Part shown: one piece after another, positions 1 to 64,000 of the stretch | Position numbering within the stretch: the first letter of the stretch is position 1 | How the letters are laid out: every line of letters begins with the position of its first letter | NCBI GenBank assembly: GCA_040900375.1 | Contig: JBBDZC010000015.1 | Location: forward strand, 8,366-72,365 | Source of the DNA: Candidatus Anderseniibacteriota bacterium | GTDB taxonomy: Bacteria > Patescibacteriota > Andersenbacteria > UBA10190 | Direction of reading: 5' to 3' | Length of the DNA stretch: 64,000 bases | The notes under the pieces: model-generated | What the model was told of the DNA's origin: nothing | The model's input: only the letters and a program-made list of their open reading frames with translations | Database searches by the model: none | Made by a program: the position numbers and the translations under genes

Positions 1-17
1 AAATTATCACCGCTACC

Positions 18-401
18 GTGACCCCCGTCACCACTAGCAGAGTCGAGATGTTCATTGCCATGCGCAACCGCAAGATCTATTTCTTACATTTCGTTTTAAA
101 CATCATTCCCCTCCTGGGAGGCGAACGGGCCATCACCAAACGGCTGTGGCAGAAGATCCCTGCCTACTATAAACAACGCTTTCGGATTGAAGCCGCTCTC
201 AATTTTTTTGCTACTCATGAGGGCCGCGGATTTTCTTACCAAGTCTTTCCTGGTCTCTCTCAAACCATTAAGGAAAAGAAACTGGGATTCTGGCCTGGGC
301 AACTGGCACGCTGGCGCATGATCCGTGATGTGATTGCCGCTGAATTGCACGTCCGTCAGCACTACGTCCGCGAATATCTGGTAAAAACAGCTAAGACTTA
401 G
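18..401 (+). CDS. hypothetical protein. Reading frame stays open to the window edge, so it may be the 3' part of a longer gene; GTG at position 18
   Basis: ORF track; no stop in frame upstream to position 3; no recognisable motif. Confidence 0.25.
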   Translation: MTPVTTSRVEMFIAMRNRKIYFLHFVLNIIPLLGGERAITKRLWQKIPAYYKQRFRIEAALNFFATHEGRGFSYQVFPGLSQTIKEKKLGFWPGQLARWRMIRDVIAAELHVRQHYVREYLVKTAKT

Positions 402-504
402 GGAACGAGGCGTGTTCATTAATCTGACTCAACCAGGGCTACCAGCCGCCGAGAGAAGTGACGAGCACAGATCGCAAGGGAGTACCCAACATTCCGCGAG
501 AGGC

Positions 505-1506
505 TCACGGTAAGAAAAAAGTGCGGGCTAGCTCCCAATACGCCGGGTTATTGTTTTTTTCTTTCTCCCAGTACCAGTATTCACTCCCCCACCAGTAAGC
601 CAGAGGCAGCTGGGTGCGCCGCGCAAATTGCTGCAACACCCACAAACGACGGACCGGAAAAGCCGCTTCGCGCTCCGCCGCTGACATTTGCACAAACGGC
701 TTCGCTCCCCACGGCTCACCCTGGAGTTCAGAAATAATCACCCCTTTACCCCGAACAACACCAACGAGACGGGCCTTAAGCCGGTAGAACCAAGCCGGCA
801 TAAGATAATCATAGGCAAAGAGCCGCCCTGTCCGCTGTGAGAAAACAGTTCGATACATCGTCGTCCCAAAAATATCACCAAACTGCGCTGTCTCAAGCCA
901 CCAGCTAAGCTCGCCTGAATCAGTCACTAAAATTGGCTGGGTATCAAGATCACGAATAGTCTCTTGCTGCTGACGCAGATACAGCGCATCGGGCGGCGGG
1001 CAAATACCGAAATCAAAAAAAGGTTCATTTTCGAGCTGCCACATTGTCAGACTAGGATGGTCCCGGTAGCGCCGGGTGACCACCGCGAGCATGGCCAGAG
1101 CATGTGATTGCTGCTCTGCTTCTGATAAGTCGCGGGCCCAGGCGGGTATATGACACTCCGGCCAACGCGGTAATTTCCGGCCCACGGCCAGCACTACTTC
1201 CGCGTCGTAGTGCTGCGCCATATCCATTTGGTAATCAAGGTCCGCAAAATCAAATTTTCCTGACTCGGGCTCAATCTCATCCCAGTAGGCAGCCAAACGC
1301 AGGTGCTTCACGGCTAAATCTTCTAAGAGCGCCCGATATGTCACTTGCCAATCGAGCCCGAGGCCGACCGCCTGCCGAGGAGAAAAGGTAACACCATACA
1401 CCTGCTGGAAAGACCCCGCCTGCGGCCAGGTTAACAGGAGGCCACCGACAATGAGTACACCGCTTAAAATTAATCCCAGACCAAGCCCCACCGGCAGCAG
1501 CTTCAT
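505..1506 (-). CDS. glycoside hydrolase, GH5-like (cellulase-family TIM barrel), with signal anchor
   Basis: NEP catalytic-acid motif (QLENEPF). N-terminal hydrophobic anchor follows internal start MKLLPVGLG. Probable start ATG at 1504-1506, overlapping the stop of the upstream transporter gene. Confidence 0.55.
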   Translation of the reverse strand: MKLLPVGLGLGLILSGVLIVGGLLLTWPQAGSFQQVYGVTFSPRQAVGLGLDWQVTYRALLEDLAVKHLRLAAYWDEIEPESGKFDFADLDYQMDMAQHYDAEVVLAVGRKLPRWPECHIPAWARDLSEAEQQSHALAMLAVVTRRYRDHPSLTMWQLENEPFFDFGICPPPDALYLRQQQETIRDLDTQPILVTDSGELSWWLETAQFGDIFGTTMYRTVFSQRTGRLFAYDYLMPAWFYRLKARLVGVVRGKGVIISELQGEPWGAKPFVQMSAAEREAAFPVRRLWVLQQFARRTQLPLAYWWGSEYWYWEKEKNNNPAYWELARTFFLP

Positions 1507-2417
1507 ACAATAAGTCCTAAACCCGCGGCAACACAGAGAATGCCGGCAAATTTTTGCATGAGGGCCACTCGTCCTAGCTCCTCTCGCCACAACCCAGGCA
1601 ACCAATATGAGATGGCAGCTGCCAAGATTAGTAAAAAAATGTATTGCATGCCCTGCAGGGCATTGACAATCGCCACACTGCCGAGGCTGATGGCATAATG
1701 CTGCAGCAGAAAAGCGCTACCGGCGAGCACTTTGTTGCTGACAAAGATGACGGGTGCCAAGAAGCTGGCACGAGTCTTGGGCGAAGAGACAACACGCGAC
1801 GAGGAGCGAAAACGAAGAACCAGGGGACCAAGCACAATCAGGGCCACAGCTGCCTCAATCAGCCGACTGTAAATAAAGACGGGTAAAAATGCTTCCGTCG
1901 CATCATAAAGATATTTGACAATCACAAAATGAAAGGCAAAGAAAAGACCCGCGCCCAGGGTTAAGCCTTTCACAGAGCCAGGCAAGGGCTGGCTGTGGCC
2001 AAAACGCAGTGATAACAGTGCTCCTCCTGCAAGTAATAAAACAATTGCCAGGAATTGTTGTGTCCTGACTATCTCCCCTAAAGCTCCCATGGCAATAATC
2101 ACGGTAAAGAGAGCCACCGCTGAACCGGTCAGCGGGACAACACGGGTTGCTTCGGTCGCTTTCAGAGCCGTGAAAAAAAGCCACAGCGCTACAATTCTCG
2201 CTCCCCCCGCCACCAATGCCCAGCCAAGAATAAATGAGCTCCAGGGTAAACTAACAAACGGTAGGAAAACAATCACGCCGCCCGTGATGACTGCCGAGTA
2301 AAAAGTATATCGCAGAGGCTGTGCCACAACACTCTTACCCGAAAGCAAACTCTTATCAACGATCAAGACGAGCGCATTACCCAAATGAGCCCCCAGTGCG
2401 AGAAAGAGCCAAATCAT
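1503..2417 (-). CDS. EamA/DMT-family membrane transporter
   Basis: about 10 predicted TM helices with two-repeat EamA-like topology. Internal start MIWLFLALG is more plausible than the ORF-track start. Confidence 0.5.
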   Translation of the reverse strand: MIWLFLALGAHLGNALVLIVDKSLLSGKSVVAQPLRYTFYSAVITGGVIVFLPFVSLPWSSFILGWALVAGGARIVALWLFFTALKATEATRVVPLTGSAVALFTVIIAMGALGEIVRTQQFLAIVLLLAGGALLSLRFGHSQPLPGSVKGLTLGAGLFFAFHFVIVKYLYDATEAFLPVFIYSRLIEAAVALIVLGPLVLRFRSSSRVVSSPKTRASFLAPVIFVSNKVLAGSAFLLQHYAISLGSVAIVNALQGMQYIFLLILAAAISYWLPGLWREELGRVALMQKFAGILCVAAGLGLIV

Positions 2418-2463
2418 GTGGTATTCAGTATATCGTTTTTCCGGGGGCGTGCGTACTCTCCCA

Positions 2464-3642
2464 TCAGTGTCGCCGCAATGATTGTTCAATAATCGCCTTG
2501 TACGCGTAGGCACTCGGCCGCGGCAGTCGCTGCTGTGTCTGATAATCAACTGCTACTAAACCAAACCGGGGAGTGAAGCCATCAGCCCATTCAAAATTAT
2601 CGAGAAGTGACCAATGCAAATAGCCGCGCACGTCCACGCCCACCGCTTGTGCCTGCTCAATGGCCCGCAGGTGGGAACGGATAAAATCAGGGCGTTGACT
2701 ATCGGTGGTGTCCGCCACTCCATTTTCTGTAATATAAATCGGCAGATTATACGACTGCAGCGCCTTGAGGATGTGAGTCAGCCCTTCAGGCCTGATTGGC
2801 CAGCCCAGATCAGAAGTCGCTCCTGACCACGGCTGATTATACATAAAAGGCCAGCGCCATGCTGCCCGCTTAGTGACCGAAAAATAGTAATTAATACCTA
2901 GGTAATCATGCGCGCCGCGGGTCAGCGCGTACCAACGCTGCTTGGAACCCCAGTTAAGCACCGCGACCACAAACCGGTCAGCGCGCGAAGTCGGTCGAGC
3001 CGGGAAATAGCCAATGACACTATGGGCCATCCCCACCCGGGCACGGGGCAGATAGCGATGAATAACGTGATAGGCCTGGATGTGCGCCGCGGCCATGTGG
3101 TCAATGACTGTCAGCACCCGCTGCCAACTATGCTCGTGCGGTGGCCAGCGCTTATGCCAATAACTCATCGTCGCGTAGACATGTGGTTCATTGATTGTCA
3201 CCCAGTAATCCACTAAATCTCCCAGCTCCTGTACGACGCGCTCGACATACTGGGAAAAAAGCGCCGCCGCCGAGGCGTCGGCCCAACCTCCAGCCTGGGC
3301 AAACCAGAGCGGATTAGTAAAATGGTGCAGCGTTACAAACGAGGTGAGCGATTCGCGTTTGAGTGTTAGTAAAACCTGTCGATAGTGCGCCAGCGCTCGT
3401 GAGTTATACACTCCCGGCCGAAGCTCAATTCGGCTCCACTCAAGCGAGAGGCGATGAGCATTGTGGCCCAATTGTCGAGCGAGAGCAAAGTCCTCGCCAT
3501 ACCGCTCGTAGTGTTCGCAGGCTCGGCCGGAGCGAAAAGTGACTGGCCGTTGCTTCTCCCACGCCCACCAGTCGTTGTGAATGTTACCTCCCTCCACTTG
3601 ATGGGCGCTGGTGGCCGCACCCCAGAGGAACGCCGTATTCAT
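2464..3642 (-). CDS. GH1 beta-glucosidase
   Basis: N-terminal GH1 signature FLWGAATSAHQVEG, catalytic acid TINEP, nucleophile YITENG. Confidence 0.85.
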   Translation of the reverse strand: MNTAFLWGAATSAHQVEGGNIHNDWWAWEKQRPVTFRSGRACEHYERYGEDFALARQLGHNAHRLSLEWSRIELRPGVYNSRALAHYRQVLLTLKRESLTSFVTLHHFTNPLWFAQAGGWADASAAALFSQYVERVVQELGDLVDYWVTINEPHVYATMSYWHKRWPPHEHSWQRVLTVIDHMAAAHIQAYHVIHRYLPRARVGMAHSVIGYFPARPTSRADRFVVAVLNWGSKQRWYALTRGAHDYLGINYYFSVTKRAAWRWPFMYNQPWSGATSDLGWPIRPEGLTHILKALQSYNLPIYITENGVADTTDSQRPDFIRSHLRAIEQAQAVGVDVRGYLHWSLLDNFEWADGFTPRFGLVAVDYQTQQRLPRPSAYAYKAIIEQSLRRH

Positions 3643-3670
3643 ACCGCTAAAGCGTGAGCGATTCCTCTCT

Positions 3671-3910
3671 TTAGGAGAGCCGGTTGAGCGAAGACGGCGG
3701 TGAGGGCGGTTCTTGTTCCCGGACCAGTAACCACCCGACCACTATCAAAAGCAGTATGGCAACAGTCGGCACGAGGTGAAGCCGCGCCTCAAGTTCTGGC
3801 AAACGGAGCTCGGGGCTCGTGAGGTAAAATCGATACATTCCCCACCCTCCACCCACTGTCACTACAAAAGCAAGGCCGAGCAAGAAACGAATAACCGTAG
3901 TATGCTTCAT
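3671..3910 (-). CDS. small membrane protein, hypothetical
   Basis: 79-aa ORF with two hydrophobic helices, same strand as and directly upstream of the GH1 gene. Confidence 0.3.
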   Translation of the reverse strand: MKHTTVIRFLLGLAFVVTVGGGWGMYRFYLTSPELRLPELEARLHLVPTVAILLLIVVGWLLVREQEPPSPPSSLNRLS

Positions 3911-4137
3911 TGTTGCAGTATACCATCTTTATTCCTACCTCACTTCTTCCTCCAAACTACCTTACAAGTAACAGAATACCCGCGGCGGACCCGTGGGTAT
4001 TCTTATAAAGAACCATGTCGATAATCTTTGTGCTGGGATGAGCTGCCTGGTTGAGCCGCACCGGACAAGAAGGTAGGCAGATGGGCCTACTACATGATTA
4101 AGAAGTACTATGGACAGCTTAAGCCAAGCTTTTCTCT

Positions 4138-5004
4138 CTAGAGATGAGCACGCACAACACTTTGTCGCTGACGTAACCGATTGAGAGCAGAATTCTGTAA
4201 CTGGCGCACTCGCTCTCGACTAATCCCAAACTCTTGTCCAATATCTTCAAGAGTATGAGGATCATTATCTCCGAGACCGAAACGCAATTCAACGATCTTC
4301 TTCTCTCGCGACGGCAGTGTCGAAACGGCCTGGCGAACCGTATGGCGGACGATCTCTGTCCGGGCGACTTGATCAGGCTGCGGGGCTTCAGCGTCTTCCA
4401 GGAGATCTTGTAATTGCGTCTCTTCACTATCTTCCCCTCCCCGGACCGTGCGATCAAGTGAGACAATATCCGCTGACGATTCCTCTAAACGATGAATTTC
4501 TGGCAATGAGAGGTGCATCTCACCGGCCAGTTCTTGGGCCGTTGGTGTGCGGCCGAGAAGCTGGTACAGACGCTGACGAGTTCGCTGCATTTGGAGCACA
4601 CGATCAACCACATTTTCGGGAAGACGAACAATCCGCCGTGACTTTAAAGCTCTCAAGATCGCTTGCTTAATCCAATAGACACCGTAGGTTGAGAAACGCG
4701 TTTTCCGCTCTGGTTTAAAACGATCAACAGCCCGCATCAAACCAAGGTTGCCTTCTTGGATAAGATCCATCAATATGTCCGGGTCATTCGCCGGGGCATA
4801 CTTCTTGGCAATATTCACAACGAGTCGCAAGTTAGCGCGCATCATCCGCTGCCGCGCTGCTTCGTCATTATACGTTTGGATGCGTTCCGCTAAAGTTTGT
4901 TCCTGTTCAGGGGTGAGTAGTGGAGTTTGTCCAATTTCTTGCAAGTATTGAGAGAGAATTGAGCCGGATTTTTTGCTGGTAAGTTCAGGCATAACATAGT
5001 TCAC
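4138..5004 (-). CDS. RNA polymerase sigma-70 family factor (short form with regions 2-4)
   Basis: region 2 (FSTYGVYWIKQAI), region 3 and region 4 HTH (LEDIGQEFGISRERVRQL) motifs. Confidence 0.85.
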   Translation of the reverse strand: MNYVMPELTSKKSGSILSQYLQEIGQTPLLTPEQEQTLAERIQTYNDEAARQRMMRANLRLVVNIAKKYAPANDPDILMDLIQEGNLGLMRAVDRFKPERKTRFSTYGVYWIKQAILRALKSRRIVRLPENVVDRVLQMQRTRQRLYQLLGRTPTAQELAGEMHLSLPEIHRLEESSADIVSLDRTVRGGEDSEETQLQDLLEDAEAPQPDQVARTEIVRHTVRQAVSTLPSREKKIVELRFGLGDNDPHTLEDIGQEFGISRERVRQLQNSALNRLRQRQSVVRAHL

Positions 5005-5330
5005 TTAAGGGCAAAAATAGCTATACATCTGTCCTTCTCACAATTAATAATGTGTTTAAAGAACCACTTTGTGGTACTGTCGATGGCTCTTTAAATTTAC
5101 AGGAATCGTCCTGGCAACGTGACGGCAAGTAAATGGCCGCCTCTACTATATACTTTTCCGTAATCGGCCGCCGCCGTCAAGAACGCCAAGCGGATGATTG
5201 ACAGCTCTGCCTGACACTACCCGCTTCATCAATGAAATATTTTTCGCGCACGGCAGCCGCTTCTACCTAAAAACTGGTTACAGCCAAAGTCTATGAAACA
5301 TACATTGTTGCTAAGTACCGACAGCCCCAT

Positions 5331-5888
5331 CTAAACACGCTCGACATAGGTCCCCGTTCGGGTGTCGATGCGAATAATATCCCCCTCGTTAATAAACAGT
5401 GGCGCTTTGACACGCCGCCCTCCCTCAATCACGACTTCTTTCATGACATTAGTAGAAGTATCGCCCCGGATACCAGGCGGAGCTTCAATTACTCGACGCT
5501 CAATCTTGATCGGCATATCAAGACTGACCGGCTTGCCCTCGAAGAAGAGAATTTCGATTGTCTGTCCCTCCAGTAAATATTGGAGGAGATCGCCCAGAAG
5601 TGCTGCTGATAGTTCAATCTGTTCGTAGGTACTTTGGTCCATAAACGTGTAGACATCGCCACTGCCAAAGAGATACTGGAACCCTTTGCGCTCAATCTCT
5701 GCTTCTGGCACCTTATCTGACTGCTGAAAAGAATGTTCTCGTGTCTGCCCAGTTTTAATGTGCTTAAGAATAGAACGAACCACCGGCTTGCGTTGTTGCT
5801 TACGCAAAAACTCTGCCGAGACCACCACGTACGGCTCACCATCTAAATTAATCATTTTGCCCTTACGAATGTCGTTAAGCCCTAACAT
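5331..5888 (-). CDS. efp: elongation factor P
   Basis: full-length similarity to EF-P: N-terminal KOW-like MxxxNDIRKG, then OB domains; 185 aa. Confidence 0.9.
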   Translation of the reverse strand: MLGLNDIRKGKMINLDGEPYVVVSAEFLRKQQRKPVVRSILKHIKTGQTREHSFQQSDKVPEAEIERKGFQYLFGSGDVYTFMDQSTYEQIELSAALLGDLLQYLLEGQTIEILFFEGKPVSLDMPIKIERRVIEAPPGIRGDTSTNVMKEVVIEGGRRVKAPLFINEGDIIRIDTRTGTYVERV

Positions 5889-5933
5889 AGCGTAGTTACC
5901 ATAGCGCAGGATACGGGTGTTTGACTAGATGCT

Positions 5934-6308
5934 CTACTGCCCCTCCGCAAACGTGCAGTCAGGGAGGAGCGAAACCCGTGTCCCATCGTTCATTAAACAA
6001 TTTCGGCCTGGCGTCAGCACTCTCGCCATTCCCGGCATAGGTGACAAAGACTCTTCGAGCCGCGGCGCAAAGACACTTTCGACCGGCGGCGTAATCTTGA
6101 GCGGTGGAAAATGCGGTAAAGACATGCTCCTGTCATCAGCCAGCAGGGGACGCACGCTGGGCTCTTCTCCTCCCTCTGGCAACTGGAAAAAAGCCAGCCA
6201 GCGAGATGCAGAAAACGGCCCAAAGGTCGCATAACCCGCTCCCAACAATATGCCGCCCAGCAGGAAGATGGTTAAAATAAGAATCCGCACGGTGCGCCAC
6301 AATACCAT
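5934..6308 (-). CDS. membrane-anchored hypothetical protein
   Basis: N-terminal TM helix; co-directional with and just upstream of efp. Confidence 0.35.
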   Translation of the reverse strand: MVLWRTVRILILTIFLLGGILLGAGYATFGPFSASRWLAFFQLPEGGEEPSVRPLLADDRSMSLPHFPPLKITPPVESVFAPRLEESLSPMPGMARVLTPGRNCLMNDGTRVSLLPDCTFAEGQ

Positions 6309-6382
6309 ATATGTCTTTGCCCGCTCTTAAAATAAATTCTGACAACAACCAACCTCTCTCTCTACTCTTGTACGCCCCAAAT

Positions 6383-6533
6383 GTCAACCCATTCGACTCC
6401 ACGGTCTAAAGGCCGTGGCTTGCTTAAGGGTTGACTCTAAAGCCGCGCGTATCTCCACCCTGAAGGGTGGAGCTTGCGCGAGTCGAAGAGTCAACCTGAG
6501 TTAGTCGAAGGGTGAGCCGATCGAATGGGTAAG
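6383..6533. repeat. nested-palindrome repeat family, copy 1 (MITE/REP-like)
   Basis: core 6383-6496 is essentially identical to 58634-58746 and related to 17310-17418. Contains hairpins ccaccctgaagggtgg and gggttgactct...agagtcaacc, plus terminal inverted repeat cccattcgac...gtcgaatggg. Confidence 0.7.
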
Positions 6534-6686
6534 TCATGAGCACTTACCCAGAAAAATTTAGTTGCCCCCTGATCTCCCTCGCCTGCTCCTGAACTCATAT
6601 TTCTTGGAACTTCTGGCATAGCTATGTACACTAAATAAAGGTGATATTAAATCATAACTACTTCTTTATAAGGAGGTGAGTTAGAT

Positions 6687-6833
6687 ATGATGGGAACATG
6701 TAAGAGCTGTGGCGCAGAGAATGTAGAAGTCAACGAGCAGGGTTTGTGTGCTAATTGCGCCGCTAAGACGGATGGACAAGCAGGTGGACCAGGAAGTGCG
6801 GATACTCCTGGTGGGGACATGGCAGCTGCCTAA
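6687..6833 (+). CDS. small zinc-ribbon protein (48 aa, CxxC...CxxC)
   Basis: AGGAGGTGA RBS 7-8 nt upstream of ATG; two CxxC pairs (CKSC, CANC); followed by a strong intrinsic terminator; below the ORF-track length cutoff. Confidence 0.45.
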   Translation: MMGTCKSCGAENVEVNEQGLCANCAAKTDGQAGGPGSADTPGGDMAAA

Positions 6834-6867
6834 TACCCTAAACTCGTCGACGAGTTCTTAACCTTAC

Positions 6868-6901
6868 AAACCCCAGCCCTTATTCAGAGGCTGGGGTTTT
6901 G
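6868..6901 (+). terminator. rho-independent terminator
   Basis: aaaccccagccc-ttattcagag-ggctggggtttt hairpin plus T-run just after the small ORF stop. Confidence 0.6.
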
Positions 6902-6918
6902 TTATGTTGGGACCTTAT

Positions 6919-7695
6919 TTATAGCACTAATTGGTGCCCATGTTGGCGTAACCAGCGCCGGTGCTGCGCGTAGCTAGGATCCCAGGCCGATACCATCTGC
7001 CAAAAGGCAGGCGAGTGGTTAGCATGCTGCAGGTGGGCGACTTCATGAGCGGCTACTGAATAAGCTATTACCTCCGGTCCCAGGACTAACCGCCAGTTAA
7101 ATGACAGGCGGCCTTGTCCAGAACAACTCCCCCACTGGGTAGTCTGCTCGCCAATGCGAATCGACCGAATATGAATTCCCCGGGGGGCACCAAGCTCCTG
7201 GCAAACACGGGAGAAATATTCCCGCGCCTGCCGGCGGTACCAGCGGGCGAGCACCGGTCGGATAAGGGTTTGCGGGTGAGTGGTAACAGTGAGATAGCTT
7301 CCGGCAAGCTCCACTCGAGAACGACGGCTCTGCTCCCGCTGGCAGAGTGTCAAAATATACTCGTGCCCAAGCAGTGGTAGATACTCGCCTGCCGTAAATG
7401 TCCGCCGCGGTATTGTCCGGCCACGAACTTGGTAGCGATCAAGACAGCGCTGGAGCCAGGCTTTTTTGTGGGCAACAAATTGATGGGCAACCGACCCTGA
7501 CATGCGCCACGGTAGCACGACTTCAATCTCACCGCGCGCGTCAACATGTAGTAAAACATGCCGTGCTCGTCGGCTCCGGCGTACGCCATAGGCATGCTGC
7601 TGCCCATCTGCCAGGATGGTATAATGCCAAGACACAAGAGCAGAGGCTCGCTTATTTTTTTCTTTACCTTTACGACGCATTTGGGTATGGTTCAT
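6919..7695 (-). CDS. DUF45/YgjP-like M48-family zinc metallopeptidase
   Basis: HEVAHLQHANHSPAFW (HExxH plus downstream H/W) characteristic of the YgjP/SprT-like DUF45 family. Confidence 0.65.
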   Translation of the reverse strand: MNHTQMRRKGKEKNKRASALVSWHYTILADGQQHAYGVRRSRRARHVLLHVDARGEIEVVLPWRMSGSVAHQFVAHKKAWLQRCLDRYQVRGRTIPRRTFTAGEYLPLLGHEYILTLCQREQSRRSRVELAGSYLTVTTHPQTLIRPVLARWYRRQAREYFSRVCQELGAPRGIHIRSIRIGEQTTQWGSCSGQGRLSFNWRLVLGPEVIAYSVAAHEVAHLQHANHSPAFWQMVSAWDPSYAQHRRWLRQHGHQLVL

Positions 7696-7698
7696 GCA

Positions 7699-8027
7699 TG
7701 TTTAAATTATGGCCAAAGAAAAAAGCAGACAGTGATGAGTCAACTCCCGCCCTGCGCTGGGATGAGCGAGCAACCCAGGGACTAGAGCAGGCCTTGAGCC
7801 AGGCTCCAGTGCCTGGCCCCTTAAAAGGCCGCGTTAAAAAGGAATTAGTCCAGGCGGCTGAAGATGCTGCTCGCCAGAACAAACATACCACCGTAACCGC
7901 TGAAGATCTCATGCAGGGCCTCTTGGCCAAATTACCCGCTTCGATGCGCAACCGGGTCGAAGACGCCCTTAGCGGCGGGCCTGATAAACTTCAGGCACTT
8001 CAAAAAGATCTCGAGAATCAGAAATAG
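7699..8027 (+). CDS. PCP_red-like small protein (hypothetical)
   Basis: pattern W..RA...L...P.P.KGRVKKE...AA...A.....T.VTAEDL resembles the PCP reductase C-terminal family. Start taken at internal ATG 7699; the upstream part of ORF 7398-8027 overlaps the DUF45 gene and is probably not coding. Confidence 0.35.
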
Positions 8028-8296
8028 TCTTGAACATCATCTGGATATTCGGGAAAATGTTTTTCCACCTCGCTTAAGCTAAATTGCGCGGCAATTGCCT
8101 CGGGCTCTTCCCGCGCCAGTAAGAACGTAAAGGTCGCTTGCACCAATTCGTGCGGCTCCACGTCGCCACCGTATCGTTCGTACTCATCCTCCGACACACT
8201 AACACCATACTCGCCAACCACTTCCTCGTCCTCACGAAGCATCACTCGATACTCGAGCGGTTCTTCGCCTACTTTTTCAACAACAATGTCAGGCAT
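8018..8296 (-). CDS. acidic hypothetical protein
   Basis: 92-aa ORF, strongly acidic (E/D-rich), convergent with the previous gene. Confidence 0.4.
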   Translation of the reverse strand: MPDIVVEKVGEEPLEYRVMLREDEEVVGEYGVSVSEDEYERYGGDVEPHELVQATFTFLLAREEPEAIAAQFSLSEVEKHFPEYPDDVQDYF

Positions 8297-8536
8297 ACTG
8301 GTTAAAAGTCTTCTGGCTGGTCATACCCCGTAGAGCTACTTCGATATGTCCGGCGTAGGCCGGACAGCGGTGAGGGAGAGCGGTGACTGACAAATAAGGT
8401 TGGTAGGTATTATATCCATAGACTTAAAAACCAGGGTGATCGAGGTGATTCTACAGGGCATGGTTGCTATTTTAACCAACACTAAAAAGACAGCAAGCGA
8501 CAGTTCTTCACATGGGCTGGCAGCCCCTTAAAATCG

Positions 8537-9325
8537 TTATCGGGCCTCCTCGCCGCGTTCCACCTGTATTTGTTGGTAAATCTTTTCCGCATGCCGAAAA
8601 TCATCAGGGGTATCTAAGTCAGTGCTGGTACGAGGGTCTAACACGTACCCATGAATATTGTCGCCCCAGACATTGTCGTACTGTAAACACTCGGGACGGA
8701 GAACAAATTTTCGCCGTGTGATATCAATTTGTCCATCTTGAAAGTACACCGGAAAGAGCTCTTGGATTTTCTGCCGAGGTTGATCAGGCCCGCGCTGCCG
8801 GCGGTACTTGCTATCAAACACGGGAATTAATTTGCCATCTTTCTGTCGCTGCCACATTTTATAAGGGTGCAGCGGCGTGGGAATAACACTCTTGAGTCCA
8901 TCGGCCCCTGTCTGCTGCAGGTGAGTAATGGCTTCATCAATGTCAGCGGGAAACCGCAAGGGGCTGGTCGGCCGTAAATTGACGAGCAGTTCGGGTATCC
9001 AATCAAACTCGGCTTCCATCCAAGTGACCGCGTGGTGGTAAAATCCGGCGTCCCCGCTGGTAGGCTGGGAATATTCACTCGGGCGCGGGGCTACCAGTGC
9101 TCCCAACTTCCGGGCTTCGTCGGCGATCTCGGCATCTTCGGTAGAAACAATCACCGCATCAATTTTCTCGGCCGCCAACGCTACTTCTACTGCCCACGCC
9201 AGCAGCGTTTTACCGCCTAGTTTTTGCAGGTTCTTCCAGGGAGTACTTTGTTTTCCGGCGCGGGCTGGGATAATCGCTACCACCTCGACTGGCTCTCGCT
9301 TGGGGTTACTGACTTTATTTTTCAT
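8537..9325 (-). CDS. acylneuraminate (nonulosonic acid) cytidylyltransferase, NeuA/CMP-NulO synthetase family
   Basis: N-terminal IIPARAGKQ (cytidylyltransferase P-loop-like motif shared by NeuA/KdsB); about 260 aa. Confidence 0.7.
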   Translation of the reverse strand: MKNKVSNPKREPVEVVAIIPARAGKQSTPWKNLQKLGGKTLLAWAVEVALAAEKIDAVIVSTEDAEIADEARKLGALVAPRPSEYSQPTSGDAGFYHHAVTWMEAEFDWIPELLVNLRPTSPLRFPADIDEAITHLQQTGADGLKSVIPTPLHPYKMWQRQKDGKLIPVFDSKYRRQRGPDQPRQKIQELFPVYFQDGQIDITRRKFVLRPECLQYDNVWGDNIHGYVLDPRTSTDLDTPDDFRHAEKIYQQIQVERGEEAR

Positions 9326-9389
9326 GCTTGCTTATTACCATGTCCTCGACAAAAAACCAAGCGCCACCCACACTAACAACAACCTCATT

Positions 9390-10331
9390 ATGGCGTTACC
9401 CTCTCGTCCCCTTGGCAATAACTCACTCTTTGTTTCATTGCTCGGTTTAGGCACGGTTGAAATCGGGCTGCCGTATGGCATTGGCGTGAGCGACTTGCCG
9501 AGTGAAGCAGAAGCTGAACGGATTTTGAGAACGGCAGTCGAGCTTGGTATCACCTATATTGATACCGCTCGCGGCTATGGGGTGGCGGAGGAGCGGATTG
9601 GAAAATCGGGCGTAGGTAAGTTCCCGGGAGTTGTTATCGGCACGAAATGCGCGCAGTTTTTAAAACAGGAACCAAATCTACACGGAATGGAACTGGAGCA
9701 AAGAATCCGCGAAGAAGTTGATGTGAGCCGTAAGAATCTTAATCAAGAAACCCTGCAATTACTCCAGCTCCATATTGAGTTGGCCAACTACATTGATTAC
9801 CGCGAACTCATAGAGATTATGCAAAAATTGATTGCGGAAGAAAAAGTCGCGCATGTCGGCATCGCTACCCGTGACGAAGCAGGGCCGCTTAATGCTTTGC
9901 AGAGTGATTTCTTTACCACAGTGCAGACCGCCTACAACATTTTAGACCAACGGATGGCTAAAAATGTTTTGCCGAAAGCTCAAGAAAAACATGTTGGTAT
10001 TATTAGTCGCTCCGTGTTACTCAAAGGGGCTCTTACCCCCGCCGCCCAGAAACTGCCAGAGGTACTCGCGCCACTCAAAGAAAATGCTCAAAAAGCGGCA
10101 AAGATTGCCCAAGATGCCGGCCTTGATTTACCGGCTCTAGCTCTACGATTTGTCATCTCCAACCCCGCTGTTTCTACCGCGCTCATTGGCACAGTCACCC
10201 CGGCGCACTTACAAACGGCAATTGCCGCTACTCAAGCCGGCCCACTTCCGCCTGATATCCTCCAGGCCCTCTATGGCCTGGCGATTAATGATCCGGCGCA
10301 AGTCGATCCGGCTAACTGGCCGCTAGTTTAA
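9390..10331 (+). CDS. aldo/keto reductase
   Basis: AKR signatures (LGTVEIG, ITYIDTARGYG). Start taken at internal ATG (MALPSRPLG) because the ORF-track start overlaps the divergent neuA-like gene. Confidence 0.8.
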   Translation: MALPSRPLGNNSLFVSLLGLGTVEIGLPYGIGVSDLPSEAEAERILRTAVELGITYIDTARGYGVAEERIGKSGVGKFPGVVIGTKCAQFLKQEPNLHGMELEQRIREEVDVSRKNLNQETLQLLQLHIELANYIDYRELIEIMQKLIAEEKVAHVGIATRDEAGPLNALQSDFFTTVQTAYNILDQRMAKNVLPKAQEKHVGIISRSVLLKGALTPAAQKLPEVLAPLKENAQKAAKIAQDAGLDLPALALRFVISNPAVSTALIGTVTPAHLQTAIAATQAGPLPPDILQALYGLAINDPAQVDPANWPLV

Positions 10332-10403
10332 AAGAGTGTGATTAAAGAAATAGCTCTCACAAAAACCGCAGTTTCGGCAAGAGCTTATAGTAGGTGGCTT
10401 ACT

Positions 10404-10811
10404 CTACTCTACCCCAAAGATCTTTGCTTGCAGCGGCGCCAGGACTTTACTGCGAGGGAGCAAGTCTCTGATAACTGTAAAGCGAGGGTCACGAAAATCA
10501 CTTGGGTCAAGTCCTATTTTCTCTAAACGGAAGTAGAGTCCACTACGCGTTAAGCCAAGGCTGCGACTAATCACGTTTATTTGAGCACCTGGCTGTTGGC
10601 GATACTCGATCAGTATTTTTCGCGTCTGAACAAGTCCGCGAAGGAAGTGGTGTACATCAGTAATCAGCTCTGCATTACCAGCCATAAAGGCTTTTCTTAG
10701 CTCACTACTAGCTTGATGATACAGTTGACCTATGGCTTTCTGCTCTTCCCCCCAGAAAGTTTGTACGCTTTCCTCGTATGTCACAAATGAACCACCTTCG
10801 TCTTTGGGCAT
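10404..10811 (-). CDS. HTH DNA-binding protein (Fis-like C-terminal helix-turn-helix), hypothetical regulator
   Basis: C-terminal ISRSLGLTRSGLYFRLEKIGL resembles Fis/NtrC-type HTH. Confidence 0.4.
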   Translation of the reverse strand: MPKDEGGSFVTYEESVQTFWGEEQKAIGQLYHQASSELRKAFMAGNAELITDVHHFLRGLVQTRKILIEYRQQPGAQINVISRSLGLTRSGLYFRLEKIGLDPSDFRDPRFTVIRDLLPRSKVLAPLQAKIFGVE

Positions 10812-10953
10812 AATAGGAACTCCCTTACAATTTAAAGTACGCTTTCGAAGTGCCTACTCAAAAGATGTAGGGCTTTAGTACAAAGAACCCCTTCGTATTA
10901 TTACCATACTGGAGAAGGATCTACTATAACAACCTCCTTAACCTTTTTTAACT

Positions 10954-11085
10954 GGGCGGGTGGCACGGTCAGGTTTTGTCTCGCTCGGCATCGTTTCCGG
11001 AGGGTGCCACCCTGAATTTATGAAGGGTGGGACGGCCGGAACTAGATGCAAGCCGAGTACAAAACCTGCCGTGACAGGACCCGCC
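10954..11085. other. highly structured palindromic element (candidate ncRNA/cis element or degenerate repeat-family member)
   Basis: nested inverted repeats: gggcggg/cccgcc outer, 17-nt ggcacggtcaggttttgt/acaaaacctgccgtgac, gtttccgg/ccggaac, and ccaccctgaa-tttatgaa-gggtgg core shared with the 3-copy repeat. Confidence 0.4.
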
Positions 11086-11856
11086 TTACCACGCCGTCCA
11101 TCCCCCATCCACCACTAACTCCGCTCCGGTCATATAGCTGGCCGCGTCTGATGCCAGAAAAACGAGTGGTCCACCCACTTCTTCTGGCTTGGCCATGCGC
11201 CCCAGGGGCGTGCGTAAGCCGTATTGTTCCTGGAAGGCCGCGTCGTGCTCCTTGAAGACACCACCGAGCGTAAGTGTATTAGCGCGAATGCCTTGGGCGC
11301 CGTAGGTAGTAGCCAGCCATTTGGTGAGCATGCGCACCCCACCCTTAGTAATCGCGTAGTCCACAGGTTTTTGCGCGCCCGCCGGATAAATCCGCTGATC
11401 AGGCCCGACCAGACCATAGATTGAGGAAATATTAATAATGTGACCCTGCCCGGCCGACAACATGTGCTTAACCGCCGCTTGGGCGACAAGCGTATAGCCC
11501 AGTAAATTGACATCAAGGCTCTGACGCAGCAGCGCGGGCGGATAATGCTCAAAAAGTTCTTGGTTCTGCTGGACCGCAGCATCAAACTTAGGATCAATGG
11601 CCGCGTTATTAACAACGACATCAAGATGCTGATGCTGGGCAACAACGGCGGCAAAACCCTCGGCAATAGATATGGGACTAGTGACATCCATGGTGATATC
11701 CGCCTGCTTTGCAATGTCAGTGACTACGACAGTGGCACCGGCGGCCGTAAGCGCGTGAGCAAAATGCTGGCCTAAAAAACCAGCACCGCCGGTAATGAGA
11801 ATAACTTTCTGGCTTAAGTTAAAAGGATGATCAGTCATGTAAGATCCATTATCCAC
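11086..11856 (-). CDS. SDR family NAD(P)-dependent oxidoreductase
   Basis: TGGAGFLG Rossmann motif near N-terminus; classical SDR length (256 aa). Confidence 0.8.
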   Translation of the reverse strand: MDNGSYMTDHPFNLSQKVILITGGAGFLGQHFAHALTAAGATVVVTDIAKQADITMDVTSPISIAEGFAAVVAQHQHLDVVVNNAAIDPKFDAAVQQNQELFEHYPPALLRQSLDVNLLGYTLVAQAAVKHMLSAGQGHIINISSIYGLVGPDQRIYPAGAQKPVDYAITKGGVRMLTKWLATTYGAQGIRANTLTLGGVFKEHDAAFQEQYGLRTPLGRMAKPEEVGGPLVFLASDAASYMTGAELVVDGGWTAW

Positions 11857-11871
11857 GACCCGAAAACGGCT

Positions 11872-12552
11872 CTACTCCCCCAGCACCGCATCAATTGCCG
11901 CTTGTAACCCCGACAGGCTGTACTGCCCCGTAAATTGGACATCATTGATAAAAAGCGAGGGCGTCCCTTGTAGACGCAACGCTTGTGCATCCACTAGATC
12001 TTGTCGGACCGCTTCCCGGTGCATCCCTTCATCGAGCGCTCGTTTAAATTGTTCGAGTTGCAAGTCCACCGTTTGGGCATGCTCTTCCAGGCCACTGCGA
12101 TCAAGCTTATTTTGGTTCGCAAATAAGACATCATGAAATTCCCAGAATTTGCCCTGAAGCTGTGCCTCGACGGCCGCTTCGGCCGCCAGTTGCGCGTGTT
12201 CATGAATTGCCGTTAGAGGAAAATGTCGGTACACGAAGCGCACAGGCTGTTCGGCATTGTTTTTCTTTAACTCTTGTAAGATCGGATGAAGCGCGCCACA
12301 CGCCGGACACTGAAAATCCCCAAACTCTACGACGGTGACTTTCGCATCAGCTGGCCCAAGTACAGGATCATCCGCGCGCACTAAACGCTCGGGCTGGTCA
12401 ACCGGGGCTTGCGGATCACGCGTGCCGCTGCCTGCCAAAAAAGCGCCGCCAATAATAATCAAGAGAGTGAGCGTCAGGACGCCAGCTAAAATCTTAGTCT
12501 CGCTTGTCATAATCATTGGTAGACAGTGTACTCCATACCAAGGCAAAGGCAA
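11872..12552 (-). CDS. DsbA-family thiol:disulfide oxidoreductase (membrane-anchored)
   Basis: CPAC active site in thioredoxin fold (FGDFQCPACGALHP); N-terminal TM anchor; start overlaps the VKOR gene stop. Confidence 0.75.
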   Translation of the reverse strand: MPLPWYGVHCLPMIMTSETKILAGVLTLTLLIIIGGAFLAGSGTRDPQAPVDQPERLVRADDPVLGPADAKVTVVEFGDFQCPACGALHPILQELKKNNAEQPVRFVYRHFPLTAIHEHAQLAAEAAVEAQLQGKFWEFHDVLFANQNKLDRSGLEEHAQTVDLQLEQFKRALDEGMHREAVRQDLVDAQALRLQGTPSLFINDVQFTGQYSLSGLQAAIDAVLGE

Positions 12553-12910
12553 CCAGCGTTAGCACCGCACTTACCACACACCAGCGGCACCACGCCTCAA
12601 TCACAAACGCCTCCAGGTAGGTCAGCCAAATAGAAACAACCAGCCCAATGCCAGTCAGCAGAAGCAGGGGAAAGTGGAGTCGGCGATACCACGGCGGTGT
12701 CCACAAAATAGCGGACACGCCCAGCAAGACATAAAAAATAATACCGTAGAGGGGAGTGGGTAAACCAAAAAGGTGGGCATAGGCGCTTCCCCGGACCTCC
12801 TCACAGCCGCCGCTCCCGCAAAGAATAGGGCCGCCACTGGTGTAGGTAATATAGAGGTAGCCGGAGATGAGCAGGCCCAAGATGGCAATAACGAACAAAG
12901 CTTTACGCAT
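12494..12910 (-). CDS. vitamin K epoxide reductase (VKOR) family protein
   Basis: 4-TM protein with loop cysteines (CGSGGC) and CRWC redox motif; adjacent to DsbA as in DsbB-less bacteria. Confidence 0.75.
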   Translation of the reverse strand: MRKALFVIAILGLLISGYLYITYTSGGPILCGSGGCEEVRGSAYAHLFGLPTPLYGIIFYVLLGVSAILWTPPWYRRLHFPLLLLTGIGLVVSIWLTYLEAFVIEAWCRWCVVSAVLTLVAFALVWSTLSTNDYDKRD

Positions 12911-12919
12911 GCCTGAAAA

Positions 12920-13729
12920 TTACTGTGCTCGCTTGCGCACCACGACTACCATACCAGTAGCCGCCAGCCACGGGGAAATAGCCGTCAGTACCTTTTGGAC
13001 CGCCCGGCCTGCCATGTTGAGCTTATAGGGCTCGGCTCCCCGGAAGATACGCCAGTCAACATACAGTCCATAGTGGCCATGGCTTTCGGGCAATTCGTGC
13101 GGACGCGTTTCAAGAACTTCAAACTGGGCCACCTGCAGACGCCTAAGGAGAGTCGCCCGGACAAACAAATAATGGGCAAAGGTTGGCTTTTCCCCTTGGC
13201 GGGTTTTCAAGAGAAACTCTAGACGCTTGAGAGGAATGTAGAATAAGCGCCGCAAAATATTAGCCGACGGCACTTCCATAAAAAAGATACCGCCCGGTTT
13301 TAAGACCCGATGTACTTCCCGCAACGCTTGCGGCATCTCGTCTTCCACGTATTCCAGTGTGCCGATGGCCAGCACACCGTCAAAGTACTGGTCGGGATAC
13401 GGTATCTGGGTAATAGACGCCACTTTGACCCTGATATCCGGATCATATTCTGTCAGGGCTCGCACCGTTCGCGCCGCCGTATCAATCCCTTCCACGTTAT
13501 ACCCCTCATCGCGCAAAAACAGGATCCAGCCCCCGATCCCACAGCCGGCATCTAAGTACTGCCGGCCGGGGCGAAAATATTTTTGCAGCAGCGGCCAAAA
13601 ACCTTGCTGCCGAAAATCGTCGGTACTTTTGCCGGCAATATGTTCGCGGGCATACTTATCTTCCCAATAGCGATCGGGATCAAAGTTCGCGGGGTAGAAT
13701 TTATGAATCTTGTACATCACCTTTTTCAA
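12920..13729 (-). CDS. class I SAM-dependent methyltransferase
   Basis: motif I LDAGCGIGGW; about 270 aa. Confidence 0.75.
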   Translation of the reverse strand: MKKVMYKIHKFYPANFDPDRYWEDKYAREHIAGKSTDDFRQQGFWPLLQKYFRPGRQYLDAGCGIGGWILFLRDEGYNVEGIDTAARTVRALTEYDPDIRVKVASITQIPYPDQYFDGVLAIGTLEYVEDEMPQALREVHRVLKPGGIFFMEVPSANILRRLFYIPLKRLEFLLKTRQGEKPTFAHYLFVRATLLRRLQVAQFEVLETRPHELPESHGHYGLYVDWRIFRGAEPYKLNMAGRAVQKVLTAISPWLAATGMVVVVRKRAQ

Positions 13730-13747
13730 TTAAAATTTATCTCTCCC

Positions 13748-15673
13748 TTACTTCATGTAGGGCTTTAAATGCTCGAGAGCTTGTAAGAACCCGCGGCCCC
13801 CATGTAAATGACCCTGCCAAATTTCCGGTACCATAGTGTAGGCGTAGCCTTGTAAGGGCTGCAAGGTGGCGGCCCAATCAATAGTACCACTGCCGATCTG
13901 CAAACCCTCGTCACCTACCCCCGCCCCATCGGCCACGTGCAGGTGGCGAATATAGGGCTTGAGCAGCGTGATCATTTCTACCAACGACACGTGGGCCACA
14001 TTACAGGCTAATGCCGCGTGCGACGTATCAAAACACATATTATATCCCGTGGCGTCTAAGAAGGCTTTAATTTCCGGACCAAGCAGGAAAATATTCGTCA
14101 CCCACTCTCCCCCAAACACCCACGGCCGCGGCGGTAAATTTTCTGGCAGCAATTCTACGTCGGCAGCGCGTAGCTGCGACAGAGTATCAGCAAAGATATC
14201 TAAAAACTTTTGCGGGTTCTCGACCGGCTTTAACGTTATGCCACCCGGATGAATAATAAATGAGGGTTTGCCTTGAAACGACTCGGCTAACCGCCGTGTG
14301 AGATCAATACTCCGCTGCAGTGTTGTAATTGCCAGCTGGCGTTCTTCCAGGTCCTCCGCCGCGGGGTTTAAGTAATGGCGGTGCATATACTCGGGCGCAT
14401 GGACAACGAGCTGCTGCGGATATTTGCCCGTCGGCAACGTTTCCTCTAAATCTTTATCACTCAAATGAAATTCAAAGAGCGCGGGCTGATACGGCAAATA
14501 CTGGGCAAAGTCGTTGAAGCGCACGACCGGCCCCCAGGCCCAAGGAATAGACGAACCATCAAAAGCCTTCAACTCTTTAACGCTCTTAATATCATCAAGA
14601 GTCAGCGCATCCCCCGCAAAAATATCTCGCTGGGCGACAATCCCTACCACGTCATGCATGCGCTGGGGCGACAATCCCTTGGCTGGGCTTTTAGTGGTGA
14701 GCATGTCGCGTGTTATAGTCGTGCCATCAGCGATAAAACGAGCCGCCACAATACTTTTAGCGAGCAGCTCTCGATTCATAATTTCTCCCCGCGAGAGCTG
14801 TTTTTGGGGCTGGCCGATGGCTTGCTCCACTTCCCGAATGCCGGTCACCATGGCCGCAAACTCGGCCGGCAACAGGCTCGCTTTATGATCTGGACCTTCG
14901 AGGTTTTTATCAACGGTCAGGTGACGCTCAATAATGCAGGCCCCGCGCGCTACAGCAGCAATCGCTACGGCTATTCCCCGCTCGTGGCCGGAGTAGCCAA
15001 TGGGCACCCGGTAGCGCGCTAATTTCTCCATGAAGCGCAAATTAATTTCATCGAATGGCGCTGGATACGTGCTATTGCAATGCAGCAGCGCAAAATCAAT
15101 ACCCAGCGTGCGTAGGAATGCCACCCCAGTGGCAATTTCGGGGGCTTCACTCATGCCGGTTGAGACAATCATGGGCTTTTTAGTCCGCGCGATGTATTCC
15201 AATAATTCATTATTGGTAAAATCCGGAGAGCCAATTTTATAGAGCGGTACATGCAGCAGCGCCTCAATGACATCACAGCTTTTTTTATCCCAGGGGTTCA
15301 CCATAAATAATATGCCCCGCTCCTGGGCATAGTGTTCCAGCGCCACAAAGGCTTCATCGGGCAGTTCAAATTCTTGCAGTAAGGGAATTAAGTACTGATA
15401 CTTTTGCTCGGCGCTATTGGGGTTTTCTAAAATCTTACTTTGATACACCTCGGCTAAGTTTCGCTTCTGGAATTTCACCGCATCGGCGCCCGCGGCAACC
15501 GCCGCATCAATCAACGCTTTGGCGCGCTCCAGGCTGCCATTGTGGTTAATGCCGGCTTCCGCAATAACAAAAGTCGGCTCGCCCGGGCCGATTTTCCGTG
15601 CTCCGACTATAAGGGGGGTCACTGACATAGGGGTATGTGTAGTATAGCACTGGTCTTCTGTCCAGAGCTTCAC
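13748..15673 (-). CDS. N-acetylneuraminate (nonulosonic acid) synthase NeuB-like, fused to a C-terminal sugar-phosphate isomerase/epimerase-like TIM-barrel domain
   Basis: N-terminal residues about 15-350 match NeuB (FVIAEAGINHNGS, SAF-like C-terminal subdomain). An extra about 290 aa (…HLSDKDLEE…FIIHPGG…HLHVADG…) resembles the xylose-isomerase-like TIM-barrel family. Confidence 0.7.
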   Translation of the reverse strand: MKLWTEDQCYTTHTPMSVTPLIVGARKIGPGEPTFVIAEAGINHNGSLERAKALIDAAVAAGADAVKFQKRNLAEVYQSKILENPNSAEQKYQYLIPLLQEFELPDEAFVALEHYAQERGILFMVNPWDKKSCDVIEALLHVPLYKIGSPDFTNNELLEYIARTKKPMIVSTGMSEAPEIATGVAFLRTLGIDFALLHCNSTYPAPFDEINLRFMEKLARYRVPIGYSGHERGIAVAIAAVARGACIIERHLTVDKNLEGPDHKASLLPAEFAAMVTGIREVEQAIGQPQKQLSRGEIMNRELLAKSIVAARFIADGTTITRDMLTTKSPAKGLSPQRMHDVVGIVAQRDIFAGDALTLDDIKSVKELKAFDGSSIPWAWGPVVRFNDFAQYLPYQPALFEFHLSDKDLEETLPTGKYPQQLVVHAPEYMHRHYLNPAAEDLEERQLAITTLQRSIDLTRRLAESFQGKPSFIIHPGGITLKPVENPQKFLDIFADTLSQLRAADVELLPENLPPRPWVFGGEWVTNIFLLGPEIKAFLDATGYNMCFDTSHAALACNVAHVSLVEMITLLKPYIRHLHVADGAGVGDEGLQIGSGTIDWAATLQPLQGYAYTMVPEIWQGHLHGGRGFLQALEHLKPYMK

Positions 15674-15809
15674 TCACTGCCACTTTTTTCAATTTATTTG
15701 TCCAGTGGAACCTAAAAAAAGAGCCCAGTGCAAAAATTTTCGTTTTGCAAAGGGCTCAAGGACCAAGACCAAAGGATCAACCAAGACCCGAGGGAACAAG
15801 ACCCAAAGA

Positions 15810-16404
15810 TCAACTTGCGAGAAGGACAGCCGGGCTCCGCGAGCCCCAGCCACCGCCGAGCCAGCCGTCGCCCCAGAACCAGTGCCCGCTCTCGAAGCAC
15901 AGAGAGCGCACGCAGAGGTCGCCGTCAGCGTCCCGGTAGATGGTGCCCCAGAAGTAGATGTAGAGGGTGTTGCCCTGCTCATCCACCTTCCACTCGTCGG
16001 GGACGAGATGGGGATGCCGGATCAGGTAGTCGAGGACGTTCGCGTTGAGCACGGGCCGTTCCGCCAGTTCCCGACGCAGCTTGTTGCCCTCGATGGACTT
16101 CTCGCCGCGCTGGTTGTCCGACAGGTAGAGTGACAGCTTGGACGGATCCCAGGAAAACTGGCCGCCCTTCTTGTGCTCCTCCACCTTCCAGTCCTCGTAA
16201 GGCAGAAGGGGGTCGGCGTCGCAGTCGATGACGTGCTTGGCCTGCGTCAGCCCGGCGTGACCGCGAACGAAGCAGAGCAGTTGACGGAGCTTTTCCTCGC
16301 TCTGCGCCAGGACGGTGAAGTCCTTGGGCTCGAAGCCCGCCTTGCAGGCCGTGAGGACCAGCTCGTGAGCCAGACCAACGCTGATGTCAGACGACGTAGC
16401 CATG
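15810..16404 (-). CDS. hypothetical protein in GC3-rich compositional island (likely horizontally acquired)
   Basis: third-codon-position G/C bias much stronger than neighbours. AAGGAG RBS 9 nt upstream of ATG at 16402-16404 (MATSSDIS...). No recognisable domain; W/G-rich C-terminal tail. Confidence 0.45.
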
Positions 16405-16663
16405 CTACACATCTCCTTGGTGGTGACACATCCCGGAACAACCAGGACACATCGATGAACGAAGCAACTGTTGCTCTTCAAGAGAGCAGGCTAGGCCACC
16501 CTAGGCTTTGCCACAGCAGAAAAAGCCCTAGAAAGACACTCTCTGCCGTGGCAAATATCGCAAGTACTATTGAAAAGAACTGCCAAAATACTAACTTATA
16601 ATTATACTCCTATTTCCTCACAATGTCAACCCCGTTAGAGCCAGGCTGTCTCGCCAGAGCCTT

Positions 16664-17470
16664 TTAAGGTGAAGCGCGGGCTCGCCTCGCCGAAGCCTTA
16701 GGCGAAGGGCGGGTCTCTAATGGGGTCAAAACCGCGCGGACAGGAGCGCCATCGAGATCCACCGCCAAGGGCAGGCAGAGTAGTTCATAGTCTCCTGCTT
16801 CCACCTCTGCCAACCACAATCCTTCGATAATTATAATCCCGGCGTCGAGTAACATTTTATGGACGGTATCGCGAACACCTCTTTTCTTGACTGACGGCCC
16901 GTCAATACCGACGAGTTTTACTCCGCGCGCGACCAGCTCTTTGGCCGCACTTTCTGCGAGTGCCACAAAGTCGGGATCAAAAATTTCGAGTGAACCGGCA
17001 GAATTACTAGTTTTAAAGAGCACGCGCTCACCGGCAACCGGCGGTATATCGGCTGCGACAATAGTGTCAGCAGTGGCCGTAAGATCAATCACGACGCAGC
17101 GTCCACATAACTGTTCTAATGAATACATTGCCGTACCATGACCCCTGGGTGTTATGTGAGCCGGGGCGTCAATGTGGGTACCGGTATGAGAACCTAAAAT
17201 TATTTGCGTTAATGCACTCGAGGTAGCTGAAGCTTGCGCATGCGGTGTTAGGTGCACCGGAGGATTGCCAGGGTAAATAGCCAGGCGCTCATTAATCGGC
17301 CGGGTGATGTCAACCCATTCGGCGCCCCGGTCTTTTAAGACCGTGGTTTGCTTAGGGGTTGACTCTGAGCGTTTATCTTTGCCCTGAAGGGCCGAGCTGG
17401 CGCGAGTCGAAGAGTCAATCATTTTTTCCCTTAACGGCATGTCCTCCAAATTCCCGGCGCAGCGCCGCAA
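16664..17470 (-). CDS. cyclase-family protein (kynurenine formamidase-like metal-dependent hydrolase)
   Basis: HTGTHIDAPAH cyclase motif. Start uncertain: the M-initiated start MIDSS is at 17422 and its first codons lie inside repeat copy 2, but an upstream alternative start at 17470 is possible. Confidence 0.7.
   Translation of the reverse strand: MRRCAGNLEDMPLREKMIDSSTRASSALQGKDKRSESTPKQTTVLKDRGAEWVDITRPINERLAIYPGNPPVHLTPHAQASATSSALTQIILGSHTGTHIDAPAHITPRGHGTAMYSLEQLCGRCVVIDLTATADTIVAADIPPVAGERVLFKTSNSAGSLEIFDPDFVALAESAAKELVARGVKLVGIDGPSVKKRGVRDTVHKMLLDAGIIIIEGLWLAEVEAGDYELLCLPLAVDLDGAPVRAVLTPLETRPSPKASARRARASP
17310..17418. repeat. nested-palindrome repeat family, copy 2 (diverged)
   Basis: gtcaacccattc...ccgtggtttgcttaggggttgactct...gccctgaagggc...gagtcgaagagtcaa aligns with copies 1 and 3, with compensatory changes in the central hairpin. 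Confidence 0.6.
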
Positions 17471-18317
17471 TTAACTTAGCCGAGAAGGCCTCGGGAGTGC
17501 GCGAATCAAAGCGGGCATATAAGGCGGCCGTATTCACCCAGAATGGCACCGCCGCTTCCACGGCCGCGCTGACTGACCAGCGCCCTTCCCCACTATCCTC
17601 CACATACGCTGCAATGTCCTGTAAGTCTGCATCACGCGCGAGCGCCTTGGCAGTTAGTTCCATGAGGAATGAGCGAACAATGGTGCCTTGGCTCCAGAGT
17701 TGCGCCACGGTGGCGAGCGGAATGTCGGGAAAAGGACCAGATTTAAGAAGCGCAAACCCCTCACCAATGGCTTGCATCATGCCGTACTCGACTGCGTTAT
17801 GGACCATTTTTACAAAATGGCCGGCACCGCTCGGCCCCACGTGCGCAAAAGCCTCGGGGGCATGTAATGCCGCAAAAACTTCTTTTACGGCGACGATGTC
17901 CTTATCCTCCCCACCCACCATTAAGGCATAGCCGTGCTCGGCCCCGGCTACTCCGCCGCTTACCCCCGCGTCAATAAAGCGAATGCCCCGCTCTGCCAAG
18001 ACTACTGCACGCTGGCGCGTTTCTTTGAAAAAACTATTACCCCCATCAATGACAGTATCGCCAGGTTCTAGGAGCGGCGTGAGCGCGGTTACCGCTTCGG
18101 CAACCGCGGGAGCGGGAACCATTAGCCAGACGATACGCGGCACAGTAAGGGCCATAACCAGACTAGCCAGCGAGTCAACCGGGCGGCCGCCGTGGGCGAC
18201 AATATCTGCACGAGCTGCTGCGGCCGAATCAAACGCCTGCACCGTATGCCCGGCGGCAGCCAGCCGCCGTAAGATGCCTTTACCAATTTTACCTACGCCG
18301 ACTAAACCAAGTGTCAT
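17415..18317 (-). CDS. 6-phosphogluconate dehydrogenase-like NAD(P)-binding protein (short YqeC-type form)
   Basis: N-terminal GxGxxG (LVGVGKIG); central MVHNAVEYGMMQAIGEGF, typical of the 6PGDH/HIBADH superfamily. Confidence 0.65.
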   Translation of the reverse strand: MTLGLVGVGKIGKGILRRLAAAGHTVQAFDSAAAARADIVAHGGRPVDSLASLVMALTVPRIVWLMVPAPAVAEAVTALTPLLEPGDTVIDGGNSFFKETRQRAVVLAERGIRFIDAGVSGGVAGAEHGYALMVGGEDKDIVAVKEVFAALHAPEAFAHVGPSGAGHFVKMVHNAVEYGMMQAIGEGFALLKSGPFPDIPLATVAQLWSQGTIVRSFLMELTAKALARDADLQDIAAYVEDSGEGRWSVSAAVEAAVPFWVNTAALYARFDSRTPEAFSAKLIAALRREFGGHAVKGKND

Positions 18318-18514
18318 GTTTACCAGCCTACTACAGAAATCGCTTGGAGGTAATTCCCTAGCACCCTAAACACTATCGAGCATAAAAGAGCTATACTGTA
18401 TCGTATGTCTCCCTTGGCTAATCACGTAATGCTTTTCGGCAGTTTTTTTGGCACTGGCCTAGCCCTGGGATTCTTACTGGCCTACACCCTGATCGTGTCG
18501 GGGAGAAAACGTCT

Positions 18515-18739
18515 ATGAGTCTCGTCGAAGTTTTCGCTACTCTCCTGCACAGTTTTGCTTTTGTCGTACTGTATTTCATCACTGGCTTTGGCCCAGGCTT
18601 CATCCTCGGCATGATACTCGCTAATGCAATCTTTGGCCGGGGCCGGCCGGCCTATATTGACTCTCACCAAGAAGCTATTAAACGCGCCGCCCAGCATAAT
18701 GCCCAGTGGGCGCCGTCAAATGAGCGCTGGCAGCAATAA
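18515..18739 (+). CDS. small membrane protein, hypothetical
   Basis: GGGGAG 9 nt upstream of the ATG; two hydrophobic helices; a 29-codon hydrophobic mini-ORF (18431-18520) precedes and overlaps it. Confidence 0.35.
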   Translation: MSLVEVFATLLHSFAFVVLYFITGFGPGFILGMILANAIFGRGRPAYIDSHQEAIKRAAQHNAQWAPSNERWQQ

Positions 18740-18763
18740 GCGTGCGCTCCTAACTTTGTATTT

Positions 18764-20170
18764 CTAGAGTGTAATAGTCTCCCCTTCTTCGGGACGCTCA
18801 ACCTGCCAATCCGGATGGCGGGCCGTAAGTTCGGCACGCAAAACATCGGCTTGCTCTGGCTCACCATGAATCAGCACCACACGTTGCAATCCGGGTACTG
18901 CTGCCAAATATTCCATGAGCTGACTCTGGTCGGCGTGAGCCGAGAATTCGTTGAAGAGGTGGATTTCTGCGCGGGGCACAAAAGATTCTCCATACAACTC
19001 GACGTGCGCCGCCCCTTCCAGTAACCGTCGTCCGAGCGTACCTCGAGCTTGGTAGCCTGTGATAAAAATAGCGTTGCGGGGGTCACTAATCGTGTGCCGT
19101 AAGTGATGTACCACGCGGCCGGCAGTCATCATCCCCGAAGCCGCAATAACAATAAAGGGACCAGGAGTAGTATTTAACTGTTTTGATTCCTCAATTGAGC
19201 GAATATAGGTGAGGTTACGAAAGGCTAGGGGAGTGTGGTCTTCACCTTGAAAGTCACGCCATGTTTCTCCATCATAATCTTCTTTATAACGCTCAAAGAC
19301 ATCGGTAATTCGGGCAGCCAATGGTGAATCAACGTAGATTGGCAACCGAGGAATCTTTTTTTCGTCAGTGAGCTTATGTAAGAGATAAACAAATAGTTGC
19401 GTGCGACCAAGTGAGAAGGCCGGCACAATAATTTTGCCGCCGCGCTCGTTCACCCGAGTAATAACCTCGGCGAGACGCGCCAGCGCCGCGGCGGAAGACT
19501 CATGGTGTCGCGCGCCATATGTGCTCTCCACCAGGATCGCCTCAATATTTTCTGCCGGTACTTCTGGATCATAGAGAAGCGGCATGCCTGGTGAACCTAA
19601 GTCACCCGTGTACGCCAACTGCCGCGTCTGCCCCGCGACATCAACTTGCAGCACCGTGATTGCTGATCCCAGAATATGTCCCGCATCATAGAACTTAACC
19701 CGCATGTTGTCTGATAATTCATGCCAGGCATTGCGCACACGGCTGTACGGCACCGTCACAAAACGCTCTATGGTCGGCGCAATGTCCTCGGGCGTAAAGA
19801 GTGGCTCCCGATCGTCTGGCGCTCCCTGGTGGTGACGACGACGATACAAGGCATCTTGGATCTCAATCGCTGCCGCATCAGCCAGCATCTGCTGGGCCAC
19901 CTCTTGCGTTGCGGGTGTTGAAATGATCTTCCCTTGAAAACCCCGCTTCACGAGCAGCGGCAACATTCCGCAGTGGTCAATGTGAGCGTGCGATAGCAGT
20001 ACAAAGTCAATGGACTCGGGCGGAAAGGGCAGACTGCGATTCCGTTCGCGCATATCAGGCAACCCTTGGAAGGTTCCGCAATCAAACAAAATCCGCTTCT
20101 CACCTGCTGCCAGGAGATGTTTACTGCCGGTGACTCCGCTGGCACCACCGTAAAAGGTAATCTGCAGCAT
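18764..20170 (-). CDS. MBL-fold metallo-hydrolase of the beta-CASP RNA-metabolising family (RNase J/CPSF-like)
   Basis: HxHxDH motif (LLSHAHIDHCG) followed by beta-CASP and RMMBL-like C-terminus; 468 aa. Confidence 0.7.
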   Translation of the reverse strand: MLQITFYGGASGVTGSKHLLAAGEKRILFDCGTFQGLPDMRERNRSLPFPPESIDFVLLSHAHIDHCGMLPLLVKRGFQGKIISTPATQEVAQQMLADAAAIEIQDALYRRRHHQGAPDDREPLFTPEDIAPTIERFVTVPYSRVRNAWHELSDNMRVKFYDAGHILGSAITVLQVDVAGQTRQLAYTGDLGSPGMPLLYDPEVPAENIEAILVESTYGARHHESSAAALARLAEVITRVNERGGKIIVPAFSLGRTQLFVYLLHKLTDEKKIPRLPIYVDSPLAARITDVFERYKEDYDGETWRDFQGEDHTPLAFRNLTYIRSIEESKQLNTTPGPFIVIAASGMMTAGRVVHHLRHTISDPRNAIFITGYQARGTLGRRLLEGAAHVELYGESFVPRAEIHLFNEFSAHADQSQLMEYLAAVPGLQRVVLIHGEPEQADVLRAELTARHPDWQVERPEEGETITL

Positions 20171-20228
20171 CGTAGGTAAATCCGTTCACCAAGCCGCTCA
20201 CTTAAGATTGTCGCCTGCCGGGGTAAAT

Positions 20229-20753
20229 CTATTGGACGATAACAGTACCCGTGAACTGGGGATGCAGGTGGTCGTGGTACTGCCAACTACCTTGCTGGGT
20301 AAAGGTAAAACTATATGTCTCGCCAGTAGTCAGCCCCTGCCGCGCGTCAAACCCGGGCAGAATATCATGCGTGGGATGGAGGTCAGAAGCAGGCCAATGG
20401 GCTCCCTGGCCATTATTCACGAAAGTCACAGTCGTATTCGCAGGCACTGTCACACTTGCCGGACTAAAACCAGTATCCGTTATTGCCACCCGCACGGCCT
20501 GGGGAGCTGCAGGAGCAGTCGAGGCCGCTCCCATAGCGGCAGTTGGTGAAACACTAGGACCTTCACTAGGTAGAGCAGACGGTGGGACAACCAGAGAGTC
20601 TTCTTGAATAAATTCATCAGGCTCGGTATCAAAAACTGCGGTCGGCGAAGGAAAAGCTTCCTCGGCCGGGGTAGTCGAACGAACTACCAGCACGCCCCCG
20701 ACGATGATGGCAATAACAACGAGCAAACTACTCCAAATAACAGTACTACTCAT
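20229..20753 (-). CDS. cupredoxin-like domain protein, membrane-anchored
   Basis: N-terminal TM anchor from internal start MSSTVIW. C-terminal cupredoxin-type beta sandwich with His residues (HWPASDLHPTH...HDHLHPQFTGTVIV). Confidence 0.55.
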   Translation of the reverse strand: MSSTVIWSSLLVVIAIIVGGVLVVRSTTPAEEAFPSPTAVFDTEPDEFIQEDSLVVPPSALPSEGPSVSPTAAMGAASTAPAAPQAVRVAITDTGFSPASVTVPANTTVTFVNNGQGAHWPASDLHPTHDILPGFDARQGLTTGETYSFTFTQQGSWQYHDHLHPQFTGTVIVQ

Positions 20754-20877
20754 AAATAAGTTAAGAGAAATTAAGGCTCTTTTTTTTATTGTGCACTTTT
20801 CTGCCAGACAGTGCAACGACTACCTTTTTGAGCGGCCGTGATTGACCGCGCTACTGTGGCTCTTGAGATAGGCTCCG

Positions 20878-21345
20878 CTAGGATCTCGCGTTCTTGGAGA
20901 AATAGTGCCGATGGGCCACCACTTGCAGCGCCAGAGCGATAATTAGTAGATTCTTAATGATGTATTGACCCTCGAGCGTGGGCACGAGCATGCTGCTCCA
21001 TGTAACGGCCGGTAAAAGAATGATCGGCGCGGTGATCATAATCAGGTGCGGCAGTAGTAGAGCAATGGCCAGACGTTCGAGACGAGGCACGATAAACGTT
21101 AAACCAATTGCCATCTCATAGATTCCTAAGAGAACAATAAAATAACTAAAGGAGAAAAAAGGAAGTGTGCGCCCCAGTAAATCTGCCACCAAGGGATTTG
21201 CCGGGCTAGCATTAACGAGTTTGAGGGCCCCAAACCAAAAGTACACTAGAAATAAGGCAAAGCGACTCAAGGGGCCGCTCCACTGACGCACGAAATGCTC
21301 AAGGATGGTATCAATTTTTTGCATCGAAAGGTACTGCATAGGCAC
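20878..21345 (-). CDS. DoxX-family membrane protein
   Basis: 4 TM helices; DoxX-like pattern (LFLVYFWFGALK...). Confidence 0.5.
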   Translation of the reverse strand: MPMQYLSMQKIDTILEHFVRQWSGPLSRFALFLVYFWFGALKLVNASPANPLVADLLGRTLPFFSFSYFIVLLGIYEMAIGLTFIVPRLERLAIALLLPHLIMITAPIILLPAVTWSSMLVPTLEGQYIIKNLLIIALALQVVAHRHYFSKNARS

Positions 21346-21383
21346 TCATCACTAACTCCTGCCATTCACCAAAAGCAACTACC

Positions 21384-22136
21384 CTACGACTGCAAAGCCT
21401 GTTCCACAACCGCTTTAACCTGTTCATATGGCAAGGCCCCGGGAACAGGAAACTTTTGTCCACTAGGACCAACCACCACCGAGTAGGGTGTGCCGCGCGC
21501 GCCAGCTGCTTGCGCATCGGATATATCGGTCTGGATTCTTTCATCATATTTCGTTGAATTAAGACAAGCAGCAAATTGAGCTTGGTTAGGCACCCCCACT
21601 TCCTGCGCTAATTGCGGCAGTTCTTCAAGCTTGAGACCATCATTCGAGGGAGTAACTTCATAAATTTTATCGAGCAACTCCCAGAATTTACCCTGCTCCC
21701 CTGCACATTCAGTGGCCACCGCTTCGGCCTTGGCTTGACTATGAAGCTGCTCAATCGGGAAGTGTCGATATACCCAGCGCACATCTTGGGGATACTCGGA
21801 GAGCAGCCGCTGCATAGTAGGATGGAAGCGTTTACAGAAAGGACACTCCAAGTCAGAATATTCAATCACTGTCACTTTGGCGTTCTCTGGTCCGCGCGTG
21901 TGATCAGCCGCCGTGATCGGCCTGAACTCCCCGACGGCCGGCTCTACAGGGGCCGGAGGCGGCGGAGACGCTACGGTCCCTGCCACGCTAGGATCATTAG
22001 TAGCGGGGGAGGTAGCAGGCCCTCCTCCAAAGTAGATTGCCAGAGCAATTAAACCGCCCGCCATAACGATGGCCGCCGGCACACCAATATTACTAACCGT
22101 CGGTCGGGGCTCTACCGGAGGATTGGGAGTGTCCAT
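21384..22136 (-). CDS. DsbA-family thiol:disulfide oxidoreductase, second paralog
   Basis: CPFC active site (SDLECPFCKRFHP); N-terminal TM/Pro-rich linker. Confidence 0.7.
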   Translation of the reverse strand: MDTPNPPVEPRPTVSNIGVPAAIVMAGGLIALAIYFGGGPATSPATNDPSVAGTVASPPPPAPVEPAVGEFRPITAADHTRGPENAKVTVIEYSDLECPFCKRFHPTMQRLLSEYPQDVRWVYRHFPIEQLHSQAKAEAVATECAGEQGKFWELLDKIYEVTPSNDGLKLEELPQLAQEVGVPNQAQFAACLNSTKYDERIQTDISDAQAAGARGTPYSVVVGPSGQKFPVPGALPYEQVKAVVEQALQS

Positions 22137-22235
22137 AGGATATGTGTATGCTTAAATATTAGAGTCTTTTCACTATAAGTTCTTCGCCTAAGGAATACCA
22201 GAGGCCGGCTAACCGCAAGCAGCGTTCCATAATCT

Positions 22236-25200
22236 TTAGGCGGACAGCTTACCAGCCGCGACTAAGAGACAATATTCACATTGCCCACAAAACTGCTCAT
22301 TATCAGGCGCTAAAAAACGAAGAGCATTGATGTCGCGCCACACTTGTTGAATAATCACGCGGAGCGCCTTAGTATCGGTGGTTGTTAGTCCATACTTCTT
22401 TTTTATGTAGGCCTTTTTACTAGGGCTCTTTTCGACAAAATCAATCTCGCCGCTATGTATATCATAAGGAAAGCGCGGCGAACTATCCCCCAGTAGCTTA
22501 TAGAAGACTAGTTGGCGGTGGTAGTCCCCGCCCCGCTGCAGCGCCGCGCGTTTGGTGTCAGGGTTACCAGTCTTGTAGTCCACAACGTGCGCTGATCTCG
22601 CGGCCGCATCAATCTCAACCTTATCGATCATGCCGGTTAACGGCACGCTGTCAACCACAACACCATGGGCGCTAAAATTATATTCTAACAAGTTAGTGCG
22701 GGAACACGTGTCACGGTAATGCTCATAGTACTCACGCAAGACTTTGGTGCCGACATCGAGCGCGTCGCGATACTCGGCCTCAGTCAGCGACTCGCGCCGC
22801 AAGTGCTTGATAAAACTCTGGGTTAAATCCTTTGCTGTCGGTAAATGATCGTGAGTTATCCGGCTACAAAAATCGTAGAGCGCGCCATGAATCGCCGTCC
22901 CAAAAGCCATGTGCTTATTTTTAACACTGGGGACTCGCAACAGGTTACGGTAGTAGAAGAGCCGGGGACAGCGCAAGTAGTTATTAAGGTGCGTGACGCT
23001 CAAAACATACTGCTCCAATTGCATTGTAATATAGGTAGTGAGTTGTTCGTTTGGCGCAGCTGGTTCTACAGGGGTCACTGCCATGCTTAACCGCGCCAGA
23101 GTCGCCGGTGCTTTTTCCTCCACCACCTGTACAGTTTTGAGAGCAGGCGGAATCTCCTCCACAAAAATGGCTGGGACTTGGGCGCGGCCTGTACTGCTCT
23201 GGTGCGCCCAGGAAATATGTGCCATCCGCCGCGCTCGTGTGAGTGCCACATAAAATAAACGGCGCTCATCCTCGTTATTTTCCTCGCCGGTGATTTTGTC
23301 ATATTGCAGGAGCCCCTGGGGCAGTGGCACCATGGTCCGCTCGTGGAGGTTGCCCCAGTGGCGATCACACGCCCGCACAATGAAGACATGTTCAAACTCC
23401 AATCCTTTGGCCCGGTGTGCTGTCATTAGGCGTACGGCTTCACGCTGGCTCTGGAGACGAGCGGCTGGCACCACCACTCGGTGCACAGTTAAGAGATCAA
23501 CATAGGCCAGAAATTGCCCCAGCGTAAAGAGCCGCTGGTGCCGATCTTGCAATTTAATATCAGTAAATAACGTCGTAATACAGTTGAGCATGTTGAGGTG
23601 GTCAGCTTGAAGCAAAACATAATTGAGTAGCCCCGACTCACGTAAGACGTGAGCCACAAAGTCAGGCAAAGGCCGATTGTGGAGGAGCGCCTGCCACGCC
23701 GCAATTTTTTGGGTGAGCGTGAGCAGTGCTCGGGGTTGTTTCACCCCACTCGCTGCCAGGTGTTCCGGGGTACTCATTACCCGAAAAAGATCCAGCTTCT
23801 GCTCACGGGCATAGGCTTGGGCTTTAAGCACATCAAGCGTCGACAATTGCCAAAACTCGTAGTGCAGGATATTCCACAAAGTATCCCCGCGGCGCGGATC
23901 TTGAAGGTAACGCAATACCTCGAGAAATTGCTGGATAATAATGTCATCGAGGATATTGTGGCCACTTTCCACCTGCACCGGAATCCCCTGTTTACGCATG
24001 GCCTCAGCAAAATCAGCCGCATCAGCATTGCGGCGATACAGCACCGCGATTTCGGGGGCGGGCACACCGGCGGTAAGCAGCGCTTGAATTTTCTGGGCGA
24101 TGCCATATCTTTCCATGTCCCCATTGTCAAACTGCAAAATATCGATTGGTTTCGGCTCATATGCTTGCTGCGCCCGCAAGGGAGCTTGAGCAGCTGGCAG
24201 GTAGCGCTCAACCGACTCTTCGTTATGGCTAATAATGGCCGCCGCCGCATCTAAAATAGCTTGCTGGCTGCGATAATTATCCTCTAAAACAATCACCTGG
24301 GCGCTGTCACGATACTGCTCATAGAGAAAAAGCAGATTTTCCAGGGAAGCCCCTTGAAAACGATAGATTGACTGCTTATCATCACCCACGACAAAGATAT
24401 TGGGATTATCGTGAAACTGACCGAGTAGATAAATAGCTTCATTCTGCGCCCCGTTAGTGTCCTGATACTCATCCACCAAAATATACTGAAACTGTTCCTG
24501 ATAGCGCGCGAGCAATTCTTCATCCTCCTTAAAACGCTCGGCCACGAATAAAATCATGTCTTCATAATCATATCGTCCGCGCGTGCGCATCTTCTGTTGA
24601 TACGCTTCATACACTTTCTTCATATCCTGCTGTTTTGGCAAACGATTAGTGAGAGAATCGGTGAAACGCTTAAGATCATTCTTATATTTAGTGACGAGCT
24701 TGCCGACGGCGCGACGCTCGGCGGCGGGGGCAGCGGCGGTAAAGCGGCCATACATTTTTTCCAGGCGATCAAAATGAGGCGCCAGGCGGGAAAACTGGGA
24801 GCGTAACGCCATAAGTTCCTGGTGAACTTCGGCGACGGCCGCGGGCGTGCGCTCGGCTGTCGAACTGGTGATGAGTGGTTGGATAAGCGGTGCCATCGCC
24901 ACCACTAATTTCTTAGTTGCCGTCACCACCGCTTGGTACCGCCGACTCGTAACGTGCTCTTGTTTGAGCGATTGGATATTACCAGCAATATCAGACAGGA
25001 ATAGGTAGGGGTTACCAAAAGGCTTTAAGGGACTAGTCCCCGGTAGTTCATCGATAATTTCCCGAAAAAGTTCCAGGCGCTCTACCTCGGAGAGAACTTC
25101 GAGGTCACGAGCAAACGTGAACTTTTCGGGATACTCTTGGATGATATCATTGCAAAACGAGTGGAATGTATGAATCCGCACGTAGTACGCCGCCGGGCCA

Positions 25201-25457
25201 ATAATAGTCACCAGCCGCTTGCGCATGGCCGCTACACCGCTCTCTGTAAAAGTGAGGCACAAAATATTGTAGGGATCCATTTGTGTCTCCTGCAAAATCT
25301 TAGCAATTCTTAAAGCCAGGATTTGTGTCTTGCCCGTACCTGGACCAGCCAGCACAATCACCACCCCTTCAATCGCATCCACCGCCTGCCGCTGCGCGGG
25401 ATTAAGCTCCTGGTAGAGTTTTTTAAATACTTGGCCTGAATGTGGAGACGAGATCAT
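22236..25457 (-). CDS. UvrD/PcrA-family helicase fused to C-terminal PD-(D/E)xK nuclease with Cas4/AddB-like Fe-S cysteine cluster
   Basis: Walker A AGPGTGKTQ and UvrD motifs in the N-terminal 650 aa. C-terminal D...IDKVE...VVDYKTG nuclease motif with cysteines CPRLFYY...CGQCEYC. Confidence 0.8.
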   Translation of the reverse strand: MISSPHSGQVFKKLYQELNPAQRQAVDAIEGVVIVLAGPGTGKTQILALRIAKILQETQMDPYNILCLTFTESGVAAMRKRLVTIIGPAAYYVRIHTFHSFCNDIIQEYPEKFTFARDLEVLSEVERLELFREIIDELPGTSPLKPFGNPYLFLSDIAGNIQSLKQEHVTSRRYQAVVTATKKLVVAMAPLIQPLITSSTAERTPAAVAEVHQELMALRSQFSRLAPHFDRLEKMYGRFTAAAPAAERRAVGKLVTKYKNDLKRFTDSLTNRLPKQQDMKKVYEAYQQKMRTRGRYDYEDMILFVAERFKEDEELLARYQEQFQYILVDEYQDTNGAQNEAIYLLGQFHDNPNIFVVGDDKQSIYRFQGASLENLLFLYEQYRDSAQVIVLEDNYRSQQAILDAAAAIISHNEESVERYLPAAQAPLRAQQAYEPKPIDILQFDNGDMERYGIAQKIQALLTAGVPAPEIAVLYRRNADAADFAEAMRKQGIPVQVESGHNILDDIIIQQFLEVLRYLQDPRRGDTLWNILHYEFWQLSTLDVLKAQAYAREQKLDLFRVMSTPEHLAASGVKQPRALLTLTQKIAAWQALLHNRPLPDFVAHVLRESGLLNYVLLQADHLNMLNCITTLFTDIKLQDRHQRLFTLGQFLAYVDLLTVHRVVVPAARLQSQREAVRLMTAHRAKGLEFEHVFIVRACDRHWGNLHERTMVPLPQGLLQYDKITGEENNEDERRLFYVALTRARRMAHISWAHQSSTGRAQVPAIFVEEIPPALKTVQVVEEKAPATLARLSMAVTPVEPAAPNEQLTTYITMQLEQYVLSVTHLNNYLRCPRLFYYRNLLRVPSVKNKHMAFGTAIHGALYDFCSRITHDHLPTAKDLTQSFIKHLRRESLTEAEYRDALDVGTKVLREYYEHYRDTCSRTNLLEYNFSAHGVVVDSVPLTGMIDKVEIDAAARSAHVVDYKTGNPDTKRAALQRGGDYHRQLVFYKLLGDSSPRFPYDIHSGEIDFVEKSPSKKAYIKKKYGLTTTDTKALRVIIQQVWRDINALRFLAPDNEQFCGQCEYCLLVAAGKLSA

Positions 25458-25582
25458 ACATAAAACTGTAGCATATCGAAAATTAATCCTTCGGGTAATG
25501 AAAATACGGTATACTACACACAGCTACAGTCTTAATATCGCTTCAGGAGGGGAGGTGATTATCATGAAAATATCCAAAAATC

Positions 25583-26149
25583 ATGGTTGGTACTACCACT
25601 ATCATTGCCCTCGCCGCTCTTGTCGGCGGGCCCTTGGTAAGCCAGGCCGCTGATACCGTCGAGCAAACGAATGAAGACACCGGCAATAACTCCACTAATC
25701 GCAACCGCGCCCGGATCAACCGCCGGCACCGCCATGATCAAACCAATGTCGGCACAGCGGTTAATATGATTGGTATCAATGCCACAACGGGCAAGAATAA
25801 GTCCAATCAAAATACCACGGGTGGCGATATTAATAGTGGCGTCATTGATGTGGCCGGCGCAACTACCAACGAACTCAACCAGAATCCCGGTCCTCTGCCT
25901 TCGCCCATTACCAGCGAAGTCAATGCTACCCAGACAAACGACGATACGGGTAATAACTCCACTAATACCAATCGTCTTCGTGTCCGCGAGCGACAGCGGA
26001 CAACGGTGAACAACACCGCCGTGGCCAGTAACACAATCAACGTCACAGGGAATACTGGGCAAAACGAGTCCAACGAGAATACGACTGGCGGTACAACCAC
26101 CACTGGCGATGTCCTGTTGAACTTGAGTGCGGCTAATATACTCAATTAG
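25583..26149 (+). CDS. secreted N/T-rich protein with internal duplicated segment
   Basis: signal-peptide-like N-terminus (…LVSQA/ADT). About 60-aa segment repeated (TNEDTGNNSTNRNR… / TNDDTGNNSTNTNR…). Strong GGAGGGGAGG RBS lies 25 nt upstream of this ATG but 6 nt upstream of an out-of-frame ATG at 25564. Confidence 0.5.
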   Translation: MVGTTTIIALAALVGGPLVSQAADTVEQTNEDTGNNSTNRNRARINRRHRHDQTNVGTAVNMIGINATTGKNKSNQNTTGGDINSGVIDVAGATTNELNQNPGPLPSPITSEVNATQTNDDTGNNSTNTNRLRVRERQRTTVNNTAVASNTINVTGNTGQNESNENTTGGTTTTGDVLLNLSAANILN

Positions 26150-26996
26150 TCATCGGTCCGCCTTCAGGAGGTGGGAGGGACCTTCTGTGGCGGAACGAGG
26201 CACTACTACCTGAATGCCGCGACCATAGGTAAAGCCCGAGTCCCAGTAGTGGTATCGTTAGTAACTGCCCTTGGGCCAGAGTGAGATTGGCAAAGCTCAC
26301 CGCAAGCCCGTCTGGCTCGCGGAAAAAACCAGTAATAAGACGTAAAGTACTGTAGAGCAACAAGAATAAAGCCAGGACACGGCCCGGTCTAACCGGCTGG
26401 ATGCGGTAGAGATACCACAGACACACGACCGCAACGATGATATTTTTGAGTACAGCATAGAGCTGCACCGGATGGCGCAGTCCCGCCACACCAGGCATGA
26501 CTACCCCCCACGGTACACTGGTCACCGTGCCGTAGAGCTCACCATTAATAAAATTGCCGAGACGGCCCCCGGCTAAAGCTAGGGCTGCCGGTACAACCAC
26601 GACATCAAATAATTTCCAGGGGTCAATTCTAAGACGCCGACTAACCAGCCAGAGCGCTGCCCCCACGCCGATAAACCCGCCGTGAGACGCCATGCCACCA
26701 TGCCAGAGTTTAACAATTTCCAGCGGATAATTGAGATAATAGCTGGGTTCATACAGCAGGACATAGCCTAAACGCCCGCCAATTAAGACTCCTGCCATCG
26801 CGGCCAAAATAATGACGAGCCACTCGTCCGCAGTTAAAGCAAGTCCTCGCTGCTTCTGCAATCGCGGACAAAGAAACCACACACTGGCAAATCCCAGCAG
26901 ATACAATACCCCGTACCATGAGATTAATAGTCCGGCTATCTCTATAAAAATCTGGCGCGTGGGGAAAAAAGTAATCATAAGATTCATACTACACAC
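26142..26996 (-). CDS. lgt: prolipoprotein diacylglyceryl transferase
   Basis: Lgt family multi-TM protein with conserved GGRLGYV region. Confidence 0.85.
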   Translation of the reverse strand: MCSMNLMITFFPTRQIFIEIAGLLISWYGVLYLLGFASVWFLCPRLQKQRGLALTADEWLVIILAAMAGVLIGGRLGYVLLYEPSYYLNYPLEIVKLWHGGMASHGGFIGVGAALWLVSRRLRIDPWKLFDVVVVPAALALAGGRLGNFINGELYGTVTSVPWGVVMPGVAGLRHPVQLYAVLKNIIVAVVCLWYLYRIQPVRPGRVLALFLLLYSTLRLITGFFREPDGLAVSFANLTLAQGQLLTIPLLGLGLYLWSRHSGSSASFRHRRSLPPPEGGPMTN

Positions 26997-27009
26997 CGCC
27001 CGGCGGTAA

Positions 27010-27040
27010 TAAAAAAGGGCGAACCGTTTAAGTTCGCCCC
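27010..27040 (-). terminator. rho-independent terminator (minus strand)
   Basis: gggcgaac-cgtttaa-gttcgccc hairpin followed on the minus strand by TTTTTTATT. Confidence 0.55.
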
Positions 27041-27054
27041 GTTAGACTCTGGAG

Positions 27055-27504
27055 CTAACGAACAATACCTTTGATCATCGGGCGCAATCGCCGCCGCTTA
27101 AGCCCCCGCCGTTTCTTGGGAGAAGACTTTTTGCGAGGTTTGTGGACTGGCGTCCGCTTGCGACCAGACTGGACGTCATCCAACAACCGCCTCATGCCCG
27201 CCAGAGCATAGGGATCGTGGCCATTGACGTCACTCAAAGGCATCTTGAGCAGCAGTTTCACCTCCATCGCGTTGGTCGACAGCACAACAGTGACTCCCTG
27301 CCCCTGTATGCAGCCTTGATGCGCCAAACCGCGGATGTCGTGATCAGCTACCTCAACCATCGCCACCGTCTCATAGAGACCAATGGGTTGGTAACAAAGG
27401 CAGCAAGCCTGCGCCTTGAGACGGTTAGACACTTGATGCCCTTCGCCGGCTCCCAGGAGCTGTCCTACTTGGAAGAAGTCTGCCACTAACACTCGATCCA
27501 TCAT
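27055..27504 (-). CDS. hypothetical protein with Lys/Arg-rich C-terminal tail
   Basis: 149-aa ORF ending just upstream of a minus-strand terminator; basic tail RKRTPVHKPRKKSSPKKRRGLKRRR. Confidence 0.4.
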   Translation of the reverse strand: MMDRVLVADFFQVGQLLGAGEGHQVSNRLKAQACCLCYQPIGLYETVAMVEVADHDIRGLAHQGCIQGQGVTVVLSTNAMEVKLLLKMPLSDVNGHDPYALAGMRRLLDDVQSGRKRTPVHKPRKKSSPKKRRGLKRRRLRPMIKGIVR

Positions 27505-27585
27505 GGCGTAATCCTTGCAGAAAATGGCCTGGAACTAAAGAAAGAAAGCCTCTTCTCTCTCCGGCCCCGCCTTGCTCTCCGCCGG

Positions 27586-27996
27586 CTATTGCGCCGACGC
27601 CATGGCCGTCTTCTTCTGTGGCTTGGCTCCATTAAGGCCAAAACACTTGAGCACAGCTCGATTGACCTGTTCAACGGTCGGGTAACTGTACTGGCCCTCG
27701 TGCTGTGCCTCAAATTGGTCACAACTGCCCATCGTCACAAACACAATCTTTCCGTTGAGAAGGTAGGCGCGCACCGGCATGTAACCGCAGAACTGCACCC
27801 CCGTCACGTGACAGCGCAGGTGCTCCTGACATTTCCCCTGAAAGTTCTCCAAGGCGGCCACGGCCGCCGGATGGATAGCCTGCGAGAGAATCGTGCGAAT
27901 CCAGACCTTGGGCGCTTCCGCTTCCTTGACAATCTTTCCCACGAGAACACTCCTAAAAAACGTCCTTGATTGATCCACAACAGTGCCTCGTATCAA
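27586..27996 (-). CDS. hypothetical protein
   Basis: 136-aa ORF; competing plus-strand ORF 27589-27969 looks less protein-like; no domain recognised. Confidence 0.3.
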   Translation of the reverse strand: MIRGTVVDQSRTFFRSVLVGKIVKEAEAPKVWIRTILSQAIHPAAVAALENFQGKCQEHLRCHVTGVQFCGYMPVRAYLLNGKIVFVTMGSCDQFEAQHEGQYSYPTVEQVNRAVLKCFGLNGAKPQKKTAMASAQ

Positions 27997-28170
27997 GTTC
28001 CTGATAACCGAAAAGTGACCGCGATCTCCTTTCTTGGCTTTCTTGGCTTGAGTTTACAAAGTACTCTCTAAAACTACTGGAACATACTCCAGATAAATAT
28101 GACTATAGACCATCAGATATTTTTGTCAATGACGAATGACAAAATATCTGCCCCTTAATCATTTTAATCA

Positions 28171-28704
28171 TTAGCTAACGGGCGTGGCAGGCAGGACTGT
28201 TAACAGCCAATGATTACGCTTGGCCCAGCGCGACATAAACTCACGCTGGGGCAGACAGTAGTTTTCTCCGTGCCAAGGATCATGCATAACAACCTCGTCA
28301 GTATTGTAGCCGACGATCACGGCATAGTGCCCCTCGTTATCTTCTGGCTCAACATAGTTGACAATCACCGGCTGCCCCTGGTCGATCAGTCGGCAAACCT
28401 CGACCCAACTACCCGGCTTGGCAGTAGAGGAGGGATGATAGGTCCGCAGCGTACGCAGCATATTAGCGGCGGTCGTACCCGCGGCCGCAGTTGTGTGCGC
28501 CGCCCGTGCCAGCTCACCGAGCGCTACCTCGGCATGGCAAAACGCCAACATCATCTGAAGTGATGCTGGCCCACACAGATAATTAGTTGTTTGTCGGAAA
28601 AAGGGGACAGGGATCATTGTCATAAGCATGTTATTAAAACCACGTTCCGCACCACTTAAGGTAGGCAGTACATTCATTAAGACAATCATTAAATGATTTG
28701 TCAA
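28171..28704 (-). CDS. C39-like papain-fold cysteine peptidase domain protein
   Basis: NYLCGPASLQM (Cys nucleophile) and downstream GHYAVIVGYN (His). Confidence 0.6.
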   Translation of the reverse strand: MTNHLMIVLMNVLPTLSGAERGFNNMLMTMIPVPFFRQTTNYLCGPASLQMMLAFCHAEVALGELARAAHTTAAAGTTAANMLRTLRTYHPSSTAKPGSWVEVCRLIDQGQPVIVNYVEPEDNEGHYAVIVGYNTDEVVMHDPWHGENYCLPQREFMSRWAKRNHWLLTVLPATPVS

Positions 28705-28716
28705 CTATTGCTCTTT

Positions 28717-28898
28717 GAGCTTGGTGAATAATGAATTATTGTACTCGGGTGCCGCCCCCGCCTTCACCAGTACCGCTCCGGCGGGTACACCGAGTCAAAG
28801 CCGCCTGCCCTACCGAAGCTTGCCGAAGCGAAGGCGGGTCGGACGGGGGTGCAGGTGCAGGCAGGCCCCGCTCGATACTGAAGTTATTCACCAAGCTC
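28717..28898. mobile_element. MITE-like element with perfect 15-bp terminal inverted repeats
   Basis: gagcttggtgaataa at 28717-28731 and its exact reverse complement ttattcaccaagctc at 28884-28898, flanking a GC-rich 150-bp palindromic core. Confidence 0.55.
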
Positions 28899-28967
28899 AT
28901 CTTTAAAATCGCCCATACAACAACACCCACTCAAGGTGGGTGTTGTCTGTTTGTGGCAATGTTGTTG

Positions 28968-30041
28968 TTAGCGAACCCGGCGGGCGATGACTGTTAAGCC
29001 TGTAGCACCAACCAAGGTCGTCAGCAGACCGACGAGACCCGCACCGGTGCGTGCTGTGACGGGGACAGACGTTACCCTTTGGACTCCCTTAACCTGCACC
29101 TGGCGCAGAACGAGAGTGTTGTCATGAGCACTGGCTTCCAAACCATGGTCACTACTGGTAACCACTACTTTGTTAACAAGCAGATGGTTATGAGCCGCAT
29201 CATGAGCGACTGTTGCTGTAAACGACACTTGCTTTTGTTCACCTGCGTTTAAGCTTAAGCCGCTCCACGTAATGGTTGAACCAATACGTTTGCCGCTATC
29301 GCTCATAGTCGTGATGTGTAATTTACCAGGAACCGTGTCCACAACCTTCACATCATGTAAATCAACTTCACCCGTGTTATGGATAGTAATGGCATAGGTT
29401 ACGCTATGACCCGGACGCGTAACATCACGATGATCAGTTTTACTCACCGTTAAGTCTTTATCCTTGCTCGGAGTTTCAGGCGTGGGAGTAGGTTCCACTG
29501 TTGGGGTGGGTGTTGGTGAAGGCTGCACTGTCGGCGTGGGAGTAGGTGTCGGGGTTACCTGACAACGACCATTAGGATGAGCCACAATGATACCGTGGAC
29601 TACAGATTCTCCTCGTGAGTTAAATTGGATGTTCCAGTACGGCTCCAGATCAATCTGGTAATCGCACGTGGGCACAGTCACGCTGAAGTGCCGTGTCTCG
29701 CCCGGGTTGACGACAACACGATCAGTAGCATCAAACAATTCTTGATGGTTATCCGCAAAGATCTTGTATGAAGCATGACGGATAATAATCGCGCAGGGCG
29801 AGTTATTAATGAAGGTAGCCGAGCTACCATTGAAACCGAATTTTATTTTCCCCTGCTCAACATAGGTCGTGTAGTCATCAGGGCTTGGGCCACCAATCGC
29901 TAAACAACCTGCAGCCAAGGCGTCAGGAATCATTAGGGTTCCTAGTACCGCCACCGCGCCAAAAATCATTACGCCAACAATCATCACCAAAAGAGCGATG
30001 AGTCCGACGGAAAAACCTTTGGAAGTGTGAGATTGACTCAT
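28968..30041 (-). CDS. cell-surface protein with DUF11-like repeat domain, TP-rich linker and C-terminal sorting signal
   Basis: N-terminal TM/signal, (TP)n linker, DUF11-like segment (DLTVSKTD...VTYAITIHNTG). C-terminus PVTARTG + hydrophobic stretch + RRVR, resembling an LPXTG/LAXTG sortase signal. Confidence 0.6.
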   Translation of the reverse strand: MSQSHTSKGFSVGLIALLVMIVGVMIFGAVAVLGTLMIPDALAAGCLAIGGPSPDDYTTYVEQGKIKFGFNGSSATFINNSPCAIIIRHASYKIFADNHQELFDATDRVVVNPGETRHFSVTVPTCDYQIDLEPYWNIQFNSRGESVVHGIIVAHPNGRCQVTPTPTPTPTVQPSPTPTPTVEPTPTPETPSKDKDLTVSKTDHRDVTRPGHSVTYAITIHNTGEVDLHDVKVVDTVPGKLHITTMSDSGKRIGSTITWSGLSLNAGEQKQVSFTATVAHDAAHNHLLVNKVVVTSSDHGLEASAHDNTLVLRQVQVKGVQRVTSVPVTARTGAGLVGLLTTLVGATGLTVIARRVR

Positions 30042-30318
30042 AGGTTTAACTTTTTAAGAATAATTCTAAAACGTTATTAAGGTTGTGTGTTGTGTTGCTC
30101 TTGTTATATGTTGTTATAAGCGAACCGTTCATTATAACCATAATTATAATATTGTCAATACCAGCCGGTAAGAATTCCTGCTCTGGGAATTTGCCATTTA
30201 ATGGCCTATCTAAGCTAAATAAAATTAGTCGGGGCTCCTCGGCTTTACAGGTCCTTTATTAAGGTGCCCAGCCAGCCGCCTCCTTAAGATCGTGTGGCGG
30301 CAGAGGTGTTGGTGCAAG

Positions 30319-31257
30319 CTAGGGCGCTCCGCTCTCTTGGGCTACGCCAGAGGTTGTTCCTTGCTGCAAAAAGATGTCAAAAGCTTGCCGCGCGTCATCA
30401 TGATCTATTACCACTCGGACGATAGTCTCCAGAAACGGAAAGGTCGAGTAGCTGCCTAAGCGCTTTATAAGAATCGGTAATGTCAGCAGACCCTCGCTGG
30501 GCACGGACACATGACCAGTGCGTACTAATTCCTCACCCGCCGTACGATTGCGCGAATGCTGACTATAGCCCGTAGCCAGTAAATCGCCCAGCCCGGCAAT
30601 GCTGTAGGTAGTCGCTGGTTGACCTCCCAACCTCGTAATCAGAGTACTCATTTCCTGGAGCGCGTGCGTGCCTAACCAGCCTCGGGCATTGTCTCCCACA
30701 GCCAAAGCTTGAGCAATCCCTAGTCCCAGTGCGTAAACATTTTTGAGAACCCCAACCACACTCACCCCTTGAGCATCAGCGCAGTATGCAACCCTAAGAA
30801 TCGTTGGCCGAAACAATTCCTCTAATTTAGAAAAAATCACAGGTGTGGTACCAGCTACCCCATAAGCCACTTTGCCCTGGAGTAGTTCACCAGAAAGCAT
30901 TGGTCCGCCGAGTATGACCAAATCCACCTGCTTTGGTAACATCTGCTGTAATAATTCATACATAGTTGCCCCACTTTCCCCATCCAACCCCTTCACTAAA
31001 CAGACAACAATGGCGCCAGGCTTAAGATGTGAGCTACACATCTGCAATGTTGGGCGAACGGCGGTAGAAGGAATGCAGAGAAATATAAAATCAGCGGCCA
31101 GAGTCAGTTGTGGCAAAGAAATGCCATGGGAAATTTTCGAGGCATCCGTGTCAAATAAAGCAATTTCCGCTTGCTGCGTCGGTGCAATAATCTTAGCCAG
31201 CGCCTCTCCAATCCGCCCCACCCCGATAATGAGAATACGCGGCCGACTCAAGTTCAT
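30319..31257 (-). CDS. gpsA: NAD(P)H-dependent glycerol-3-phosphate dehydrogenase
   Basis: N-terminal Rossmann (ILIIGVGRIGEALA) from internal start MNLSRPR; C-terminal GLGDLLATGYSQHSRNR, typical of GpsA. Confidence 0.8.
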   Translation of the reverse strand: MNLSRPRILIIGVGRIGEALAKIIAPTQQAEIALFDTDASKISHGISLPQLTLAADFIFLCIPSTAVRPTLQMCSSHLKPGAIVVCLVKGLDGESGATMYELLQQMLPKQVDLVILGGPMLSGELLQGKVAYGVAGTTPVIFSKLEELFRPTILRVAYCADAQGVSVVGVLKNVYALGLGIAQALAVGDNARGWLGTHALQEMSTLITRLGGQPATTYSIAGLGDLLATGYSQHSRNRTAGEELVRTGHVSVPSEGLLTLPILIKRLGSYSTFPFLETIVRVVIDHDDARQAFDIFLQQGTTSGVAQESGAP

Positions 31258-31736
31258 ACAGTGATAGCAGAAGTGCAATGAGGACACCGCGAAGCCTGCA
31301 CCGGAATACTTAAAGCACAGTATGGACAATTCTTCTGAGTGGGATCAGTAGGCTGCTGCCGCTCTTTGCGCTGGAGACGGTTAATCTGTTTGATCACAAT
31401 AAAAATAACAAAAGCAATCACTAAAAAATCAATGATGGCGTTTAAGAACAGGCCGTAATTAATAGTTGGCGCTCCTACCGCCTGTGCCTGGGTCAGCGTT
31501 TTGTAACCTTTGCCTGATAAATCAATGAAAAGACGAGAAAAATCAACCCCTTGGAGAACCAGTCCCAGGGGCGGCATAATCACATCCTTCACTAAAGAAT
31601 TTGTGATTGCGGTCAAAGATGACCCAATGACAATCCCAATCGCTAAATCAACAACATTTCCCCGTAGCGCAAACTCCTTAAATTCATCGAAAAACTTTCG
31701 TCCCTTTATTTGCATCTTTTGTATAGTAGCATTCAT
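31254..31736 (-). CDS. mscL: large-conductance mechanosensitive channel MscL with C-terminal zinc-ribbon extension
   Basis: FKEFALRGNVVDLAIGIVIGSS MscL signature; extra C-terminal CPYC...CPHC. Confidence 0.85.
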   Translation of the reverse strand: MNATIQKMQIKGRKFFDEFKEFALRGNVVDLAIGIVIGSSLTAITNSLVKDVIMPPLGLVLQGVDFSRLFIDLSGKGYKTLTQAQAVGAPTINYGLFLNAIIDFLVIAFVIFIVIKQINRLQRKERQQPTDPTQKNCPYCALSIPVQASRCPHCTSAITV

Positions 31737-31880
31737 CTTCCCTAAAAAAATAATTATAATATGGTGCTAATAGGTTTCTTTATAGAGAATTTCCCCCTCA
31801 TAATGCAAGGCCAAAAGACTAATATTAAAGATGGGCCGGTAGTGGCCCATCTTTTTTAAATCAGGAGGTACGAAGCAGGA

Positions 31881-32123
31881 TTACTCTACTGGAGCAGGAT
31901 TAACATCCACGTCAATTTCATCAGGGATGGTCACACCTGCATCATTTCCTCCCCCCTCATCGGGAGCCAAAGGAGTTGCCGCGCCATTGCGCAGCGCTGG
32001 AAGACCAAACAGAACAAGTAAGATGAGAACGAGAATGACGACAATGATACCAATGATCATACCCATCCCACTCCCACTATCGCTACCCGTTGATGGAGGC
32101 GGATTATTAACTACAGTTGCCAT
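31881..32123 (-). CDS. small membrane protein, hypothetical
   Basis: 80-aa ORF with one TM helix (IIGIIVVILVLILLVLFGL). Confidence 0.3.
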   Translation of the reverse strand: MATVVNNPPPSTGSDSGSGMGMIIGIIVVILVLILLVLFGLPALRNGAATPLAPDEGGGNDAGVTIPDEIDVDVNPAPVE

Positions 32124-32229
32124 AGAGATATTAATCTTAATGAATAAAAGAAGGCAGTACTAACATACCGCTACAGGCAGAGAAGAAAAGGGTATTTTTA
32201 CACTGGCTGTTGATAACAATCAACTGTAG

Positions 32230-32360
32230 ATAAAAGTCACCACGGGCGGGACACCCGTGGTATCGGGGGACTTTTGTCTGCGGCGTGCCGGCTCCGCCGG
32301 GACAGTGACAAAGCCTTTCATCCTCGGGCTTACGCCCAAGATCTTACGGGCTCTAGATAA
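32230..32360 (-). ncRNA. candidate structured RNA, paralog A of a two-copy family (unknown class)
   Basis: reverse complement is about 85% identical to 62392-62522. Differences in hairpins are compensatory or G-U wobble only when read on this strand. Confidence 0.4.
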
Positions 32361-32486
32361 ACACCGTCTCGTAAGCATGACCAGTGTGTATTTGCCTCAC
32401 TTGCCCCAGATAAAAACAAGTTTTCGCCCGTAAGCTCGCTCGCAAATATGAAGCTGTCCCCGCTAGGTTACGCGGGGTATTTGCGG

Positions 32487-32520
32487 GGTGTAATAAAACT
32501 CGCCCCACACAAAGGCGGGG
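32487..32520 (-). terminator. rho-independent terminator of the RRM protein gene
   Basis: aaactcgccccgcc-tttgtgt-ggggcgagttt hairpin followed on the minus strand by TTTTATT. Confidence 0.6.
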
Positions 32521-32543
32521 CGAGTTTGTAAATCACGGGCTAC

Positions 32544-32858
32544 TTACCAACTGTTGCGATTACCGCCACGGTCAGCACCATAGCCACCACCTCGGCGAGG
32601 TGGGCGGCTTGCCAAGGGGCGAGCCTCATTGACGGTCAACGTCCGACCCTCAAATTCTTTATCGTGCCACAGTTCAATCGCCTTTTGGGCATCTTCATCT
32701 GTAGCCATTTCGACAAAGCCAAAACCGCGTGAGCGACCGGACATTTTGTCCGTGATAATACTAGCTGATTCGACCGTACCCGCCTGCCCAAATGCTTCTC
32801 GCAAAGCATCCTCGCTGGTGCTGTACGGCAAACCGCCAATATATAATTTTTTTGCCAT
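32544..32858 (-). CDS. RRM-type glycine-rich RNA-binding protein
   Basis: RNP-2 LYIGGL and RNP-1 RGFGFVEM motifs; RGG-rich tail. Confidence 0.85.
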   Translation of the reverse strand: MAKKLYIGGLPYSTSEDALREAFGQAGTVESASIITDKMSGRSRGFGFVEMATDEDAQKAIELWHDKEFEGRTLTVNEARPLASRPPRRGGGYGADRGGNRNSW

Positions 32859-33072
32859 GTAATTTCACTTCTTCTGATTAACTTCGTAGCCGACCTTTCC
32901 TAACACTGACGCAAGCGCTTACCAATAAGCGCTGCGGGAAAACCCTGTCACTTACGAAGTGAACCAGCGCGGAAAACTACGACTCCCTTATCATACTGAA
33001 ATTCCCAAAAAACACAAGGAAGGTAGCAAAAATTGCCCTGTCTCTTTAACAGTAGGCTCTCTAGATCTTGGA

Positions 33073-33372
33073 TTAACGACGACGCCAGAGACGCAGCCCT
33101 TCGAGCAACATCACCAGCGCGATCAGAAAACTAATGCCGCTTGTCACTAAGGCTGGCCTGACAAATGTCTCCAAATCTGCTAGTTGGAAAAATAAACTTA
33201 GTACTAAAATCGTAATCCCAACTACCCCCACCGCTATACTTCCCAAGGCTAAACCCGCGCCAAGTAGTAACCCCCTAACATTGCGGCCGCTCCAGTAGTT
33301 TCGCCCAGTAAGCTGCGACGCCACATAATAGGTCGCACTAGTCGCTGCTAGTTTAAGCAATGGCTTGAACAT
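33073..33372 (-). CDS. YqjE-like small inner-membrane protein (holin-3_6-like), putative
   Basis: two TM helices; lies immediately downstream of a DUF883/ElaB-like gene, as in the yqjD-yqjE arrangement. Confidence 0.35.
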   Translation of the reverse strand: MFKPLLKLAATSATYYVASQLTGRNYWSGRNVRGLLLGAGLALGSIAVGVVGITILVLSLFFQLADLETFVRPALVTSGISFLIALVMLLEGLRLWRRR

Positions 33373-33382
33373 CTCTCAAGCT

Positions 33383-33637
33383 TCATTGCCGCCGTCCGCG
33401 AGAAAAAAGTACTCCCATAATGGCCCCAACCGCGGCGGCGATGGCGACGGCTGTCCAGGCATGCTCGCGGGCATATTCATCGACTTGTTTACCAGCTCCC
33501 TGCGCGGCGCGGGCCGCCTCTTGGGCAGCAGCCTTGACATCAGTTCGAGCGGCCGATACCGCCGCTGATAAATCCTCCCGGAGCTGCTGCGCATCGCGCT
33601 TAACATCATCATAAGGACTGCCTGGACCGTACTGCAT
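33383..33637 (-). CDS. DUF883 (ElaB/YqjD-like) membrane-anchored protein
   Basis: coiled-coil N-terminus and C-terminal TM anchor ending RGRRQ, typical of the family. Confidence 0.65.
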   Translation of the reverse strand: MQYGPGSPYDDVKRDAQQLREDLSAAVSAARTDVKAAAQEAARAAQGAGKQVDEYAREHAWTAVAIAAAVGAIMGVLFSRGRRQ

Positions 33638-33714
33638 AAAGTTTTCCTCTTTAATTACGTTTTAAGATAGCTCAACCATACGGCAGCAGGAGCGGAAAGT
33701 CGATAGAAAATACC

Positions 33715-34203
33715 CTATGATGGGCTAGGTTTAGTCAGGCTAAGAGCCAGTAGACCCGTCAATGGTAGTTGCACGAGAGGGCTCAACCCTAGGCCGAAAA
33801 TCGTGGGCATGGCAGCACGGTAGGACCACTGGTGAAAGATATATACCGCTTTAAATTCAATCACTACCGCTATCCCCACCGCTAAACCGACAAAAACAGC
33901 GGTGGATAAACTGGTCCGCCGATTAAACCACGCCGCATCTTTGAAGAAAATCGCGCCTAGAGCGAGCACGAGCAAAAGCAAGAGCATATCCGTCAAGGCA
34001 CAGTCGGTCATCATGAGAACAAAATCTGGTAGTGAGGAGATCTGACGAGGCTGACCATCAGGGAAACCCTGGTACAAATAGACCGCGTGCCACGACTCCC
34101 ACAGAAAATTAAGCAGAAAAGTGCTCACCGAAAATACTAACAAGCGACGGTATTTCTTCAAGCCCTGCTGGAGGGGCAAGAAAAAGTTAGGAGAGCTTAC
34201 CAT
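33715..34203 (-). CDS. membrane protein, hypothetical
   Basis: four or five hydrophobic helices; no motif recognised. Confidence 0.35.
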   Translation of the reverse strand: MVSSPNFFLPLQQGLKKYRRLLVFSVSTFLLNFLWESWHAVYLYQGFPDGQPRQISSLPDFVLMMTDCALTDMLLLLLVLALGAIFFKDAAWFNRRTSLSTAVFVGLAVGIAVVIEFKAVYIFHQWSYRAAMPTIFGLGLSPLVQLPLTGLLALSLTKPSPS

Positions 34204-34301
34204 ATCCCCTAGTTTACCTTAGAAGCACACTCATAGTCACAGGCCGCAACGATCCGCCTGGCTATGTTTGCGGTCAGCGGCATTTCTGGTATGGTAAAAA
34301 A

Positions 34302-34733
34302 ATGAAAAAGACCGTCGCCCCCATTGCCGAGCCGAATATAACGGCCGAAATCATCCAACAACCAGAAATCGTGGCCGATGATGATCGCGGTGTTATTGAA
34401 AAACTAGCGGCAGGCAATTACCAAAGTGTTTTGCGGATTACGTCGAAGCGGGGCACGGTCCGTGCCAATCACTACCACAAACGCGACTCTCACCTCTGCT
34501 ACCTCGTGCGCGGCAAAATTGAGTACTGGCACCAACTAGTAGATACTCCCCAAGCACCACTCGAAAAAATTATCATTACCCCTGGGCAGTTATTTTATAC
34601 CCCTCCTTTAGTCGCTCACGCTATGCATTTCCTCGAGGACTCGGAATTCTACTGTTTTACGACGCAACCCCGTTCGCAAGCCGCCTATGAAGAAGACATA
34701 GTCCGCGTCACTGTGTTTGTGCCTCCCGCGTAA
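34302..34733 (+). CDS. WxcM/FdtA-like cupin (NDP-sugar 3,4-ketoisomerase family)
   Basis: cupin core RANHYHKRDSHLCYLVRGKI with His residues; first gene of a sugar-modification operon. Confidence 0.6.
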   Translation: MKKTVAPIAEPNITAEIIQQPEIVADDDRGVIEKLAAGNYQSVLRITSKRGTVRANHYHKRDSHLCYLVRGKIEYWHQLVDTPQAPLEKIIITPGQLFYTPPLVAHAMHFLEDSEFYCFTTQPRSQAAYEEDIVRVTVFVPPA

Positions 34734-34735
34734 CA

Positions 34736-36013
34736 ATGTCCTTCCCTCTTCAAGACCGCACCGAGACGGACCAGCTCTTTCAGACGCGCTCAACCTGCCG
34801 CTTGTGTGCCAGTCAAGACTTGCAGCAATTATGGTCCTTTGGGACTACCCCACTGGCCAATGCGTATCTTAAACCCGAACAAATTGGCCAATCAGAAGCT
34901 TTTGTACCATTGACGGTCTCGCAATGCGCTACGTGCCATCTTGTGCAAATGCCGCATGTTGTTTCCCCGGAAATTCTTTTTGCCAACTATCATTATCTTT
35001 CCTCCACCTCACCGAGCTTTGTGGCCCACTTTGTTCAATATGCTCAAGCTCTCAGGCAACGATTCCACCTGACAGAACAATCGCTCGTGGTTGATATTGG
35101 CAGCAACGATGGCGTACTCTTAAAGCCCTTGCGCGACGCTGGCATACGGGTCCTCGGTATTGAACCAGCCCAGAACATTGCGGCGATGGCACTCACCGAA
35201 GGCATTGAGACAATTGCCCAGTTTTTTACTCCCCCGCTCGCGAGCGCGCTTGCCAGCAGTCATGGCCAAGCAGACATTATTACTGCCAATAACGTATTTG
35301 CGCACACTGATACAGTGGATGTTTTTGTCGCGGCGGTGCGCACCTTGCTCAAACCCGAGGGAGTATTCATTTTTGAGGTCCAGTATTTAGGCGATCTCGT
35401 GGAGAAAAACTTATTTGATATCGTCTATCATGAGCATCTCTGTTACTACCACCTTACCCCGCTTATTCCCTTCTTTGCTGCCCAGGGCTTGCAAGTTTTT
35501 GATGTCGAGCGGCAGGATGTTCATGGTGGATCACTGCGAGTATTCGTGCAACATCAAGGGGGACCCCACCATCCTTCTGCCCGACTATCCCAAATCCTAG
35601 CCGCCGAAGAACAGCAGGGGCTAAACCGCGTCGCGACGTACACTGATTTTGCCAAGCGTGTTGCTCATAACAAGCATAAATTACAAACCCTCATTCGCAC
35701 ACTCAAAAATGATGGCAAGCGCATTGTCGGTTACGGCGCCCCCGCCAAAGCTACCACTTTGCTTTACGCCTTTGACATCGATCACATCCTCCTCGACTAC
35801 ATTGTCGACGACGACAAAAAGATAAAGCAGGGTCTGGTGATGCCGGGCAACCACATTCCTATTGTCGCCCCCGAGAAGCTCTACAAAGACAAGCCCGATT
35901 ACTGCTTGATTCTTGCCTGGAACTTTGCCCAACCCATTATCCAAAATCATCAGCGCTTTACCGCGCAGGGAGGACAGTTTATTATTCCTATACCAGAGCC
36001 AACTGTTGTCTAA
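34736..36013 (+). CDS. NDP-hexose C-methyltransferase (zinc-finger N-terminus + SAM methyltransferase + C-methyltransferase C-terminal domain)
   Basis: N-terminal CRLC...CATCHL zinc-binding pair, SAM motif VVDIGSNDG, C-terminal domain typical of TylC3-type sugar C-methyltransferases. Confidence 0.65.
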   Translation: MSFPLQDRTETDQLFQTRSTCRLCASQDLQQLWSFGTTPLANAYLKPEQIGQSEAFVPLTVSQCATCHLVQMPHVVSPEILFANYHYLSSTSPSFVAHFVQYAQALRQRFHLTEQSLVVDIGSNDGVLLKPLRDAGIRVLGIEPAQNIAAMALTEGIETIAQFFTPPLASALASSHGQADIITANNVFAHTDTVDVFVAAVRTLLKPEGVFIFEVQYLGDLVEKNLFDIVYHEHLCYYHLTPLIPFFAAQGLQVFDVERQDVHGGSLRVFVQHQGGPHHPSARLSQILAAEEQQGLNRVATYTDFAKRVAHNKHKLQTLIRTLKNDGKRIVGYGAPAKATTLLYAFDIDHILLDYIVDDDKKIKQGLVMPGNHIPIVAPEKLYKDKPDYCLILAWNFAQPIIQNHQRFTAQGGQFIIPIPEPTVV

Positions 36014-37132
36014 GTGATGCCTACCTCTCCTATCATCCAAGCTGACATCGCCACTATCGTCCAGGGTGTAGGCAAAGATGCTGAACAATTTTCCGGAAAA
36101 ACCATCCTCATTAGTGGCGGCGCAGGCTTTCTCGGAAAATACTTTTTAGGAGTTTTTAGCTATCTTAACGAGCACGTCTTAGCCCAACCCTGCCGCGTCG
36201 TGTCAGTCGATAACTACATCACCGGCCAGCGCGATCCTAATTTTGACTACAGCGATAAAACCCACATCCTTGATGTCTGGGGAGATGTTACGTTCCCCTT
36301 GCCTATCCGTGAAGATATTAACTACATTATTCATGCCGCCGGCCTGGCCTCACCGGTGTACTACATGCAATATCCGCTTGAGACGATCGAAAGCGCTGTC
36401 ACCGGTGCCAAAAACCTTTTAGAACTAGCGCGCCGGAACCATCTTGATGGTTTTCTTTTATTCAGTTCTAGCGAAATTTACGGCGATCCAGACCCTCGCT
36501 CCATTCCCACCCCCGAAACCTACCACGGCAATGTTTCGAGCGTCGGCCCCCGTGCATGTTACGACGAATCTAAGCGCTTAGCCGAGACCATCGCTACTAT
36601 TTACCAGCAGCACCACGGCATACCCATTAAGATCATTCGGCCTTTTAACGTCTTTGGGCCAGGCATGAAGCACAACGATCGCCGGGTTGTGCCTATGTTT
36701 GCCTACCAAGCTTTAAATAGCCAAACCTTGCCTGTGCACGGCGATGGTCACCAAACGCGCACATTCTGCTACATCACTGACGCCATGACTGGTTTTCTTA
36801 AAGGCTTGCTGCGGGGCCACGCCGGCGAAGCCTACAACATTGGCAATGATGATAATGAAATCTCAATGCGTGATCTCGCCGCTCTCTTTACCAGCGTGGT
36901 CAGCCCCAACGCTACCTATGCTATGATTCCGTACCCTGTTACATACCCTGCCGGCGAACCCCAGCGGCGCTGCCCTGACTTGCACAAGGCCAAAAATCAT
37001 CTTGAATTTACACCTCATGTCTCACTGCGCCAGGGTCTTGAAAGGTTCATCGAGTGGTGTCGCAGTGAAGAATCGTATGTCGGTGCCCAAGCAGCCAGTG
37101 TCCCTGTATTACTCTCTACTTCCGGTTCTTAA
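36014..37132 (+). CDS. NAD-dependent epimerase/dehydratase (extended SDR; UDP-glucuronate decarboxylase- or NDP-sugar dehydratase-like)
   Basis: GGAGFLG Rossmann motif, YxxxK catalytic pair (YDESKRL). Confidence 0.8.
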   Translation: MMPTSPIIQADIATIVQGVGKDAEQFSGKTILISGGAGFLGKYFLGVFSYLNEHVLAQPCRVVSVDNYITGQRDPNFDYSDKTHILDVWGDVTFPLPIREDINYIIHAAGLASPVYYMQYPLETIESAVTGAKNLLELARRNHLDGFLLFSSSEIYGDPDPRSIPTPETYHGNVSSVGPRACYDESKRLAETIATIYQQHHGIPIKIIRPFNVFGPGMKHNDRRVVPMFAYQALNSQTLPVHGDGHQTRTFCYITDAMTGFLKGLLRGHAGEAYNIGNDDNEISMRDLAALFTSVVSPNATYAMIPYPVTYPAGEPQRRCPDLHKAKNHLEFTPHVSLRQGLERFIEWCRSEESYVGAQAASVPVLLSTSGS

Positions 37133-37164
37133 GTCCCGTGCAGTCTCATTAAGCTTTTATCACT

Positions 37165-38139
37165 ATGGTCAACATAGCGCTCATCGGCGTGGGCCGGTGG
37201 GGAATAAATATTTTACGGACCTTGCCCCGCATTGCTGGCTGTCGGGTAGCGGCAATCTGTAACACCGATACCACAGATGCTTCAGCGCTATTAACATCCC
37301 CCGCTGCCATTATCACCCGTGATTATCACGAGTTGCTCGGCCGCCCAGACATTGATGGCGTGATTATTGCTACCCCTGCTACTACCCACACAACTATCGC
37401 TCTCCCCTTCATCAAGCGGGGCACCCCTACGTTTATCGAGAAACCCTTAGCAACCGATGAAGTTTCTGCTGTCGCCCTCCAAGAAGCGGCCCGCCTTAAA
37501 AATACGCTTGTGATGGTAGGCCATATTCATCTCTATAATCCCGCCTATCTCACGCTCAAAAGCCTCGTCACAAAAATCGGCAAGATTCGTTTGGTGCTGT
37601 TCGAGGGCATGAATAATGGACCTTACCGCTCTGACACATCAGCCCTGTGGGATTGGGCCCCCCATGATGTCGCCCTCGCTCTTGATCTCTTACGCTCTGA
37701 ACCCGACCACATTCAAGCCTGGGGAATTAACGTCCTGCGCCCGACCACCAACTTATACGACGTCGCTGCTCTCAAAATGTCATTTCCTAATAACGTGCAA
37801 GTACTTTCCCTGGTAAGTTGGCTGTCACCAGAAAAACGCAAAAAACTTACCGTGATTGGCGAAAACAGTACCGTGGTCTTTGATGATACCGCCGCCAAAA
37901 AAGTTATTTTCTATGAGAACATGGGACCCCAGGTGCAAGCAGAAAACGTGACACGGCAAGAACCAACAATTTCTTATCCTCACTATAGCAGTGAGTCGCC
38001 GCTGCAGCGGGAACTTCAAGCTTTTATCCAAAGTATCTCCACTCACCAAGTTCCCCCAACGTCTCTTGAGCAAGGCGTGACTACCGTACGCATCATCGCC
38101 GCCGCCGAAAAATCTATTGCCGCTCACTCTAGCGCCTAG
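37165..38139 (+). CDS. Gfo/Idh/MocA-family oxidoreductase
   Basis: N-terminal IALIGVGRWG Rossmann plus the EKP motif (FIEKPLA) of the family. Confidence 0.8.
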   Translation: MVNIALIGVGRWGINILRTLPRIAGCRVAAICNTDTTDASALLTSPAAIITRDYHELLGRPDIDGVIIATPATTHTTIALPFIKRGTPTFIEKPLATDEVSAVALQEAARLKNTLVMVGHIHLYNPAYLTLKSLVTKIGKIRLVLFEGMNNGPYRSDTSALWDWAPHDVALALDLLRSEPDHIQAWGINVLRPTTNLYDVAALKMSFPNNVQVLSLVSWLSPEKRKKLTVIGENSTVVFDDTAAKKVIFYENMGPQVQAENVTRQEPTISYPHYSSESPLQRELQAFIQSISTHQVPPTSLEQGVTTVRIIAAAEKSIAAHSSA

Positions 38140-38321
38140 CGCGGTGGCACCTTCTTGCCCTTTCCCCGCGCCTCCGAGAGGCCAATGGCAACTGCTTGCT
38201 GCCGACTGGTTACCTTCTTGCCGCTGGGGCCGCTCTTGAGCTTGCCTCGTTTAAACTTATGCATTGCTCGCTCCACGTCTTTTTGTGCTCCTTGACTATA
38301 TTTAGGCATTGTCAATCTCAC
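38136..38321 (-). CDS. small basic protein, hypothetical
   Basis: 61-aa Lys-rich ORF (MPKYSQGAQKDVERAMHKFKRGKLKSG…), convergent with and overlapping the Gfo gene stop. Confidence 0.35.
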   Translation of the reverse strand: MRLTMPKYSQGAQKDVERAMHKFKRGKLKSGPSGKKVTSRQQAVAIGLSEARGKGKKVPPR

Positions 38322-38347
38322 CTCTCTTTCCCCCGGTGATTCAATTA

Positions 38348-38968
38348 TTAAAATCCCAACTTCTCTTGGACTAAAATAGCCGTTATCCGCCCCGCTGCTA
38401 GTTCTTTATTCACCACCAATATTTTACTAACGCCACTCCCGACTCCGTAAACTTTCCGTGCCCGTTCATCCTCCCGAGGCAGACTATACTCGTAGAGTCG
38501 CTTAATGCCCTCTTCCATGTTTTTTACCAATTTGTGCGTGCCAATAACCCAAATAACATGCTGGGCGCCGTAAGCATACGCCGGTAGTTGGCTACCAGTA
38601 TTCGACGCCACTAATATCTGCCCCGCCCGTGTTACTGCGTGCACACTGCCCACTACCCAGGCCGGTGCGGCACCCAAGCAGCGCATCTCCCGATCATCTT
38701 TCTCCTGATCTAAGGCATTAAGTTTTTTGCGGACCGAGGCGTAGCGAGTTGATTCTAAAATCTCTTTGACAACACTTATGCCCTCCAGCGTCATCGAAGT
38801 CATATTCATCACTTCCGCTCCCTCCGGCAGTAGCTCTAAAACTTTTGCTTTTGCTTCCGCCCCACTATCCACCACCAGAGTCGTAATCCCATTATTTGTC
38901 AGGGCCGCAGCTGTCGCATCCACCGTCGCTTGGTCCGCCAACTGACCAAATTGTGCATTAATTTCCAT
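38348..38968 (-). CDS. LUD-domain protein (YkgG/LutC-like)
   Basis: overall LUD/DUF162-like pattern (…VHAVTRAGQILVASNTGSQ…); start taken at MEINAQF. Confidence 0.55.
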   Translation of the reverse strand: MEINAQFGQLADQATVDATAAALTNNGITTLVVDSGAEAKAKVLELLPEGAEVMNMTSMTLEGISVVKEILESTRYASVRKKLNALDQEKDDREMRCLGAAPAWVVGSVHAVTRAGQILVASNTGSQLPAYAYGAQHVIWVIGTHKLVKNMEEGIKRLYEYSLPREDERARKVYGVGSGVSKILVVNKELAAGRITAILVQEKLGF

Positions 38969-39104
38969 AAATGTATCTCGTAGCATTCATGATACTGCGG
39001 CGTCAGCCTTTGTCGATAGAGATACAAGAAAATTAGCAGTTGTCTCGCCATAAGAAGCCCGGCAGTAGTGCCGGGATCTTCTTACCCGAGCAAGATTGTC
39101 GGCA

Positions 39105-39638
39105 TTATTGCTCCTTCTCGGTAACTTTCACTTCAACCTTCTTTGCTGCCGCCTCTGGCCGCTTAGGAATAGTAATAAAGAGCATACCATTTTTAGCAGA
39201 CGCCTCTACCTTGTTCGTATCTACTCCGCTGGGTAACTCAATCGAGCGCTGGAATGATCCCATCTCCCGCTCCAGGCGATACCACGTCTCACCTTTCTCT
39301 TCACGCTTTTCTTCAGTTTGGCCGCTCAACGTTAAAACATTGTCTTCCACCACGATATTGACGTGGCGGGGATCAACATTGGGCAAGTTGGCGCGAATAT
39401 GAACTTCTTTGTCGGTCTCGGAAACATCAACACGCGGCAACCATCCTTCCAGACGTGAACCAAGTAGGCGCGGGCCGGAACGTGCCAGTTCCCAGGGACT
39501 CCAAAAACTCTCTTCAAACAATCGGCCCATAATTTCCCGTAGAGGCATAGCTTCACTCTCGCCAGTCTGTGGTGCAAGCTCTGCAGGATTTTTTCGACGA
39601 TGAACAGGCATTTTCATAACAAACATCACCTCCTTCAA
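39105..39638 (-). CDS. Hsp20/alpha-crystallin small heat-shock protein
   Basis: alpha-crystallin domain (VDVSETDKEVHIRANLPNV…NGMLFITIPK). Confidence 0.85.
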   Translation of the reverse strand: MKEVMFVMKMPVHRRKNPAELAPQTGESEAMPLREIMGRLFEESFWSPWELARSGPRLLGSRLEGWLPRVDVSETDKEVHIRANLPNVDPRHVNIVVEDNVLTLSGQTEEKREEKGETWYRLEREMGSFQRSIELPSGVDTNKVEASAKNGMLFITIPKRPEAAAKKVEVKVTEKEQ

Positions 39639-39748
39639 CTTACGTTAAAAATGCGAGGCCGGACCGATCACGCCCTACCCACGTACCCCAAAGATGCCTA
39701 AATTAAAAACACCGTCAAGAGTTTTAAGCGCTAACCACCAGCCTACTT

Positions 39749-40456
39749 CTAAGGTAAAGACAACAGGCGATTAAGAAGCTCAAAGTTGGCAAAACGATTA
39801 AGGGTTTGCGTAAAAATAAGCGCGCCGAGAAAGATAAGAATAATGCCAAAAGCGCGATTTACGTAGACCGCCCAGCGACCAAAGCGAACGATGAGGGCTG
39901 TTGCTTGACTTGTAAATAAACCAACCAGCAGCAGCGGGATGCTAAAACCAAGAGAATACGACAGCAGCAGGGTAAAGGCACTGCCCGGTTGGGTAGTCGC
40001 TAAACCCAAGATTCCACCCAAGACGGCTCCGACGCACGGTGTCCACCCCGCCGCAAAAGCCGCCCCGAAGACTACCGACATAATGAGCCGAGAAGATGAG
40101 ACCGGCGCTACTCGCAACCTATATTCCCGCTCAAACATAGGTAGTCGTATAAGCCCCAATAAAGAGAGCCCGAAAATGCCAATGACGATCCCGCCGACTC
40201 GAGACAGCCAAAGCTGAACATCATACGCCACTTGCTCAAGCAGTGTTGTGAGTGCCACGCCAAGGACCGCGAAGACCAAGCTAAAGCCAAACACAAACGC
40301 CACGCTGTTGAGAAAAATATCAGCACGGGAAGAAGATTGGGCCCCGGTGCCACCCGCTAGGTACACAAGGTAACCTGGCAAGAGAGGCAGAACACAGGGA
40401 GAAAGAAAGGAGACTAACCCGGCAACAAAAGCAATCGCTAACGGCAATTCAGCCAT
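39749..40456 (-). CDS. ccdA: cytochrome c-type biogenesis / thiol-disulfide transporter CcdA (DsbD beta-domain family)
   Basis: 6-TM protein with cysteines in TM1 and TM4 (LSPCVLPLLPGY…WTPCVGAVLGG). Confidence 0.8.
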   Translation of the reverse strand: MAELPLAIAFVAGLVSFLSPCVLPLLPGYLVYLAGGTGAQSSSRADIFLNSVAFVFGFSLVFAVLGVALTTLLEQVAYDVQLWLSRVGGIVIGIFGLSLLGLIRLPMFEREYRLRVAPVSSSRLIMSVVFGAAFAAGWTPCVGAVLGGILGLATTQPGSAFTLLLSYSLGFSIPLLLVGLFTSQATALIVRFGRWAVYVNRAFGIILIFLGALIFTQTLNRFANFELLNRLLSLP

Positions 40457-40462
40457 ATGCCC

Positions 40463-41095
40463 TCACTGTGCAGCAGCCGTAATTTCTGTCAGGTAGCGGG
40501 CCTGCGCCCATGTCTCGGGCGATTTCAGTATCCGCTGGCCGCCCTTAATAAAAACTTTCGTGTGTTGGTAGGCTATACCATGCTCGCGCGCGAGGCTTTT
40601 TTCCTGGTCGTCAGTTTGGTTGTCGTTAAAGTTAACTCGAAAGCCAACCACGCCTGGTGTTGTCAGTTCATCAAACGCTGCCTGCATCTTCGGAAACTCC
40701 TCTCGGCAAATGGGGCACCAGTTAGCATAAAAATAGAGCACCACTAAATTTTCGGAGGCCAAAGCCCTAGCATAATCGGCCTGATTGAACTCCAAGAGGA
40801 GTGCTTGCTCCCCCGCTAAAACAGCGCCAGTATACGTGGCGGCTTCCCCGTGGCCAAGGGACTGCGCTCCACTCTCATTATTTACCAGCACTTCCGTTGA
40901 CTGATTACTTTCTCCCACTCTTTTTTCTAGTTCTTGGGCCTGTTCAAGCACGGAATGAGTATCTGTTCCAGAATCAGTAGTAGTCAAGCGTTGGGTCGTG
41001 ACAAAATAGGCCGCGCCTATGGCGATAGCAGTCATCACTACTATCAGACCAATCAGAGTAGCAAAGCCTTTTTCTCGGGTGACAGTGTGCTGCAT
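40463..41095 (-). CDS. TlpA/ResA-like thioredoxin-fold thiol-disulfide oxidoreductase, membrane-anchored
   Basis: WCPIC active site; N-terminal TM anchor; immediately downstream of ccdA. Confidence 0.7.
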   Translation of the reverse strand: MQHTVTREKGFATLIGLIVVMTAIAIGAAYFVTTQRLTTTDSGTDTHSVLEQAQELEKRVGESNQSTEVLVNNESGAQSLGHGEAATYTGAVLAGEQALLLEFNQADYARALASENLVVLYFYANWCPICREEFPKMQAAFDELTTPGVVGFRVNFNDNQTDDQEKSLAREHGIAYQHTKVFIKGGQRILKSPETWAQARYLTEITAAAQ

Positions 41096-41191
41096 AACAA
41101 TAGTGCTCTTGAATAAAATTTAAATCTAGGCTGCTATAAATACAAGTGAATACTCTACCATCCTCCTGGTGTCTAGTGTTACGGTTAAGTC

Positions 41192-41884
41192 ATGAAAAAG
41201 TTTAAGATCTCTCTCATCGGCCTAGTGATTGGGGCAGCAACTGTCGCAATCTTTCTCCTCTGGCCCCGTTACTCTCTGGCCCCAACTGATCCTGTGTCAA
41301 GCGACCCAGCGCCCTCGCTGCCCGATAGTAGTCCGCCTCCATCACCTTCGCTGGCTACCGCGAGCGTGCCACCCCCTACTCTCATGCCCGCTGTATCACT
41401 GACGCCACCGATTGCAGAATTTAAGGAACGAATTACTAAAAAACCATTTGGTATTTACATTACGCCCGCCACTTCCCCTGTCCAGCCCGAGCGATTCACG
41501 GGTTACCACACGGGGGTCGACATAGAATACGCCGATAATCTAGGAAAAATTCCCGTTCAGGCAATCAGTGACGGGAAAGTTATTCAGGCAGGCCACGTAT
41601 CGGGTTATGGCGGGGTGGTGGTGATTGAACACCAGCTATCCGGCACCATACGGCTAGCTCTCTACGGCCACCTTGATCCGCAAGACCTGCCCCCTGTCGG
41701 CGCGCCAGTTAAGCAAGGCGAAACAATTGGCCAGCTGGGACAAGGGGGAACAAAGGAAACCGACGGGGAACGCAAGCATCTTCATTTTGCGATCCTCAAA
41801 GACCGTAAGATTGACCTGCGCGGGTACGTTCCTACGCCGAGCGAGTTAGAAAACTGGTTAGATCCCCAGCTCTTATTTCCTTAA
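41192..41884 (+). CDS. M23-family metallopeptidase (LytM-like)
   Basis: HTGVDI…GYGGVVVIEH…HLHFAI M23 motifs; N-terminal TM; Pro/Ser-rich linker. Confidence 0.8.
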   Translation: MKKFKISLIGLVIGAATVAIFLLWPRYSLAPTDPVSSDPAPSLPDSSPPPSPSLATASVPPPTLMPAVSLTPPIAEFKERITKKPFGIYITPATSPVQPERFTGYHTGVDIEYADNLGKIPVQAISDGKVIQAGHVSGYGGVVVIEHQLSGTIRLALYGHLDPQDLPPVGAPVKQGETIGQLGQGGTKETDGERKHLHFAILKDRKIDLRGYVPTPSELENWLDPQLLFP

Positions 41885-42271
41885 AACTGCTCGCCGAGTT
41901 TTAGGCGCAGAAGTGTGCTTAGTAATGTGAAACAAAATGTCGTCTACAGTACAGGGTTTTTCGACGTAGCCATCAGCGTTGACCGCGTGCGCCACCGTCT
42001 CAATTTCGGCATTACCAGACATAATAATAAGAGGAATGTGACAAGTAGCAGGTTGTCGCTTTAAATATTGCATCACCTGTTTGCTACCTTCTTCTCCTAA
42101 ACTAATGTCCAGAAAAATGATGGCCGGGAGGGCTTTTTTGAGCGCCCGCTGTAAGGCTTTGCTTGAGGCAAAAGCCGCCACAGTAAACCCTTCATCAGCA
42201 AGTAAAGCCTGCAGCGATTCTCTAATGCCTGGGTCATCATCCACAATCCACACTGACGGGAGAGGAGGCAT
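41873..42271 (-). CDS. response-regulator receiver-domain protein
   Basis: VWIVDDD…D…K receiver pattern (start taken at MPPLPSV); no output domain. Confidence 0.65.
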   Translation of the reverse strand: MPPLPSVWIVDDDPGIRESLQALLADEGFTVAAFASSKALQRALKKALPAIIFLDISLGEEGSKQVMQYLKRQPATCHIPLIIMSGNAEIETVAHAVNADGYVEKPCTVDDILFHITKHTSAPKTRRAVLRK

Positions 42272-42344
42272 GCCAGTACTGTAGCCAGCCTCTTCATCTC
42301 GCGCAAAGACGAATCTGTAAAAAAACTCTGGCACAACGGGAGAA

Positions 42345-42944
42345 TTGAGCCATAGTGGTGATATGTTAGAAACTCTGCAGAAAATATCCAAAAAAGAACA
42401 AATTGCGGCGCTGTATCTCCTTGGTATTACAGCCATCGAAGAGCTAGCTACCTTGACTCGAGCTAGCCCCAGTTATATTGCCAATGTTTTGCGCGAAGCA
42501 AATTTACTGGGCGGGTACTTTGATTTATACACTTCCAGTGACCGCCCGATGAACGTTTACTCCAAATTCTTTGCCGGCAAGCTCGGTTTTAAAAACAAAG
42601 CGGCCGCTCACCACAGCGTGCACTACATCGATACTCTCTACCATCAATTTGGCCGTATTGGTGATCCCGCCGGTCAGCACCATACTCTCGTCATGGCTCT
42701 GACAATGCGCAACCGCGCGCTGTGGAGTAACAAATTAGCGGAGGCAGAGGTTTTTGCCGCCTGGCTAAGAGCCCATCTTAAGCCGGTTGGATCATCTACT
42801 TCTCCCGCGACGGCCCTGATGGAAGATCATCTGGCGCGCCAAGGCAGTCACAGTAAGTCTCGCTCTCGCCGGCCTCGCTCCTCCTCACGCCCTCGTCAGT
42901 CAGAAAAAGCAGCTGTGAGTAATCCACCCCGATCCCGCTCTTAG
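42345..42944 (+). CDS. hypothetical protein with Ser/Arg-rich C-terminal tail
   Basis: 199-aa ORF; possible N-terminal HTH; tail SHSKSRSRRPRSSSRPRQSE. Confidence 0.35.
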   Translation: MSHSGDMLETLQKISKKEQIAALYLLGITAIEELATLTRASPSYIANVLREANLLGGYFDLYTSSDRPMNVYSKFFAGKLGFKNKAAAHHSVHYIDTLYHQFGRIGDPAGQHHTLVMALTMRNRALWSNKLAEAEVFAAWLRAHLKPVGSSTSPATALMEDHLARQGSHSKSRSRRPRSSSRPRQSEKAAVSNPPRSRS

Positions 42945-43227
42945 TGAGTTCTCACCGGTGATGAGCGAAAACAAATAGGTACGAGAACTAGGTCTTGGGG
43001 TGTGTTATCACGCAGCGAGTACGCAAAGGCTGGCAGCGTTCCCGTGGTCCCAGGCGGGATAGGGTCCCCTTTGCGCGTTGATCCTAAAGCTAGCAGCTCT
43101 CATGAAAACGCCGACTACCCCTGACAGTTTTCCCCACGGAAGAGTGCCAAATGCCCTAGAATCACCATACCCTTCTGTGGAATATTGTTGTTAGATTACC
43201 TCTCGCTATAATCTCCTAAAAACTACC

Positions 43228-45351
43228 ATGTTCAGACGCGGCTTTGCGATCGTTTCTTTGCTACTAATTATTTCTGCACTTGTGCCAGCGACTATTGTTA
43301 GCCTGGAAACGTACTACCAGTTTCGGCAGCATCTCGCCTCCAAAGAACATATCACCAGTTTAAGTACCACTGGCGTAGTCTTGCTTGATCGCTATGGTCA
43401 GCCGTTTTTTACTCTGTACCCCGGGCAACGAAAAAATTACCTGCCCTTGCACGAGATTCCCCTTTCCCTCCAGCAAGCTGTGATTGCCATGGAAGACCAG
43501 AGTTTTTACCACCACCCCGGCTTTTCCATACGCGGCATTATCCGTTCTATTTTCCTTAATATTCAACACCAAACATTTGCTTATGGCGGTTCAACCATCA
43601 CCCAGCAAGTAGTTAAAAACTCACTACTCTCTCCGCAAAAAAGTCTGAAAAGAAAATATCAAGAACTGGTCTTAAGTGTGGAACTAGAACGTCGTTATAC
43701 CAAAGACGATATTTTGGAGATGTATCTTAACACCGCGTACTTTGGCGAAGGCGCCGTCGGTGTCGAAAATGCCGCTCGGACCTACTTTGCGAAGCCTGCT
43801 CACGCTCTCACACTGGCCGAGTCAAGTTTGCTCGCTGCGCTTCTCCCCGCTCCTTCTTCCCTCTCTCCCCTCTCGGGTCACATCAAAAAAGCCGAGCAAC
43901 GCCAAGAGCGTGTCCTCCAGACTATGACTAGTCTCGGCTTTGTATCTGCTGCCGAACAACAATCTGCCCAAGAGACTGCCCTGCAATTCAATGACAAACC
44001 CAAGCCCGCCACGCTCTATGCCCCACACTTTGCCTTGATGGTTAAGCGCGAGCTCCTCGACACCTACACCGAAGACGAACTCGCTCGTTCAGGCTTCACG
44101 GTACAAACCACTCTTGATTTAGCCTGGCAGCAATATGCAGAAACAACTGTCGCCAATCGAGTCGAGGATATGAAACAGCAAAAGGCAACCAACGCGGCGG
44201 CCGTTGTCCTTGATCCCACCACCGGCAATATTAGAGCCCTAATAGGTAGTCGCGATTGGCACGCTGATAAATTTGGCAAAGTGAACATGGCCACCAGGCC
44301 CCGACAAACCGGTTCATCGTTTAAGCCAATTGTCTATGCGACCGCGTTTGAAGAGCAGATCATTACCCCCGCTACAGTTCTCACTGACCAGCCGACAACG
44401 TTTGGCCGTGATTACCGACCACAAAATTACGATCAGAAATTTCGTGGGAAAGTACTCGCTCGGCGCGCGCTGGCTAACTCTCTCAATGTTCCGACCGTCG
44501 AGGTTATGACCAAAACTGGCGTAGCGTCAGTCATTGAGCAAGCTCAAAACTTAGGTATTACCACGCTGCCAGAAAAAAATGACTACAACTTAGCGCTCGC
44601 CCTTGGCGCCGGCGAGGTATCTTTAGTAGAAATGACGAGTGCGTATGGTGCCTTTGCGCACGCCGGCCAACGATATCAACCGCTGATCGTTACCGAAGTC
44701 AGGGATAAGTTTCACCAGCCCGTCTACCGCGCTACCCCCCAGTATCAACAAGTCTTAAGCGCCGCGAGTGCCTTTATGATCTCCTCGATTCTGTCTGACG
44801 TGACAGCACGACGAGAAGTCTTTGGTAGTGCTCTGTCCCTGTCACAGCCAGCCGCCGTTAAAACTGGCACCACCGAAAACTACCGCGATGCGTGGACAAT
44901 TGGCTATACTCCCAATCTCGTTGTGGGCGTCTGGGTCGGCAATAACGACAATACGCCGATGCATAAAGTAGCTGGCGCCTTAGGCGCCGCCCCTATCTGG
45001 CGCGACCTCATGGAAGAATTTTTATCAGATATACCCATCGCTACCTTTACCCCGCCGGCCTCACTCGTCACCCAACCAGTTTGTCGCCACAATGGTTTGG
45101 CCTTAGCATACACGTCTCGCCGGGCTGGGTACCTCGAATACTTTGTCTCAGGGACCCAGCCAACCAAACGCTGTACCTGGATTCGTCCCACTCCTTCACC
45201 TCCAGTCGCCCCCTCGCCCAATGATCCGCCGCACGTTGTCAAAGATGAATCAGAATCAAATGACGAGGATGAGGACAAGGACTCAACTGAAAAACGCAAG
45301 GAGGCTGCCGCTCGACTCGACAAAAAGAATAAATCTCGTCAACAATCGTAA
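43228..45351 (+). CDS. class A penicillin-binding protein (glycosyltransferase GT51 + transpeptidase)
   Basis: GT51 motifs (EDQSFYHHPG, GGSTITQQ), transpeptidase SxxK/KTGT region; N-terminal TM. Confidence 0.85.
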   Translation: MFRRGFAIVSLLLIISALVPATIVSLETYYQFRQHLASKEHITSLSTTGVVLLDRYGQPFFTLYPGQRKNYLPLHEIPLSLQQAVIAMEDQSFYHHPGFSIRGIIRSIFLNIQHQTFAYGGSTITQQVVKNSLLSPQKSLKRKYQELVLSVELERRYTKDDILEMYLNTAYFGEGAVGVENAARTYFAKPAHALTLAESSLLAALLPAPSSLSPLSGHIKKAEQRQERVLQTMTSLGFVSAAEQQSAQETALQFNDKPKPATLYAPHFALMVKRELLDTYTEDELARSGFTVQTTLDLAWQQYAETTVANRVEDMKQQKATNAAAVVLDPTTGNIRALIGSRDWHADKFGKVNMATRPRQTGSSFKPIVYATAFEEQIITPATVLTDQPTTFGRDYRPQNYDQKFRGKVLARRALANSLNVPTVEVMTKTGVASVIEQAQNLGITTLPEKNDYNLALALGAGEVSLVEMTSAYGAFAHAGQRYQPLIVTEVRDKFHQPVYRATPQYQQVLSAASAFMISSILSDVTARREVFGSALSLSQPAAVKTGTTENYRDAWTIGYTPNLVVGVWVGNNDNTPMHKVAGALGAAPIWRDLMEEFLSDIPIATFTPPASLVTQPVCRHNGLALAYTSRRAGYLEYFVSGTQPTKRCTWIRPTPSPPVAPSPNDPPHVVKDESESNDEDEDKDSTEKRKEAAARLDKKNKSRQQS

Positions 45352-45369
45352 GCTCTAACCGCGATTATT

Positions 45370-46422
45370 TTAAGACTTAACATGTTCGTCAAAGAAAGCT
45401 GTTGTCCGCTGCATCACGACTGGCCAGGCTGTCGTAAATTCATGAGGTTGGGCCTCATAGACATGAAGTACGCTATTTTTTTTATTGTCTTGCAGAGCGA
45501 CGGCCAGCTCCTGCGACCACTGCAACGGCACTGAATCATCGGCTGAGCCATGGTGAATCGCTACAGGCGCTTGAATGTTGGGTAAGTAAGTTTTAGCCGA
45601 GATGCCCTGCCAAAATTGAGGATTGTCCGCTACGCTGCCAAATTGCTCAATAATTCGGCTCGCCAACTCTGGCCGCCGCACAATCCACCGCTCAAAGTTT
45701 TGGGTCGCATCCGCGCTAACGGGCGCCAATAAAACCGCTCCTTGAACAAGTTCTGGTTGGGTGACTAACACTCCCAGCGTGACCCCGCCACCCATGGAAT
45801 GACCTAACATGCCAATACGTTCGCCATCAACATAAGGTAGGTTAGCCGCGCGCAAGGCATAAACAACATTGATCACATCCTCAATATAGCCCAGTCGTAG
45901 ATTAAGATCGGTGGTGGGATCAGCATCAGAATCAGCGTGATTACGGTAATCAGGATGAACCACCACGTATCCCTGACGGGCTAAGTAGTCCTGCTCACGT
46001 TTGAGCCCGCGACCATTCGTATAAATCTGTGGATCAATGTAGCCATGATTTAAAATCAACACCGGAAACGGTCCTTCGCCACGCGGGGCATTCATGACAC
46101 CGGAGATTTTAAGATCACCACTCATATAGGTAATGTAGTAGCGCACATACGCTGCCTGCTCCGCCAATACTTGTCCGACCGTAAAATCTGTCCCTCGAAA
46201 GTCTTGCTGCTGCAGTTGCGCCAGCGATACAGAAGAGACAGGCAGTTCAGAAGAGGGTGCGGGCGGTGTGGGGACAGGTAAAGCAGTATCGGCGCGCTCA
46301 ACATCAAGCACCTCGGAAACATTTTCGCCCGCCGTTGGCCGCGATAAAAAACCGTAAGCGTAAGCTGCACCAGCAGCTAGGCTAATAACTAGGAGGCCTG
46401 CCCCGATTCGAAAAAAAGACAT
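45370..46422 (-). CDS. secreted alpha/beta hydrolase (S9/dienelactone-hydrolase-like)
   Basis: GHSMGG nucleophile elbow; signal/TM N-terminus. Confidence 0.7.
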   Translation of the reverse strand: MSFFRIGAGLLVISLAAGAAYAYGFLSRPTAGENVSEVLDVERADTALPVPTPPAPSSELPVSSVSLAQLQQQDFRGTDFTVGQVLAEQAAYVRYYITYMSGDLKISGVMNAPRGEGPFPVLILNHGYIDPQIYTNGRGLKREQDYLARQGYVVVHPDYRNHADSDADPTTDLNLRLGYIEDVINVVYALRAANLPYVDGERIGMLGHSMGGGVTLGVLVTQPELVQGAVLLAPVSADATQNFERWIVRRPELASRIIEQFGSVADNPQFWQGISAKTYLPNIQAPVAIHHGSADDSVPLQWSQELAVALQDNKKNSVLHVYEAQPHEFTTAWPVVMQRTTAFFDEHVKS

Positions 46423-46466
46423 ATTTTTACCATGCGTTGCCCGGCAAAAATCTGCAAGAGACTTAC

Positions 46467-47066
46467 TTAAGTCTGGGGGTTATCGGGAGTCGCTGCCTGA
46501 TCAGCGCCCCGAAATGCATACCAGCCTATTCCCAATAAGAAGACAAACAACACCGCAATGGTAATCAGTCGGCCTAAGCCTGGTACTAAGAGCCACAGGT
46601 GCGTACCAGCGACAAAGAAAGCCATGATACCGCCTAGCACAAAGCCTGCCGGCAATACCCGCACGGTCCGCACTAAGACACTGGCGGCCACTGCCAGGGT
46701 ACCGCCAATAGCAAAGACAAACAGAGACGTTTGGCGACTCTTTTCCTCCTGCAGTTGTCGCTCTCGCTCAAACCGCAAGGGACCTTGACAAAAGCCGGGT
46801 TCGATCGCTGTTTCTTCTTCAATGGTCGCCGGTACAGGTCTGCCCGGGGCACTGCCATCTCGCGTGGCTTCTATCCAACGGCCTCCCTCGGCCTCACATT
46901 GATCTGGGCTGCTGACATTAGGATAAGGTTCGTTAAATGGTAGCGGCGGCGGTGTAATCTGCACGGCAATACTCCGAAGCAACAGAATAAAAAGCAAGGC
47001 GAGGGCAACTGAATATGCCCCGCTTAAGAAAGTTCCGCCCCAGCGAAATGTAGTACGTTGCATCAC
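46467..47066 (-). CDS. membrane protein, hypothetical
   Basis: four TM segments; no motif. Confidence 0.35.
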   Translation of the reverse strand: MMQRTTFRWGGTFLSGAYSVALALLFILLLRSIAVQITPPPLPFNEPYPNVSSPDQCEAEGGRWIEATRDGSAPGRPVPATIEEETAIEPGFCQGPLRFERERQLQEEKSRQTSLFVFAIGGTLAVAASVLVRTVRVLPAGFVLGGIMAFFVAGTHLWLLVPGLGRLITIAVLFVFLLGIGWYAFRGADQAATPDNPQT

Positions 47067-47121
47067 ACCAAAAACATGGCTCTTTAGATGATAAAATATT
47101 CAACTACTGTCCGGCGCTGCG

Positions 47122-47481
47122 TTAGAATTTGATCATCTCGGCCACTGTAGCCACGAGTGGTAACTTGCGGCGTTGTCCCTGAAGAGCGGCGACAAAGCCC
47201 ATAATGACAAAAACAAACAGAACCAGATTTAACAACCAGCCAATTAAAGGAATAAACCCAAGAATAATCGAGGCGATAAAAATAACCAGACCCTGCTTGG
47301 CATGAAATTGTATGAAATCACTGTCGCGCTTCAGGAGCAACATAATTAGACTCACCACCCACAAATAGGAAATAGCTGCGAGCAGCCTTTCGTTCTGTCC
47401 CCCGCTTAGCTTGGACCCTCCTGCACCACCCAGGGGGGCAGCCGGCTGATTATTATCTGGCGGTGTTGATAATTGGTCCAT
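47122..47481 (-). CDS. DUF4870-like membrane protein
   Basis: ISYLW…HAKQ hallmark of the DUF4870 family; 3 TM. Confidence 0.45.
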   Translation of the reverse strand: MDQLSTPPDNNQPAAPLGGAGGSKLSGGQNERLLAAISYLWVVSLIMLLLKRDSDFIQFHAKQGLVIFIASIILGFIPLIGWLLNLVLFVFVIMGFVAALQGQRRKLPLVATVAEMIKF

Positions 47482-47620
47482 AAAGAGAAAAGCTAAGGAA
47501 AAAACTACACTAGTATAGTACTACACTCTGTGTAAGAATGTCACGAGCTCTCGTCAGGACTAATCGGTAATCCCTCATCGGCAGCGACATACTACAGCCA
47601 CTCCTTAAGTTGAGAAGAAG

Positions 47621-47902
47621 CTACTGTAACTGTGGTAGAGAAGTCGCTGCGGGAGATCCAGTTGGAGAAGAAAGGGGAGTAAGAAGCGGCGTGGGCGTAA
47701 CGAGAGGGCTGGTCACCAAGGGTGATGGCGAAAACTGAAATAGGGGTGAAGTCGTACTCCGCAAGGGACTCGGTGACGGCGAAGGTACAATGACAGGTGT
47801 CAGCGTTCGCTGCATGGCCACATATGTTAGGGCCCCGCCAATAATAGCCCCGAGAATTAAGCTAATAACTACCAATAACGCCGTGTTTCCTACTGTCGCC
47901 AT
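47621..47902 (-). CDS. small P/S/T-rich membrane-anchored protein, hypothetical
   Basis: N-terminal TM then PSPSP-type low-complexity tail. Confidence 0.3.
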   Translation of the reverse strand: MATVGNTALLVVISLILGAIIGGALTYVAMQRTLTPVIVPSPSPSPLRSTTSPLFQFSPSPLVTSPLVTPTPLLTPLSSPTGSPAATSLPQLQ

Positions 47903-48115
47903 AGCAGGAATAATCTTTAAGGGTATATCAAGAACCTACCTTAGTCTGCCAAGACTAGTATTGTTCGTAAAGGCTTCTTCCCGCGCAGTCGAGAAAAGTA
48001 AAAAAATGCCTGTCACGCCCCGTGCCCGCATTTATAATTGACGAACTATCGTTCCTGCCCTAGGATAGACAAGTTCTTTTAACACAACTGTAGAAACTGC
48101 TCAGGACAAAATGGC

Positions 48116-48637
48116 ATGAAAAAGCACCTTATCTGCTTTCCTGAATGGCGCCAAGAAAAGAAAACTATCTTTGCTCTATCTGATGAGCATTACCAGCTAG
48201 TGAGCAACAATTTCCTGCCCCTCAACAGCCTCCTTATATTGCTCGCATTCAAAGAGTCACCCTCGACTGTCACCGCTGACCACTTCCCGGAAAACATTGC
48301 ATCACCTGGTCCTTATCGCTTCCTGCGCTTTAACCACCCGATCTCGAACCGTAAGGTCAAGAAATTTCTGCTCGAACACCTTTTGTATGAACCAGCTACG
48401 CTGTATGAAACACTGAACTTTTTTAAAGGCCTCCCCCATCCCCGACCGCTCGCCTATGACGTGATTGCGCTGGGCTCCCGATGGCACGACCACAAGAATA
48501 AAACCGTTCGCGTTCCCTTTATCGACCACAGGTGGCGGCTGCGCCTGACATTTGACGAAGGCAATTATACAGACCAAGACGTCTTCCTTGTTCGCCCGCA
48601 CTGGGTCCCGGAAACTACAGAAGAAGCTCCGGTCTAA
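48116..48637 (+). CDS. hypothetical protein
   Basis: 173-aa ORF; no motif recognised. Confidence 0.35.
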   Translation: MKKHLICFPEWRQEKKTIFALSDEHYQLVSNNFLPLNSLLILLAFKESPSTVTADHFPENIASPGPYRFLRFNHPISNRKVKKFLLEHLLYEPATLYETLNFFKGLPHPRPLAYDVIALGSRWHDHKNKTVRVPFIDHRWRLRLTFDEGNYTDQDVFLVRPHWVPETTEEAPV

Positions 48638-48677
48638 CTTCGGCAAAACCCTGCCGAAGTTTTTTATTCTTACAAAG

Positions 48678-49637
48678 TTACGATAGGCCCAAGAGCCCCG
48701 TCTGATAGGCGACAAAGATGATATAGAGTACCACCAGACCCACGCCCTCGCGGCGCGTCAGCGTCCGCTGCGACAACATCAAGTACCCAAATACGGCTAG
48801 AATCGCGCTCAAGAACACTACTGTCACTCCCACTGCCCCGCGATCAGTAATGGTAAATGGTCGCAGCAGCGCGAGTATTCCTAAAATGGGCGTATTAAAA
48901 ACAACGTTGCCTAAGAGAATACCGAGCGCAATATGTTTATCCCGTGCATGTCGCGCAGAAACTTGGTTAGCGACAAACGTCACTTCAGGCAAATTGGTAC
49001 CGAGTGAGATCATCAGCAAGCCCACGACGAGCAGGGGCATCCCCAACGCGACGGCGGCCGTTAAGGAAACCCGGACCAGAAAATATGAGGTCACGAGCAA
49101 CACGACCACAGCACTGATAAAACGAAATGTATCAATGCCGAGCGTGGTGAACTCACCTCTGCTCTGCCGTGTCAGCCGCTGGTAGTATCGCCGCCGGAGA
49201 TAAAAATGCAGCAGAAATAACCCATAGCCTGTTAATAAGATAACGCCATCAATCCGCGAAACCTGACCATCAATAATCAAGGGAATAGGTAACCCTGTTA
49301 TTCCTAAGGTAAGCCAGAAATCACCAGGACGCAGCACGCGCCGAATACTGATCTTACCCGCCAAAATTGCCATGACGCCCATCATGAGTGTTAGGACAAC
49401 AATATTAGCTCCTAAAAGATTGCCGAGGGAGAGTTCCGGTACCGCCTCCGCGGCCGAGAAGAGCGCCACCGCTAATTCGGGAATCGAGGTGGCGATGCCT
49501 AAGAAAAAGAACGAAGCAATAAACTCGTTGACGCGTACCTGGGCATTGAGACGACGGAGACTGCGAGTCGTTAGATCCGTAAAATGCCCCAAGAGATACG
49601 ATAACCCTGCGATAAAAAAAATGTATTCGATAATCAT
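48678..49637 (-). CDS. CaCA-family sodium/calcium exchanger membrane protein (YrbG-like)
   Basis: two alpha-repeat regions (GIATSIPELAVAL… and GTNLPEVTFV…). Confidence 0.75.
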   Translation of the reverse strand: MIIEYIFFIAGLSYLLGHFTDLTTRSLRRLNAQVRVNEFIASFFFLGIATSIPELAVALFSAAEAVPELSLGNLLGANIVVLTLMMGVMAILAGKISIRRVLRPGDFWLTLGITGLPIPLIIDGQVSRIDGVILLTGYGLFLLHFYLRRRYYQRLTRQSRGEFTTLGIDTFRFISAVVVLLVTSYFLVRVSLTAAVALGMPLLVVGLLMISLGTNLPEVTFVANQVSARHARDKHIALGILLGNVVFNTPILGILALLRPFTITDRGAVGVTVVFLSAILAVFGYLMLSQRTLTRREGVGLVVLYIIFVAYQTGLLGLS

Positions 49638-49694
49638 GACTCAAGCAATCAAGAGAAGATCTAATCAGTATACACAAACCCCGAGCTTACTGGC

Positions 49695-51506
49695 CTACAC
49701 TTTCTTTATCGTGCGTTTGCGCTCGTGCTTTTTGAGAGCCGCTTTCCGCAAACGTAAGTGCTGCGGCGTGATCTCAAGTAGTTCGTCGTCACTTAAATAC
49801 TCAATTGATTCTTCTAGGCTCAACGCGCGGGGAGTGTGAAAATTTTCAGCTACTCCCTCGCCAGCCGAGCGAATGTTCGTCAACTTTTTTTCCTTGCATA
49901 CATTCACGTCTAAATCATCCGCCCGCGCATGCTGCCCAATGATCATTCCTTCGTAGACCTGTTCACCAGGACCAATAAAGAGCTTGCCTCGTCCTTGTGC
50001 TTGCAGAAGTCCATAGAGCGTACTCGTGCCGCCTTCGTGGGCAATCAGCGAGCCATGGTGAGCAAGCTGGAGATCGGCGAGGGCGGGCAGGTAGCCATGG
50101 AAGAGCGTACTCATAATTCCTTCCCCTCGCGTATCCGTTAAAAATTCCGAGCGGTAACCAATTAGTCCGCGTGTCGAAACAAGAAAATGCACGATCGCGA
50201 CTCCCTTCTCGACTTTCATGTCTTTCATCACCCCTTTACGCTGGCCCATCTTTTCAATAACCACGCCCGCTCGTATGCCCGGACATTCAATATAAACATC
50301 TTCAAATGGTTCCAGGGTTTGCCCATCCGCCTCTTTATAGATCACCTGCGGTTTACCTACCTGAAACTCATAGCCTTCCCGCAACATTTTCTCAATGAGA
50401 ATGGCCAAGTGGAGCTCGCCGCGACCCAAGACAGTAAAGAGAGAATCAGAGCCGTTGACTGCCTCTACTTTTAACGCCACGTCACTCAATGTCTCGCGCT
50501 CTAAACGAGTTTTTAGGTGCCGGGCGGTGGAAAATTCGCCCTCGGTACCGGCAAAAGGCGACGTATTGACCGCAAAGTTCATTTTGACTGTTGGCTCATC
50601 AATCGTAATCGTCGGCAACTGTCGAGGGTGATCATAATCAGCAATCGTCTCGCCAATTTTTATCCCCTCAATGCCAGCCACGGCCACGGTATCACCCGCC
50701 GTAATTTCCGGCACTTCTACCCGGCTTAAGCCGTCAAATGTCATCACGGCCGTCAATCGGGCTGGCACCTGTGTACCATCGGCTTTAATCCGCATCACGG
50801 GTTGGTTTTTGCAGAGTGAACCGCTGACGAGTGAGCCAATCGCAATTTGGCCTTTATAGGCATCATACACAACATTGACCACGAGCATCTGTGTCGGCGT
50901 GTCGAGAATTTTCGGGGCCGGGATATGTTTAACAATTGCGTCGAAGACCGGGAAAATATTTTCCATGCTGGCCAAATCCGCTTGCGCCCCTGCCTTGCCT
51001 GCAATCGCCGAGGCATAGAGTACAGGAAAATTAGCTTGTTCATCGGTCGCGCCTAAATCAACAAAAAGGTTAAAAGTCTGATCAAGTACCCACTGCACGC
51101 GCGCCTGAGGTATATCAATCTTATTAATCACCACCACGACCGGGTGCCCCGCTGCCAGCGCCTTTTTCAAAACGAATTTAGTTTGCGGCATGGGTCCATC
51201 TTTGGCGTCTACTAGTAAGAGTACGCCATTAACCATGCTCATGATCCGTTCCACCTCGCCGCCAAAATCAGCGTGGCCCGGTGTATCAATGATATTAATT
51301 TTATGTCCTCGGTAACGGACAGCTGCATTCTTCGAAAAAATTGTAATGCCGCGCTCGCGCTCGAGTTCATTGGAATCCATGATTAAATGCGCGCGATCTT
51401 CCTTGGTCGTAAAGGACTCCGATTGACGCAGCAAGGCATCAACCAGGGTTGTTTTGCCATGATCAACATGGGCAATAATCGCCACATTCCGAATTGCTGG
51501 TTCCAT
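49695..51506 (-). CDS. typA: translational GTPase TypA/BipA
   Basis: AIIAHVDHGKTTLVD G1 motif plus full-length EF-G-like domain order; 603 aa. Confidence 0.9.
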   Translation of the reverse strand: MEPAIRNVAIIAHVDHGKTTLVDALLRQSESFTTKEDRAHLIMDSNELERERGITIFSKNAAVRYRGHKINIIDTPGHADFGGEVERIMSMVNGVLLLVDAKDGPMPQTKFVLKKALAAGHPVVVVINKIDIPQARVQWVLDQTFNLFVDLGATDEQANFPVLYASAIAGKAGAQADLASMENIFPVFDAIVKHIPAPKILDTPTQMLVVNVVYDAYKGQIAIGSLVSGSLCKNQPVMRIKADGTQVPARLTAVMTFDGLSRVEVPEITAGDTVAVAGIEGIKIGETIADYDHPRQLPTITIDEPTVKMNFAVNTSPFAGTEGEFSTARHLKTRLERETLSDVALKVEAVNGSDSLFTVLGRGELHLAILIEKMLREGYEFQVGKPQVIYKEADGQTLEPFEDVYIECPGIRAGVVIEKMGQRKGVMKDMKVEKGVAIVHFLVSTRGLIGYRSEFLTDTRGEGIMSTLFHGYLPALADLQLAHHGSLIAHEGGTSTLYGLLQAQGRGKLFIGPGEQVYEGMIIGQHARADDLDVNVCKEKKLTNIRSAGEGVAENFHTPRALSLEESIEYLSDDELLEITPQHLRLRKAALKKHERKRTIKKV

Positions 51507-51517
51507 ACCTGCCCGCT

Positions 51518-52819
51518 TTAGATATGGACACGGGCTGTCCGGTGTCGGCGCTGACTGCGGCGTTGGGCTCGCGGCTGGTCCTTTGTCTGCCGGACCCGAT
51601 CAGTATAGTGGAACGTCGTGCGCCGGTGTGCCGCCGAGAGCTGTTGCTCATGGGTACGATAAGCTGACGAAGTAGGCGGGCGATCAGCCAGCAACTTAGG
51701 TAGCGGTGAAACACGCAATGGCTCGCGCACCAATCGCTCAATGAGCCGTATTTTCCCCCGCTGATCAGGGGTAATAAAAGAAATGGCTTGCCCGGCCCGG
51801 CCGGCCCGGCCGGTACGGCCAACACGATGCACATAATCATCCAGGTTGTCAGGCAAATCATAATTGATCACTAATTCTATGTTCGTTACGTCAATGCCGC
51901 GCGCCGCAATATCGGTCGCTACCAATACCCGGTAAGCACCCGACTTAAAGCCAGCTAGCGAGCGCTTCCGCTGCGAGAGTGATAAGTTAGAGTGGATTTC
52001 CGCCGTCGTATGGTTCATACTCCGGACCGCCCGGCATATTTTCTTTGCCCCATATTTTGTCCGGGAAAACACGAGGACTGTGCCCGTGTAGGTATCCAGC
52101 AACGTATCCAGTAAACGATTCTTGTGTTCTTTGGTAACAATAAATATTTCCTGGTTGACTCGCTCGGCCACCGTGCCAGCAAGCGCCACTTCTACTTTCA
52201 CCGGCAGCTTCATATAGGCCGCCGTGATCTTGGCAATGGCCGGTGGCATGGTGGCCGAGAATAACATGGTCTGCCGCTCGCGGGGAACATTCTGGAGAAT
52301 GCGCTTAATTTGCGGCGTAAAACCCATGTCGAGCATGCGGTCCGCTTCATCGAGTATGAGCATCCCCACATCGCTTAGATTTAAACTGCCGTGGTCTAAG
52401 TGATCAATAATGCGGCCGGGCGTGCCGATCACAACATGGGGGCTGTGGCGTATCTCTCCCAATTGCTTATGCATGGAAGCCCCACCAATTAAAAGTGTTT
52501 GACGCAAACCAAAAGAATGGCCGACACTTTGGAATAATTCAGCAACCTGCATCGCCAACTCGCGCGTTGGCAAGATTATCAGCCCGCGCTTTTTGGTGCG
52601 CGCTATCTGTTGTAAAAGCGGTAAGGCAAAAGCTAGGGTCTTACCCGTTCCTGTTTGGGCAATCCCAATCACATCCTTACCAGCAACCGCCAAGGGAATA
52701 GCTTGCTGTTGGATGGGCGTGGGCACGGTAAATTTCAGCCGCGCGAGCACTGCCAAAAGCTTAGGTGACAAACCTAAACCAGAAAAATTCAAACCAGCCG
52801 AAGAATTATTATGCGACAT
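51518..52819 (-). CDS. DEAD-box ATP-dependent RNA helicase
   Basis: Q motif, AQTGTGKT, PTRELA, DEAD, SAT, HRVGRTGR motifs. Confidence 0.9.
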   Translation of the reverse strand: MSHNNSSAGLNFSGLGLSPKLLAVLARLKFTVPTPIQQQAIPLAVAGKDVIGIAQTGTGKTLAFALPLLQQIARTKKRGLIILPTRELAMQVAELFQSVGHSFGLRQTLLIGGASMHKQLGEIRHSPHVVIGTPGRIIDHLDHGSLNLSDVGMLILDEADRMLDMGFTPQIKRILQNVPRERQTMLFSATMPPAIAKITAAYMKLPVKVEVALAGTVAERVNQEIFIVTKEHKNRLLDTLLDTYTGTVLVFSRTKYGAKKICRAVRSMNHTTAEIHSNLSLSQRKRSLAGFKSGAYRVLVATDIAARGIDVTNIELVINYDLPDNLDDYVHRVGRTGRAGRAGQAISFITPDQRGKIRLIERLVREPLRVSPLPKLLADRPPTSSAYRTHEQQLSAAHRRTTFHYTDRVRQTKDQPRAQRRSQRRHRTARVHI

Positions 52820-53088
52820 ATACGAGGTGACCCGGGTCCTTTAGGGGTCACTTGTACATGCCGTTAAGGTCGAGTCCGTTAGACCACGTCTTTAAGTAAC
52901 GTGGTTGATTAATTTAATGGATTTCATGATAAAGCAAATGAAATATTTTGTCAAATGGAGAAAACAGCATCAAAAAGATCACGCCCGTTCATATCGGTCT
53001 CTCCGTTCTACAAAAGCGTGCGCAGCCTACCAGCGTCACAATTTTTTGGCTAAGAGAATATTACAAAAGAAAGAGTATACTAGAAGTC

Positions 53089-54021
53089 ATGAGTAAGAAA
53101 AAAAAGTTTTGGGGCATCACTGTAATTGTGGTGTGCCTGACTGGATTTTTGGGTCTGGGCATGTCGCTGTTATGGCGCTACCAGTTAGTCGAACTACCCG
53201 CACTCGCCGTCCGCACGATTGGTCGAGTGCAAAGTTCTATGACCACCGGCACCACTGCTGTCTACAAATTACCCATTACTCCTCATCGGCAAGAACATGC
53301 TCTAAGTTGTGAAGTTGCCACACTCAAAATGGCGTTGAGTAACTATGGCCTAGACATCCCCGAGTCCGAACTCTTGCGGTACCTTCCCTTTGATCCTACC
53401 CCGCGTAGTGCCGGGGTTTGGGGTAATCCGCATGAGGGTTTTGTCGGCAACATTGATGGCCAGATGCTCCGTGACGGCTATGGTGTTTACTGGGAGCCCA
53501 TTGCTCGCCTCGGCTCGCGCTGGAAAAGAACCGAAGTGGCTCGACAGCTCACGGCCGCAGCAGTCGCTCAGCACATTGCCGAGGGCCGCCCCGTGATTGT
53601 CTGGGGATACTTTGGCCGCGGTAATCTCGCTTCCTGGTTGACGCCACAGGGCAAGCGCATTGCAGCTGTCAATGGCGAACATACCCGCCTCGTAGTTGGT
53701 TTTAGTGGCTCCCCTGCTGCCCCTCAAGGATTTTTTCTCCTCGATCCCATCTTTGGACCACTCCATTGGTCAAGCACCAAGCTTCTGACAAATATGGACA
53801 TCTTTGGCCGTACCGGCGTGGTGGTCTACCCCCATCCTCGTTGGGTACGCATGCCCAATGATCCCCAAGTGTGGGAGATTTCTGCCAATGGCAAAATGCG
53901 CCAAAGAATCAACGGTAGCTGGGAAAAGTTCGTGGAATACGGCGGGTATAAAGAGGCAGTAGTACCTATCACGAAGCAAGAACTCCAGCGCTTTACTCTT
54001 GGCGCTGATCTCGTGCTCTAG
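53089..54021 (+). CDS. C39-like cysteine peptidase domain protein, membrane-anchored (paralog 1)
   Basis: start at MSKKKKFWGI with TM; catalytic-type Cys (ALSCEVATLKMAL) and His (GEHTRLVVGF). Confidence 0.5.
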   Translation: MSKKKKFWGITVIVVCLTGFLGLGMSLLWRYQLVELPALAVRTIGRVQSSMTTGTTAVYKLPITPHRQEHALSCEVATLKMALSNYGLDIPESELLRYLPFDPTPRSAGVWGNPHEGFVGNIDGQMLRDGYGVYWEPIARLGSRWKRTEVARQLTAAAVAQHIAEGRPVIVWGYFGRGNLASWLTPQGKRIAAVNGEHTRLVVGFSGSPAAPQGFFLLDPIFGPLHWSSTKLLTNMDIFGRTGVVVYPHPRWVRMPNDPQVWEISANGKMRQRINGSWEKFVEYGGYKEAVVPITKQELQRFTLGADLVL

Positions 54022-54062
54022 CCTGTCTAGCATTTTATTACTTCTTATACTATAGAGAAGGT

Positions 54063-54863
54063 ATGAAAAAAAGCGCCTGGCGCCTGGTGATCTTACTGAT
54101 CGTCCTCTCTGGAGCAGCAGGGACGGCCGCTTTGTATTACGGGATAGGACGATCAACCCTTCTTCGCCCGACGACTTTGCCTTCACCCCTCGCATACCAA
54201 CAAACTCCGTCTCCCCACGTCAGCCCCCTCTTTTCTCCTGCTCAAGTAAACTCTCGCCCCGCTATCTCCCCCTTGTCACAGCCACTAGTTACCTTGCCAG
54301 CAGAAGTAAACCTAGCAATCCCCTTTACCGCCCAAGCTCCTCATCGTAACTGGGAACTGCCCTACCAAGAATTTTGCGAGGAAGCCTCTGTGCTTATGGC
54401 TATGAGCTACGTTCAAAACCAAGCTATCCCCAACGCCGACTTTGCCAACCAACGCCTGCTCGAAATCCAAGCCTTTGAGGAAAAACGCTTCGGCTATTAC
54501 GAAGATACTACGGTCGAGGAAACCGCTATCATTTTGCGAGAATACTACAAAAATGATCGCGTAGACGTTGCCTACGAGCCAACCATCCAGGACATTAAAG
54601 AGGCTCTCGGTACTGGCAAAGTCGTTATCGTGCCAGCCGCCGGGCGCTCGCTGCCCAACCCTTATTATCGCCAGCCCGGACCGCTCTATCACATGCTCGT
54701 CATTAAAGGTTATACGCAGGATGGCAAATTCATCACCAATGATCCCGGCACCCGCAACGGCGCAGACTTTATCTACGAGCAAGCAGTCTTACTCAACGCT
54801 GTCCATGACTGGAACAACGGGCAAGTTGAACAAGGACGAAAAGCAATGATTATTGTCGGCTAG
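54063..54863 (+). CDS. C39-like cysteine peptidase domain protein, membrane-anchored (paralog 2)
   Basis: TM N-terminus; EFCEEASVLMAM (Cys) and YHMLVIKGY (His) in the same spacing as paralog 1. Confidence 0.55.
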   Translation: MKKSAWRLVILLIVLSGAAGTAALYYGIGRSTLLRPTTLPSPLAYQQTPSPHVSPLFSPAQVNSRPAISPLSQPLVTLPAEVNLAIPFTAQAPHRNWELPYQEFCEEASVLMAMSYVQNQAIPNADFANQRLLEIQAFEEKRFGYYEDTTVEETAIILREYYKNDRVDVAYEPTIQDIKEALGTGKVVIVPAAGRSLPNPYYRQPGPLYHMLVIKGYTQDGKFITNDPGTRNGADFIYEQAVLLNAVHDWNNGQVEQGRKAMIIVG

Positions 54864-56232
54864 GTCTCACCCCATCTATCCATTGGTGCACCCGGCCAGG
54901 CAACAACACTGTCAGCAGGCCTACTTTCAAGACGCTGCCAAAAAAGAAAGCCAGGGGCAGCGCGAGTAAATCAAGCTGCTCCAAAAGTAACCAAGCCGCC
55001 AGCAGAGAGAGCGCAAAACTAGCAACACTACAGAGCACCGGCACCCACGTATTCTTGGTGGCGTAGAAAGCGCGTGCAAGTAGGTGACTCAAAGCTTCCG
55101 TCGGTATGGCCAAGCAAAACATGCCCAGGATTACTGCCGTGCGAGCAACATCGCTCTCGGTAAAGGCCCGTCCTCCGAGAAGGAATGCCACCAGCGGCTG
55201 CCGCACCAGGAAAATAAAAACCGCACTCGCTAAGCTCGCAAACAAAATAAGGATGGCCGATCTCGTTAGTGCCGCCACAAAGCCAGAGCGAGAACGCCGC
55301 GTCGCCGCCTGCGCCAAGATGGGAAAGCTCGTCGTCGCGACCACAATGCCAATTAAACTCACCGGCACGCTTTGAAAGTTACGGGCAAAGTTAAGCACAG
55401 CAATCGAGCCGGGTGTCAGTGTCGAGGCAATCGCCGTGAAGGCCCAAAAAGTGGCCAGCTCAATGGGGTGACCAAACATCTTCGGCAGCATGAGTTTCAA
55501 AGTCGTCGTAAATTCGGGGGTACGCACCGCCAAGTTAGGCACAAAACGCCAGCCCGTCAGTGTCGCATCTACCAGTCGAATCAGTAAGTGTAAGACTGCG
55601 CCCGCAATAGTACCGGCGGCTACCCCCATAATCCCGTAGGTAGGAGCAAATAACAGAATCCCACCGATGATACCCAAGTTATAGGTAATTGGCGCTAACC
55701 CGTAGAAGAAAAAACGGCGCTCGGCGACAAGCATCGCTCCCAACGCGTTGGAAGCGGAAAAAAGGATAGGTGAGAGAGAAAAAATGCGCAGGAGGCGCGC
55801 TACCAACTGCTGATCGGGAGCCGTAAAGCCAGGCGTCACCAACCGGCTCGCCGGCTCCGCGAAGAGTAATAACAATAGTGCGGCTACAGACATCGAAATT
55901 GTCGCGGTGGTGATCACCGTATTGGCGTAGCGCCGCGCCTGCGGCACACTCTGATGCTTAAGGTCTATAAACAATGGCACGAAGGCTGCGGCAATGCCGC
56001 TGGCCACTAAAAAATTGAAGAGAAAATCTGGCAGTAAGAACGCTGCATTGTATGCATCCAGGGCACGGGAAGCGCCAAATGTTTGTGCTAAAAGCCGGTC
56101 CCGGAACAGGCCGACAACATATGAGCCAAACGTGGTAAGCGCAAGAACAAGGCTGCCGGCGGGAATTGCCTGGCGCAGGACTTTCATGCTCTTAACCATA
56201 ATATACCACCACCGAAAATGATAACTCACCAA
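54850..56232 (-). CDS. murJ: lipid II flippase MurJ (MviN family)
   Basis: 12-14 TM MOP-superfamily protein with MurJ N-terminal pattern (GLFRDRLLAQTFGAS…DAYNAAF). Confidence 0.75.
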   Translation of the reverse strand: MVSYHFRWWYIMVKSMKVLRQAIPAGSLVLALTTFGSYVVGLFRDRLLAQTFGASRALDAYNAAFLLPDFLFNFLVASGIAAAFVPLFIDLKHQSVPQARRYANTVITTATISMSVAALLLLLFAEPASRLVTPGFTAPDQQLVARLLRIFSLSPILFSASNALGAMLVAERRFFFYGLAPITYNLGIIGGILLFAPTYGIMGVAAGTIAGAVLHLLIRLVDATLTGWRFVPNLAVRTPEFTTTLKLMLPKMFGHPIELATFWAFTAIASTLTPGSIAVLNFARNFQSVPVSLIGIVVATTSFPILAQAATRRSRSGFVAALTRSAILILFASLASAVFIFLVRQPLVAFLLGGRAFTESDVARTAVILGMFCLAIPTEALSHLLARAFYATKNTWVPVLCSVASFALSLLAAWLLLEQLDLLALPLAFFFGSVLKVGLLTVLLPGRVHQWIDGVRPSRQ

Positions 56233-56257
56233 GTCCCGCTCACTACAACAGTTTTAT

Positions 56258-56773
56258 CTATATCGGCTTGTCTATTTCTTTGCGCAAGGCGTCGAGATCA
56301 AGGACTGTTGTCGTCATCGCGAGCGTCCCATCTTCGTTGCGAGGCCACTCACTGCGGGGTCGGTCAACATATATCTCAATCCCATTGTGGTCGGGATCTT
56401 GCAAGTAAACGGCTTCGGAAACGCCGTGGTCAGAAGCCCCCAAGAGGGGATAGTGGGCCGCTTGCAATCGCTGCACGACGAGTGCCAAATCTTTTCGCGT
56501 CGACAGCAAAATTGCAAAGTGATAGAGGCCGGTGTGGCCCGGAGGTGGGGGTGAGGCATCTTTGCTCTCCCACGTATTCAAACCAATATGGTGGTGGTAT
56601 CCGCCAGCGGACAGGAAAACTGCCTGATCGCCGTATCGCGCTGTGACCACAAACCCCAGCACATCACGGTAGAAGCGCAGCGAGCGCTCCAAGTCCGCTA
56701 CACGCAAGTGGACATGGCCGATTATTGTCTCCGGCGGAAGAAGAGCTAGCATCGTATTCATTACTTCCAGCAT
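56258..56773 (-). CDS. VOC-family (glyoxalase/extradiol-dioxygenase-like) protein
   Basis: HVHLRV…GFV and H…E metal-binding pattern of the VOC fold. Confidence 0.7.
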   Translation of the reverse strand: MLEVMNTMLALLPPETIIGHVHLRVADLERSLRFYRDVLGFVVTARYGDQAVFLSAGGYHHHIGLNTWESKDASPPPPGHTGLYHFAILLSTRKDLALVVQRLQAAHYPLLGASDHGVSEAVYLQDPDHNGIEIYVDRPRSEWPRNEDGTLAMTTTVLDLDALRKEIDKPI

Positions 56774-56946
56774 GACATAAACCCGCTATAGGGAAAATGG
56801 AATCGCACGAGCAGCCGATAAGGAAACGCCTGTGCATCCCAGCTTTCTTTCTTTGACAAAATATGGTCTGCATGCTAATTAATATAAAGTTCGCTTGCTC
56901 ATTCGCACAGTCGCCCCTTCCTCTCCTCAAGTTTCAGGAGCTAGTC

Positions 56947-57309
56947 ATGACGACCGCACCGGATCAATTACTCGATGTTAGTGAAGACCAAGGAGTCACG
57001 GTCGTGAGACTGTGCCCAGCCACAATCTTAGAGGCGTCACTGGCTCAAGAACTTGGGCTACAGCTCTACCGCTTTGTCGAAGATCTAGGTGTCCGCAAGT
57101 TAGTCGTGGATCTTGCGGCAGTAGCATATATCTCGGCTGACTTCCTCGGCAAACTGATCGTGCTCGATCAGAAGATGCGGCGAGCAGACGGCAAGCTTGT
57201 CCTGGTGAGCCTACACCCGGCGATCTACGAGTGTTTGACCATAACCTGCCTCACTAAGCTCTTTGTTATCTGCGACACGCCACAAGAAGGGATAACGCTC
57301 CTGACGTAA
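56947..57309 (+). CDS. STAS-domain anti-sigma-factor antagonist-like protein
   Basis: SpoIIAA-like pattern (LVVDLAAVAYISADFLGKLIVL); AGGAG RBS 8 nt upstream of ATG 56947. Confidence 0.6.
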   Translation: MTTAPDQLLDVSEDQGVTVVRLCPATILEASLAQELGLQLYRFVEDLGVRKLVVDLAAVAYISADFLGKLIVLDQKMRRADGKLVLVSLHPAIYECLTITCLTKLFVICDTPQEGITLLT

Positions 57310-57387
57310 AGTAAGCCCCGCGCCCGTAGCATCGTGCTGCGGGCTTTTTCTTTACCCGTTCCCACGCGTAGCAGTATACTAACGTGC

Positions 57388-57621
57388 ATGACCCGTCTGC
57401 GAAAGTTACGCTTGATAGAATTTTTGATTGTCGGCATTGCCATGGGAGTACTCGAAGATATTATTGCTATTGTCATCGCGACTGATGCCCCTCTCGATCT
57501 GAATATATTTTGGGTCGTACTCGCCGTTGCTATCCCCTTTGCGATCATCAGTGAAGTGATTGTTGATCACCCGAGATTTTGGGAGTGGATACTACCCCCA
57601 CGCAATAACCGTCCCAAGTAA
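57388..57621 (+). CDS. small membrane protein, hypothetical
   Basis: two TM helices; follows the STAS gene. Confidence 0.3.
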   Translation: MTRLRKLRLIEFLIVGIAMGVLEDIIAIVIATDAPLDLNIFWVVLAVAIPFAIISEVIVDHPRFWEWILPPRNNRPK

Positions 57622-57703
57622 AAGAGTTGTAAAACCCCGGTTGGCACGCATGCCTCTCGGGGTGGGTAAAATCGCTCTACGTCCTTAAAGAATGAGCCTG
57701 CCG

Positions 57704-58087
57704 TCACGTCAAGTACTGATCCCACGAGAACGGTTTAGCCGTGCCGCGCGCGATTATTTTCTCCAGTTGCTCTTCCGTCAGCAGGCGAAAGGGCCGCAGG
57801 TCCAGCTGGCCTTCCCGAATGCGCATCTCAAACGCACATCCATCTTCGGCACGAAACAGGGCCCACATGCTTACCACTCTCACCCGCTGCGTTGGCACCA
57901 AATATTTCTCCACCCGCTTGAGTAGTCTCTGCTCACCACAGACCACCCTCTGTTTAGTTTCAGTAATAACAACCGGAAAACTGCCCACGAGGCGGTGGTC
58001 CGGCTCAAGATAGAAAACTTGCGTTAACTGATAGCCCGCTAGATCTTGACCAATCAATTCAGCCGGTTTTGGGACCAAGGCTGTCAT
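57704..58087 (-). CDS. hypothetical protein
   Basis: 127-aa ORF; no motif recognised. Confidence 0.35.
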   Translation of the reverse strand: MTALVPKPAELIGQDLAGYQLTQVFYLEPDHRLVGSFPVVITETKQRVVCGEQRLLKRVEKYLVPTQRVRVVSMWALFRAEDGCAFEMRIREGQLDLRPFRLLTEEQLEKIIARGTAKPFSWDQYLT

Positions 58088-58240
58088 GACAGACACTCCT
58101 TAACATTGGGAAGAGAACTACTCGTACGGTAGTACGTCGCCTGGTGAATGTCTATCAATACGCCGTACGAAAGCCGCAAAAAAAACCAAGCAATTATAAA
58201 ACCCGAGATTGCTCTCGGGTAAGAACTATGCTGTCGGGAG

Positions 58241-58552
58241 TTAAGGCGTTGGCGGGGGCAGAGGAAGATCCTCTGGAGCAAGCTCCGCCTGGCCAGTGCG
58301 AACAAAGTGTTGAGGCTTCCGTATTTGGTGCCTCGTGCCATTCTCCTCAACCAGGGCCACGAGCTGGGGAGAGTGTGATCCTCCCGGAAACGGGTAGCGT
58401 TCCTTAATCTTCTGGCTGAAGAGTGCCCGCGCGGCTCGGATAGCCTCTTCGGGACTATGGCCCTCCACCTCAAAGGGCTCTTGGGTATTAATACCGTCCA
58501 GGTCGTCAGATTCGTTGTAGTAGAAATCCTGCCATTCGACGCGGAATTTCAT
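58241..58552 (-). CDS. hypothetical protein
   Basis: 103-aa acidic ORF. Confidence 0.35.
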   Translation of the reverse strand: MKFRVEWQDFYYNESDDLDGINTQEPFEVEGHSPEEAIRAARALFSQKIKERYPFPGGSHSPQLVALVEENGTRHQIRKPQHFVRTGQAELAPEDLPLPPPTP

Positions 58553-58633
58553 GACTCCCTCCTGCCTTAAGTTAAACCCGCGGTTTCTAACGAACTACTC
58601 CGTAGTACTGTCATAACTTTGAGAAAACAAAAA

Positions 58634-58746
58634 GTCAACCCATTCGACTCCACGGTCTAAAGGCCGTGGCTTGCTTAAGGGTTGACTCTAAAGCCGCGCG
58701 TATCTCCACCCTGAAGGGTGGAGCTTGCGCGAGTCGAAGAGTCAAG
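58634..58746. repeat. nested-palindrome repeat family, copy 3
   Basis: identical to copy 1 core over about 113 bp; intergenic. Confidence 0.7.
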
Positions 58747-58839
58747 ACTTAAAAGGTCTTCAGCAAACTTTCGCCACACAAAATAGAGAGCCTTCGCGTT
58801 AGGAGCGAAAACTCTCTACTGCTGGTGGTAATTCACCCC

Positions 58840-59145
58840 TTAGTCAGGACTAGGTCCAGGACTAGGTTCAGGACTAGGTTCACCAGAACAATCACCGTCA
58901 AACGCAAGAACCTCGGCAGCCCAGCCAGGCTCAAGCTCATTTTGTGCCCCCTCACTCACGAGTTCACCTTGGCTCGCCGGGCTAGGGCTAGGGGGAGCAT
59001 CGCCCATTATCGCTTGCCCAAAACACGCGTTTTCATTTGGCACGCCTCCAGTATCGGCGAAAGTAGGCAACGCCATCGCTCCGATCGTTGCCGCGCCGAC
59101 GGCAATCGTAGCTAGGGCTTTTTTGAGTTGCTGCATCGTTGTCAC
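58840..59145 (-). CDS. secreted protein with PSP/EPS-rich C-terminal repeats, hypothetical
   Basis: signal peptide (…AMALPTFA/DTG); C-terminus encoded by a 12-bp tandem repeat (caggactaggtt x3). Confidence 0.45.
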   Translation of the reverse strand: MTTMQQLKKALATIAVGAATIGAMALPTFADTGGVPNENACFGQAIMGDAPPSPSPASQGELVSEGAQNELEPGWAAEVLAFDGDCSGEPSPEPSPGPSPD

Positions 59146-59379
59146 CCCCTTTCATTAACCACAAAATCCGGTTTCGAGAGCTAGGGAAAGGACCTTCAGG
59201 CTACCCATGCTTAAACTTTACCCCTGATCCCACTTAAAAGAAATAAGGAGCGCTGGCGGCATATTGACAAAATAAAAATATACAATATCCTAAAGAAGCT
59301 ACAGAAGCCAAAACAGAAGTAGCCGTTCTTTTCCCACCCCAGCCGTTCTTTACTCACCCTCATCAAGGAGGTAAGCCAA

Positions 59380-59592
59380 GTGCCCGATCTGCCCTCGCGA
59401 CATCCCCACATTGTCTCCTCCCGGTACGTCACGTGGACTATAGTCCTGGCTATCGTGGGCCTTACCTGGCTCATCCCCACCCTTGCTCTCCGCCTCCTTG
59501 GCAGAGACGATCTTGCTCGCCCTATCACGGTTATCGCTGTTCCCATCCTTCTGGCAATCCTCTGGATTCGCCATTTGTACCACCCTCGGTGA
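59380..59592 (+). CDS. small membrane protein, hypothetical
   Basis: GGAGG RBS then GTG start; two TM helices. Confidence 0.3.
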   Translation: MPDLPSRHPHIVSSRYVTWTIVLAIVGLTWLIPTLALRLLGRDDLARPITVIAVPILLAILWIRHLYHPR

Positions 59593-59736
59593 GCACCCAC
59601 TCCTGCCCAGCGGCACCCGCCTCTGGGCAGTTTTCTTTTTTGCAGAAATTTCTGCATTAAAAATACCCTCACTTGCTGATCAGAGGGTCTTCCACATCAG
59701 AACCAAGCAACGAAAAACAAGCTAGGAGAACAGAGA

Positions 59737-60456
59737 TTATGCCACCCAGTCGTAGAGAAACTTAAGTCCCGCCACGAGTACCGCCAGCAAAACCAGTTTT
59801 CGAAAATGTCGCTGCGGAGTATAATCTACCACGCGCTTCCCGATAAAAGAGCCAATGAGCGCTATAAAGAACAATACCAGCACAGAACTATAGTACTGGC
59901 GTTCTAAAAAACCCTGTTGTAAGTACACGGGTATCCTCGTCACATCCACTGCCAAGGCGATTGCGGCAGCCGTGGCAATGTATTTTTCCTTATTAAGCCT
60001 AAAGGCATTGAGAAAAGCTCCCCGCAGCGCCCCGCCCGTGCCAATAAGCCCGGCTAAGAAGCCGGATAAGCTACCCCCTATAACTGCATTTATTGCCCGA
60101 GGAGCAAATTGCAGTTCCTCCCGCCAAAGAAAAATGACAGCATAGAGAACGAGAAACACGCCTAAGAATGCTTGGATCAAATCTTGAGATACATGCGGTA
60201 CTAATAAAGCCCCGCCAATACTACCGACAACACTAGGGACGCCAAACGTAACAAGTAACCTCCGCTCTAACCCGTATCTAAAGAAACTGATCCGGCCAAG
60301 ATTACCAAAGATATGGAGGAAAGCCACGAGGACCAATGCCGTTTTAAAGTCAACAAAGAAAATTGCTAACGGCAGAAAAATCGTGGATGAACCAAACCCG
60401 GCAATAGTTCCCACAATTTCAGCAAACAGTGCGGCCGCAAAGAAAAAAAGATTCAC
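59737..60456 (-). CDS. TauE/SafE-family sulfite/anion exporter
   Basis: 7-8 TM; GxGGG-like motifs (IAGFGSSTIF…, LIGTGGALRG). Confidence 0.7.
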   Translation of the reverse strand: MNLFFFAAALFAEIVGTIAGFGSSTIFLPLAIFFVDFKTALVLVAFLHIFGNLGRISFFRYGLERRLLVTFGVPSVVGSIGGALLVPHVSQDLIQAFLGVFLVLYAVIFLWREELQFAPRAINAVIGGSLSGFLAGLIGTGGALRGAFLNAFRLNKEKYIATAAAIALAVDVTRIPVYLQQGFLERQYYSSVLVLFFIALIGSFIGKRVVDYTPQRHFRKLVLLAVLVAGLKFLYDWVA

Positions 60457-60593
60457 TATTTCTTGTTAACGTATTTCCAAAGCGCCACCGCCCCCAGCAC
60501 CAGATTAACCAGCACCAACAGGCCCACGAGCCAGCCAAACGTCATGTATCCTCCTCCATACATACCACTCATCATGTTGTAATCCATCATCAT
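60456..60593 (-). CDS. 45-aa Met/Gly-rich small membrane peptide
   Basis: GGAGGTGA RBS 7 nt upstream of ATG; sequence MMMDYNMMSGMYGGGYM + one TM helix; stop TAG overlaps the GTG start of the TauE gene (TAGTG). Confidence 0.4.
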   Translation of the reverse strand: MMMDYNMMSGMYGGGYMTFGWLVGLLVLVNLVLGAVALWKYVNKK

Positions 60594-60598
60594 TACCC

Positions 60599-61003
60599 TC
60601 ACCTCCTTAAGATCAATAACAGCACTAGAAACAAAAGAGTAAAATCAACCGCCGAGATCACACACCAGGTACAAAAAGCTTTGATAACGGCCGCCTGTAG
60701 ATACATAAAATAGAGAGAGAAAAGAAAACCAATGGTGACCACCACACCAATGGGCCACAGTGGCACAGTCCCGACACGGTATAATAGTGTAAGCACAAAA
60801 ATTATTAGATACATGACCAGCCCCGCATACGCGTTGGGGATGCCGAAGGTCTTACTGTGTGGGCTGTACTGCACCCTTTGGCACCACTCTTTAGGAAAAC
60901 CAATACAAGCTACATCGGTTTTGGTAATTGCATGATAGGCAAGGTACAGGGTATTAATAATGCCAATACCGGAGAGTACGAGAAACATAGAGGTGAGAAT
61001 CAT
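60599..61003 (-). CDS. VKOR-family protein, second paralog
   Basis: 4 TM; loop cysteines (CIGFPKEWC); CTWC redox motif. Confidence 0.65.
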   Translation of the reverse strand: MILTSMFLVLSGIGIINTLYLAYHAITKTDVACIGFPKEWCQRVQYSPHSKTFGIPNAYAGLVMYLIIFVLTLLYRVGTVPLWPIGVVVTIGFLFSLYFMYLQAAVIKAFCTWCVISAVDFTLLFLVLLLILRR

Positions 61004-61009
61004 AATGAA

Positions 61010-61408
61010 CTAGGATTTTGTTACTTGACCATCAAAATGCTCCGTGTCCTTCAGCGCCTCTTCCTTAGTCTTATGCACCACGCCATCACGGTGATGCGGC
61101 GGAGAGTACAGAGTGTAGAGCTTTATTGGTTCAGTATCAGAGTCATTAATGATGTTGTGTTGCACACCAGCCGGAACAATAACAACACTACCGTCAACAA
61201 GCTCGCTTTCACTACCATTTAAGACGGCGCGACCCTTGCCTTGCTCAATACGTAGAAACTGATCAACATCATGCACTTCTTCACCAATATCCTCGCCTGG
61301 CTGCAAATGCATCGCAGTTAGTTGGCTATGCTTAGCGGTATACAGTACCTGGCGAAAATATTCATTTTCCAGCGTTAGTCGCTCGATGTTTTCAATATAT
61401 CCTTTCAT
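61010..61408 (-). CDS. cupin-domain protein
   Basis: cupin_2-like two-His motifs (HLQPGEDIGEEVH…, VIVPAGVQHNI). Confidence 0.6.
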   Translation of the reverse strand: MKGYIENIERLTLENEYFRQVLYTAKHSQLTAMHLQPGEDIGEEVHDVDQFLRIEQGKGRAVLNGSESELVDGSVVIVPAGVQHNIINDSDTEPIKLYTLYSPPHHRDGVVHKTKEEALKDTEHFDGQVTKS

Positions 61409-61409
61409 A

Positions 61410-61805
61410 TTAGTCTGGTGAAAAAAGCTCTGGCTTATACGGCTGCAGTCGGACTATTTTCACTCGGTGCTTCTCTTTCTGCTCTAGTTCCTTGCGTACC
61501 TCATCCTCGGTTGGTTCTTGATTATAGCCCATGGCAAGAATATCAAACTCAACTTCTCCTAAAAGATGATAGCGGTTAGCAGTTTTCCTCCCCAGCATTA
61601 CTTCATCGACATATGTAACAGCTTTGACAGCCGCGATCCGCTGCTCTTCTGAAGTTCGTGGTTCCCGGTGCTTGGATGCTCGGATCGCACTATCATGGGC
61701 CACCACGACAATGAGGTAGTCACCCAACGCTTTCGCTTGTCGTAAAAGGTCTTTATGGCCCTCGTGGAGAGGATCAAAGGCACCGAAGACAATAACACGT
61801 GTCAT
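61410..61805 (-). CDS. cytidylyltransferase-like nucleotidyltransferase (TagD/RfaE-II family)
   Basis: VIVFGAFDPLHEGH (HxGH nucleotidyltransferase motif) from start MTRVIV. Confidence 0.7.
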   Translation of the reverse strand: MTRVIVFGAFDPLHEGHKDLLRQAKALGDYLIVVVAHDSAIRASKHREPRTSEEQRIAAVKAVTYVDEVMLGRKTANRYHLLGEVEFDILAMGYNQEPTEDEVRKELEQKEKHRVKIVRLQPYKPELFSPD

Positions 61806-61924
61806 GCTATTTACTATATCACAAGCCGGCAGTGACCAAGGGCCCAGCAACAGAGTTCACCTGCCCCCGTTGTTGCCTGCACTTAAAGCCGTAGCCCGGA
61901 ATGAAAATTAAGAAAAAAGTGGTT

Positions 61925-61966
61925 GATTTTAGATCTGACAACAATCCTTTGCACATTTTAGGCCAA
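61925..61966 (+). promoter_or_regulatory. candidate sigma-70 promoter with extended -10 for the SWIB gene
   Basis: TTGCAC …19 nt… TGcTAGAAT about 55 nt upstream of the ATG at 62020. Confidence 0.35.
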
Positions 61967-62019
61967 AAAGTGCTAGAATGGCGATTAGAGGGACTTACCA
62001 ATTAATAACTATATAAAGT

Positions 62020-62274
62020 ATGGCAGAAACCAATGCAGCGTTTATGAAGCCAATGACAATCAGCGATGAGCTAGCTGTCGTAGTTGGCAAGGGGCCCATG
62101 GCTCGGTCGGAAGTGGTGAAGAAACTGTGGGAATACATTAAGAAAAACAACCTTCAGGATCCGGCCAATAAGCGTAATATCAACGCGGATGAAAACCTGA
62201 AAAAGGTATTTGGTGGCAAAGAGACCGTCAATATGTTTGAAATGACCAAGCTCGTTTCAAAACACCTGTCCTAA
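62020..62274 (+). CDS. SWIB/MDM2-domain protein
   Basis: full-length SWIB pattern (…LAVVVGKGPMARSEVVKKLWEYIKKNNLQDP…). Confidence 0.8.
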   Translation: MAETNAAFMKPMTISDELAVVVGKGPMARSEVVKKLWEYIKKNNLQDPANKRNINADENLKKVFGGKETVNMFEMTKLVSKHLS

Positions 62275-62391
62275 GCGCGGCCACCCTAGTCTCAGGTCCG
62301 CCCTCAAAATACAAGTACCTCACGGCGGATTTTTTGGCTCCACGGAGTCGGAAGAAAGTTCGAATCAAGCTGACATTGCATAAAAAGCTAA

Positions 62392-62522
62392 TTTATCTGG
62401 AGCCCGTAAGACCTCGGGCGTAAGTCCGAGGATGAAGGGCTTTGTCACTGTCCCGGCGGAGCCGGCACGCCGCAGACAAAAGTCCCCCGATACCACGGGC
62501 ATAAGCCCGTAGTGACTTTTAT
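62392..62522 (+). ncRNA. candidate structured RNA, paralog B of a two-copy family (unknown class)
   Basis: about 85% identical to the reverse complement of 32230-32360. Hairpins CCUCGG-N8-CCGAGG, CGGCG-N9-CGCCG, ACGGGC-AUAA-GCCCGU and long-range GGGCUUUGUC/GACAAAAGUCCC. Confidence 0.4.
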
Positions 62523-62594
62523 AATGCCAAAGAAATCAAAAACCGCCTCCCTTCCTAGGTGAGACGATTTTAGTGTTGCTCAAAAGACTAGTTA

Positions 62595-63020
62595 TTACGC
62601 TAAGTATTTTTCTAGCTTGTTGAACGTACTCTCCCAACCCTGGGTGTGCATTGCTTTGGCTTTATCATCAGCAAAGCCTTCATGGCGCAAAGTTACTTTG
62701 GTTTTACCCCCCTCAATTTCTTCGAAAGTCAGCATAACTCTAGTTTCGCCTTCTGGAGACCCTTCCCATCGCCAAGAGAACGCCAGAGTGCGCGGAGCTT
62801 CAATGATTGAAAAAGTTCCTACAGCAACATGCGCACCATCATCGCCCTGCATAGCAATGCGATACGCACCACCAACCTTAAGGTCCACCTCCGCCTCCGG
62901 GGTGGTTAAGTTTTCCGGTGCGTACCACTTCTGCATCTCGGCTGGATCGGTCCAGGCCCTCCAGACTCGATCAAGCGGAGCGTTAATGACACGAGTAACT
63001 TCCAGTGAATGATTTTCCAT
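62595..63020 (-). CDS. SRPBCC (Aha1-like) domain protein
   Basis: AHSA1-type pattern (VINAPLDRVWRAWTDPAEMQKW…); directly downstream of an ArsR gene. Confidence 0.75.
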   Translation of the reverse strand: MENHSLEVTRVINAPLDRVWRAWTDPAEMQKWYAPENLTTPEAEVDLKVGGAYRIAMQGDDGAHVAVGTFSIIEAPRTLAFSWRWEGSPEGETRVMLTFEEIEGGKTKVTLRHEGFADDKAKAMHTQGWESTFNKLEKYLA

Positions 63021-63364
63021 TACTCGTCACCTCCTTCCAAATAGTTCTGCAGGGAATCCAGTTTGTATTCCCAGAATTTTTTGTATTTGACTATATACTG
63101 CTCTGCCGTTTGCAGCGAATCGGGATTGAGCTGAACAATATGCTTACGTCCCCGTTTGCTGCGCTTAATCAATTCAGCTCTCTCGAGTATTTTCAAGTGC
63201 TTTGATACCGCAGGAAGCGAAATGGAATATGGTCTGGCAATTTCTGAAACAGTAAGAGGACGCTGCGCAACGCGCCGCAGAATCCGCCGCCGGGTCGGAT
63301 CAGAAAGAGAAGCAAAAATGAAATCCAATTTCTTCTCTACGTTGCTTTCTATATATTTAACCAT
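63020..63364 (-). CDS. ArsR/SmtB-family transcriptional regulator
   Basis: HTH LSDPTRRRIL…LTVSEIA…LPAVSKHLKILE. Confidence 0.8.
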   Translation of the reverse strand: MVKYIESNVEKKLDFIFASLSDPTRRRILRRVAQRPLTVSEIARPYSISLPAVSKHLKILERAELIKRSKRGRKHIVQLNPDSLQTAEQYIVKYKKFWEYKLDSLQNYLEGGDE

Positions 63365-63571
63365 AAGGTTAAATATATCAGACTATTTCAATAAAGCAAA
63401 TTAATGATTGGTCTTAAAGTATAATCGGCATCACCAGATTCTAGTGAGGCAGGAAAGTATCTGACACCCTTCTCCACCTCGTGAAGGCATATTAGGCGAG
63501 CGGGGTTTCCTATCTACCAAGATTTGGTTATATTGTTTATATATCTTTTATTCCGTGGGGAGGTGATTTTG

Positions 63572-63694
63572 ATGGATCAAACAACGCCTGACGAAGAAAC
63601 ACAACAAAATAACGGATCAACGCCTCCGGCTGAGCCCGAGACGCCTATGCCTGATCAAGGTCCGCAAGAGGGTCAAGGTAACGTGGGGGCATGA
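63572..63694 (+). CDS. 40-aa acidic Pro/Gln-rich small protein, hypothetical
   Basis: GGGGAGGTGA RBS 6 nt upstream of ATG; followed 20 nt later by an intrinsic terminator. Confidence 0.3.
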   Translation: MDQTTPDEETQQNNGSTPPAEPETPMPDQGPQEGQGNVGA

Positions 63695-63713
63695 TGAAAA
63701 TCTTTAATCGCTG

Positions 63714-63753
63714 CACTCATACCTTCACTCAATAAGGTATGAGTGCTTTTTTT
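63714..63753 (+). terminator. rho-independent terminator
   Basis: gcactcatacc-…-ggtatgagtgc hairpin followed by TTTTTTT. Confidence 0.55.
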
Positions 63754-64000
63754 AAAGAGTTAAAGGTGTCAAATACTTTCATGGTTGTCGCTACTCCTAA
63801 GCTGTTATTTACCAATAATTGCCTCTGGATCAATATTAAAATCAGTATATCGCCACCAGCTCGGAACAAACTTAAAAAACTCGGAGTTCCGCACGGGGCT
63901 TAAGTGGCCTTTCGGTATGTCATCTATTGTGTACAATGCTACGCCTCCCTCACGCCGTATAGAGCTCTACCACGCGGTGGCAGCAAATGACATGAAGCAA

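Follow-up and report, generated by a model that had tools for sequence, protein, structure and literature searches.

A NeuB-type synthase fused to a xylose-isomerase-like barrel as the probable core of a compact CMP-ulosonic acid pathway

Why would a sugar-acid synthase carry a second TIM barrel, and what could that barrel contribute to the synthesis? Capsules, flagella, S-layers and wall polymers carry nonulosonic and related ulosonic acids, which shape immune, phage and toxin recognition. The known routes to these sugars use five or six dedicated enzymes for Neu, Leg and Pse, and for Kdn and Kdo a synthase together with a HAD phosphatase and a CMP-transferase. The window analysed here, a stretch of 64,000 nucleotides from a Candidatus Anderseniibacteriota genome, contains one gene that combines a synthase of this kind with such a barrel.

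13748..15628, minus strand: fusion gene for NeuB, SAF and TIM barrel (ORF list, translation, Pfam, and identity to the protein P0001)
14804..15514, minus strand: NeuB-family catalytic barrel, residues 39-275 of 626 (Pfam NeuB, PF03102, E 2.4e-80, 269.9 bits against a cut-off of 22.1, match 1-240 of 241)
14585..14758, minus strand: SAF/antifreeze-like domain, residues 291-348 (Pfam SAF, PF08666, E 1e-9, 39.2 bits against a cut-off of 21)
13751..14560, minus strand: C-terminal metal-dependent TIM barrel, residues 357-626 (Pfam AP_endonuc_2, PF01261, E 5.8e-20, 72.5 bits against a cut-off of 31.1; AlphaFold, Foldseek, a PDB profile and residue statistics)

The fusion gene is a single uninterrupted ORF, whose maximal extent (13748..15673, minus strand) encodes 641 aa from a GTG, while the ATG at 15628 starts a protein of 626 aa. 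Because nearly all close homologues have 626 aa, and because a 626-aa protein from a Candidatus Andersenbacteria MAG (P0001) is 100% identical to that of the window, the sequences indicate that ATG 15628 is almost certainly the true start, and the GTG at 15673, from which the first-pass annotation took its end coordinate, was dropped. That annotation did not state the strand; read on the plus strand, the same coordinates give a translation full of stops. The three Pfam domains (NeuB 54-290, SAF 306-363 and AP_endonuc_2 421-638 in the numbering of the 641-aa form) all match, in line with its reading of a NeuB-like synthase and a xylose-isomerase-like barrel in one gene, and the motifs it had quoted, FVIAEAGINHNGS, FEFHLSDKD, FIIHPGG and HLHVADG, are found in the protein. 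The extra tail is likewise present, at about 270 aa (residues 357-626) instead of the claimed 290 or so.

A frameshift between the two halves was looked for, and the window shows one continuous frame. It is next to inconceivable that two genes have been joined by a frameshift introduced in sequencing or assembly, or in a chimeric contig. The halves do lie in different ORFs in a few related loci (L006, L052, L060 and L065), but frameshifts account for L052 and L065 and probably for L060, L006 carries one in-frame TAG, and a clean two-gene arrangement occurs only in the archaeal locus L030. Moreover, the same single ORF occurs in hundreds of independent assemblies from several phyla and in complete genomes of cultivated Actinobacteria. 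AlphaFold modelled the full-length fusion with only moderate confidence (pLDDT 75.8, pTM 0.47).

The fusion is conserved in related genomes, with all three domains in each of the 120 best homologues. A genome scan whose profile was built from an 8-sequence barrel alignment (one of 22 barrels proved too heterogeneous) detected the barrel subfamily in at least 586 species genomes. There it is almost always joined to NeuB-SAF, and the fusion comes either by itself (about 630 aa) or with N-terminal CBS domains (about 750 aa), the latter form being common in Actinobacteria. Full-length fusions make up 68 of the best 150 barrel-subfamily representatives, and all residue statistics below are based on these 68; several of the shorter proteins start within NeuB, being contig fragments. 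Carriers include CPR bacteria, Chloroflexota, Desulfobacterales, Elusimicrobia, DPANN archaea, rhizobia and cultivated Actinobacteria, among them human-associated Actinomyces and Rothia; the Actinomyces protein is 40% identical to that of the window and colinear with it across both domains, and a Woesearchaeota locus encodes the two halves as neighbouring genes. Homologues are named ‘sugar phosphate isomerase/epimerase’ by JGI, and our literature search found no paper on a fusion of NeuB with a xylose-isomerase-like domain and none that linked nonulosonic acids to the CPR.

The N-terminal half has the residues expected of a working synthase. Its sequence matches in the PDB include SpsE (5.7e-48; 1VLI, a B. 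subtilis protein), N. meningitidis NeuB (1.4e-44) and PseI (1.1e-43), and E24, K52, Q54, K131, S134, S156, Y188, S213, H215, H236 and D247 are all present and at least 91% conserved in the 68 representatives. We take their counterparts in N. meningitidis NeuB to be E25, K53, Q55, K129, S132, S154, Y186, S213, H215, H236 and D247, where H215 and H236 would be the metal-binding His pair and the others the PEP and aldose site. Scores against the NCBIfam equivalogs for N-acetylneuraminate synthase (TIGR03569, 343.5 bits against a cut-off of 399.65) and pseudaminic acid synthase PseI (TIGR03586, 242.1 against 340.25) are below cut-off, and an assignment as NeuB proper or PseI was rejected. The SAF domain aligns to type III antifreeze protein, to PseI and to the AFP domain of human sialic acid synthase. 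Its loop, TKSPAKGLSP, has Ser314 where bacterial NeuB has Arg314, a residue that reaches the active site of the partner subunit and is reportedly essential in N. meningitidis NeuB; Ser occupies this position in 51 of the 68 representatives, and Arg is never among the commonest residues. The human enzyme, which uses phosphorylated sugars, also has no Arg in this loop, and the 4IPI and 4IPJ chains of N. meningitidis NeuB have Ala at the position. A conserved Lys of the loop was considered as a mark of phosphate binding and dropped, because it is not conserved across the family.

The genes around the fusion are as follows.

8537..9325, minus strand: CTP_transf_3 cytidylyltransferase, candidate CMP-ulosonic-acid synthetase (Pfam 1.2e-16, NCBIfam, synteny)
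9300..10331, plus strand: aldo-keto reductase, start codon uncertain (Pfam Aldo_ket_red 1.6e-37, synteny)
11086..11856, minus strand: PtmA-like classical short-chain dehydrogenase, SDR (Pfam adh_short_C2 2.6e-40, synteny)
11872..12910, minus strand: VKOR (12494-12910) and DsbA-like thioredoxin (11872-12552) (Pfam)
12920..13729, minus strand: class-I SAM methyltransferase, 18 nt downstream of the fusion (Pfam, synteny)
15810..16481, minus strand: 223-aa ORF without a family match, between the promoter-like site and the fusion (ORF list)
16601..16629, minus strand: sigma-70-type promoter-like site TTGACA-17-TATAAT, 12 of 12 matches (consensus scan only)

The cytidylyltransferase, the SDR and the methyltransferase had all been named as neighbours in the first-pass annotation, and Pfam confirms each of them. 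The first is 34% identical to its Actinomyces partner and matches PseF (91 bits) and the KdsB subfamilies of NCBIfam, all under cut-off, and the SDR matches PRK09186 (153 bits) and PtmA (113.7 bits), both also under cut-off. The aldo-keto reductase lies on the strand opposite to the fusion and is conserved in the CPR version of the cluster; its identification as PtmF was dropped, as no PtmF-type model matched and PtmF is listed only as a 326-aa ‘oxidoreductase’. The methyltransferase is conserved beside the fusion in CPR loci, and a weakly similar class-I methyltransferase follows a KpsC/S-like gene in 33 Chloroflexota loci. The VKOR and DsbA-like genes, which sit between the methyltransferase and the SDR, recur in L010-L013 and are missing from L001, L002, L004, L005, L007 and L008; they are probably passengers outside the sugar pathway. 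The 223-aa ORF gave no Pfam or NCBIfam match and no homologue in related loci. Judging from sequence, the promoter-like site could start an operon that reaches a terminator-like hairpin at 11065-11078; the total of such sites in the scan does not exceed the shuffled expectation.

No NeuC-type 2-epimerase was found, as had been noted before: phmmer with an Epimerase_2-like query matched none of the window's ORFs, and a phmmer search among the same ORFs gave no DegT homologue. Among the Pfam-annotated window genes (about 0.5-25.5, 29-31.7 and 34.7-52.4 kb), there was no NeuC/LegG gene and no PseB/C/H/G- or LegB/C/H-type dehydratase, aminotransferase or acetyltransferase gene, and the conserved module of related loci likewise lacks the NeuC- and Pse/Leg-type genes. 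The gene that accompanies the fusion most constantly is the CTP_transf_3 cytidylyltransferase, which is adjacent in most related loci and adjoins it in CPR, Chloroflexota, Woesearchaeota, Doudnabacteria, Actinomyces, Ensifer and one Wza/Wzy capsule locus. In CPR and Chloroflexota the SDR stays with the fusion, and in 56 Chloroflexota loci the fusion is followed downstream, within about 2 kb and usually as the very next gene, by a KpsC/KpsS-like Capsule_synth gene. In Actinomyces, on the Ensifer chromid and in the capsule locus, the fusion and the cytidylyltransferase are the only identifiable dedicated sugar-acid genes, and the fusion therefore appears to form the centre of an uncharacterised route to a CMP-3-deoxy-ulosonic acid.

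These data lead us to consider it very probable that the fusion is a genuine bifunctional enzyme, and that with CTP_transf_3 it forms a minimal, uncharacterised pathway to a CMP-ulosonic acid for a cell-surface glycan, most likely a Kdn-like one. The involvement of the fusion in a variant CMP-ulosonic-acid pathway lacking NeuC, as first suggested, agrees with the Pfam assignments of the neighbours, the synteny and the phmmer searches. In this pathway, the NeuB-SAF module would join PEP to an aldose, free or phosphorylated, and so form a 3-deoxy-2-ulosonic acid, which would be CMP-activated for the glycan. Since the fusion is not accompanied by NeuC, an aminotransferase or a 4,6-dehydratase, the sugar would most likely be non-aminated and Kdn-like, with a common hexose phosphate, for example mannose 6-phosphate, as its precursor; in the Andersenbacteria (CPR) module, the methyltransferase, the PtmA-like SDR and the aldo-keto reductase would tailor it.

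The C-terminal barrel belongs to the xylose-isomerase/endonuclease-IV superfamily. Its AlphaFold model (pLDDT 93.9, pTM 0.93) matched PDB structures in Foldseek with probability 1.00 and TM 0.65-0.70; 144 PDB chains were found at E <= 0.001, and the listed top 50 all come from the xylose-isomerase-like superfamily, so that the fold proposed for the tail is borne out by the predicted structure. By sequence profile the closest matches of the barrel are MJ1311 (7e-16) and then endonuclease IV (1e-7 to 1e-5), ahead of sugar isomerases and epimerases (1.6e-3 to 0.6), while in Foldseek L-ketose 3-epimerase and UlaE rank level with endonuclease IV (TM 0.67-0.70).

The metal site was compared at residue level, in domain numbering, to which 356 is added for protein numbering. 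The conserved residues are E30, H54, H104, E140, D178, H181, H208, D211, E218 and E246. We assume the trinuclear zinc ligands of E. coli endonuclease IV to be H69, H109, E145, D179, H182, H216, D229, H231 and E261, and the window protein matches seven of these nine positions, with H54, H104, E140, D178, H181, H208 and E246. The third metal site is incomplete, because the barrel family has an invariant Gly in place of H231, and the residue that corresponds to D229 varies and is flanked by an invariant Glu. H104 and E140 occur together in 20 of the 68 representatives, and in the other 48, including all 35 CBS-type proteins, two Zn1-type ligands are lost, with Asn, Ser or Thr at position 104 and Gln at 140; there are no mixed pairs, and such perfect covariation is what two ligands in a single metal site should show. 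The window protein has the H/E flavour of the active site, as do the CPR, Chloroflexota and Desulfobacterales sequences examined.

We tentatively favour a phosphatase-like finishing step over an isomerase, though neither is probable on its own. As a relative of MJ1311 and endonuclease IV, the barrel may act as a metal-dependent hydrolase that takes the terminal phosphate off a NeuB-made ulosonate phosphate; it would then do the job of the HAD phosphatase (KdsC, NANP, BT1713) in known phospho-type pathways, and the free acid would be activated by the cytidylyltransferase. Besides the profile order, the seven ligand positions and the H104-E140 covariation, this is consistent with the SAF loop, which lacks Arg314 as in the human enzyme, and with the distribution of HAD domains. 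No HAD domain was found in the module, either that of the window or those of related loci; the same Chloroflexota loci hold a second module, a SAF-less NeuB with a CTP_transf_3-HAD phosphatase fusion, whereas the cytidylyltransferase beside the NeuB-TIM fusion there has no HAD domain. In Ensifer, moreover, a gene for a bifunctional mannose-6-phosphate isomerase/GDP-mannose pyrophosphorylase (ManC-like) lies directly upstream of the module; no such gene was found in the other loci or the window, and the mannose link comes from the Ensifer locus alone. Against the phosphatase stand the incomplete third metal site, the Zn1-type ligands lost in most relatives and the epimerases that rank level in Foldseek, and we know of no phosphomonoesterase in the xylose-isomerase-like/AP_endonuc_2 superfamily. 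The substrate, the product and the phosphatase chemistry are what we infer from these observations.

The rearrangement step originally proposed for the fused domain, in which a sugar or sugar-phosphate isomerase or epimerase replaces NeuC or KdsD and converts, for example, Fru-6-P, Ru5P or a gluco-configured sugar (to the manno form) into the aldose of the NeuB module, is possible and only a little less probable than the phosphatase, but is not supported in that form. Pfam AP_endonuc_2 consists mostly of sugar isomerases, epimerases and dehydratases, as the JGI names also imply, the cluster has no NeuC or KdsD-like gene, and L-ketose 3-epimerase, UlaE, D-psicose 3-epimerase and xylose isomerase are Foldseek matches with probability 1.00 and TM 0.6-0.7. 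The sugar-epimerase-type tetrad Glu140-Asp178-His208-Glu246 is moreover intact in the window protein, which also weighs against the phosphatase. However, the first of its two Glu residues is the one so often replaced by Gln, and enzymes of the tagatose/psicose 3-epimerase family work by a two-base mechanism in which both Glu are catalytic, and would not tolerate this change; the profile, too, is closer to endonuclease IV. In addition, mannose 6-phosphate needs no dedicated isomerase, and with a phosphorylated substrate the two-gene modules would still lack a phosphatase. For the two-gene loci, a phosphatase-like final step is no worse an explanation than a rearrangement upstream.

The redox genes suggest another role, which we consider improbable: the barrel could tailor the sugar together with the SDR, and perhaps the aldo-keto reductase, such that a keto group is formed, the neighbouring carbon is epimerised or dehydrated and the hydroxyl is restored, giving an unusual stereoisomer or deoxy form of the ulosonic acid or its precursor. 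E. coli YcjS/YcjR/YcjQ is a model of such oxidise-epimerise-reduce tailoring, and the CPR pair of SDR and aldo-keto reductase would fit the scheme, in this respect also against the phosphatase; the H/E flavour is shared by the CPR and Chloroflexota proteins, both of whose clusters retain the SDR. The profile and fold matches to 3-keto-D-glucoside 4-epimerase YcjR (E 0.079) and 2-hydroxy-3-keto-glucal hydratase are very weak, however, and no SDR or aldo-keto reductase adjoins the fusion in the three CBS-type loci examined (Actinomyces, the capsule locus and Ensifer). Hence, unless the two flavours differ, the core role of the barrel is independent of these enzymes. Still less probable is a nucleotide-sugar hydrolase that frees the aldose from an NDP-sugar such as GDP-mannose by endonuclease-IV-like phosphodiesterase chemistry, in analogy to the hydrolysing 2-epimerases NeuC and LegG but without epimerisation. 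The endonuclease-IV-like motifs and ligands, the absence of NeuC and the Ensifer ManC-like gene point in this direction, but that gene is found at one locus only, and to our knowledge such a hydrolase has no precedent.

If the phosphatase reading is carried to its end, which we regard as speculative, the barrel would be an unrecognised sugar-phosphate phosphatase that arose from the endonuclease-IV/MJ1311 branch of the xylose-isomerase-like superfamily, the fused enzyme would convert a common hexose phosphate and PEP to a free Kdn-like acid within a single polypeptide, and a two-gene module would suffice. This would define a two-gene route to CMP-ulosonic acids in CPR, Chloroflexota, many Actinobacteria, rhizobia and some archaea, and would provide the first function suggested for MJ1311-like proteins. 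The fusion in any case marks a compact, unstudied and taxonomically very broad route that extends to CPR bacteria with minimal genomes. A function for the barrel would annotate thousands of proteins now labelled ‘N-acetylneuraminate synthase family protein’ and reveal the sugar that is displayed, and might expose a new catalytic use of an endonuclease-IV-like metal barrel; the question can be tested directly, since there are cultivated hosts and soluble domains of the enzyme to work with.

Compared with NeuB (1XUZ), SpsE and C. jejuni PseI (8H2C), the fusion shares the TIM barrel and SAF core (E 1e-43 to 6e-48), adds about 270 residues that form the second barrel, and has no accompanying NeuC, PseB/C/G/H or LegB/C/G/H genes; its loop 62-92 exceeds that of N. 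meningitidis NeuB by three residues and is strongly conserved among close homologues. The closest solved relative of the barrel is MJ1311 of Methanocaldococcus jannaschii (3WQO; phmmer 3.8e-9; Foldseek 1.4e-10, TM 0.69, 22% identity), a putative ‘D-tagatose 3-epimerase-like protein’ with which it has the motifs HAPE, HPG, EN.P, D..H, H.H..D and E.L.IG.G in common. MJ1311 stands alone, whereas the barrel is fused to a synthase, and the MJ1311 structure reportedly keeps all nine endonuclease-IV zinc ligands, whereas the fused barrel has Gly in place of the last His; a literature search on MJ1311 returned AP endonuclease work only. Endonuclease IV (Nfo/APN1), a trinuclear-zinc phosphodiesterase, is the second-closest family by profile and among the top Foldseek matches. 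DNA binding would not be expected of the barrel, because it is fused to a sugar synthase in a glycan-locus context. Ketose 3-epimerases, UlaE and YcjR have the same fold (TM 0.55-0.70), with identities of at most 16% and profile E values of 0.018-0.6.

Among whole pathways, the phospho-type ones are the Kdn pathway of B. thetaiotaomicron (BT1714 synthase, BT1713 HAD phosphatase and BT1715 CMP-Kdn synthetase), animal NANS/NANP/CMAS and KdsA/KdsC/KdsB for Kdo. The fusion module would follow the same logic as these Kdn, Neu5Ac and Kdo pathways if the phosphatase reading holds; it has no amino-sugar tailoring genes and, as in the window, a CTP_transf_3 gene beside the synthase, but it has an unrelated TIM barrel joined to the synthase and no HAD phosphatase. 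For Actinobacteria, a literature lead to Kdn comes from S. coelicolor, where SCO4879-SCO4881 (NeuE-like, NeuA and NeuB) are PhoP-activated and implicated in a Kdn-containing teichulosonic acid (PMC3479208, PMC13011467). That locus is likewise a compact NeuA and NeuB module, in an actinobacterial wall-glycopolymer setting, and offers a possible lead for the fusion.

The minus strand of 13748-15673 holds one open reading frame, which by ORF listing and translation encodes 641 aa from a GTG, and translation of the plus strand over the same interval met stops throughout and gave no open reading. An ATG at 15628, sixteen codons into the frame, gives a protein of 626 aa with 100% identity to one deposited from a Candidatus Andersenbacteria (CPR) MAG, and 626 aa is the length of almost every close homologue. 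Hence, we took the gene as follows.

13748-15628, minus strand: NeuB-SAF-TIM barrel fusion, 626 aa

In this single frame Pfam returned NeuB (E 2.4e-80, whole model covered), SAF (E 1e-9) and AP_endonuc_2, the 'xylose isomerase-like TIM barrel' (E 5.8e-20; 72.5 bits, where the cut-off is 31.1). The first-pass annotation had described a NeuB-like synthase with a SAF segment and an isomerase-like tail in one gene, and this agrees with the domains found; every motif that it quoted is present in the translated protein, and the frame is continuous in the window, which rules out a frameshift between the halves.

Sequence comparisons indicate a genuine fusion of long standing that is conserved in related genomes. 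All three domains occur in 120 of the 120 best homologues (62-82% identity to the window protein, mostly 626 aa). One genome per species was also scanned, and at least 586 of these genomes have a relative of the barrel. With the C-terminal 270 residues alone as query against 1.8 billion cluster representatives, the barrel subfamily was small (605 matches at E ≤ 1e-3). The best 150 of these included 68 full-length fusions: 33 of ~600-680 aa with the NeuB-SAF-barrel order (short type) and 35 of ~730-775 aa with extra N-terminal CBS domains (CBS-type). Several shorter matches are fragments, some of which begin within NeuB or sit on ~1-kb contigs. Neighbourhood statistics were taken from the best 80 loci of the genome scan (handles of the form L001), mostly Chloroflexota and CPR; these 80 span CPR lineages, many Anaerolineales and other Chloroflexota, Desulfobacterales (Desulfamplus magnetovallimortis, Desulforapulum autotrophicum), Elusimicrobia, Doudnabacteria and one Woesearchaeota archaeon. 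In cultivated Actinobacteria the CBS form is frequent (Actinomyces, Rothia, Kocuria, Micrococcus, Arthrobacter, Sinomonas, Phycicoccus and Microbacterium), and an Ensifer canadensis chromid carries it as well. The window protein and the Actinomyces protein align colinearly at 40% identity across both enzyme domains, and therefore both halves have been inherited together. In the Woesearchaeota locus (L030, 8906-10939), NeuB-SAF and barrel are separate adjoining genes with an intergenic spacer and an own start codon for the second; 3' of both lie a methyltransferase gene and a gene whose 656-aa product weakly matches Epimerase_2. In one further locus (L006, 2527-4422) a lone in-frame TAG falls within the linker between the domains, and frameshifts between the halves in L052 and L065 look like assembly errors. 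The architecture is not newly discovered, because public databases already contain thousands of such proteins, named 'N-acetylneuraminate synthase family protein' by NCBI and 'sialic acid synthase SpsE/sugar phosphate isomerase/epimerase' by JGI; full-text searches found no paper discussing it. We rate the fusion as an uncharacterised, widespread and putatively bifunctional ulosonic-acid synthase.

The NeuB half matched the structures of SpsE (E 5.7e-48), N. meningitidis NeuB (E 1.4e-44) and PseI (E 1.1e-43) in a PDB sequence search, with identities of ~35-40% as estimated from the alignments. At the metal- and PEP-binding positions of N. meningitidis NeuB, whose roles we take as in the literature, the residues are kept in the window protein and across the 68 representatives, and because they are conserved the condensing chemistry should be intact. 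Domain, SAF module and catalytic residues all place the window protein in the NeuB family, broadly defined. Its scores are below the cut-offs of the NCBIfam equivalogs for both NeuB (343.5 versus 399.65) and PseI (242.1 versus 340.25), and by sequence it is outside the NeuB and PseI functional groups, by gene context outside LegI, and orthologous to no characterised synthase. Compared with N. meningitidis NeuB, loop 62-92 is three residues longer, and it is strongly conserved among close homologues. Moreover, the SAF loop of the family has the sequence (K)SPxxGL.P, in which Ser stands in place of Arg314; N. meningitidis NeuB, SpsE and PseI all have the Arg. This Arg is reportedly essential in Neisseria NeuB, and in our alignment the 4IPI/4IPJ chains have Ala there. 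The aligned SAF loop of human sialic acid synthase, whose substrates are 6-phosphorylated sugars, also lacks the Arg, and an Arg-less loop may be a weak hint to the substrate.

For the barrel (residues 357-626; domain numbering, used below, plus 356 gives protein numbering), an AlphaFold model from a diverse alignment was a confident (beta/alpha)8 fold (pLDDT 93.9, pTM 0.93), and the model of the full-length protein was too uncertain for the relative orientation of the two domains. All of the top 50 matches listed by Foldseek against the PDB belong to the xylose-isomerase-like superfamily, of which the barrel is, judging by sequence as well, a member. The first match is MJ1311 of Methanocaldococcus jannaschii (3WQO; E 1.4e-10, TM 0.69, 22% identity), and next, roughly level (TM 0.6-0.7, 11-16% identity), are endonuclease IV / APN1, Thermotoga L-ketose 3-epimerase and UlaE, with psicose/allulose 3-epimerases, xylose isomerase, UV damage endonuclease and keto-glucal hydratase in the same tier (TM 0.6-0.7). 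The isomerase/epimerase-like fold anticipated for the tail is thus borne out; however, the fold by itself does not define the reaction, and the sequence evidence leans elsewhere.

Matches of the barrel profile in the PDB (E-value)
MJ1311: 7e-16
Five endonuclease IV proteins: 1e-7 to 1.4e-3
Putative sugar isomerase 3LMZ: 1.6e-3
UlaE: 0.018
YcjR: 0.079
L-ribulose 3-epimerase: 0.6

Barrel motifs that align with endonuclease-IV signatures are VVHAPE, HPGG, ENxPP, CFDTSHA, HLHVAD, EGLQIGxG and PEIW. We know of no function for MJ1311, the nearest solved relative.

Nine positions of E. coli endonuclease IV bind three zinc ions, and seven of them have the same residue in the window protein (H54, H104, E140, D178, H181, H208 and E246); here and for the epimerases and MJ1311 we assume the ligand roles of the literature. 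The position of endonuclease IV H231 is instead an invariant Gly in the barrel family, and that of D229 varies next to an invariant Glu; the barrel misses the defining endonuclease IV ligand set. E30, H54, D178, H181, H208, E218, G219, E246 and G250 are invariant in 68 of 68 representatives, and D211 is present in 67. Positions 104, 140 and 141 (protein residues 460, 496 and 497; window ~14138-14251) covary perfectly: H104, E140 and N141 occur together in 20 of the 68, the window protein among them, N/S/T104, Q140 and T/S/N141 in the other 48, among them all CBS-type proteins, and no mixed combination occurs in this set. The window and the other CPR loci have the H/E flavour, as do the sequences examined from Chloroflexota and Desulfobacterales, and the Q flavour is found in 13 of the 33 short-type representatives. 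Positions 104 and 140 are those of the endonuclease-IV 'Zn1' ligands H109 and E145, and the joint change resembles one metal site being remodelled; metal content, or even the reaction, may differ between the flavours.

These observations bear on the idea of the first-pass annotation that the fused domain supplies a sugar rearrangement, acting as an upstream isomerase/epimerase that produces the aldose. The fold is of the isomerase type and the Glu-Asp-His-Glu tetrad of epimerases is whole in the window protein, but profile E-values for this group (1.6e-3 to 0.6) are weaker than for MJ1311 and the profile is nearer to MJ1311 and endonuclease IV. Moreover, E140 is where ketose 3-epimerases have the first of their two catalytic Glu; their two-Glu rule is not kept across the barrel family, and Gln at this position in 70% of the family (48 of 68) seems hard to reconcile with a two-base mechanism. 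The fold part of the idea stands; the rearrangement itself we rate only slightly below the phosphatase-like step preferred below.

Downstream of the fusion in the window, on its own strand and with gaps of 9-18 nt, are genes for a class-I SAM methyltransferase, for VKOR and DsbA as a pair and for a PtmA-like short-chain dehydrogenase, and a consensus scan placed a terminator-like hairpin immediately 3' of the dehydrogenase. Beyond it are a 135-aa ORF, an aldo-keto reductase gene on the opposite strand and a CTP_transf_3 cytidylyltransferase gene; the NeuA-like transferase, SDR and SAM methyltransferase of the first reading are thus present by Pfam. On the 5' side and elsewhere in the window are the following.

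15810-16481: 223-aa ORF between promoter-like site and fusion, with no family match and no homologue in related loci
16629-16601, minus strand: sigma-70-type promoter-like site, perfect TTGACA-17-TATAAT, from a consensus scan only
16664-17470, minus strand: 'putative cyclase' (PF04199, kynurenine-formamidase-like metal hydrolase), one gene further from the fusion
11872-12910, minus strand: VKOR and DsbA-like thioredoxin genes, inside the possible sugar operon between methyltransferase and dehydrogenase
21384-22136, minus strand: second DsbA-like gene, adjoining a cupredoxin-like gene
60602-61009, minus strand: second VKOR-like ORF
34736-38139, plus strand, ~20 kb from the fusion: C-methyltransferase (Methyltransf_13/14), NDP-sugar epimerase/dehydratase and GFO/Idh/MocA oxidoreductase
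~47.1-47.5 kb (4874-5233 of L085): small gene whose product matches the MamF_MmsF family (magnetosome-membrane-protein-like)

The promoter-like site and the hairpin suggest a possible operon. The cyclase gene is just 5' of the fusion in several CPR loci (L004, L005, L007, L008, L012), abutting it in L004, L005 and L008, and may be part of the CPR version of the pathway. The VKOR/DsbA insertion is common to L010-L013 and absent in L001, L002, L004, L005, L007 and L008; the disulfide-bond toolkit is unusually rich for a CPR genome. The trio at 34736-38139 suggests, from its gene content, a second pathway to a branched or deoxy sugar.

Gene order around the fusion in other loci
Other CPR genomes: fusion, methyltransferase, dehydrogenase, aldo-keto reductase, cytidylyltransferase; VKOR/DsbA in some only
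Chloroflexota: dehydrogenase, cytidylyltransferase, fusion
Actinomyces graevenitzii, a Wza/Wzi/Wzy capsule locus and Ensifer: cytidylyltransferase, then adjoining CBS-type fusion, in an ordinary polysaccharide locus

In the last three, cytidylyltransferase and fusion are the sole genes seemingly dedicated to the sugar acid. Among the genes of the conserved module, none is for a NeuC-type epimerase, a DegT aminotransferase or a HAD phosphatase; DegT and Epimerase_2-like queries had no phmmer match in the 64-kb window, and its Pfam-annotated parts (~0.5-25.5, 29-31.7 and 34.7-52.4 kb) contain no NeuC, DegT or HAD phosphatase, in line with the first reading, in which no NeuC-type 2-epimerase was visible. 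Because of these absences and the two-gene loci, we regard fusion and cytidylyltransferase as the constant pair. In 56 Chloroflexota loci a ~560-aa protein resembling Capsule_synth (KpsC/KpsS-type) is encoded within ~2 kb after the fusion, usually directly adjoining, and a methyltransferase is often next. The match is weak (E 1.5e-7; genes of the 10883-12568 type), yet the protein is strongly conserved across the 56 loci. KpsC and KpsS are beta-Kdo transferases that use CMP-Kdo as donor, and the ~560-aa protein may be what transfers the ulosonic acid. An ATP-sulfurylase/APS-kinase fusion gene (5086-7197) is 5' of the module in L048.

Because the constant pair is fusion and cytidylyltransferase, the product would be a CMP-activated 3-deoxy-ulosonic acid made from a common metabolite, and we infer that it is not a 5,7-diamino sugar of the legionaminic/pseudaminic type. 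The observed basis is the intact-looking NeuB site, the fused metal-site barrel, the constant cytidylyltransferase, the glycosyltransferase/polysaccharide surroundings and the lack of amino-sugar or NeuC genes; PEP and a common sugar would yield the CMP-ulosonic acid. Common cytoplasmic sugars are phosphorylated, and the known routes that begin with sugar phosphates (those to Kdo, to Bacteroides Kdn and to animal Neu5Ac) need a synthase, a phosphatase and a CMP-transferase, three activities and no more. Within the two-gene modules the barrel is the sole catalytic domain left without a role, and it may fill the phosphatase step. Chloroflexota loci offer a parallel in a second ulosonic-acid module, a SAF-less NeuB (~296 aa) with a cytidylyltransferase-HAD phosphatase fusion (~400-475 aa): there the phosphatase is joined to the transferase, whereas in the fusion module the barrel is joined to the synthase and the adjoining cytidylyltransferase is without a HAD domain. 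Either immediately upstream of the fusion or at a distance of a few kb, the second module is present in L021, L023 (6654-8854), L024 (2994-5332), L033, L039, L044, L045, L047, L051-L053, L057, L060 and L070. Because of this parallel, the lean to endonuclease IV and the unassigned barrel of two-gene modules, we tentatively prefer a phosphatase-like finishing step as the function of the barrel, at less than even odds. Against it, we know of no phosphomonoesterase in the xylose-isomerase-like superfamily, the third metal site is incomplete, and the epimerase tetrad is whole in the window protein. The dehydrogenase and aldo-keto reductase found with the fusion in CPR would also suit an oxidise-epimerise-reduce scheme like that of E. 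coli YcjS/R/Q. A barrel that tailors the sugar, as epimerase or dehydratase partnered with the dehydrogenase, is a further rival that we consider rather improbable; that the barrel is a nucleotide-sugar hydrolase freeing mannose or a similar sugar appears more improbable still. Interest would rise if the barrel were the preferred phosphatase, as a new type acting on sugar phosphates, or if the product were a new sugar.

Kdn is the obvious candidate for the sugar made, because no amino-sugar genes are required, one locus has a mannose-6-phosphate isomerase gene and Actinobacteria have Kdn teichulosonic acids. The gene in question, for a bifunctional mannose-6-phosphate isomerase / GDP-mannose pyrophosphorylase, is immediately upstream of the module in Ensifer, and was not found in the window or the other loci. 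The CBS form is abundant in Actinobacteria, the group whose Kdn-containing teichulosonic acids have been linked in S. coelicolor to the NeuE-like/NeuA/NeuB cluster SCO4879-4881 (PMC3479208, PMC13011467, PMC7831098), and SCO4881 as a possible carrier of the barrel is a lead.

Follow-up and report, generated by a model that had tools for sequence, protein, structure and literature searches.

The two loci and the shared unit

The window analyzed here is a 64,000-nucleotide stretch of a 94,426-bp contig in a Candidatus Andersenbacteria genome, and its proteins are numbered MEX1997726-MEX1997803. Twenty large open reading frames (ORFs) in it are ordinary chromosomal genes, including those for TypA, PBP1A, MurJ, an AddA-like helicase-nuclease and a sigma-70 factor. 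Two of its intergenic regions contain copies of the same short sequence, which will be referred to as the unit. The neighbors of copy A are genes for an RRM protein, an 80-aa membrane protein and MscL, and those of copy B are SWIB and AHSA1-like genes; copy B faces a convergent gene (Table 1). An earlier note on this DNA placed both copies just downstream of the RRM and SWIB genes and in the same transcriptional orientation, and this is correct. The RRM gene has its own hairpin-plus-T-run ahead of copy A in a terminator scan, and the SWIB gene has its own, weaker one, which was recognized by reading the sequence only.

A repeat search found one long inverted repeat in the window, with arms of 108 nt (32254-32361 and 62392-62499) that are 95% complementary, and blastn matched copy A to copy B with E = 4.7e-46. 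MAFFT extends the alignment past a hairpin loop that has been replaced, as far as 32230 and 62522, which gives a shared unit of ~131 nt, TTTATCTRGAGCCC...GTGACTTTTAT; outside the unit, the likeness drops at once on either side. The earlier note described a segment of ~130 nt as the near-reverse-complement of 62392-62522, and its coordinates are right to within one base. The differences that it quoted are also present, namely the helix UCUUGGGC/GCCCGAGG of copy A, which is CCUCGGGC/GUCCGAGG in copy B, and the hairpin CCACGGG-UGUCCCG-CCCGUGG of copy A, where copy B has ACGGGC-AUAA-GCCCGU. A covariance model that was made from these copies recognizes both of them (scores in Table 1) and gives at most 16 bits in the rest of the window.

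The third copy is on another contig (109,543 bp) of the same MAG and is visible only through a spurious ORF, MEX1997569.1 (P0001). This ORF was found when the proposed RNA strand of copy A (the strand claimed in the earlier note, which is minus at copy A and plus at copy B) was translated and searched against 1.84 billion representative proteins. The first 31 residues of MEX1997569.1 are the translation of the unit with two changes, Pro to Ala and Ser to Phe, and the remaining 21 residues are unrelated flank. The right border of this copy is that of copies A and B (...GTGACTTTTAT). The likeness between the copies begins at TTTATCT, 8 nt ahead of the first helix, and it ends right after TTTTAT in all three copies. 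Therefore, one genome has at least three copies of the unit, with ~93-95% identity and sharp borders.

In run SRR27977660, independent Logan contigs with the RRM and SWIB genes hold both junctions and end inside the unit, at 32304 and 62420. Such breaks are expected from a true repeat and not from an assembly artefact of the MAG. The possibility that the copies are the boundaries of a 30-kb mobile or invertible segment was rejected because the interval holds the core genes TypA, PBP1A, MurJ and a DEAD helicase, and also because a relative keeps the order DEAD-TypA...RRM.

Table 1. Positions, in the window, of the two copies, their parts and their surroundings
Feature	Position	Strand	Description and evidence
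RRM_1 gene upstream of copy A	32544-32858	-	same orientation as copy A
Inverted fragment	32426..32437	+	GCCCGTAAGCTC; 11/12 bases match the 5' end of the unit, GCCCGTAAGATC; inverted repeat I4
Solo left-end-like fragment	32396..32417	-	53 nt upstream of copy A; 22 nt at 73%; exact TTTATCTGGGGC at 32403-32414; repeat D1
Copy A, full unit	32230..32361	-	TTTATCTAGAGCCC...GGTGACTTTTAT; MAFFT, repeat search, blastn; covariance model 167 bits
11-nt direct repeat around copy A, partner	32351-32361	-	TTTATCTAGAG; 10/11 identical; repeat D2
Copy A, 5' arm	32310..32354	-	6-bp outer helix, 7x6 internal loop (CGUAAGA / AUGAAA), 8-bp GUAA-capped inner helix; folds
Copy A, central GC hairpin	32285..32303	-	GU-C-CCGGC GGA GCCGG-CAC; RNAalifold
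Copy A, linker	32259..32284	-	GCCGCAGACAAAAGUCCCCCGAUACC; mostly unpaired, C-rich; folds
Copy A, terminator-like 3' end	32230..32262	-	11-pair hairpin, 3-nt loop in scan, then ACUUUUAU; terminator scan, fold
11-nt direct repeat around copy A, right member	32224..32234	-	TTTATCTACAG; 10/11 identical; repeat D2
SWIB gene upstream of copy B	62020-62274	+	same orientation as copy B
Copy B, full unit	62392..62522	+	TTTATCTGGAGCCC...AGTGACTTTTAT; MAFFT, repeat search, blastn; covariance model 165 bits
Copy B, 5' arm	62399..62443	+	architecture like that of copy A; folds, strand tally
Copy B, central GC hairpin	62450..62468	+	RNAalifold
Copy B, linker	62469..62494	+	sequence identical to that of copy A; MAFFT
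Copy B, terminator-like 3' end	62495..62522	+	ACGGGC-AUAA-GCCCGU, then AGUGACUUUUAU; terminator scan

Folding, strand and the 3' end

On the proposed strand, copies A and B fold at -60.8 and -55.1 kcal/mol (z = -3.9 and -3.2), and so the earlier note was right to see a genuine, non-identical repeat with the potential to form several helices. The RNAalifold consensus on this strand consists of a 5' arm, a central GC hairpin, a mostly unpaired C-rich linker (GCAGACAAAAGUCCCCCGAUACC) and a 3' hairpin that is followed by a U-run, (G)UGACUUUUAU. G47 can give the outer helix one extra pair in copy B. A helix CGGCG/CGCCG in copy A is an alternative to the central GC hairpin, and the two are mutually exclusive. 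The Pro-to-Ala change in P0001 implies a C-to-G change in the third copy, which would break the central hairpin helix and extend CGGCG/CGCCG. The folds also indicate that AAAAGUC in the linker is able to pair with GACUUUU at the 3' side (inverted repeat I3). An attC site was rejected because it would be one long imperfect hairpin, which the unit is not.

Only on the proposed strand does the terminator scan find a terminator-like hairpin followed by a U-run at the 3' end of each copy (32262-32238, minus, and 62495-62510, plus). According to the MAFFT alignment, this hairpin is retained between copies A and B despite the replaced loop. The hairpin-plus-U-run end is the best single argument for the proposed strand. 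As in intrinsic terminators, the 3' 30 nt of the unit fit the definition used in the scan and an upstream A-tract pairs with the U-tract; unlike them, the unit has ~100 nt more of conserved structure upstream and follows genes that already have a hairpin-plus-T-run of their own. A promoter scan, whose rules may differ from those of this phylum, found no sigma-70-like site upstream of copy A or copy B. Because the homology starts so close to the first helix, the unit itself does not include a promoter.

The earlier note interpreted the differences between the copies as compensatory or wobble changes that reflect selection on RNA structure. None of the 38 predicted pairs is changed on both sides, and thus compensatory changes in the strict sense are absent. 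All six stem differences in the consensus structure on the proposed strand are one-sided, from G-C or A-U to G·U. The consensus structure was itself chosen to fit both copies; hence, a separate tally was made with the structure of a single copy as the reference. On the proposed strand, this gave 6 pairs kept and 1 broken with copy B as the reference, and 5 kept and 4 broken (two of the latter being flank gaps) with copy A as the reference. On the opposite strand, 2 pairs were kept and 3 broken with either reference. The opposite strand is nearly as foldable as the proposed one, with z = -3.3 and -3.0 and a consensus of -45.9 versus -50.1 kcal/mol.

The statement that wobble pairing is preserved on the proposed strand only holds for the GUAA-capped inner hairpin, where all three substitutions are G·U-compatible on that strand and on no other. 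It does not hold for the unit overall; the asymmetry is modest, column 47 favors the opposite strand, and so does column 122 if it is paired with C104. A C-to-U change implied in the third copy gives another G·U on the proposed strand. With this change counted, the tally is ~6:2 for the proposed strand, which is suggestive and not significant. The interpretation as a selected RNA structure therefore stands in part: the fold and the terminator-like end speak for it, and the lack of double-sided changes and the almost equal folding of the opposite strand speak against it. The case for selected RNA pairing is less strong than the earlier note supposed.

One explanation of these features is that each copy is its own gene for a trans-acting structured RNA of ~125 nt with a Rho-independent terminator, so that the copies would be sibling small RNAs. 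The C-rich linker might then serve as a seed, or the 5' arm might bind a protein, possibly the RRM protein whose gene is next to copy A. Such an origin would account for a terminator-like 3' end on a single strand, for a multi-helix fold with a conserved GUAA-capped hairpin, for a terminator hairpin that was kept although its loop was replaced, and for the lack of a conserved ORF. The six stem differences agree with it, since pairing is kept at all of them in the consensus structure and would be lost on the other strand at the three that lie in the inner hairpin; the implied C-to-U change in the third copy points in the same direction. There are also precedents, such as the multicopy FopS small RNAs of Bacteroides thetaiotaomicron, which are bound by the RRM protein RbpB (PMC11697453), and, more generally, sibling or multicopy small-RNA families that include LhrC, Qrr and NgncR_162/163 (PMC11697453, PMC4211561). 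Like these families, the unit has at least three copies, is intergenic, and has a Rho-independent-type 3' end with an unpaired stretch before it; furthermore, copy A has an RRM gene next to it and the partner of FopS is an RRM protein.

Other observations are more difficult to reconcile with sibling small RNAs. Families of this type have a promoter in common between copies and between species, and in most cases a seed as well, whereas the unit has no promoter in the shared sequence, no sigma-70-like site upstream and no homologue found outside this genome, and it is missing from the orthologous sites of relatives (see below). Pairs changed on both sides are lacking, the strand tally is small, and the opposite strand folds almost equally well. 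Finally, when the linker was compared with 79 start regions in the window, it was no more complementary to them than shuffled linkers were; the best duplex has -27.4 kcal/mol, compared with a mean best of -26.7 kcal/mol for the shuffles, 42% of which were as good. In short, sibling small RNAs would explain the terminator, the GNRA-capped arm and the wobble changes, but they leave the lack of a promoter, the insertion-like borders and the absence in relatives unexplained. We consider this explanation possible but rather doubtful; even so, it is a close rival of the one that we prefer.

Relatives, database searches and coding potential

Homologues of the RRM and SWIB proteins led to 10 loci from relatives. 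The order RRM, small membrane protein, MscL and GpsA is kept in L003/L004, L005, L006, L007, L008 and L009, as far as the contigs reach, and the unit is absent downstream of RRM in all six of these relatives. A motif, AAAAATRCCCTTTTCTTCTCT-N8/9-GCGGTATRGT, is located ahead of the membrane-protein gene in the window and in all of the syntenic RRM loci of the relatives. Between the RRM stop and this motif, there are ~60-150 nt in the relatives versus ~360 nt, with the unit, in the window. At the SWIB loci of three relatives, the downstream spacers are 6-136 nt and have no match to the covariance model. This model found no unit in any of the loci of the relatives (~126 kb of DNA), and blastn found none in L001-L005, the loci that it covered. 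One candidate in the syntenic position, L005:3292-3413, scored 14 bits, but its reverse strand scored 11 bits, its CYK score was 6.7, and it shares no sequence with the unit past TTTATCT; thus, it was rejected as a homologue.

The absence of the unit from the orthologous sites of relatives implies that it was gained recently and in a restricted lineage. The earlier note had contrasted the structured element with a recent DNA repeat. This contrast fails in view of the 95% identity, the sharp borders, the third copy and the absence from the orthologous site in six relatives; whatever else it is, the unit is a recent repeat. The suggested tie to genes for nucleic-acid-binding proteins is not conserved either, since the spacers downstream of RRM and SWIB in the relatives are short and without the unit. 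A riboswitch or leader was also considered and rejected, because the conserved motif ahead of the gene downstream of copy A is still in place after the unit, and because the gene that follows copy B is convergent to it.

The earlier note could not match the unit to a known RNA family by eye, and this is borne out by Rfam. Rfam 15 had no matches at gathering thresholds in the whole window, and in E-value mode the two loci had chance matches only, none of which exceeded 19.5 bits (the thresholds are 35-100). A scan with ARAGORN was negative for tRNA and tmRNA. Blastn in its distant mode had no match in 72,556 plasmids or 50,697 phages. IS110-type bridge RNA, omega RNA and retron ncRNA were rejected because no recombinase, TnpB/IscB or reverse-transcriptase gene is adjacent.

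Scans of larger collections were likewise negative. Two exact 20-mers from the invariant core had no matches in 185,579 GTDB species genomes, and exact 20- or 23-mers from the invariant linker had none in viral contigs and JGI metagenomes. Degenerate DNA probes for the peptides MKGFVTV[PA], QK[SF]PDTTG and AEPARRRQ gave no confirmed matches in viral and metagenome contigs. These scans used exact 20-mers or 8-residue peptide patterns, which diverged homologues could escape; for example, the third copy itself would escape the first 20-mer. The synteny comparison is therefore the stronger test of conservation. Neither the covariance model, over the ~126 kb from relatives, nor the collection scans found a homologue in another genome. 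The unit is undescribed and apparently species-restricted, and it belongs to a kind, either dispersed structured repeats or multicopy small-RNA loci, that is already known.

ORFs cross the unit on both strands, and MEX1997569.1 is annotated over the third copy, which could suggest that the unit encodes a small protein. However, the ORFs over copies A and B and the third copy on the proposed strand have 52, 26 and 52 aa, and their starts and ends differ and run into unrelated flanks, so no ORF is conserved. In addition, a GAGG motif abuts an internal ATG with no spacer, and a protein search with the opposite-strand ORF found no homologue. The sole match of the proposed-strand ORF among the 1.84 billion representatives is the third copy, besides two translated CRISPR-like repeat arrays, which were dismissed. 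A protein-coding role for the unit is effectively refuted.

Possible insertion and the nature of the unit

Several observations relate to how the unit came to these sites. TTTAT is present at both ends of copies A and B. Copy A is, in addition, surrounded by an imperfect 11-nt direct repeat, and the flanks of copy B have TTTAT (5 nt) alone in common. A target-site duplication is not established by these repeats. Two fragments that resemble the left end of the unit lie within 100 nt of copy A, one of them being the solo fragment and the other an inverted 12-mer ~20 nt further upstream. The solo fragment has an exact match to TTTATCTRGRGC, for which we calculate that ~0.03 would be expected by chance. 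Taken together, the sharp borders, the TTTAT ends, the 11-nt repeat and the nearby left-end fragments suggest insertion. No terminal inverted repeats join the ends of either copy, and locus B is without any inverted repeat of at least 9 nt. Pfam identified no transposase, integrase, HUH nuclease or reverse transcriptase among the ~70 ORFs of the window.

Our preferred explanation, which we advance tentatively, is that the unit is a young, lineage-restricted, non-autonomous interspersed repeat of ~131 nt that carries a directional structured-RNA/terminator module. The unit would have been copied into AT-rich intergenic sites that contain TTTAT, and spread by insertion is what the borders suggest. 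Each copy would bring with it the two-helix GUAA-capped 5' arm, the central GC hairpin, the C-rich linker and the 3' hairpin with its U-run. For a copy in the sense orientation downstream of a gene, as are both copies in the window, transcription would come from read-through or from a promoter in the flanking DNA. Presumably, the terminator of the unit would then end the transcript, and this would either add a structured 3' end to it or release a structured RNA of ~125 nt. Rather than a demonstrated conserved RNA gene, the unit is a non-coding repeat that may be transcribed.

This explanation is consistent with the number of copies and their borders, with the insertion-like signs at copy A, with the lack of a promoter within the unit and of matches in Rfam, plasmid, phage, viral, GTDB or JGI collections, with the empty orthologous site in six relatives and the three SWIB loci without the unit, with the independent contigs that break within the unit, and with a terminator-like end on one strand only. 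On the other side are the missing terminal inverted repeats, the lack of a mobility enzyme among the ~70 ORFs of the window, the small number of copies (three known), and the flanking repeat of just 5 nt at copy B. Furthermore, the GNRA-capped arm, the hairpin that survived the replacement of its loop and the three wobble-compatible changes in the inner hairpin would also fit selection on an RNA. The readings as an interspersed repeat and as sibling small RNAs are not exclusive, since a mobile unit is compatible with a functional RNA.

Short dispersed repeats with stable RNA folds are well known in bacteria. The BOX, ERIC/IRU, Correia/NEMIS and RUP repeats have 100-150 nt, are intergenic and species-restricted, and are present in tens to hundreds of copies; they can provide neighboring transcripts with terminators or processing sites. 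ERIC, Correia and RUP have terminal inverted repeats. The unit resembles these repeats in its length and placement, in its restricted occurrence and in its capacity for stable RNA structures that may serve as terminators, but it has no sequence similarity to them, as judged from the lack of Rfam, plasmid or phage matches, no terminal inverted repeats and only three known copies.

The PATEs derived from IS200/IS605 and the REP/REPIN sequences are moved by HUH/Y1 enzymes, have no terminal inverted repeats, and have end hairpins on one strand and, at their left flank, a short sequence that is always the same. The unit could be a DNA-only element of this type (PATE-like or REP-like) that an HUH/Y1 enzyme moves as single-stranded DNA and that has no RNA role. 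The hairpins would be the recognition sites for the enzyme on one strand, TTTAT would be the target or cleavage sequence, and the terminator-like appearance would be incidental. The unit shares with these elements the lack of terminal inverted repeats, the strand polarity, the TTTAT at the left flank and hairpins near both ends (~14-21 nt away from the border on the left and 12 nt on the right). In both copies, this pentamer is found ahead of the left end and again as the last bases at the right end. The two end hairpins of copy B, as read from the sequence, are alike (ACCTCGGGCGTAAGTCCGAGGAT versus ACCACGGGCATAAGCCCGTAGTG, 15/23 identical). A hairpin of single-stranded DNA would tolerate G·T on one strand, and the left-end fragments near copy A would also be in keeping with this type of movement. 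However, the 64-kb window yielded no Y1 transposase or RAYT, either with Pfam on the ~70 ORFs or in a tblastn search that is weak because its queries were approximate. The right-end hairpin has a different loop in two of the three copies, REPs are much shorter than the unit, and the likeness at the ends, with two observable left ends, is weak. We regard a DNA-only element as unlikely.

A neutral segmental duplication or gene-conversion remnant without function or mobility, with hairpins inherited from an ancestral terminator region, would fit a sequence with three known copies, high identity and no partner enzyme in the window. It is more difficult to explain in this way why the three copies are in unrelated contexts with identical sharp borders and without flanking gene sequence, why direct repeats are present at the ends, and why the unit is far more structured than shuffled sequence. 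Such a remnant is very improbable.

A further alternative combines mobility with a function. The unit could be a mobile small-RNA gene, that is, a non-autonomous CPR element that spreads a functional, GNRA-capped and terminator-ended RNA by a strand-specific, hairpin-dependent process with TTTAT as the junction. The RNA might, e.g., be bound by the RRM-type protein whose gene adjoins copy A or act as a regulator with a C-rich seed, and a second repeat family described below might be mobilized likewise. We consider this combination quite unlikely, if not as improbable as a neutral remnant.

The genomes of Patescibacteria are tiny and streamlined, and to our knowledge, their non-coding RNAs and mobile DNA are almost entirely uncharacterized. 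If our preferred explanation is true, a repeat that multiplies in such a genome and provides the ends of genes with a ready-made structured RNA and a terminator would illustrate, on a small scale, one way of gaining regulatory or 3'-end structure there. The observation in the earlier note is confirmed, its interpretation is partly supported, and the significance is modest. The unit has been observed in one genome, where its value is that of an unannotated repeat that breaks assemblies and that has given rise to a spurious 'hypothetical protein', MEX1997569.1. It is also a candidate to look for in metatranscriptomes of the source site.

A second structured repeat family, unrelated to the unit and without an Rfam match, is also present in the window. 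It has three copies, and its units start and finish with GTCAA. The presence of this second hairpin repeat family in the same window indicates that the genome hosts dispersed hairpin repeats, which agrees with the unit being an interspersed repeat.

Copies of the hairpin-rich repeat and genome structure

Short-read assemblies of this organism are fragmented by the hairpin-rich element of about 131 nt. Two Logan contigs of run SRR27977660, one with the SWIB gene (L001) and one with the RRM gene (L002), terminate within the element, at window positions 62420 and 32304, respectively. MEX1997569.1, annotated as a 52-aa 'hypothetical protein' on a different contig of this metagenome-assembled genome, covers the third copy and is the translated element continuing into unrelated flank; it is almost certainly a spurious CDS.

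Copies A and B are inverted and flank 30 kb (window 32361-62392) of core genes, including those for TypA, a DEAD helicase, PBP1A and MurJ. Recombination between the two copies could invert the 30-kb segment. There is no sign that this inversion has occurred, because a JGI contig of one relative shows the genes in the order of the window (DEAD-TypA...RRM).

Sequences around copy A and their counterparts in relatives

Sites near copy A and copies of a second repeat family
Feature	Position	Strand	Likeness
AAAAATRCCCTTTTCTTCTCT-N8/9-GCGGTATRGT motif	window ~32150-32199	minus	conserved also in L006, L007, L008 and L009 (relatives' RRM-gene loci)
Spacer after RRM terminator	window 32385-32490; L006:3400-3510; L007:630-735	minus (window)	looks partly alignable by eye
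Direct left-end-like fragment TTTATCTGGGGC	window 32403-32414	minus	left end of the 131-nt element
Inverted fragment GCCCGTAAGCTC	window 32426-32437	plus	5' end of the 131-nt element
Second-family copies	window 6379-6494, 58630-58745, 17307-17418	all plus	sequence repeat

The motif in the first row precedes the gene for the 80-aa membrane protein, the gene after RRM, and is kept across several Andersenbacteria-like genomes. It has no resemblance to the TTGACA/TATAAT consensus, and is probably a promoter or regulatory site.

Two short pieces of the 131-nt element occur directly upstream of copy A (window 32396-32437). In a read-through RNA the inverted fragment could pair with the 5' end of the element at 11 of 12 positions.

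In the spacer that follows the RRM terminator, one portion appears by eye to be alignable with the corresponding spacers of the two nearest relatives (one example is CTAGCGGGGACAGC...TTTGCGAGCGAGCTT against CTATGCGGGGTTGCC...ATGTGCAGGCTT), and this spacer contains a CCCCGC/GCGGGG hairpin. MAFFT left the by-eye stretches of the three sequences unaligned. In another relative, the RRM gene is followed by a hairpin-rich spacer (L005:3292-3413) with a weak covariance-model match of 14 bits to the element. Its layout is loosely similar, with TTTTATCT, a GAAA-capped hairpin within an outer helix and then a GC hairpin. Despite its position, which is syntenic with the copy A site, we judged this spacer not to be homologous to the element.

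A second repeat family

The window also contains a second repeat family of about 115 nt that is unrelated to the 131-nt element and has no Rfam match. Two of its copies are 99% identical to each other, and the third has 84-90% identity to them in three sub-segments. The unit, which both starts and ends with GTCAA, is strongly structured (z = -6.3) and folds into two long hairpins, GTCAACCC...GGGTTGAC and TTGACTCT...AGAGTCAA. One hairpin of the third copy displays an A-U to G-C double change, one wobble change and one mismatch. Every copy is intergenic and antisense to the flanking genes, which are on the minus strand.

Follow-up and report, generated by a model that had tools for sequence, protein, structure and literature searches.

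An apparent ends-only element of the IS200/IS605 family downstream of a SWIB gene in Candidatus Andersenbacteria

Introduction

PATEs (palindrome-associated transposable elements) are defined as elements without inverted termini that carry similar palindromes near their ends, cause no target duplication and have no capacity to encode a transposase; their 5′ spacing exceeds their 3′ spacing, and their targeting sequence is 4–5 nt long (Dyall-Smith et al. 2011, PMC3119063). They also occur in Geobacillus (PMC10055086) and Halanaerobium (PMC7290912). Within the IS200/IS605 family, ends-only 'PATE-like' elements are mobilised in trans (Meers et al., PMC10055086). One full-length member, ISGst2 of Geobacillus stearothermophilus, which encodes TnpB2, has the TAM TTTAT and the TEM TTCAC (PMC10055086).

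The geometry of such ends has been described for IS608 of Helicobacter pylori, the mechanistic paradigm of the family. Its left motif, TTAC, is found 19 nt 5′ of the left hairpin and is not part of the element, and the last bases of the element are its right motif, TCAA, 10 nt 3′ of the right hairpin (PMC3201880). A guide tetranucleotide stands directly 5′ of the foot of each hairpin (left, CL TTAC with GL AAAG; right, CR TCAA with GR GAAT), and motif and guide pair as C1–G2, C2–G1, C3·G3 (non-canonical) and C4–G4, with the structural pairings A+16:T−3 and A+17:T−4 (PMC5934647).

Here we describe a short dispersed element in a Candidatus Andersenbacteria genome that was first noticed as a possible structured RNA and that is probably a gene-less relative of these transposons.

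Results

The window, a 64-kb stretch of DNA, contains two copies of the element. An initial annotation had described positions 62392–62522, on the plus strand, as a structured-RNA paralog of positions 32230–32360 that begins about 120 nt after the stop of a SWIB gene. The kinship was confirmed. The segments 62392–62522 (+) and 32230–32360 (−) are copies of one element, alignable pairwise from TTTATCT to GTGACTTTTAT, and a repeat search of the window returned them as an inverted pair (32254–32361 and 62392–62499) with 95% identity over 108 nt. A 20-mer from the core occurred exactly twice in the window and not once in 100 shuffles, and the further view that the sequence is more than a simple repeat was borne out. 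Copy B, as delimited below, is 126 nt long (62397–62522, top strand +) and copy A is 127 nt long (32230–32356, top strand −); each has a CM score of 165 bits, and the CM built from the two copies found no further copy in the window.

The surroundings of copy B are also largely as first described. The SWIB ORF (62020–62274) stops 117 nt before 62392, and the promoter candidate proposed upstream of it corresponds to a TG-extended −10 promoter-like site at 61950–61979. A likely SWIB terminator, read from the sequence as a UCCGCC...GGCGGA hairpin followed by UUUUUU, lies between the gene and the element, outside the latter (62298–62342, + strand); our terminator scan missed it because its 21-nt loop is over the limit of the scan.

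At least three copies of the element are present in this Candidatus Andersenbacteria genome, near-identical over their comparable parts. The SWIB and SRPBCC proteins of the window have identical counterparts on a 94-kb contig of an NCBI 'Candidatus Andersenbacteria' MAG, which the protein accessions MEX1997801 and MEX1998037 identify. We compared the six-frame translation of the element with 5.8 billion protein clusters, and the sole match was P0157, a partial methyltransferase in which residues 1–26 are a translation of the element's 3′ half (copy C). The accession number of P0157 differs by 236 from those of the window proteins, which places copy C in the same MAG. The 10-kb contig that bears copy C begins inside the element, and three Logan contigs of the source sample (run SRR27977660) all break inside the element core; together, these contig ends mark the element as repeated at least three times in the assembly graph. 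When the SWIB, SRPBCC and RRM proteins were looked up by exact sequence, only Logan contigs of the same sample matched.

The boundaries of the element coincide with a single pentamer. Identity between copies A and B begins at TTTAT on the left flank of copy B (62392–62396, +), and the corresponding TTTAT on the left flank of copy A lies at 32357–32361 (−), as placed by the alignment and the IS608 guide rule. By the rules of the IS200/IS605 family, this target motif, which serves as TAM and left cleavage site, stands outside the element. TTTAT precedes both known left ends, the left boundary being seen in two copies only. All three known right ends finish in TTTAT, and the flanks diverge from the next base, reading AATGCC, CTACAG and the H-Q-A codons of P0157. 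Terminal inverted repeats were absent, as the first 25 nt (CTGGAGCCCGTAAGACCTCGGGCGT) did not match the reverse complement of the last 25 nt, and so was any target duplication of variable sequence, the boundary pentamer being invariant in the known copies. At 126 nt, the element is below the size needed to code for a transposase; its ORFs (45–58 aa) are those expected by chance, differ between copies and show no conservation as coding sequence.

Copy B has the parts expected of two IS200/IS605-type ends, given here along the + strand. The left guide tetranucleotide AAGA (62408–62411) stands directly 5′ of the foot of the left subterminal hairpin, CCTCGGGC-GTAA-GTCCGAGG (62412–62431), whose 8-bp stem begins 15 nt from the left boundary and is present in every fold. 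Directly 3′ of this hairpin is ATGAA (62432–62436), a pentamer common to eight TnpB-IS left ends. The interior (62437–62488; 52 nt) is G+C-rich, is identical in copies A and B, and contains the complementarities GGGCUUUGUC/GACAAAAGUCCC and CGGCG/CGCCG. It is followed by the right guide tetranucleotide GATA (62489–62492), directly 5′ of the foot of the right subterminal hairpin, CCACGGGC-ATAA-GCCCGTAG (62493–62512; 8 bp), which appears in both RNA and DNA folds, and by a 10-nt right tail (62513–62522) composed of TGACT and the right cleavage motif (TEM) TTTAT; the element ends after 62522. The two hairpins are on the same strand and are alike (CGGGC-GTAA-GTCCG and CGGGC-ATAA-GCCCG; 12 of the central 14 nt identical), and their spacing is asymmetric, 15 nt from the left boundary versus 10 nt from the right.

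Both ends agree with the IS608 guide rule: pairing is seen at all three canonical positions of each, with one T–G wobble. AAGA pairs with the left TTAT as T–A, T–A, A·G and T–A, and, moving upstream from the hairpin, this TTAT is the first 4-mer that the rule allows for AAGA. GATA pairs with the right TTAT as T–A, T–G (the wobble), A–T and T–A, and the motif ends exactly at the last base of the element. We applied the rule blind to seven other independent ends from the loci described below, and it picked the observed boundary motif at all seven. These were the left ends of the L098 end (guide AAAG, motif TTAC), L102 (AAGA, TTAT), the L107 family (AAAA, TTAT) and L105 (AAAA, TTAT), and the right ends of L102 (AGGG, CTAC), L053 (AGAA, CTAT) and the L107 family (GAAG, TCAC). 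The guide rule thus predicts target specificity: the element should target TTTAT, and its neighbour outside the window TTAC.

We found that the element folds better than shuffled sequences, both as RNA (z = −4.0 and −3.5 for the two strands) and with DNA parameters (z = −3.5). The helices named in the initial annotation are complementary in sequence, but a model containing them reached −41.4 kcal/mol against −55.1 kcal/mol for the MFE fold and is therefore about 13 kcal/mol less stable. A pseudoknot that had been proposed between GUCACU and AGUGAC did not hold up, as the two segments form an ordinary nested helix in the MFE fold. Copies A and B differ by six substitutions at positions predicted to be helical, and in each case pairing is retained through G–U or G–T; the left hairpin of copy B carries three one-sided, pair-preserving changes relative to copy A. 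The pair-preserving substitutions indicate that, in copy B, the + strand is the structured and constrained one. In both copies, the 3′ hairpin and its U-run resemble an intrinsic terminator, so incidental effects on transcription are possible. The description as a structured RNA paralog was right in part: the family is real, multi-copy and structured, with hairpins constrained on one strand, whereas its nature is better explained by a transposon remnant. The best-supported reading of the structure first noticed is that it is mostly a pair of putative transposase-binding hairpins that would act in single-stranded DNA.

The same end architecture is found in transposons that carry genes. We scanned viral contigs with the pattern CCACGGNCN{4,5}GNCCGTGGNTGAA, that is, a CCACGG hairpin followed by NTGAA, imposing neither TTTAT nor the A of ATGAA. 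This returned 16 viral loci, against about 2 expected by chance according to our own rough estimate, scaled from the match count of an earlier pattern. At 8 of the 16 loci, the flank ends in TTTAT and is followed by 16–18 conserved nt ending in AAAA, then by the hairpin and ATGAA. The left end of the TnpB-IS from viral contigs (TTTAT, 16–18 nt, CCACGGNC hairpin, ATGAA) is thus the same as the left end of the element. A complete tnpB gene follows it in L107 (identical to L110), L113, L106 and L105, and L104 contains an N-terminal tnpB fragment cut by the end of the locus; these genes match Pfam OrfB_IS605, Cas12f1-like_TNB and HTH_OrfB_IS605. In all, the element-like left-end architecture is seen in the tnpB elements L104–L107, L113, L115 and L117. 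The hairpin is followed instead by CTGAA in the L098 end and by TTGAA in L102.

Comparison of three copies (L107, L113 and L106) gave the right end of the tnpB elements as GAAG-CCACG...CGTGG-AGCATTCAC, with identity stopping after TTCAC. The CCACGG..CCGTGG stem of the right hairpin of our element recurs at these right ends and beside the stop of the IS200-type tnpA in L053. The topology of the interior, a long stem around a GC hairpin and then the right-end hairpin, is similar to that of the last ~85 nt of L107-type tnpB elements. We infer from this likeness that the two regions may be homologous, the interior at 62437–62488 possibly being a remnant of the 3′ part of the parent IS.

The CM of the two copies also gave weak matches at two contig ends. 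The first falls at the beginning of a CG10 Andersenbacteria MAG contig whose longer JGI version is L053. In L053, a Y1_Tnp gene (Pfam E = 3e-8, IS200-like transposase, represented by its C-terminal 65 residues only) stops 8 nt before the hairpin, and the sequence after the stop reads CCACGGCC-GTAA-GGCCGTGG-GTGTCTAT, followed by flank. This hairpin matches both hairpins of the element and scores 14.1 bits to the left-hairpin part of the CM. The same locus in another sample (L052) is without the Y1_Tnp gene and the hairpin, which identifies the match in L053 as the right end of a polymorphic IS200-type insertion. The second match lies ~7 kb past the right end of the window, where the Logan contig that begins in copy B has its other end. 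It aligns over the whole model, with a CCACGGGC hairpin and CTGAA near its 5′ end and a CCACGGCC hairpin near its 3′ end, around an interior that is unrelated and longer. Transposon ends would be expected to look alike around differing interiors, and a functional RNA to show the opposite. The relation of the element to tnpA and tnpB elements is one of architecture and short motifs, with no long sequence identity, and none of those elements is from the same genome. Separately, we noted that several unrelated repeats in this genome also contain CCACGG hairpins.

The 64-kb window and ~14 kb of same-sample contigs (L098–L100) contained no tnpA or tnpB gene. No empty/filled site pair was found for the element, presence/absence polymorphism being seen only for the L053 IS. 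Exact-pattern scans, which may miss relatives, found no homolog of the whole element outside this MAG: element-specific patterns gave only chance matches in viral contigs, the core 22-mer gave no match and the left-end pattern two chance matches in metagenome contigs, and the pattern AAAAGTCCCCCGATACC gave 44 matches in genome contigs, all by chance. The last of these was a poor choice of scan pattern, as the region 5′ of the right hairpin that AAAAGTCCCCCGATACC represents is variable. Rfam 15 gave nothing at the gathering score over the whole window, and a search of the local region at E up to 10 returned only a 12-bit chance hairpin (E = 4.7).

The genomic contexts of the copies differ. Copy B sits between the convergent SWIB and SRPBCC genes, copy A between the RRM protein gene and a small membrane ORF, and copy C directly upstream of the methyltransferase coding region, so that each of the three has different neighbouring genes. 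The element was absent from the SWIB loci of relatives and from their SRPBCC loci, as assessed by synteny through SWIB and SRPBCC homologs; there was no strictly orthologous empty site among these loci. A tie between the element and genes for small nucleic-acid-binding proteins, as suggested in the initial annotation, is contradicted by copy C, which adjoins a methyltransferase gene, and by these relatives' SWIB loci without the element. The position 3′ of the SWIB gene most likely reflects an insertion into a convergent intergenic region that is incidental and carries no functional linkage.

GC skew is uniformly negative across the window, and copies A and B, being inverted, are therefore oppositely oriented relative to replication. 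For a family that usually shows orientation bias, this is slightly unusual; excision from either strand has been reported (PMC10055086). As a 30-kb inverted pair, copies A and B could mediate inversion. We considered a single inversion between them as the source of the gene-order differences from the CG10 genome and rejected it, as the orders do not fit.

Discussion

We consider it probable that this element, with its boundaries, hairpins, spacing, guide/cleavage complementarity, copy number, varied contexts and shared end architecture, is a gene-less, non-autonomous derivative of the IS200/IS605 family, that is, a PATE. As such it is most likely an ordinary kind of selfish DNA, and its adjacency to the SWIB gene is then incidental. 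The initial annotation had named membership of a larger known element as evidence against its own reading, and this is, in spirit, what we found, since the element is an ends-only version of a known type.

'Peel-and-paste' is the established single-strand pathway of the IS200/IS605 family, and the sequence of the element suggests how it would be used. When the top strand becomes single-stranded, for example at a replication fork, both subterminal hairpins would fold, and a dimeric Y1 HUH transposase (TnpA) provided in trans would bind them. AAGA and GATA would pair with TTAT of the flanking (left) and terminal (right) TTTAT, which would place cleavage exactly 3′ of each TTTAT. The element would then exit as a single-stranded circle whose junction would read ...GACTTTTAT joined to CTGGAGCC, and the donor would be resealed as TTTAT plus flank, giving gctaaTTTAT-AATGCC (copy B) and ggtgTTTAT-CTACAG (copy A) as the expected empty sites. 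The circle would insert 3′ of another TTTAT, without target duplication. The parent IS would bear tnpA, TTTAT, the CCNCGGGC hairpin and ATGAA. We infer the presence of a TnpA in this genome and past or present mobility of the copies.

One alternative is that the ends-only element still works as an orphan guide-RNA (omega-RNA) gene, transcribed through its right end, with the interior and right hairpin as scaffold, the flank as guide and a TnpB encoded elsewhere. PATEs often encode omega-RNAs that are acted on in trans, and TTTAT is a known TnpB TAM (PMC10055086). Full-length relatives with this left end carry tnpB, and the last ~86 nt of the element match the 3′ region of L107-type tnpB elements in topology and length; that region encodes the omega-RNA and has structure supported by covariation, so the interior may be what is left of such a scaffold. 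Against this, the element lacks the two hairpins found further upstream in the L107-type 3′ region, a terminator-like hairpin with a U-run stands before the would-be guide, and we found no convincing promoter and, in the window, no tnpB. In addition, the right motif of the element equals the TAM, and a TnpB specific for TTTAT that had taken up this RNA would therefore target the locus encoding it, an outcome that published elements escape by having a TEM that differs from the TAM (PMC10055086). We regard this reading as unlikely, and give the same low standing to a domesticated or still-active RNA gene, either a minimal orphan omega-RNA-like scaffold (~85 nt plus the right hairpin) that a TnpB-family nuclease of this CPR bacterium would use in trans, or a mobile terminator/sRNA module. 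If the scaffold were of the omega-RNA type, the nuclease would be sent to the junction of the element itself, which would be an unusual self-targeting or copy-control arrangement.

Somewhat less probable again is the reading closest to the initial annotation, in which the copies are independent small regulatory or protein-binding RNA genes, or 3′UTR-derived sRNAs, linked to genes for nucleic-acid-binding proteins. The strong folds, the pair-preserving substitutions and G–U pairs on one strand, and the terminator-like 3′ hairpin with its U-run in both copies are consistent with it, as are weak −35-like hexamers (CTGACA and TGGTCA) located equally far upstream in both copies. Conservation ends 5 nt upstream of the first helix, however, and includes no conserved −10; there is no Rfam family, and both upstream genes have terminators of their own. 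The association with particular genes fails for copy C and for relatives, and relatives with similar ends (the L098 end and L102) have unrelated interiors. The same pentamer stands at both boundaries, and the ends match transposon ends in detail. We therefore found no support for a structured small-RNA gene with a functional tie to the SWIB and RRM genes, or for a 3′UTR-derived sRNA: the boundaries, hairpins and guides are those of IS200/IS605 ends, and the neighbours vary.

We also considered REP-like repeats serviced by a domesticated RAYT (TnpA-REP) rather than by an IS200-type transposase. Y1 enzymes of both kinds recognise hairpins, the recurrence of CCACGG hairpins in unrelated repeats would suit this reading, and the C-terminal 65 residues by which the L053 transposase is known leave room for either kind. 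REPs, however, are single palindromes of 20–40 nt, usually in inverted doublets, whereas the two direct hairpins of the element delimit a unit with TAM/TEM boundaries and IS608-type guides, and the same ends flank tnpB genes; this makes the RAYT reading very unlikely. If the element were a classical MITE whose DDE transposase favoured TTTAT targets and duplicated them, TTTAT on both sides of the unit would be accounted for, but this is highly improbable given the lack of terminal inverted repeats, a pentamer that does not vary among the copies as ordinary target duplications do, and a hairpin and guide geometry that only a single-strand mechanism explains. Three further ideas were discarded: a K-turn or loop-E reading of the GUAAGA/AUGAA internal loop, as ATGAA is a conserved feature of transposon ends; a DGR template/variable repeat, as the differences between copies are not adenine-specific; and a riboswitch or 5′ leader, because copy B faces a convergent gene.

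The value of the PATE assignment lies mainly in correct annotation, as well-folding dispersed intergenic repeats of CPR genomes can be mistaken for new structured RNAs. This case shows how ends-only IS200/IS605 elements can be recognised, through their boundaries, hairpins and guide/cleavage complementarity. It also indicates that miniature single-strand transposons of at least one family, and probably of several, are present in a reduced Patescibacteria genome, and that such elements fragment assemblies. The literature that we searched contained no description of PATEs in Patescibacteria, which is weak ground for a claim of novelty.

Among known systems, REPs and BIMEs with their RAYT enzymes share with the element the form of short, multi-copy extragenic hairpins and recognition by a Y1 HUH enzyme; they differ in being single palindromes, often in inverted pairs, without units delimited by TAM and TEM. 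IS608 (PMC3201880, PMC5934647) is closer. Like the element, it has subterminal hairpins on the top strand that follow the same positional guide rule, with the right motif 10 nt from the hairpin foot and the left motif outside. The motifs themselves differ (TTAC/TCAA in IS608 versus TTTAT/TTTAT in the element), as does the left spacing (19 versus 15 nt), and the element has perfect stems, with no extrahelical T, and no genes.

The gene-bearing elements nearest in their ends are ISGst2 and the L107-type elements, which have a TTTAT TAM and a TTCAC TEM exactly as in ISGst2. ISGst2 and L107, L113, L106 and L105 share with the element the TTTAT target and a leader of 15–18 nt that ends in a purine-rich guide (AAAA or AAGA), followed by an 8-bp CCNCGGNC hairpin and ATGAA, and a right hairpin with a tail of 9–10 nt. 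Our element differs in having no tnpB, an interior of ~50 nt compared with ~1.1 kb, a right tail that ends in TTTAT rather than TTCAC, and a U–A third pair in the left hairpin where the others have A–U.

The closest match of all is with PATEs. The element differs from those described in its Patescibacteria (CPR) host, its very small size (126 nt), a right cleavage motif that is the same as the target motif, and a parent IS or transposase that was not found in the available sequence of this genome. In every line of the definition (PMC3119063) it agrees with them, and its copies, which are more than 90% identical over their comparable parts, correspond to a 'homogeneous PATE'.

Putative terminators around copy B and the arrangement of the inverted pair

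Copy B of the probable miniature IS200/IS605 transposon (62392-62522, +) lies near two stem-loop structures that resemble transcription terminators. Between copy B and the convergent SRPBCC gene, a CGCCTC...GAGACG hairpin (62545-62575) carries T-runs on both strands and looks like a bidirectional terminator. On the other side, 3' of the stop codon of the SWIB gene, a UCCGCC/GGCGGA stem closing a loop of 21 nt is followed by six U (62298-62342). This stem-loop is a probable terminator, which the terminator scan misses because of the size of its loop.

Copies A (32230-32361, -) and B form an inverted repeat pair spanning 30 kb, with housekeeping genes (BipA, DEAD-box helicase, MurJ and PBP) between them. 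Recombination between the two copies could invert this segment. We also considered a single inversion as the cause of the difference in gene order between this genome and its CG10 relative, and rejected it because the orders do not fit. Over the whole window (1-64000), all 4-kb segments show a negative GC skew and the minus strand carries most genes, which together place the whole window on one replichore, with the minus strand being G-rich.

Related and probably related elements on the same chromosome

About 7 kb past the window's right end, the chromosome carries a related but longer element, on the minus strand of the locus (positions 1-161 of the Logan contig L098, which terminates within it). 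Its 5' part consists of TTTTAC, 16 nt ending in AAAG, the hairpin CCACGGGC-GTGAA-GCCCATGG and CTGAA; further 3' is a second hairpin, CCACGGCC-TTTGA-GGCCGTGG. The guide of this relative predicts a TTAC target, and TTAC was found there.

The window also contains a second family of structured intergenic repeats of about 116 nt, with three copies (6379-6494, 17307-17418 and 58630-58745), all on the plus strand. Units start at GTCAA|CCC and end in AGAGTCAA. A hairpin, CCACGGTC-TAAA-GGCCGTGG, lies 11 nt 3' of the 5' GTCAA, and comparison of the copies revealed two-sided changes at three base pairs. Before the hairpin is GACT, which agrees with the IS608 rule for TCAA. The family has no match in Rfam; it is probably a further ends-only derivative of the IS200/IS605 type.

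Related elements in other genomes

In the CG10 Andersenbacteria MAG lineage, a tnpA of the IS200 type is present together with its right end in one sample (L053 1-240), whereas the same site lacks the insertion in another (L052 7300-7400). The empty site reads ...TTCTAA|AAAGTACCC.

A gene-less two-hairpin element of about 115 nt is present in a viral contig from IMG/VR (IMGVR_UViG_3300027896_005848; L102 5545-5700, -), in a long intergenic region; the same contig encodes a DnaB-like helicase. This element has the same architecture as the element studied here: TTTAT, a segment ending in AAGA, a hairpin, TTGAA, a stretch ending in AGGG, a second hairpin and a terminal GTATCTAC.
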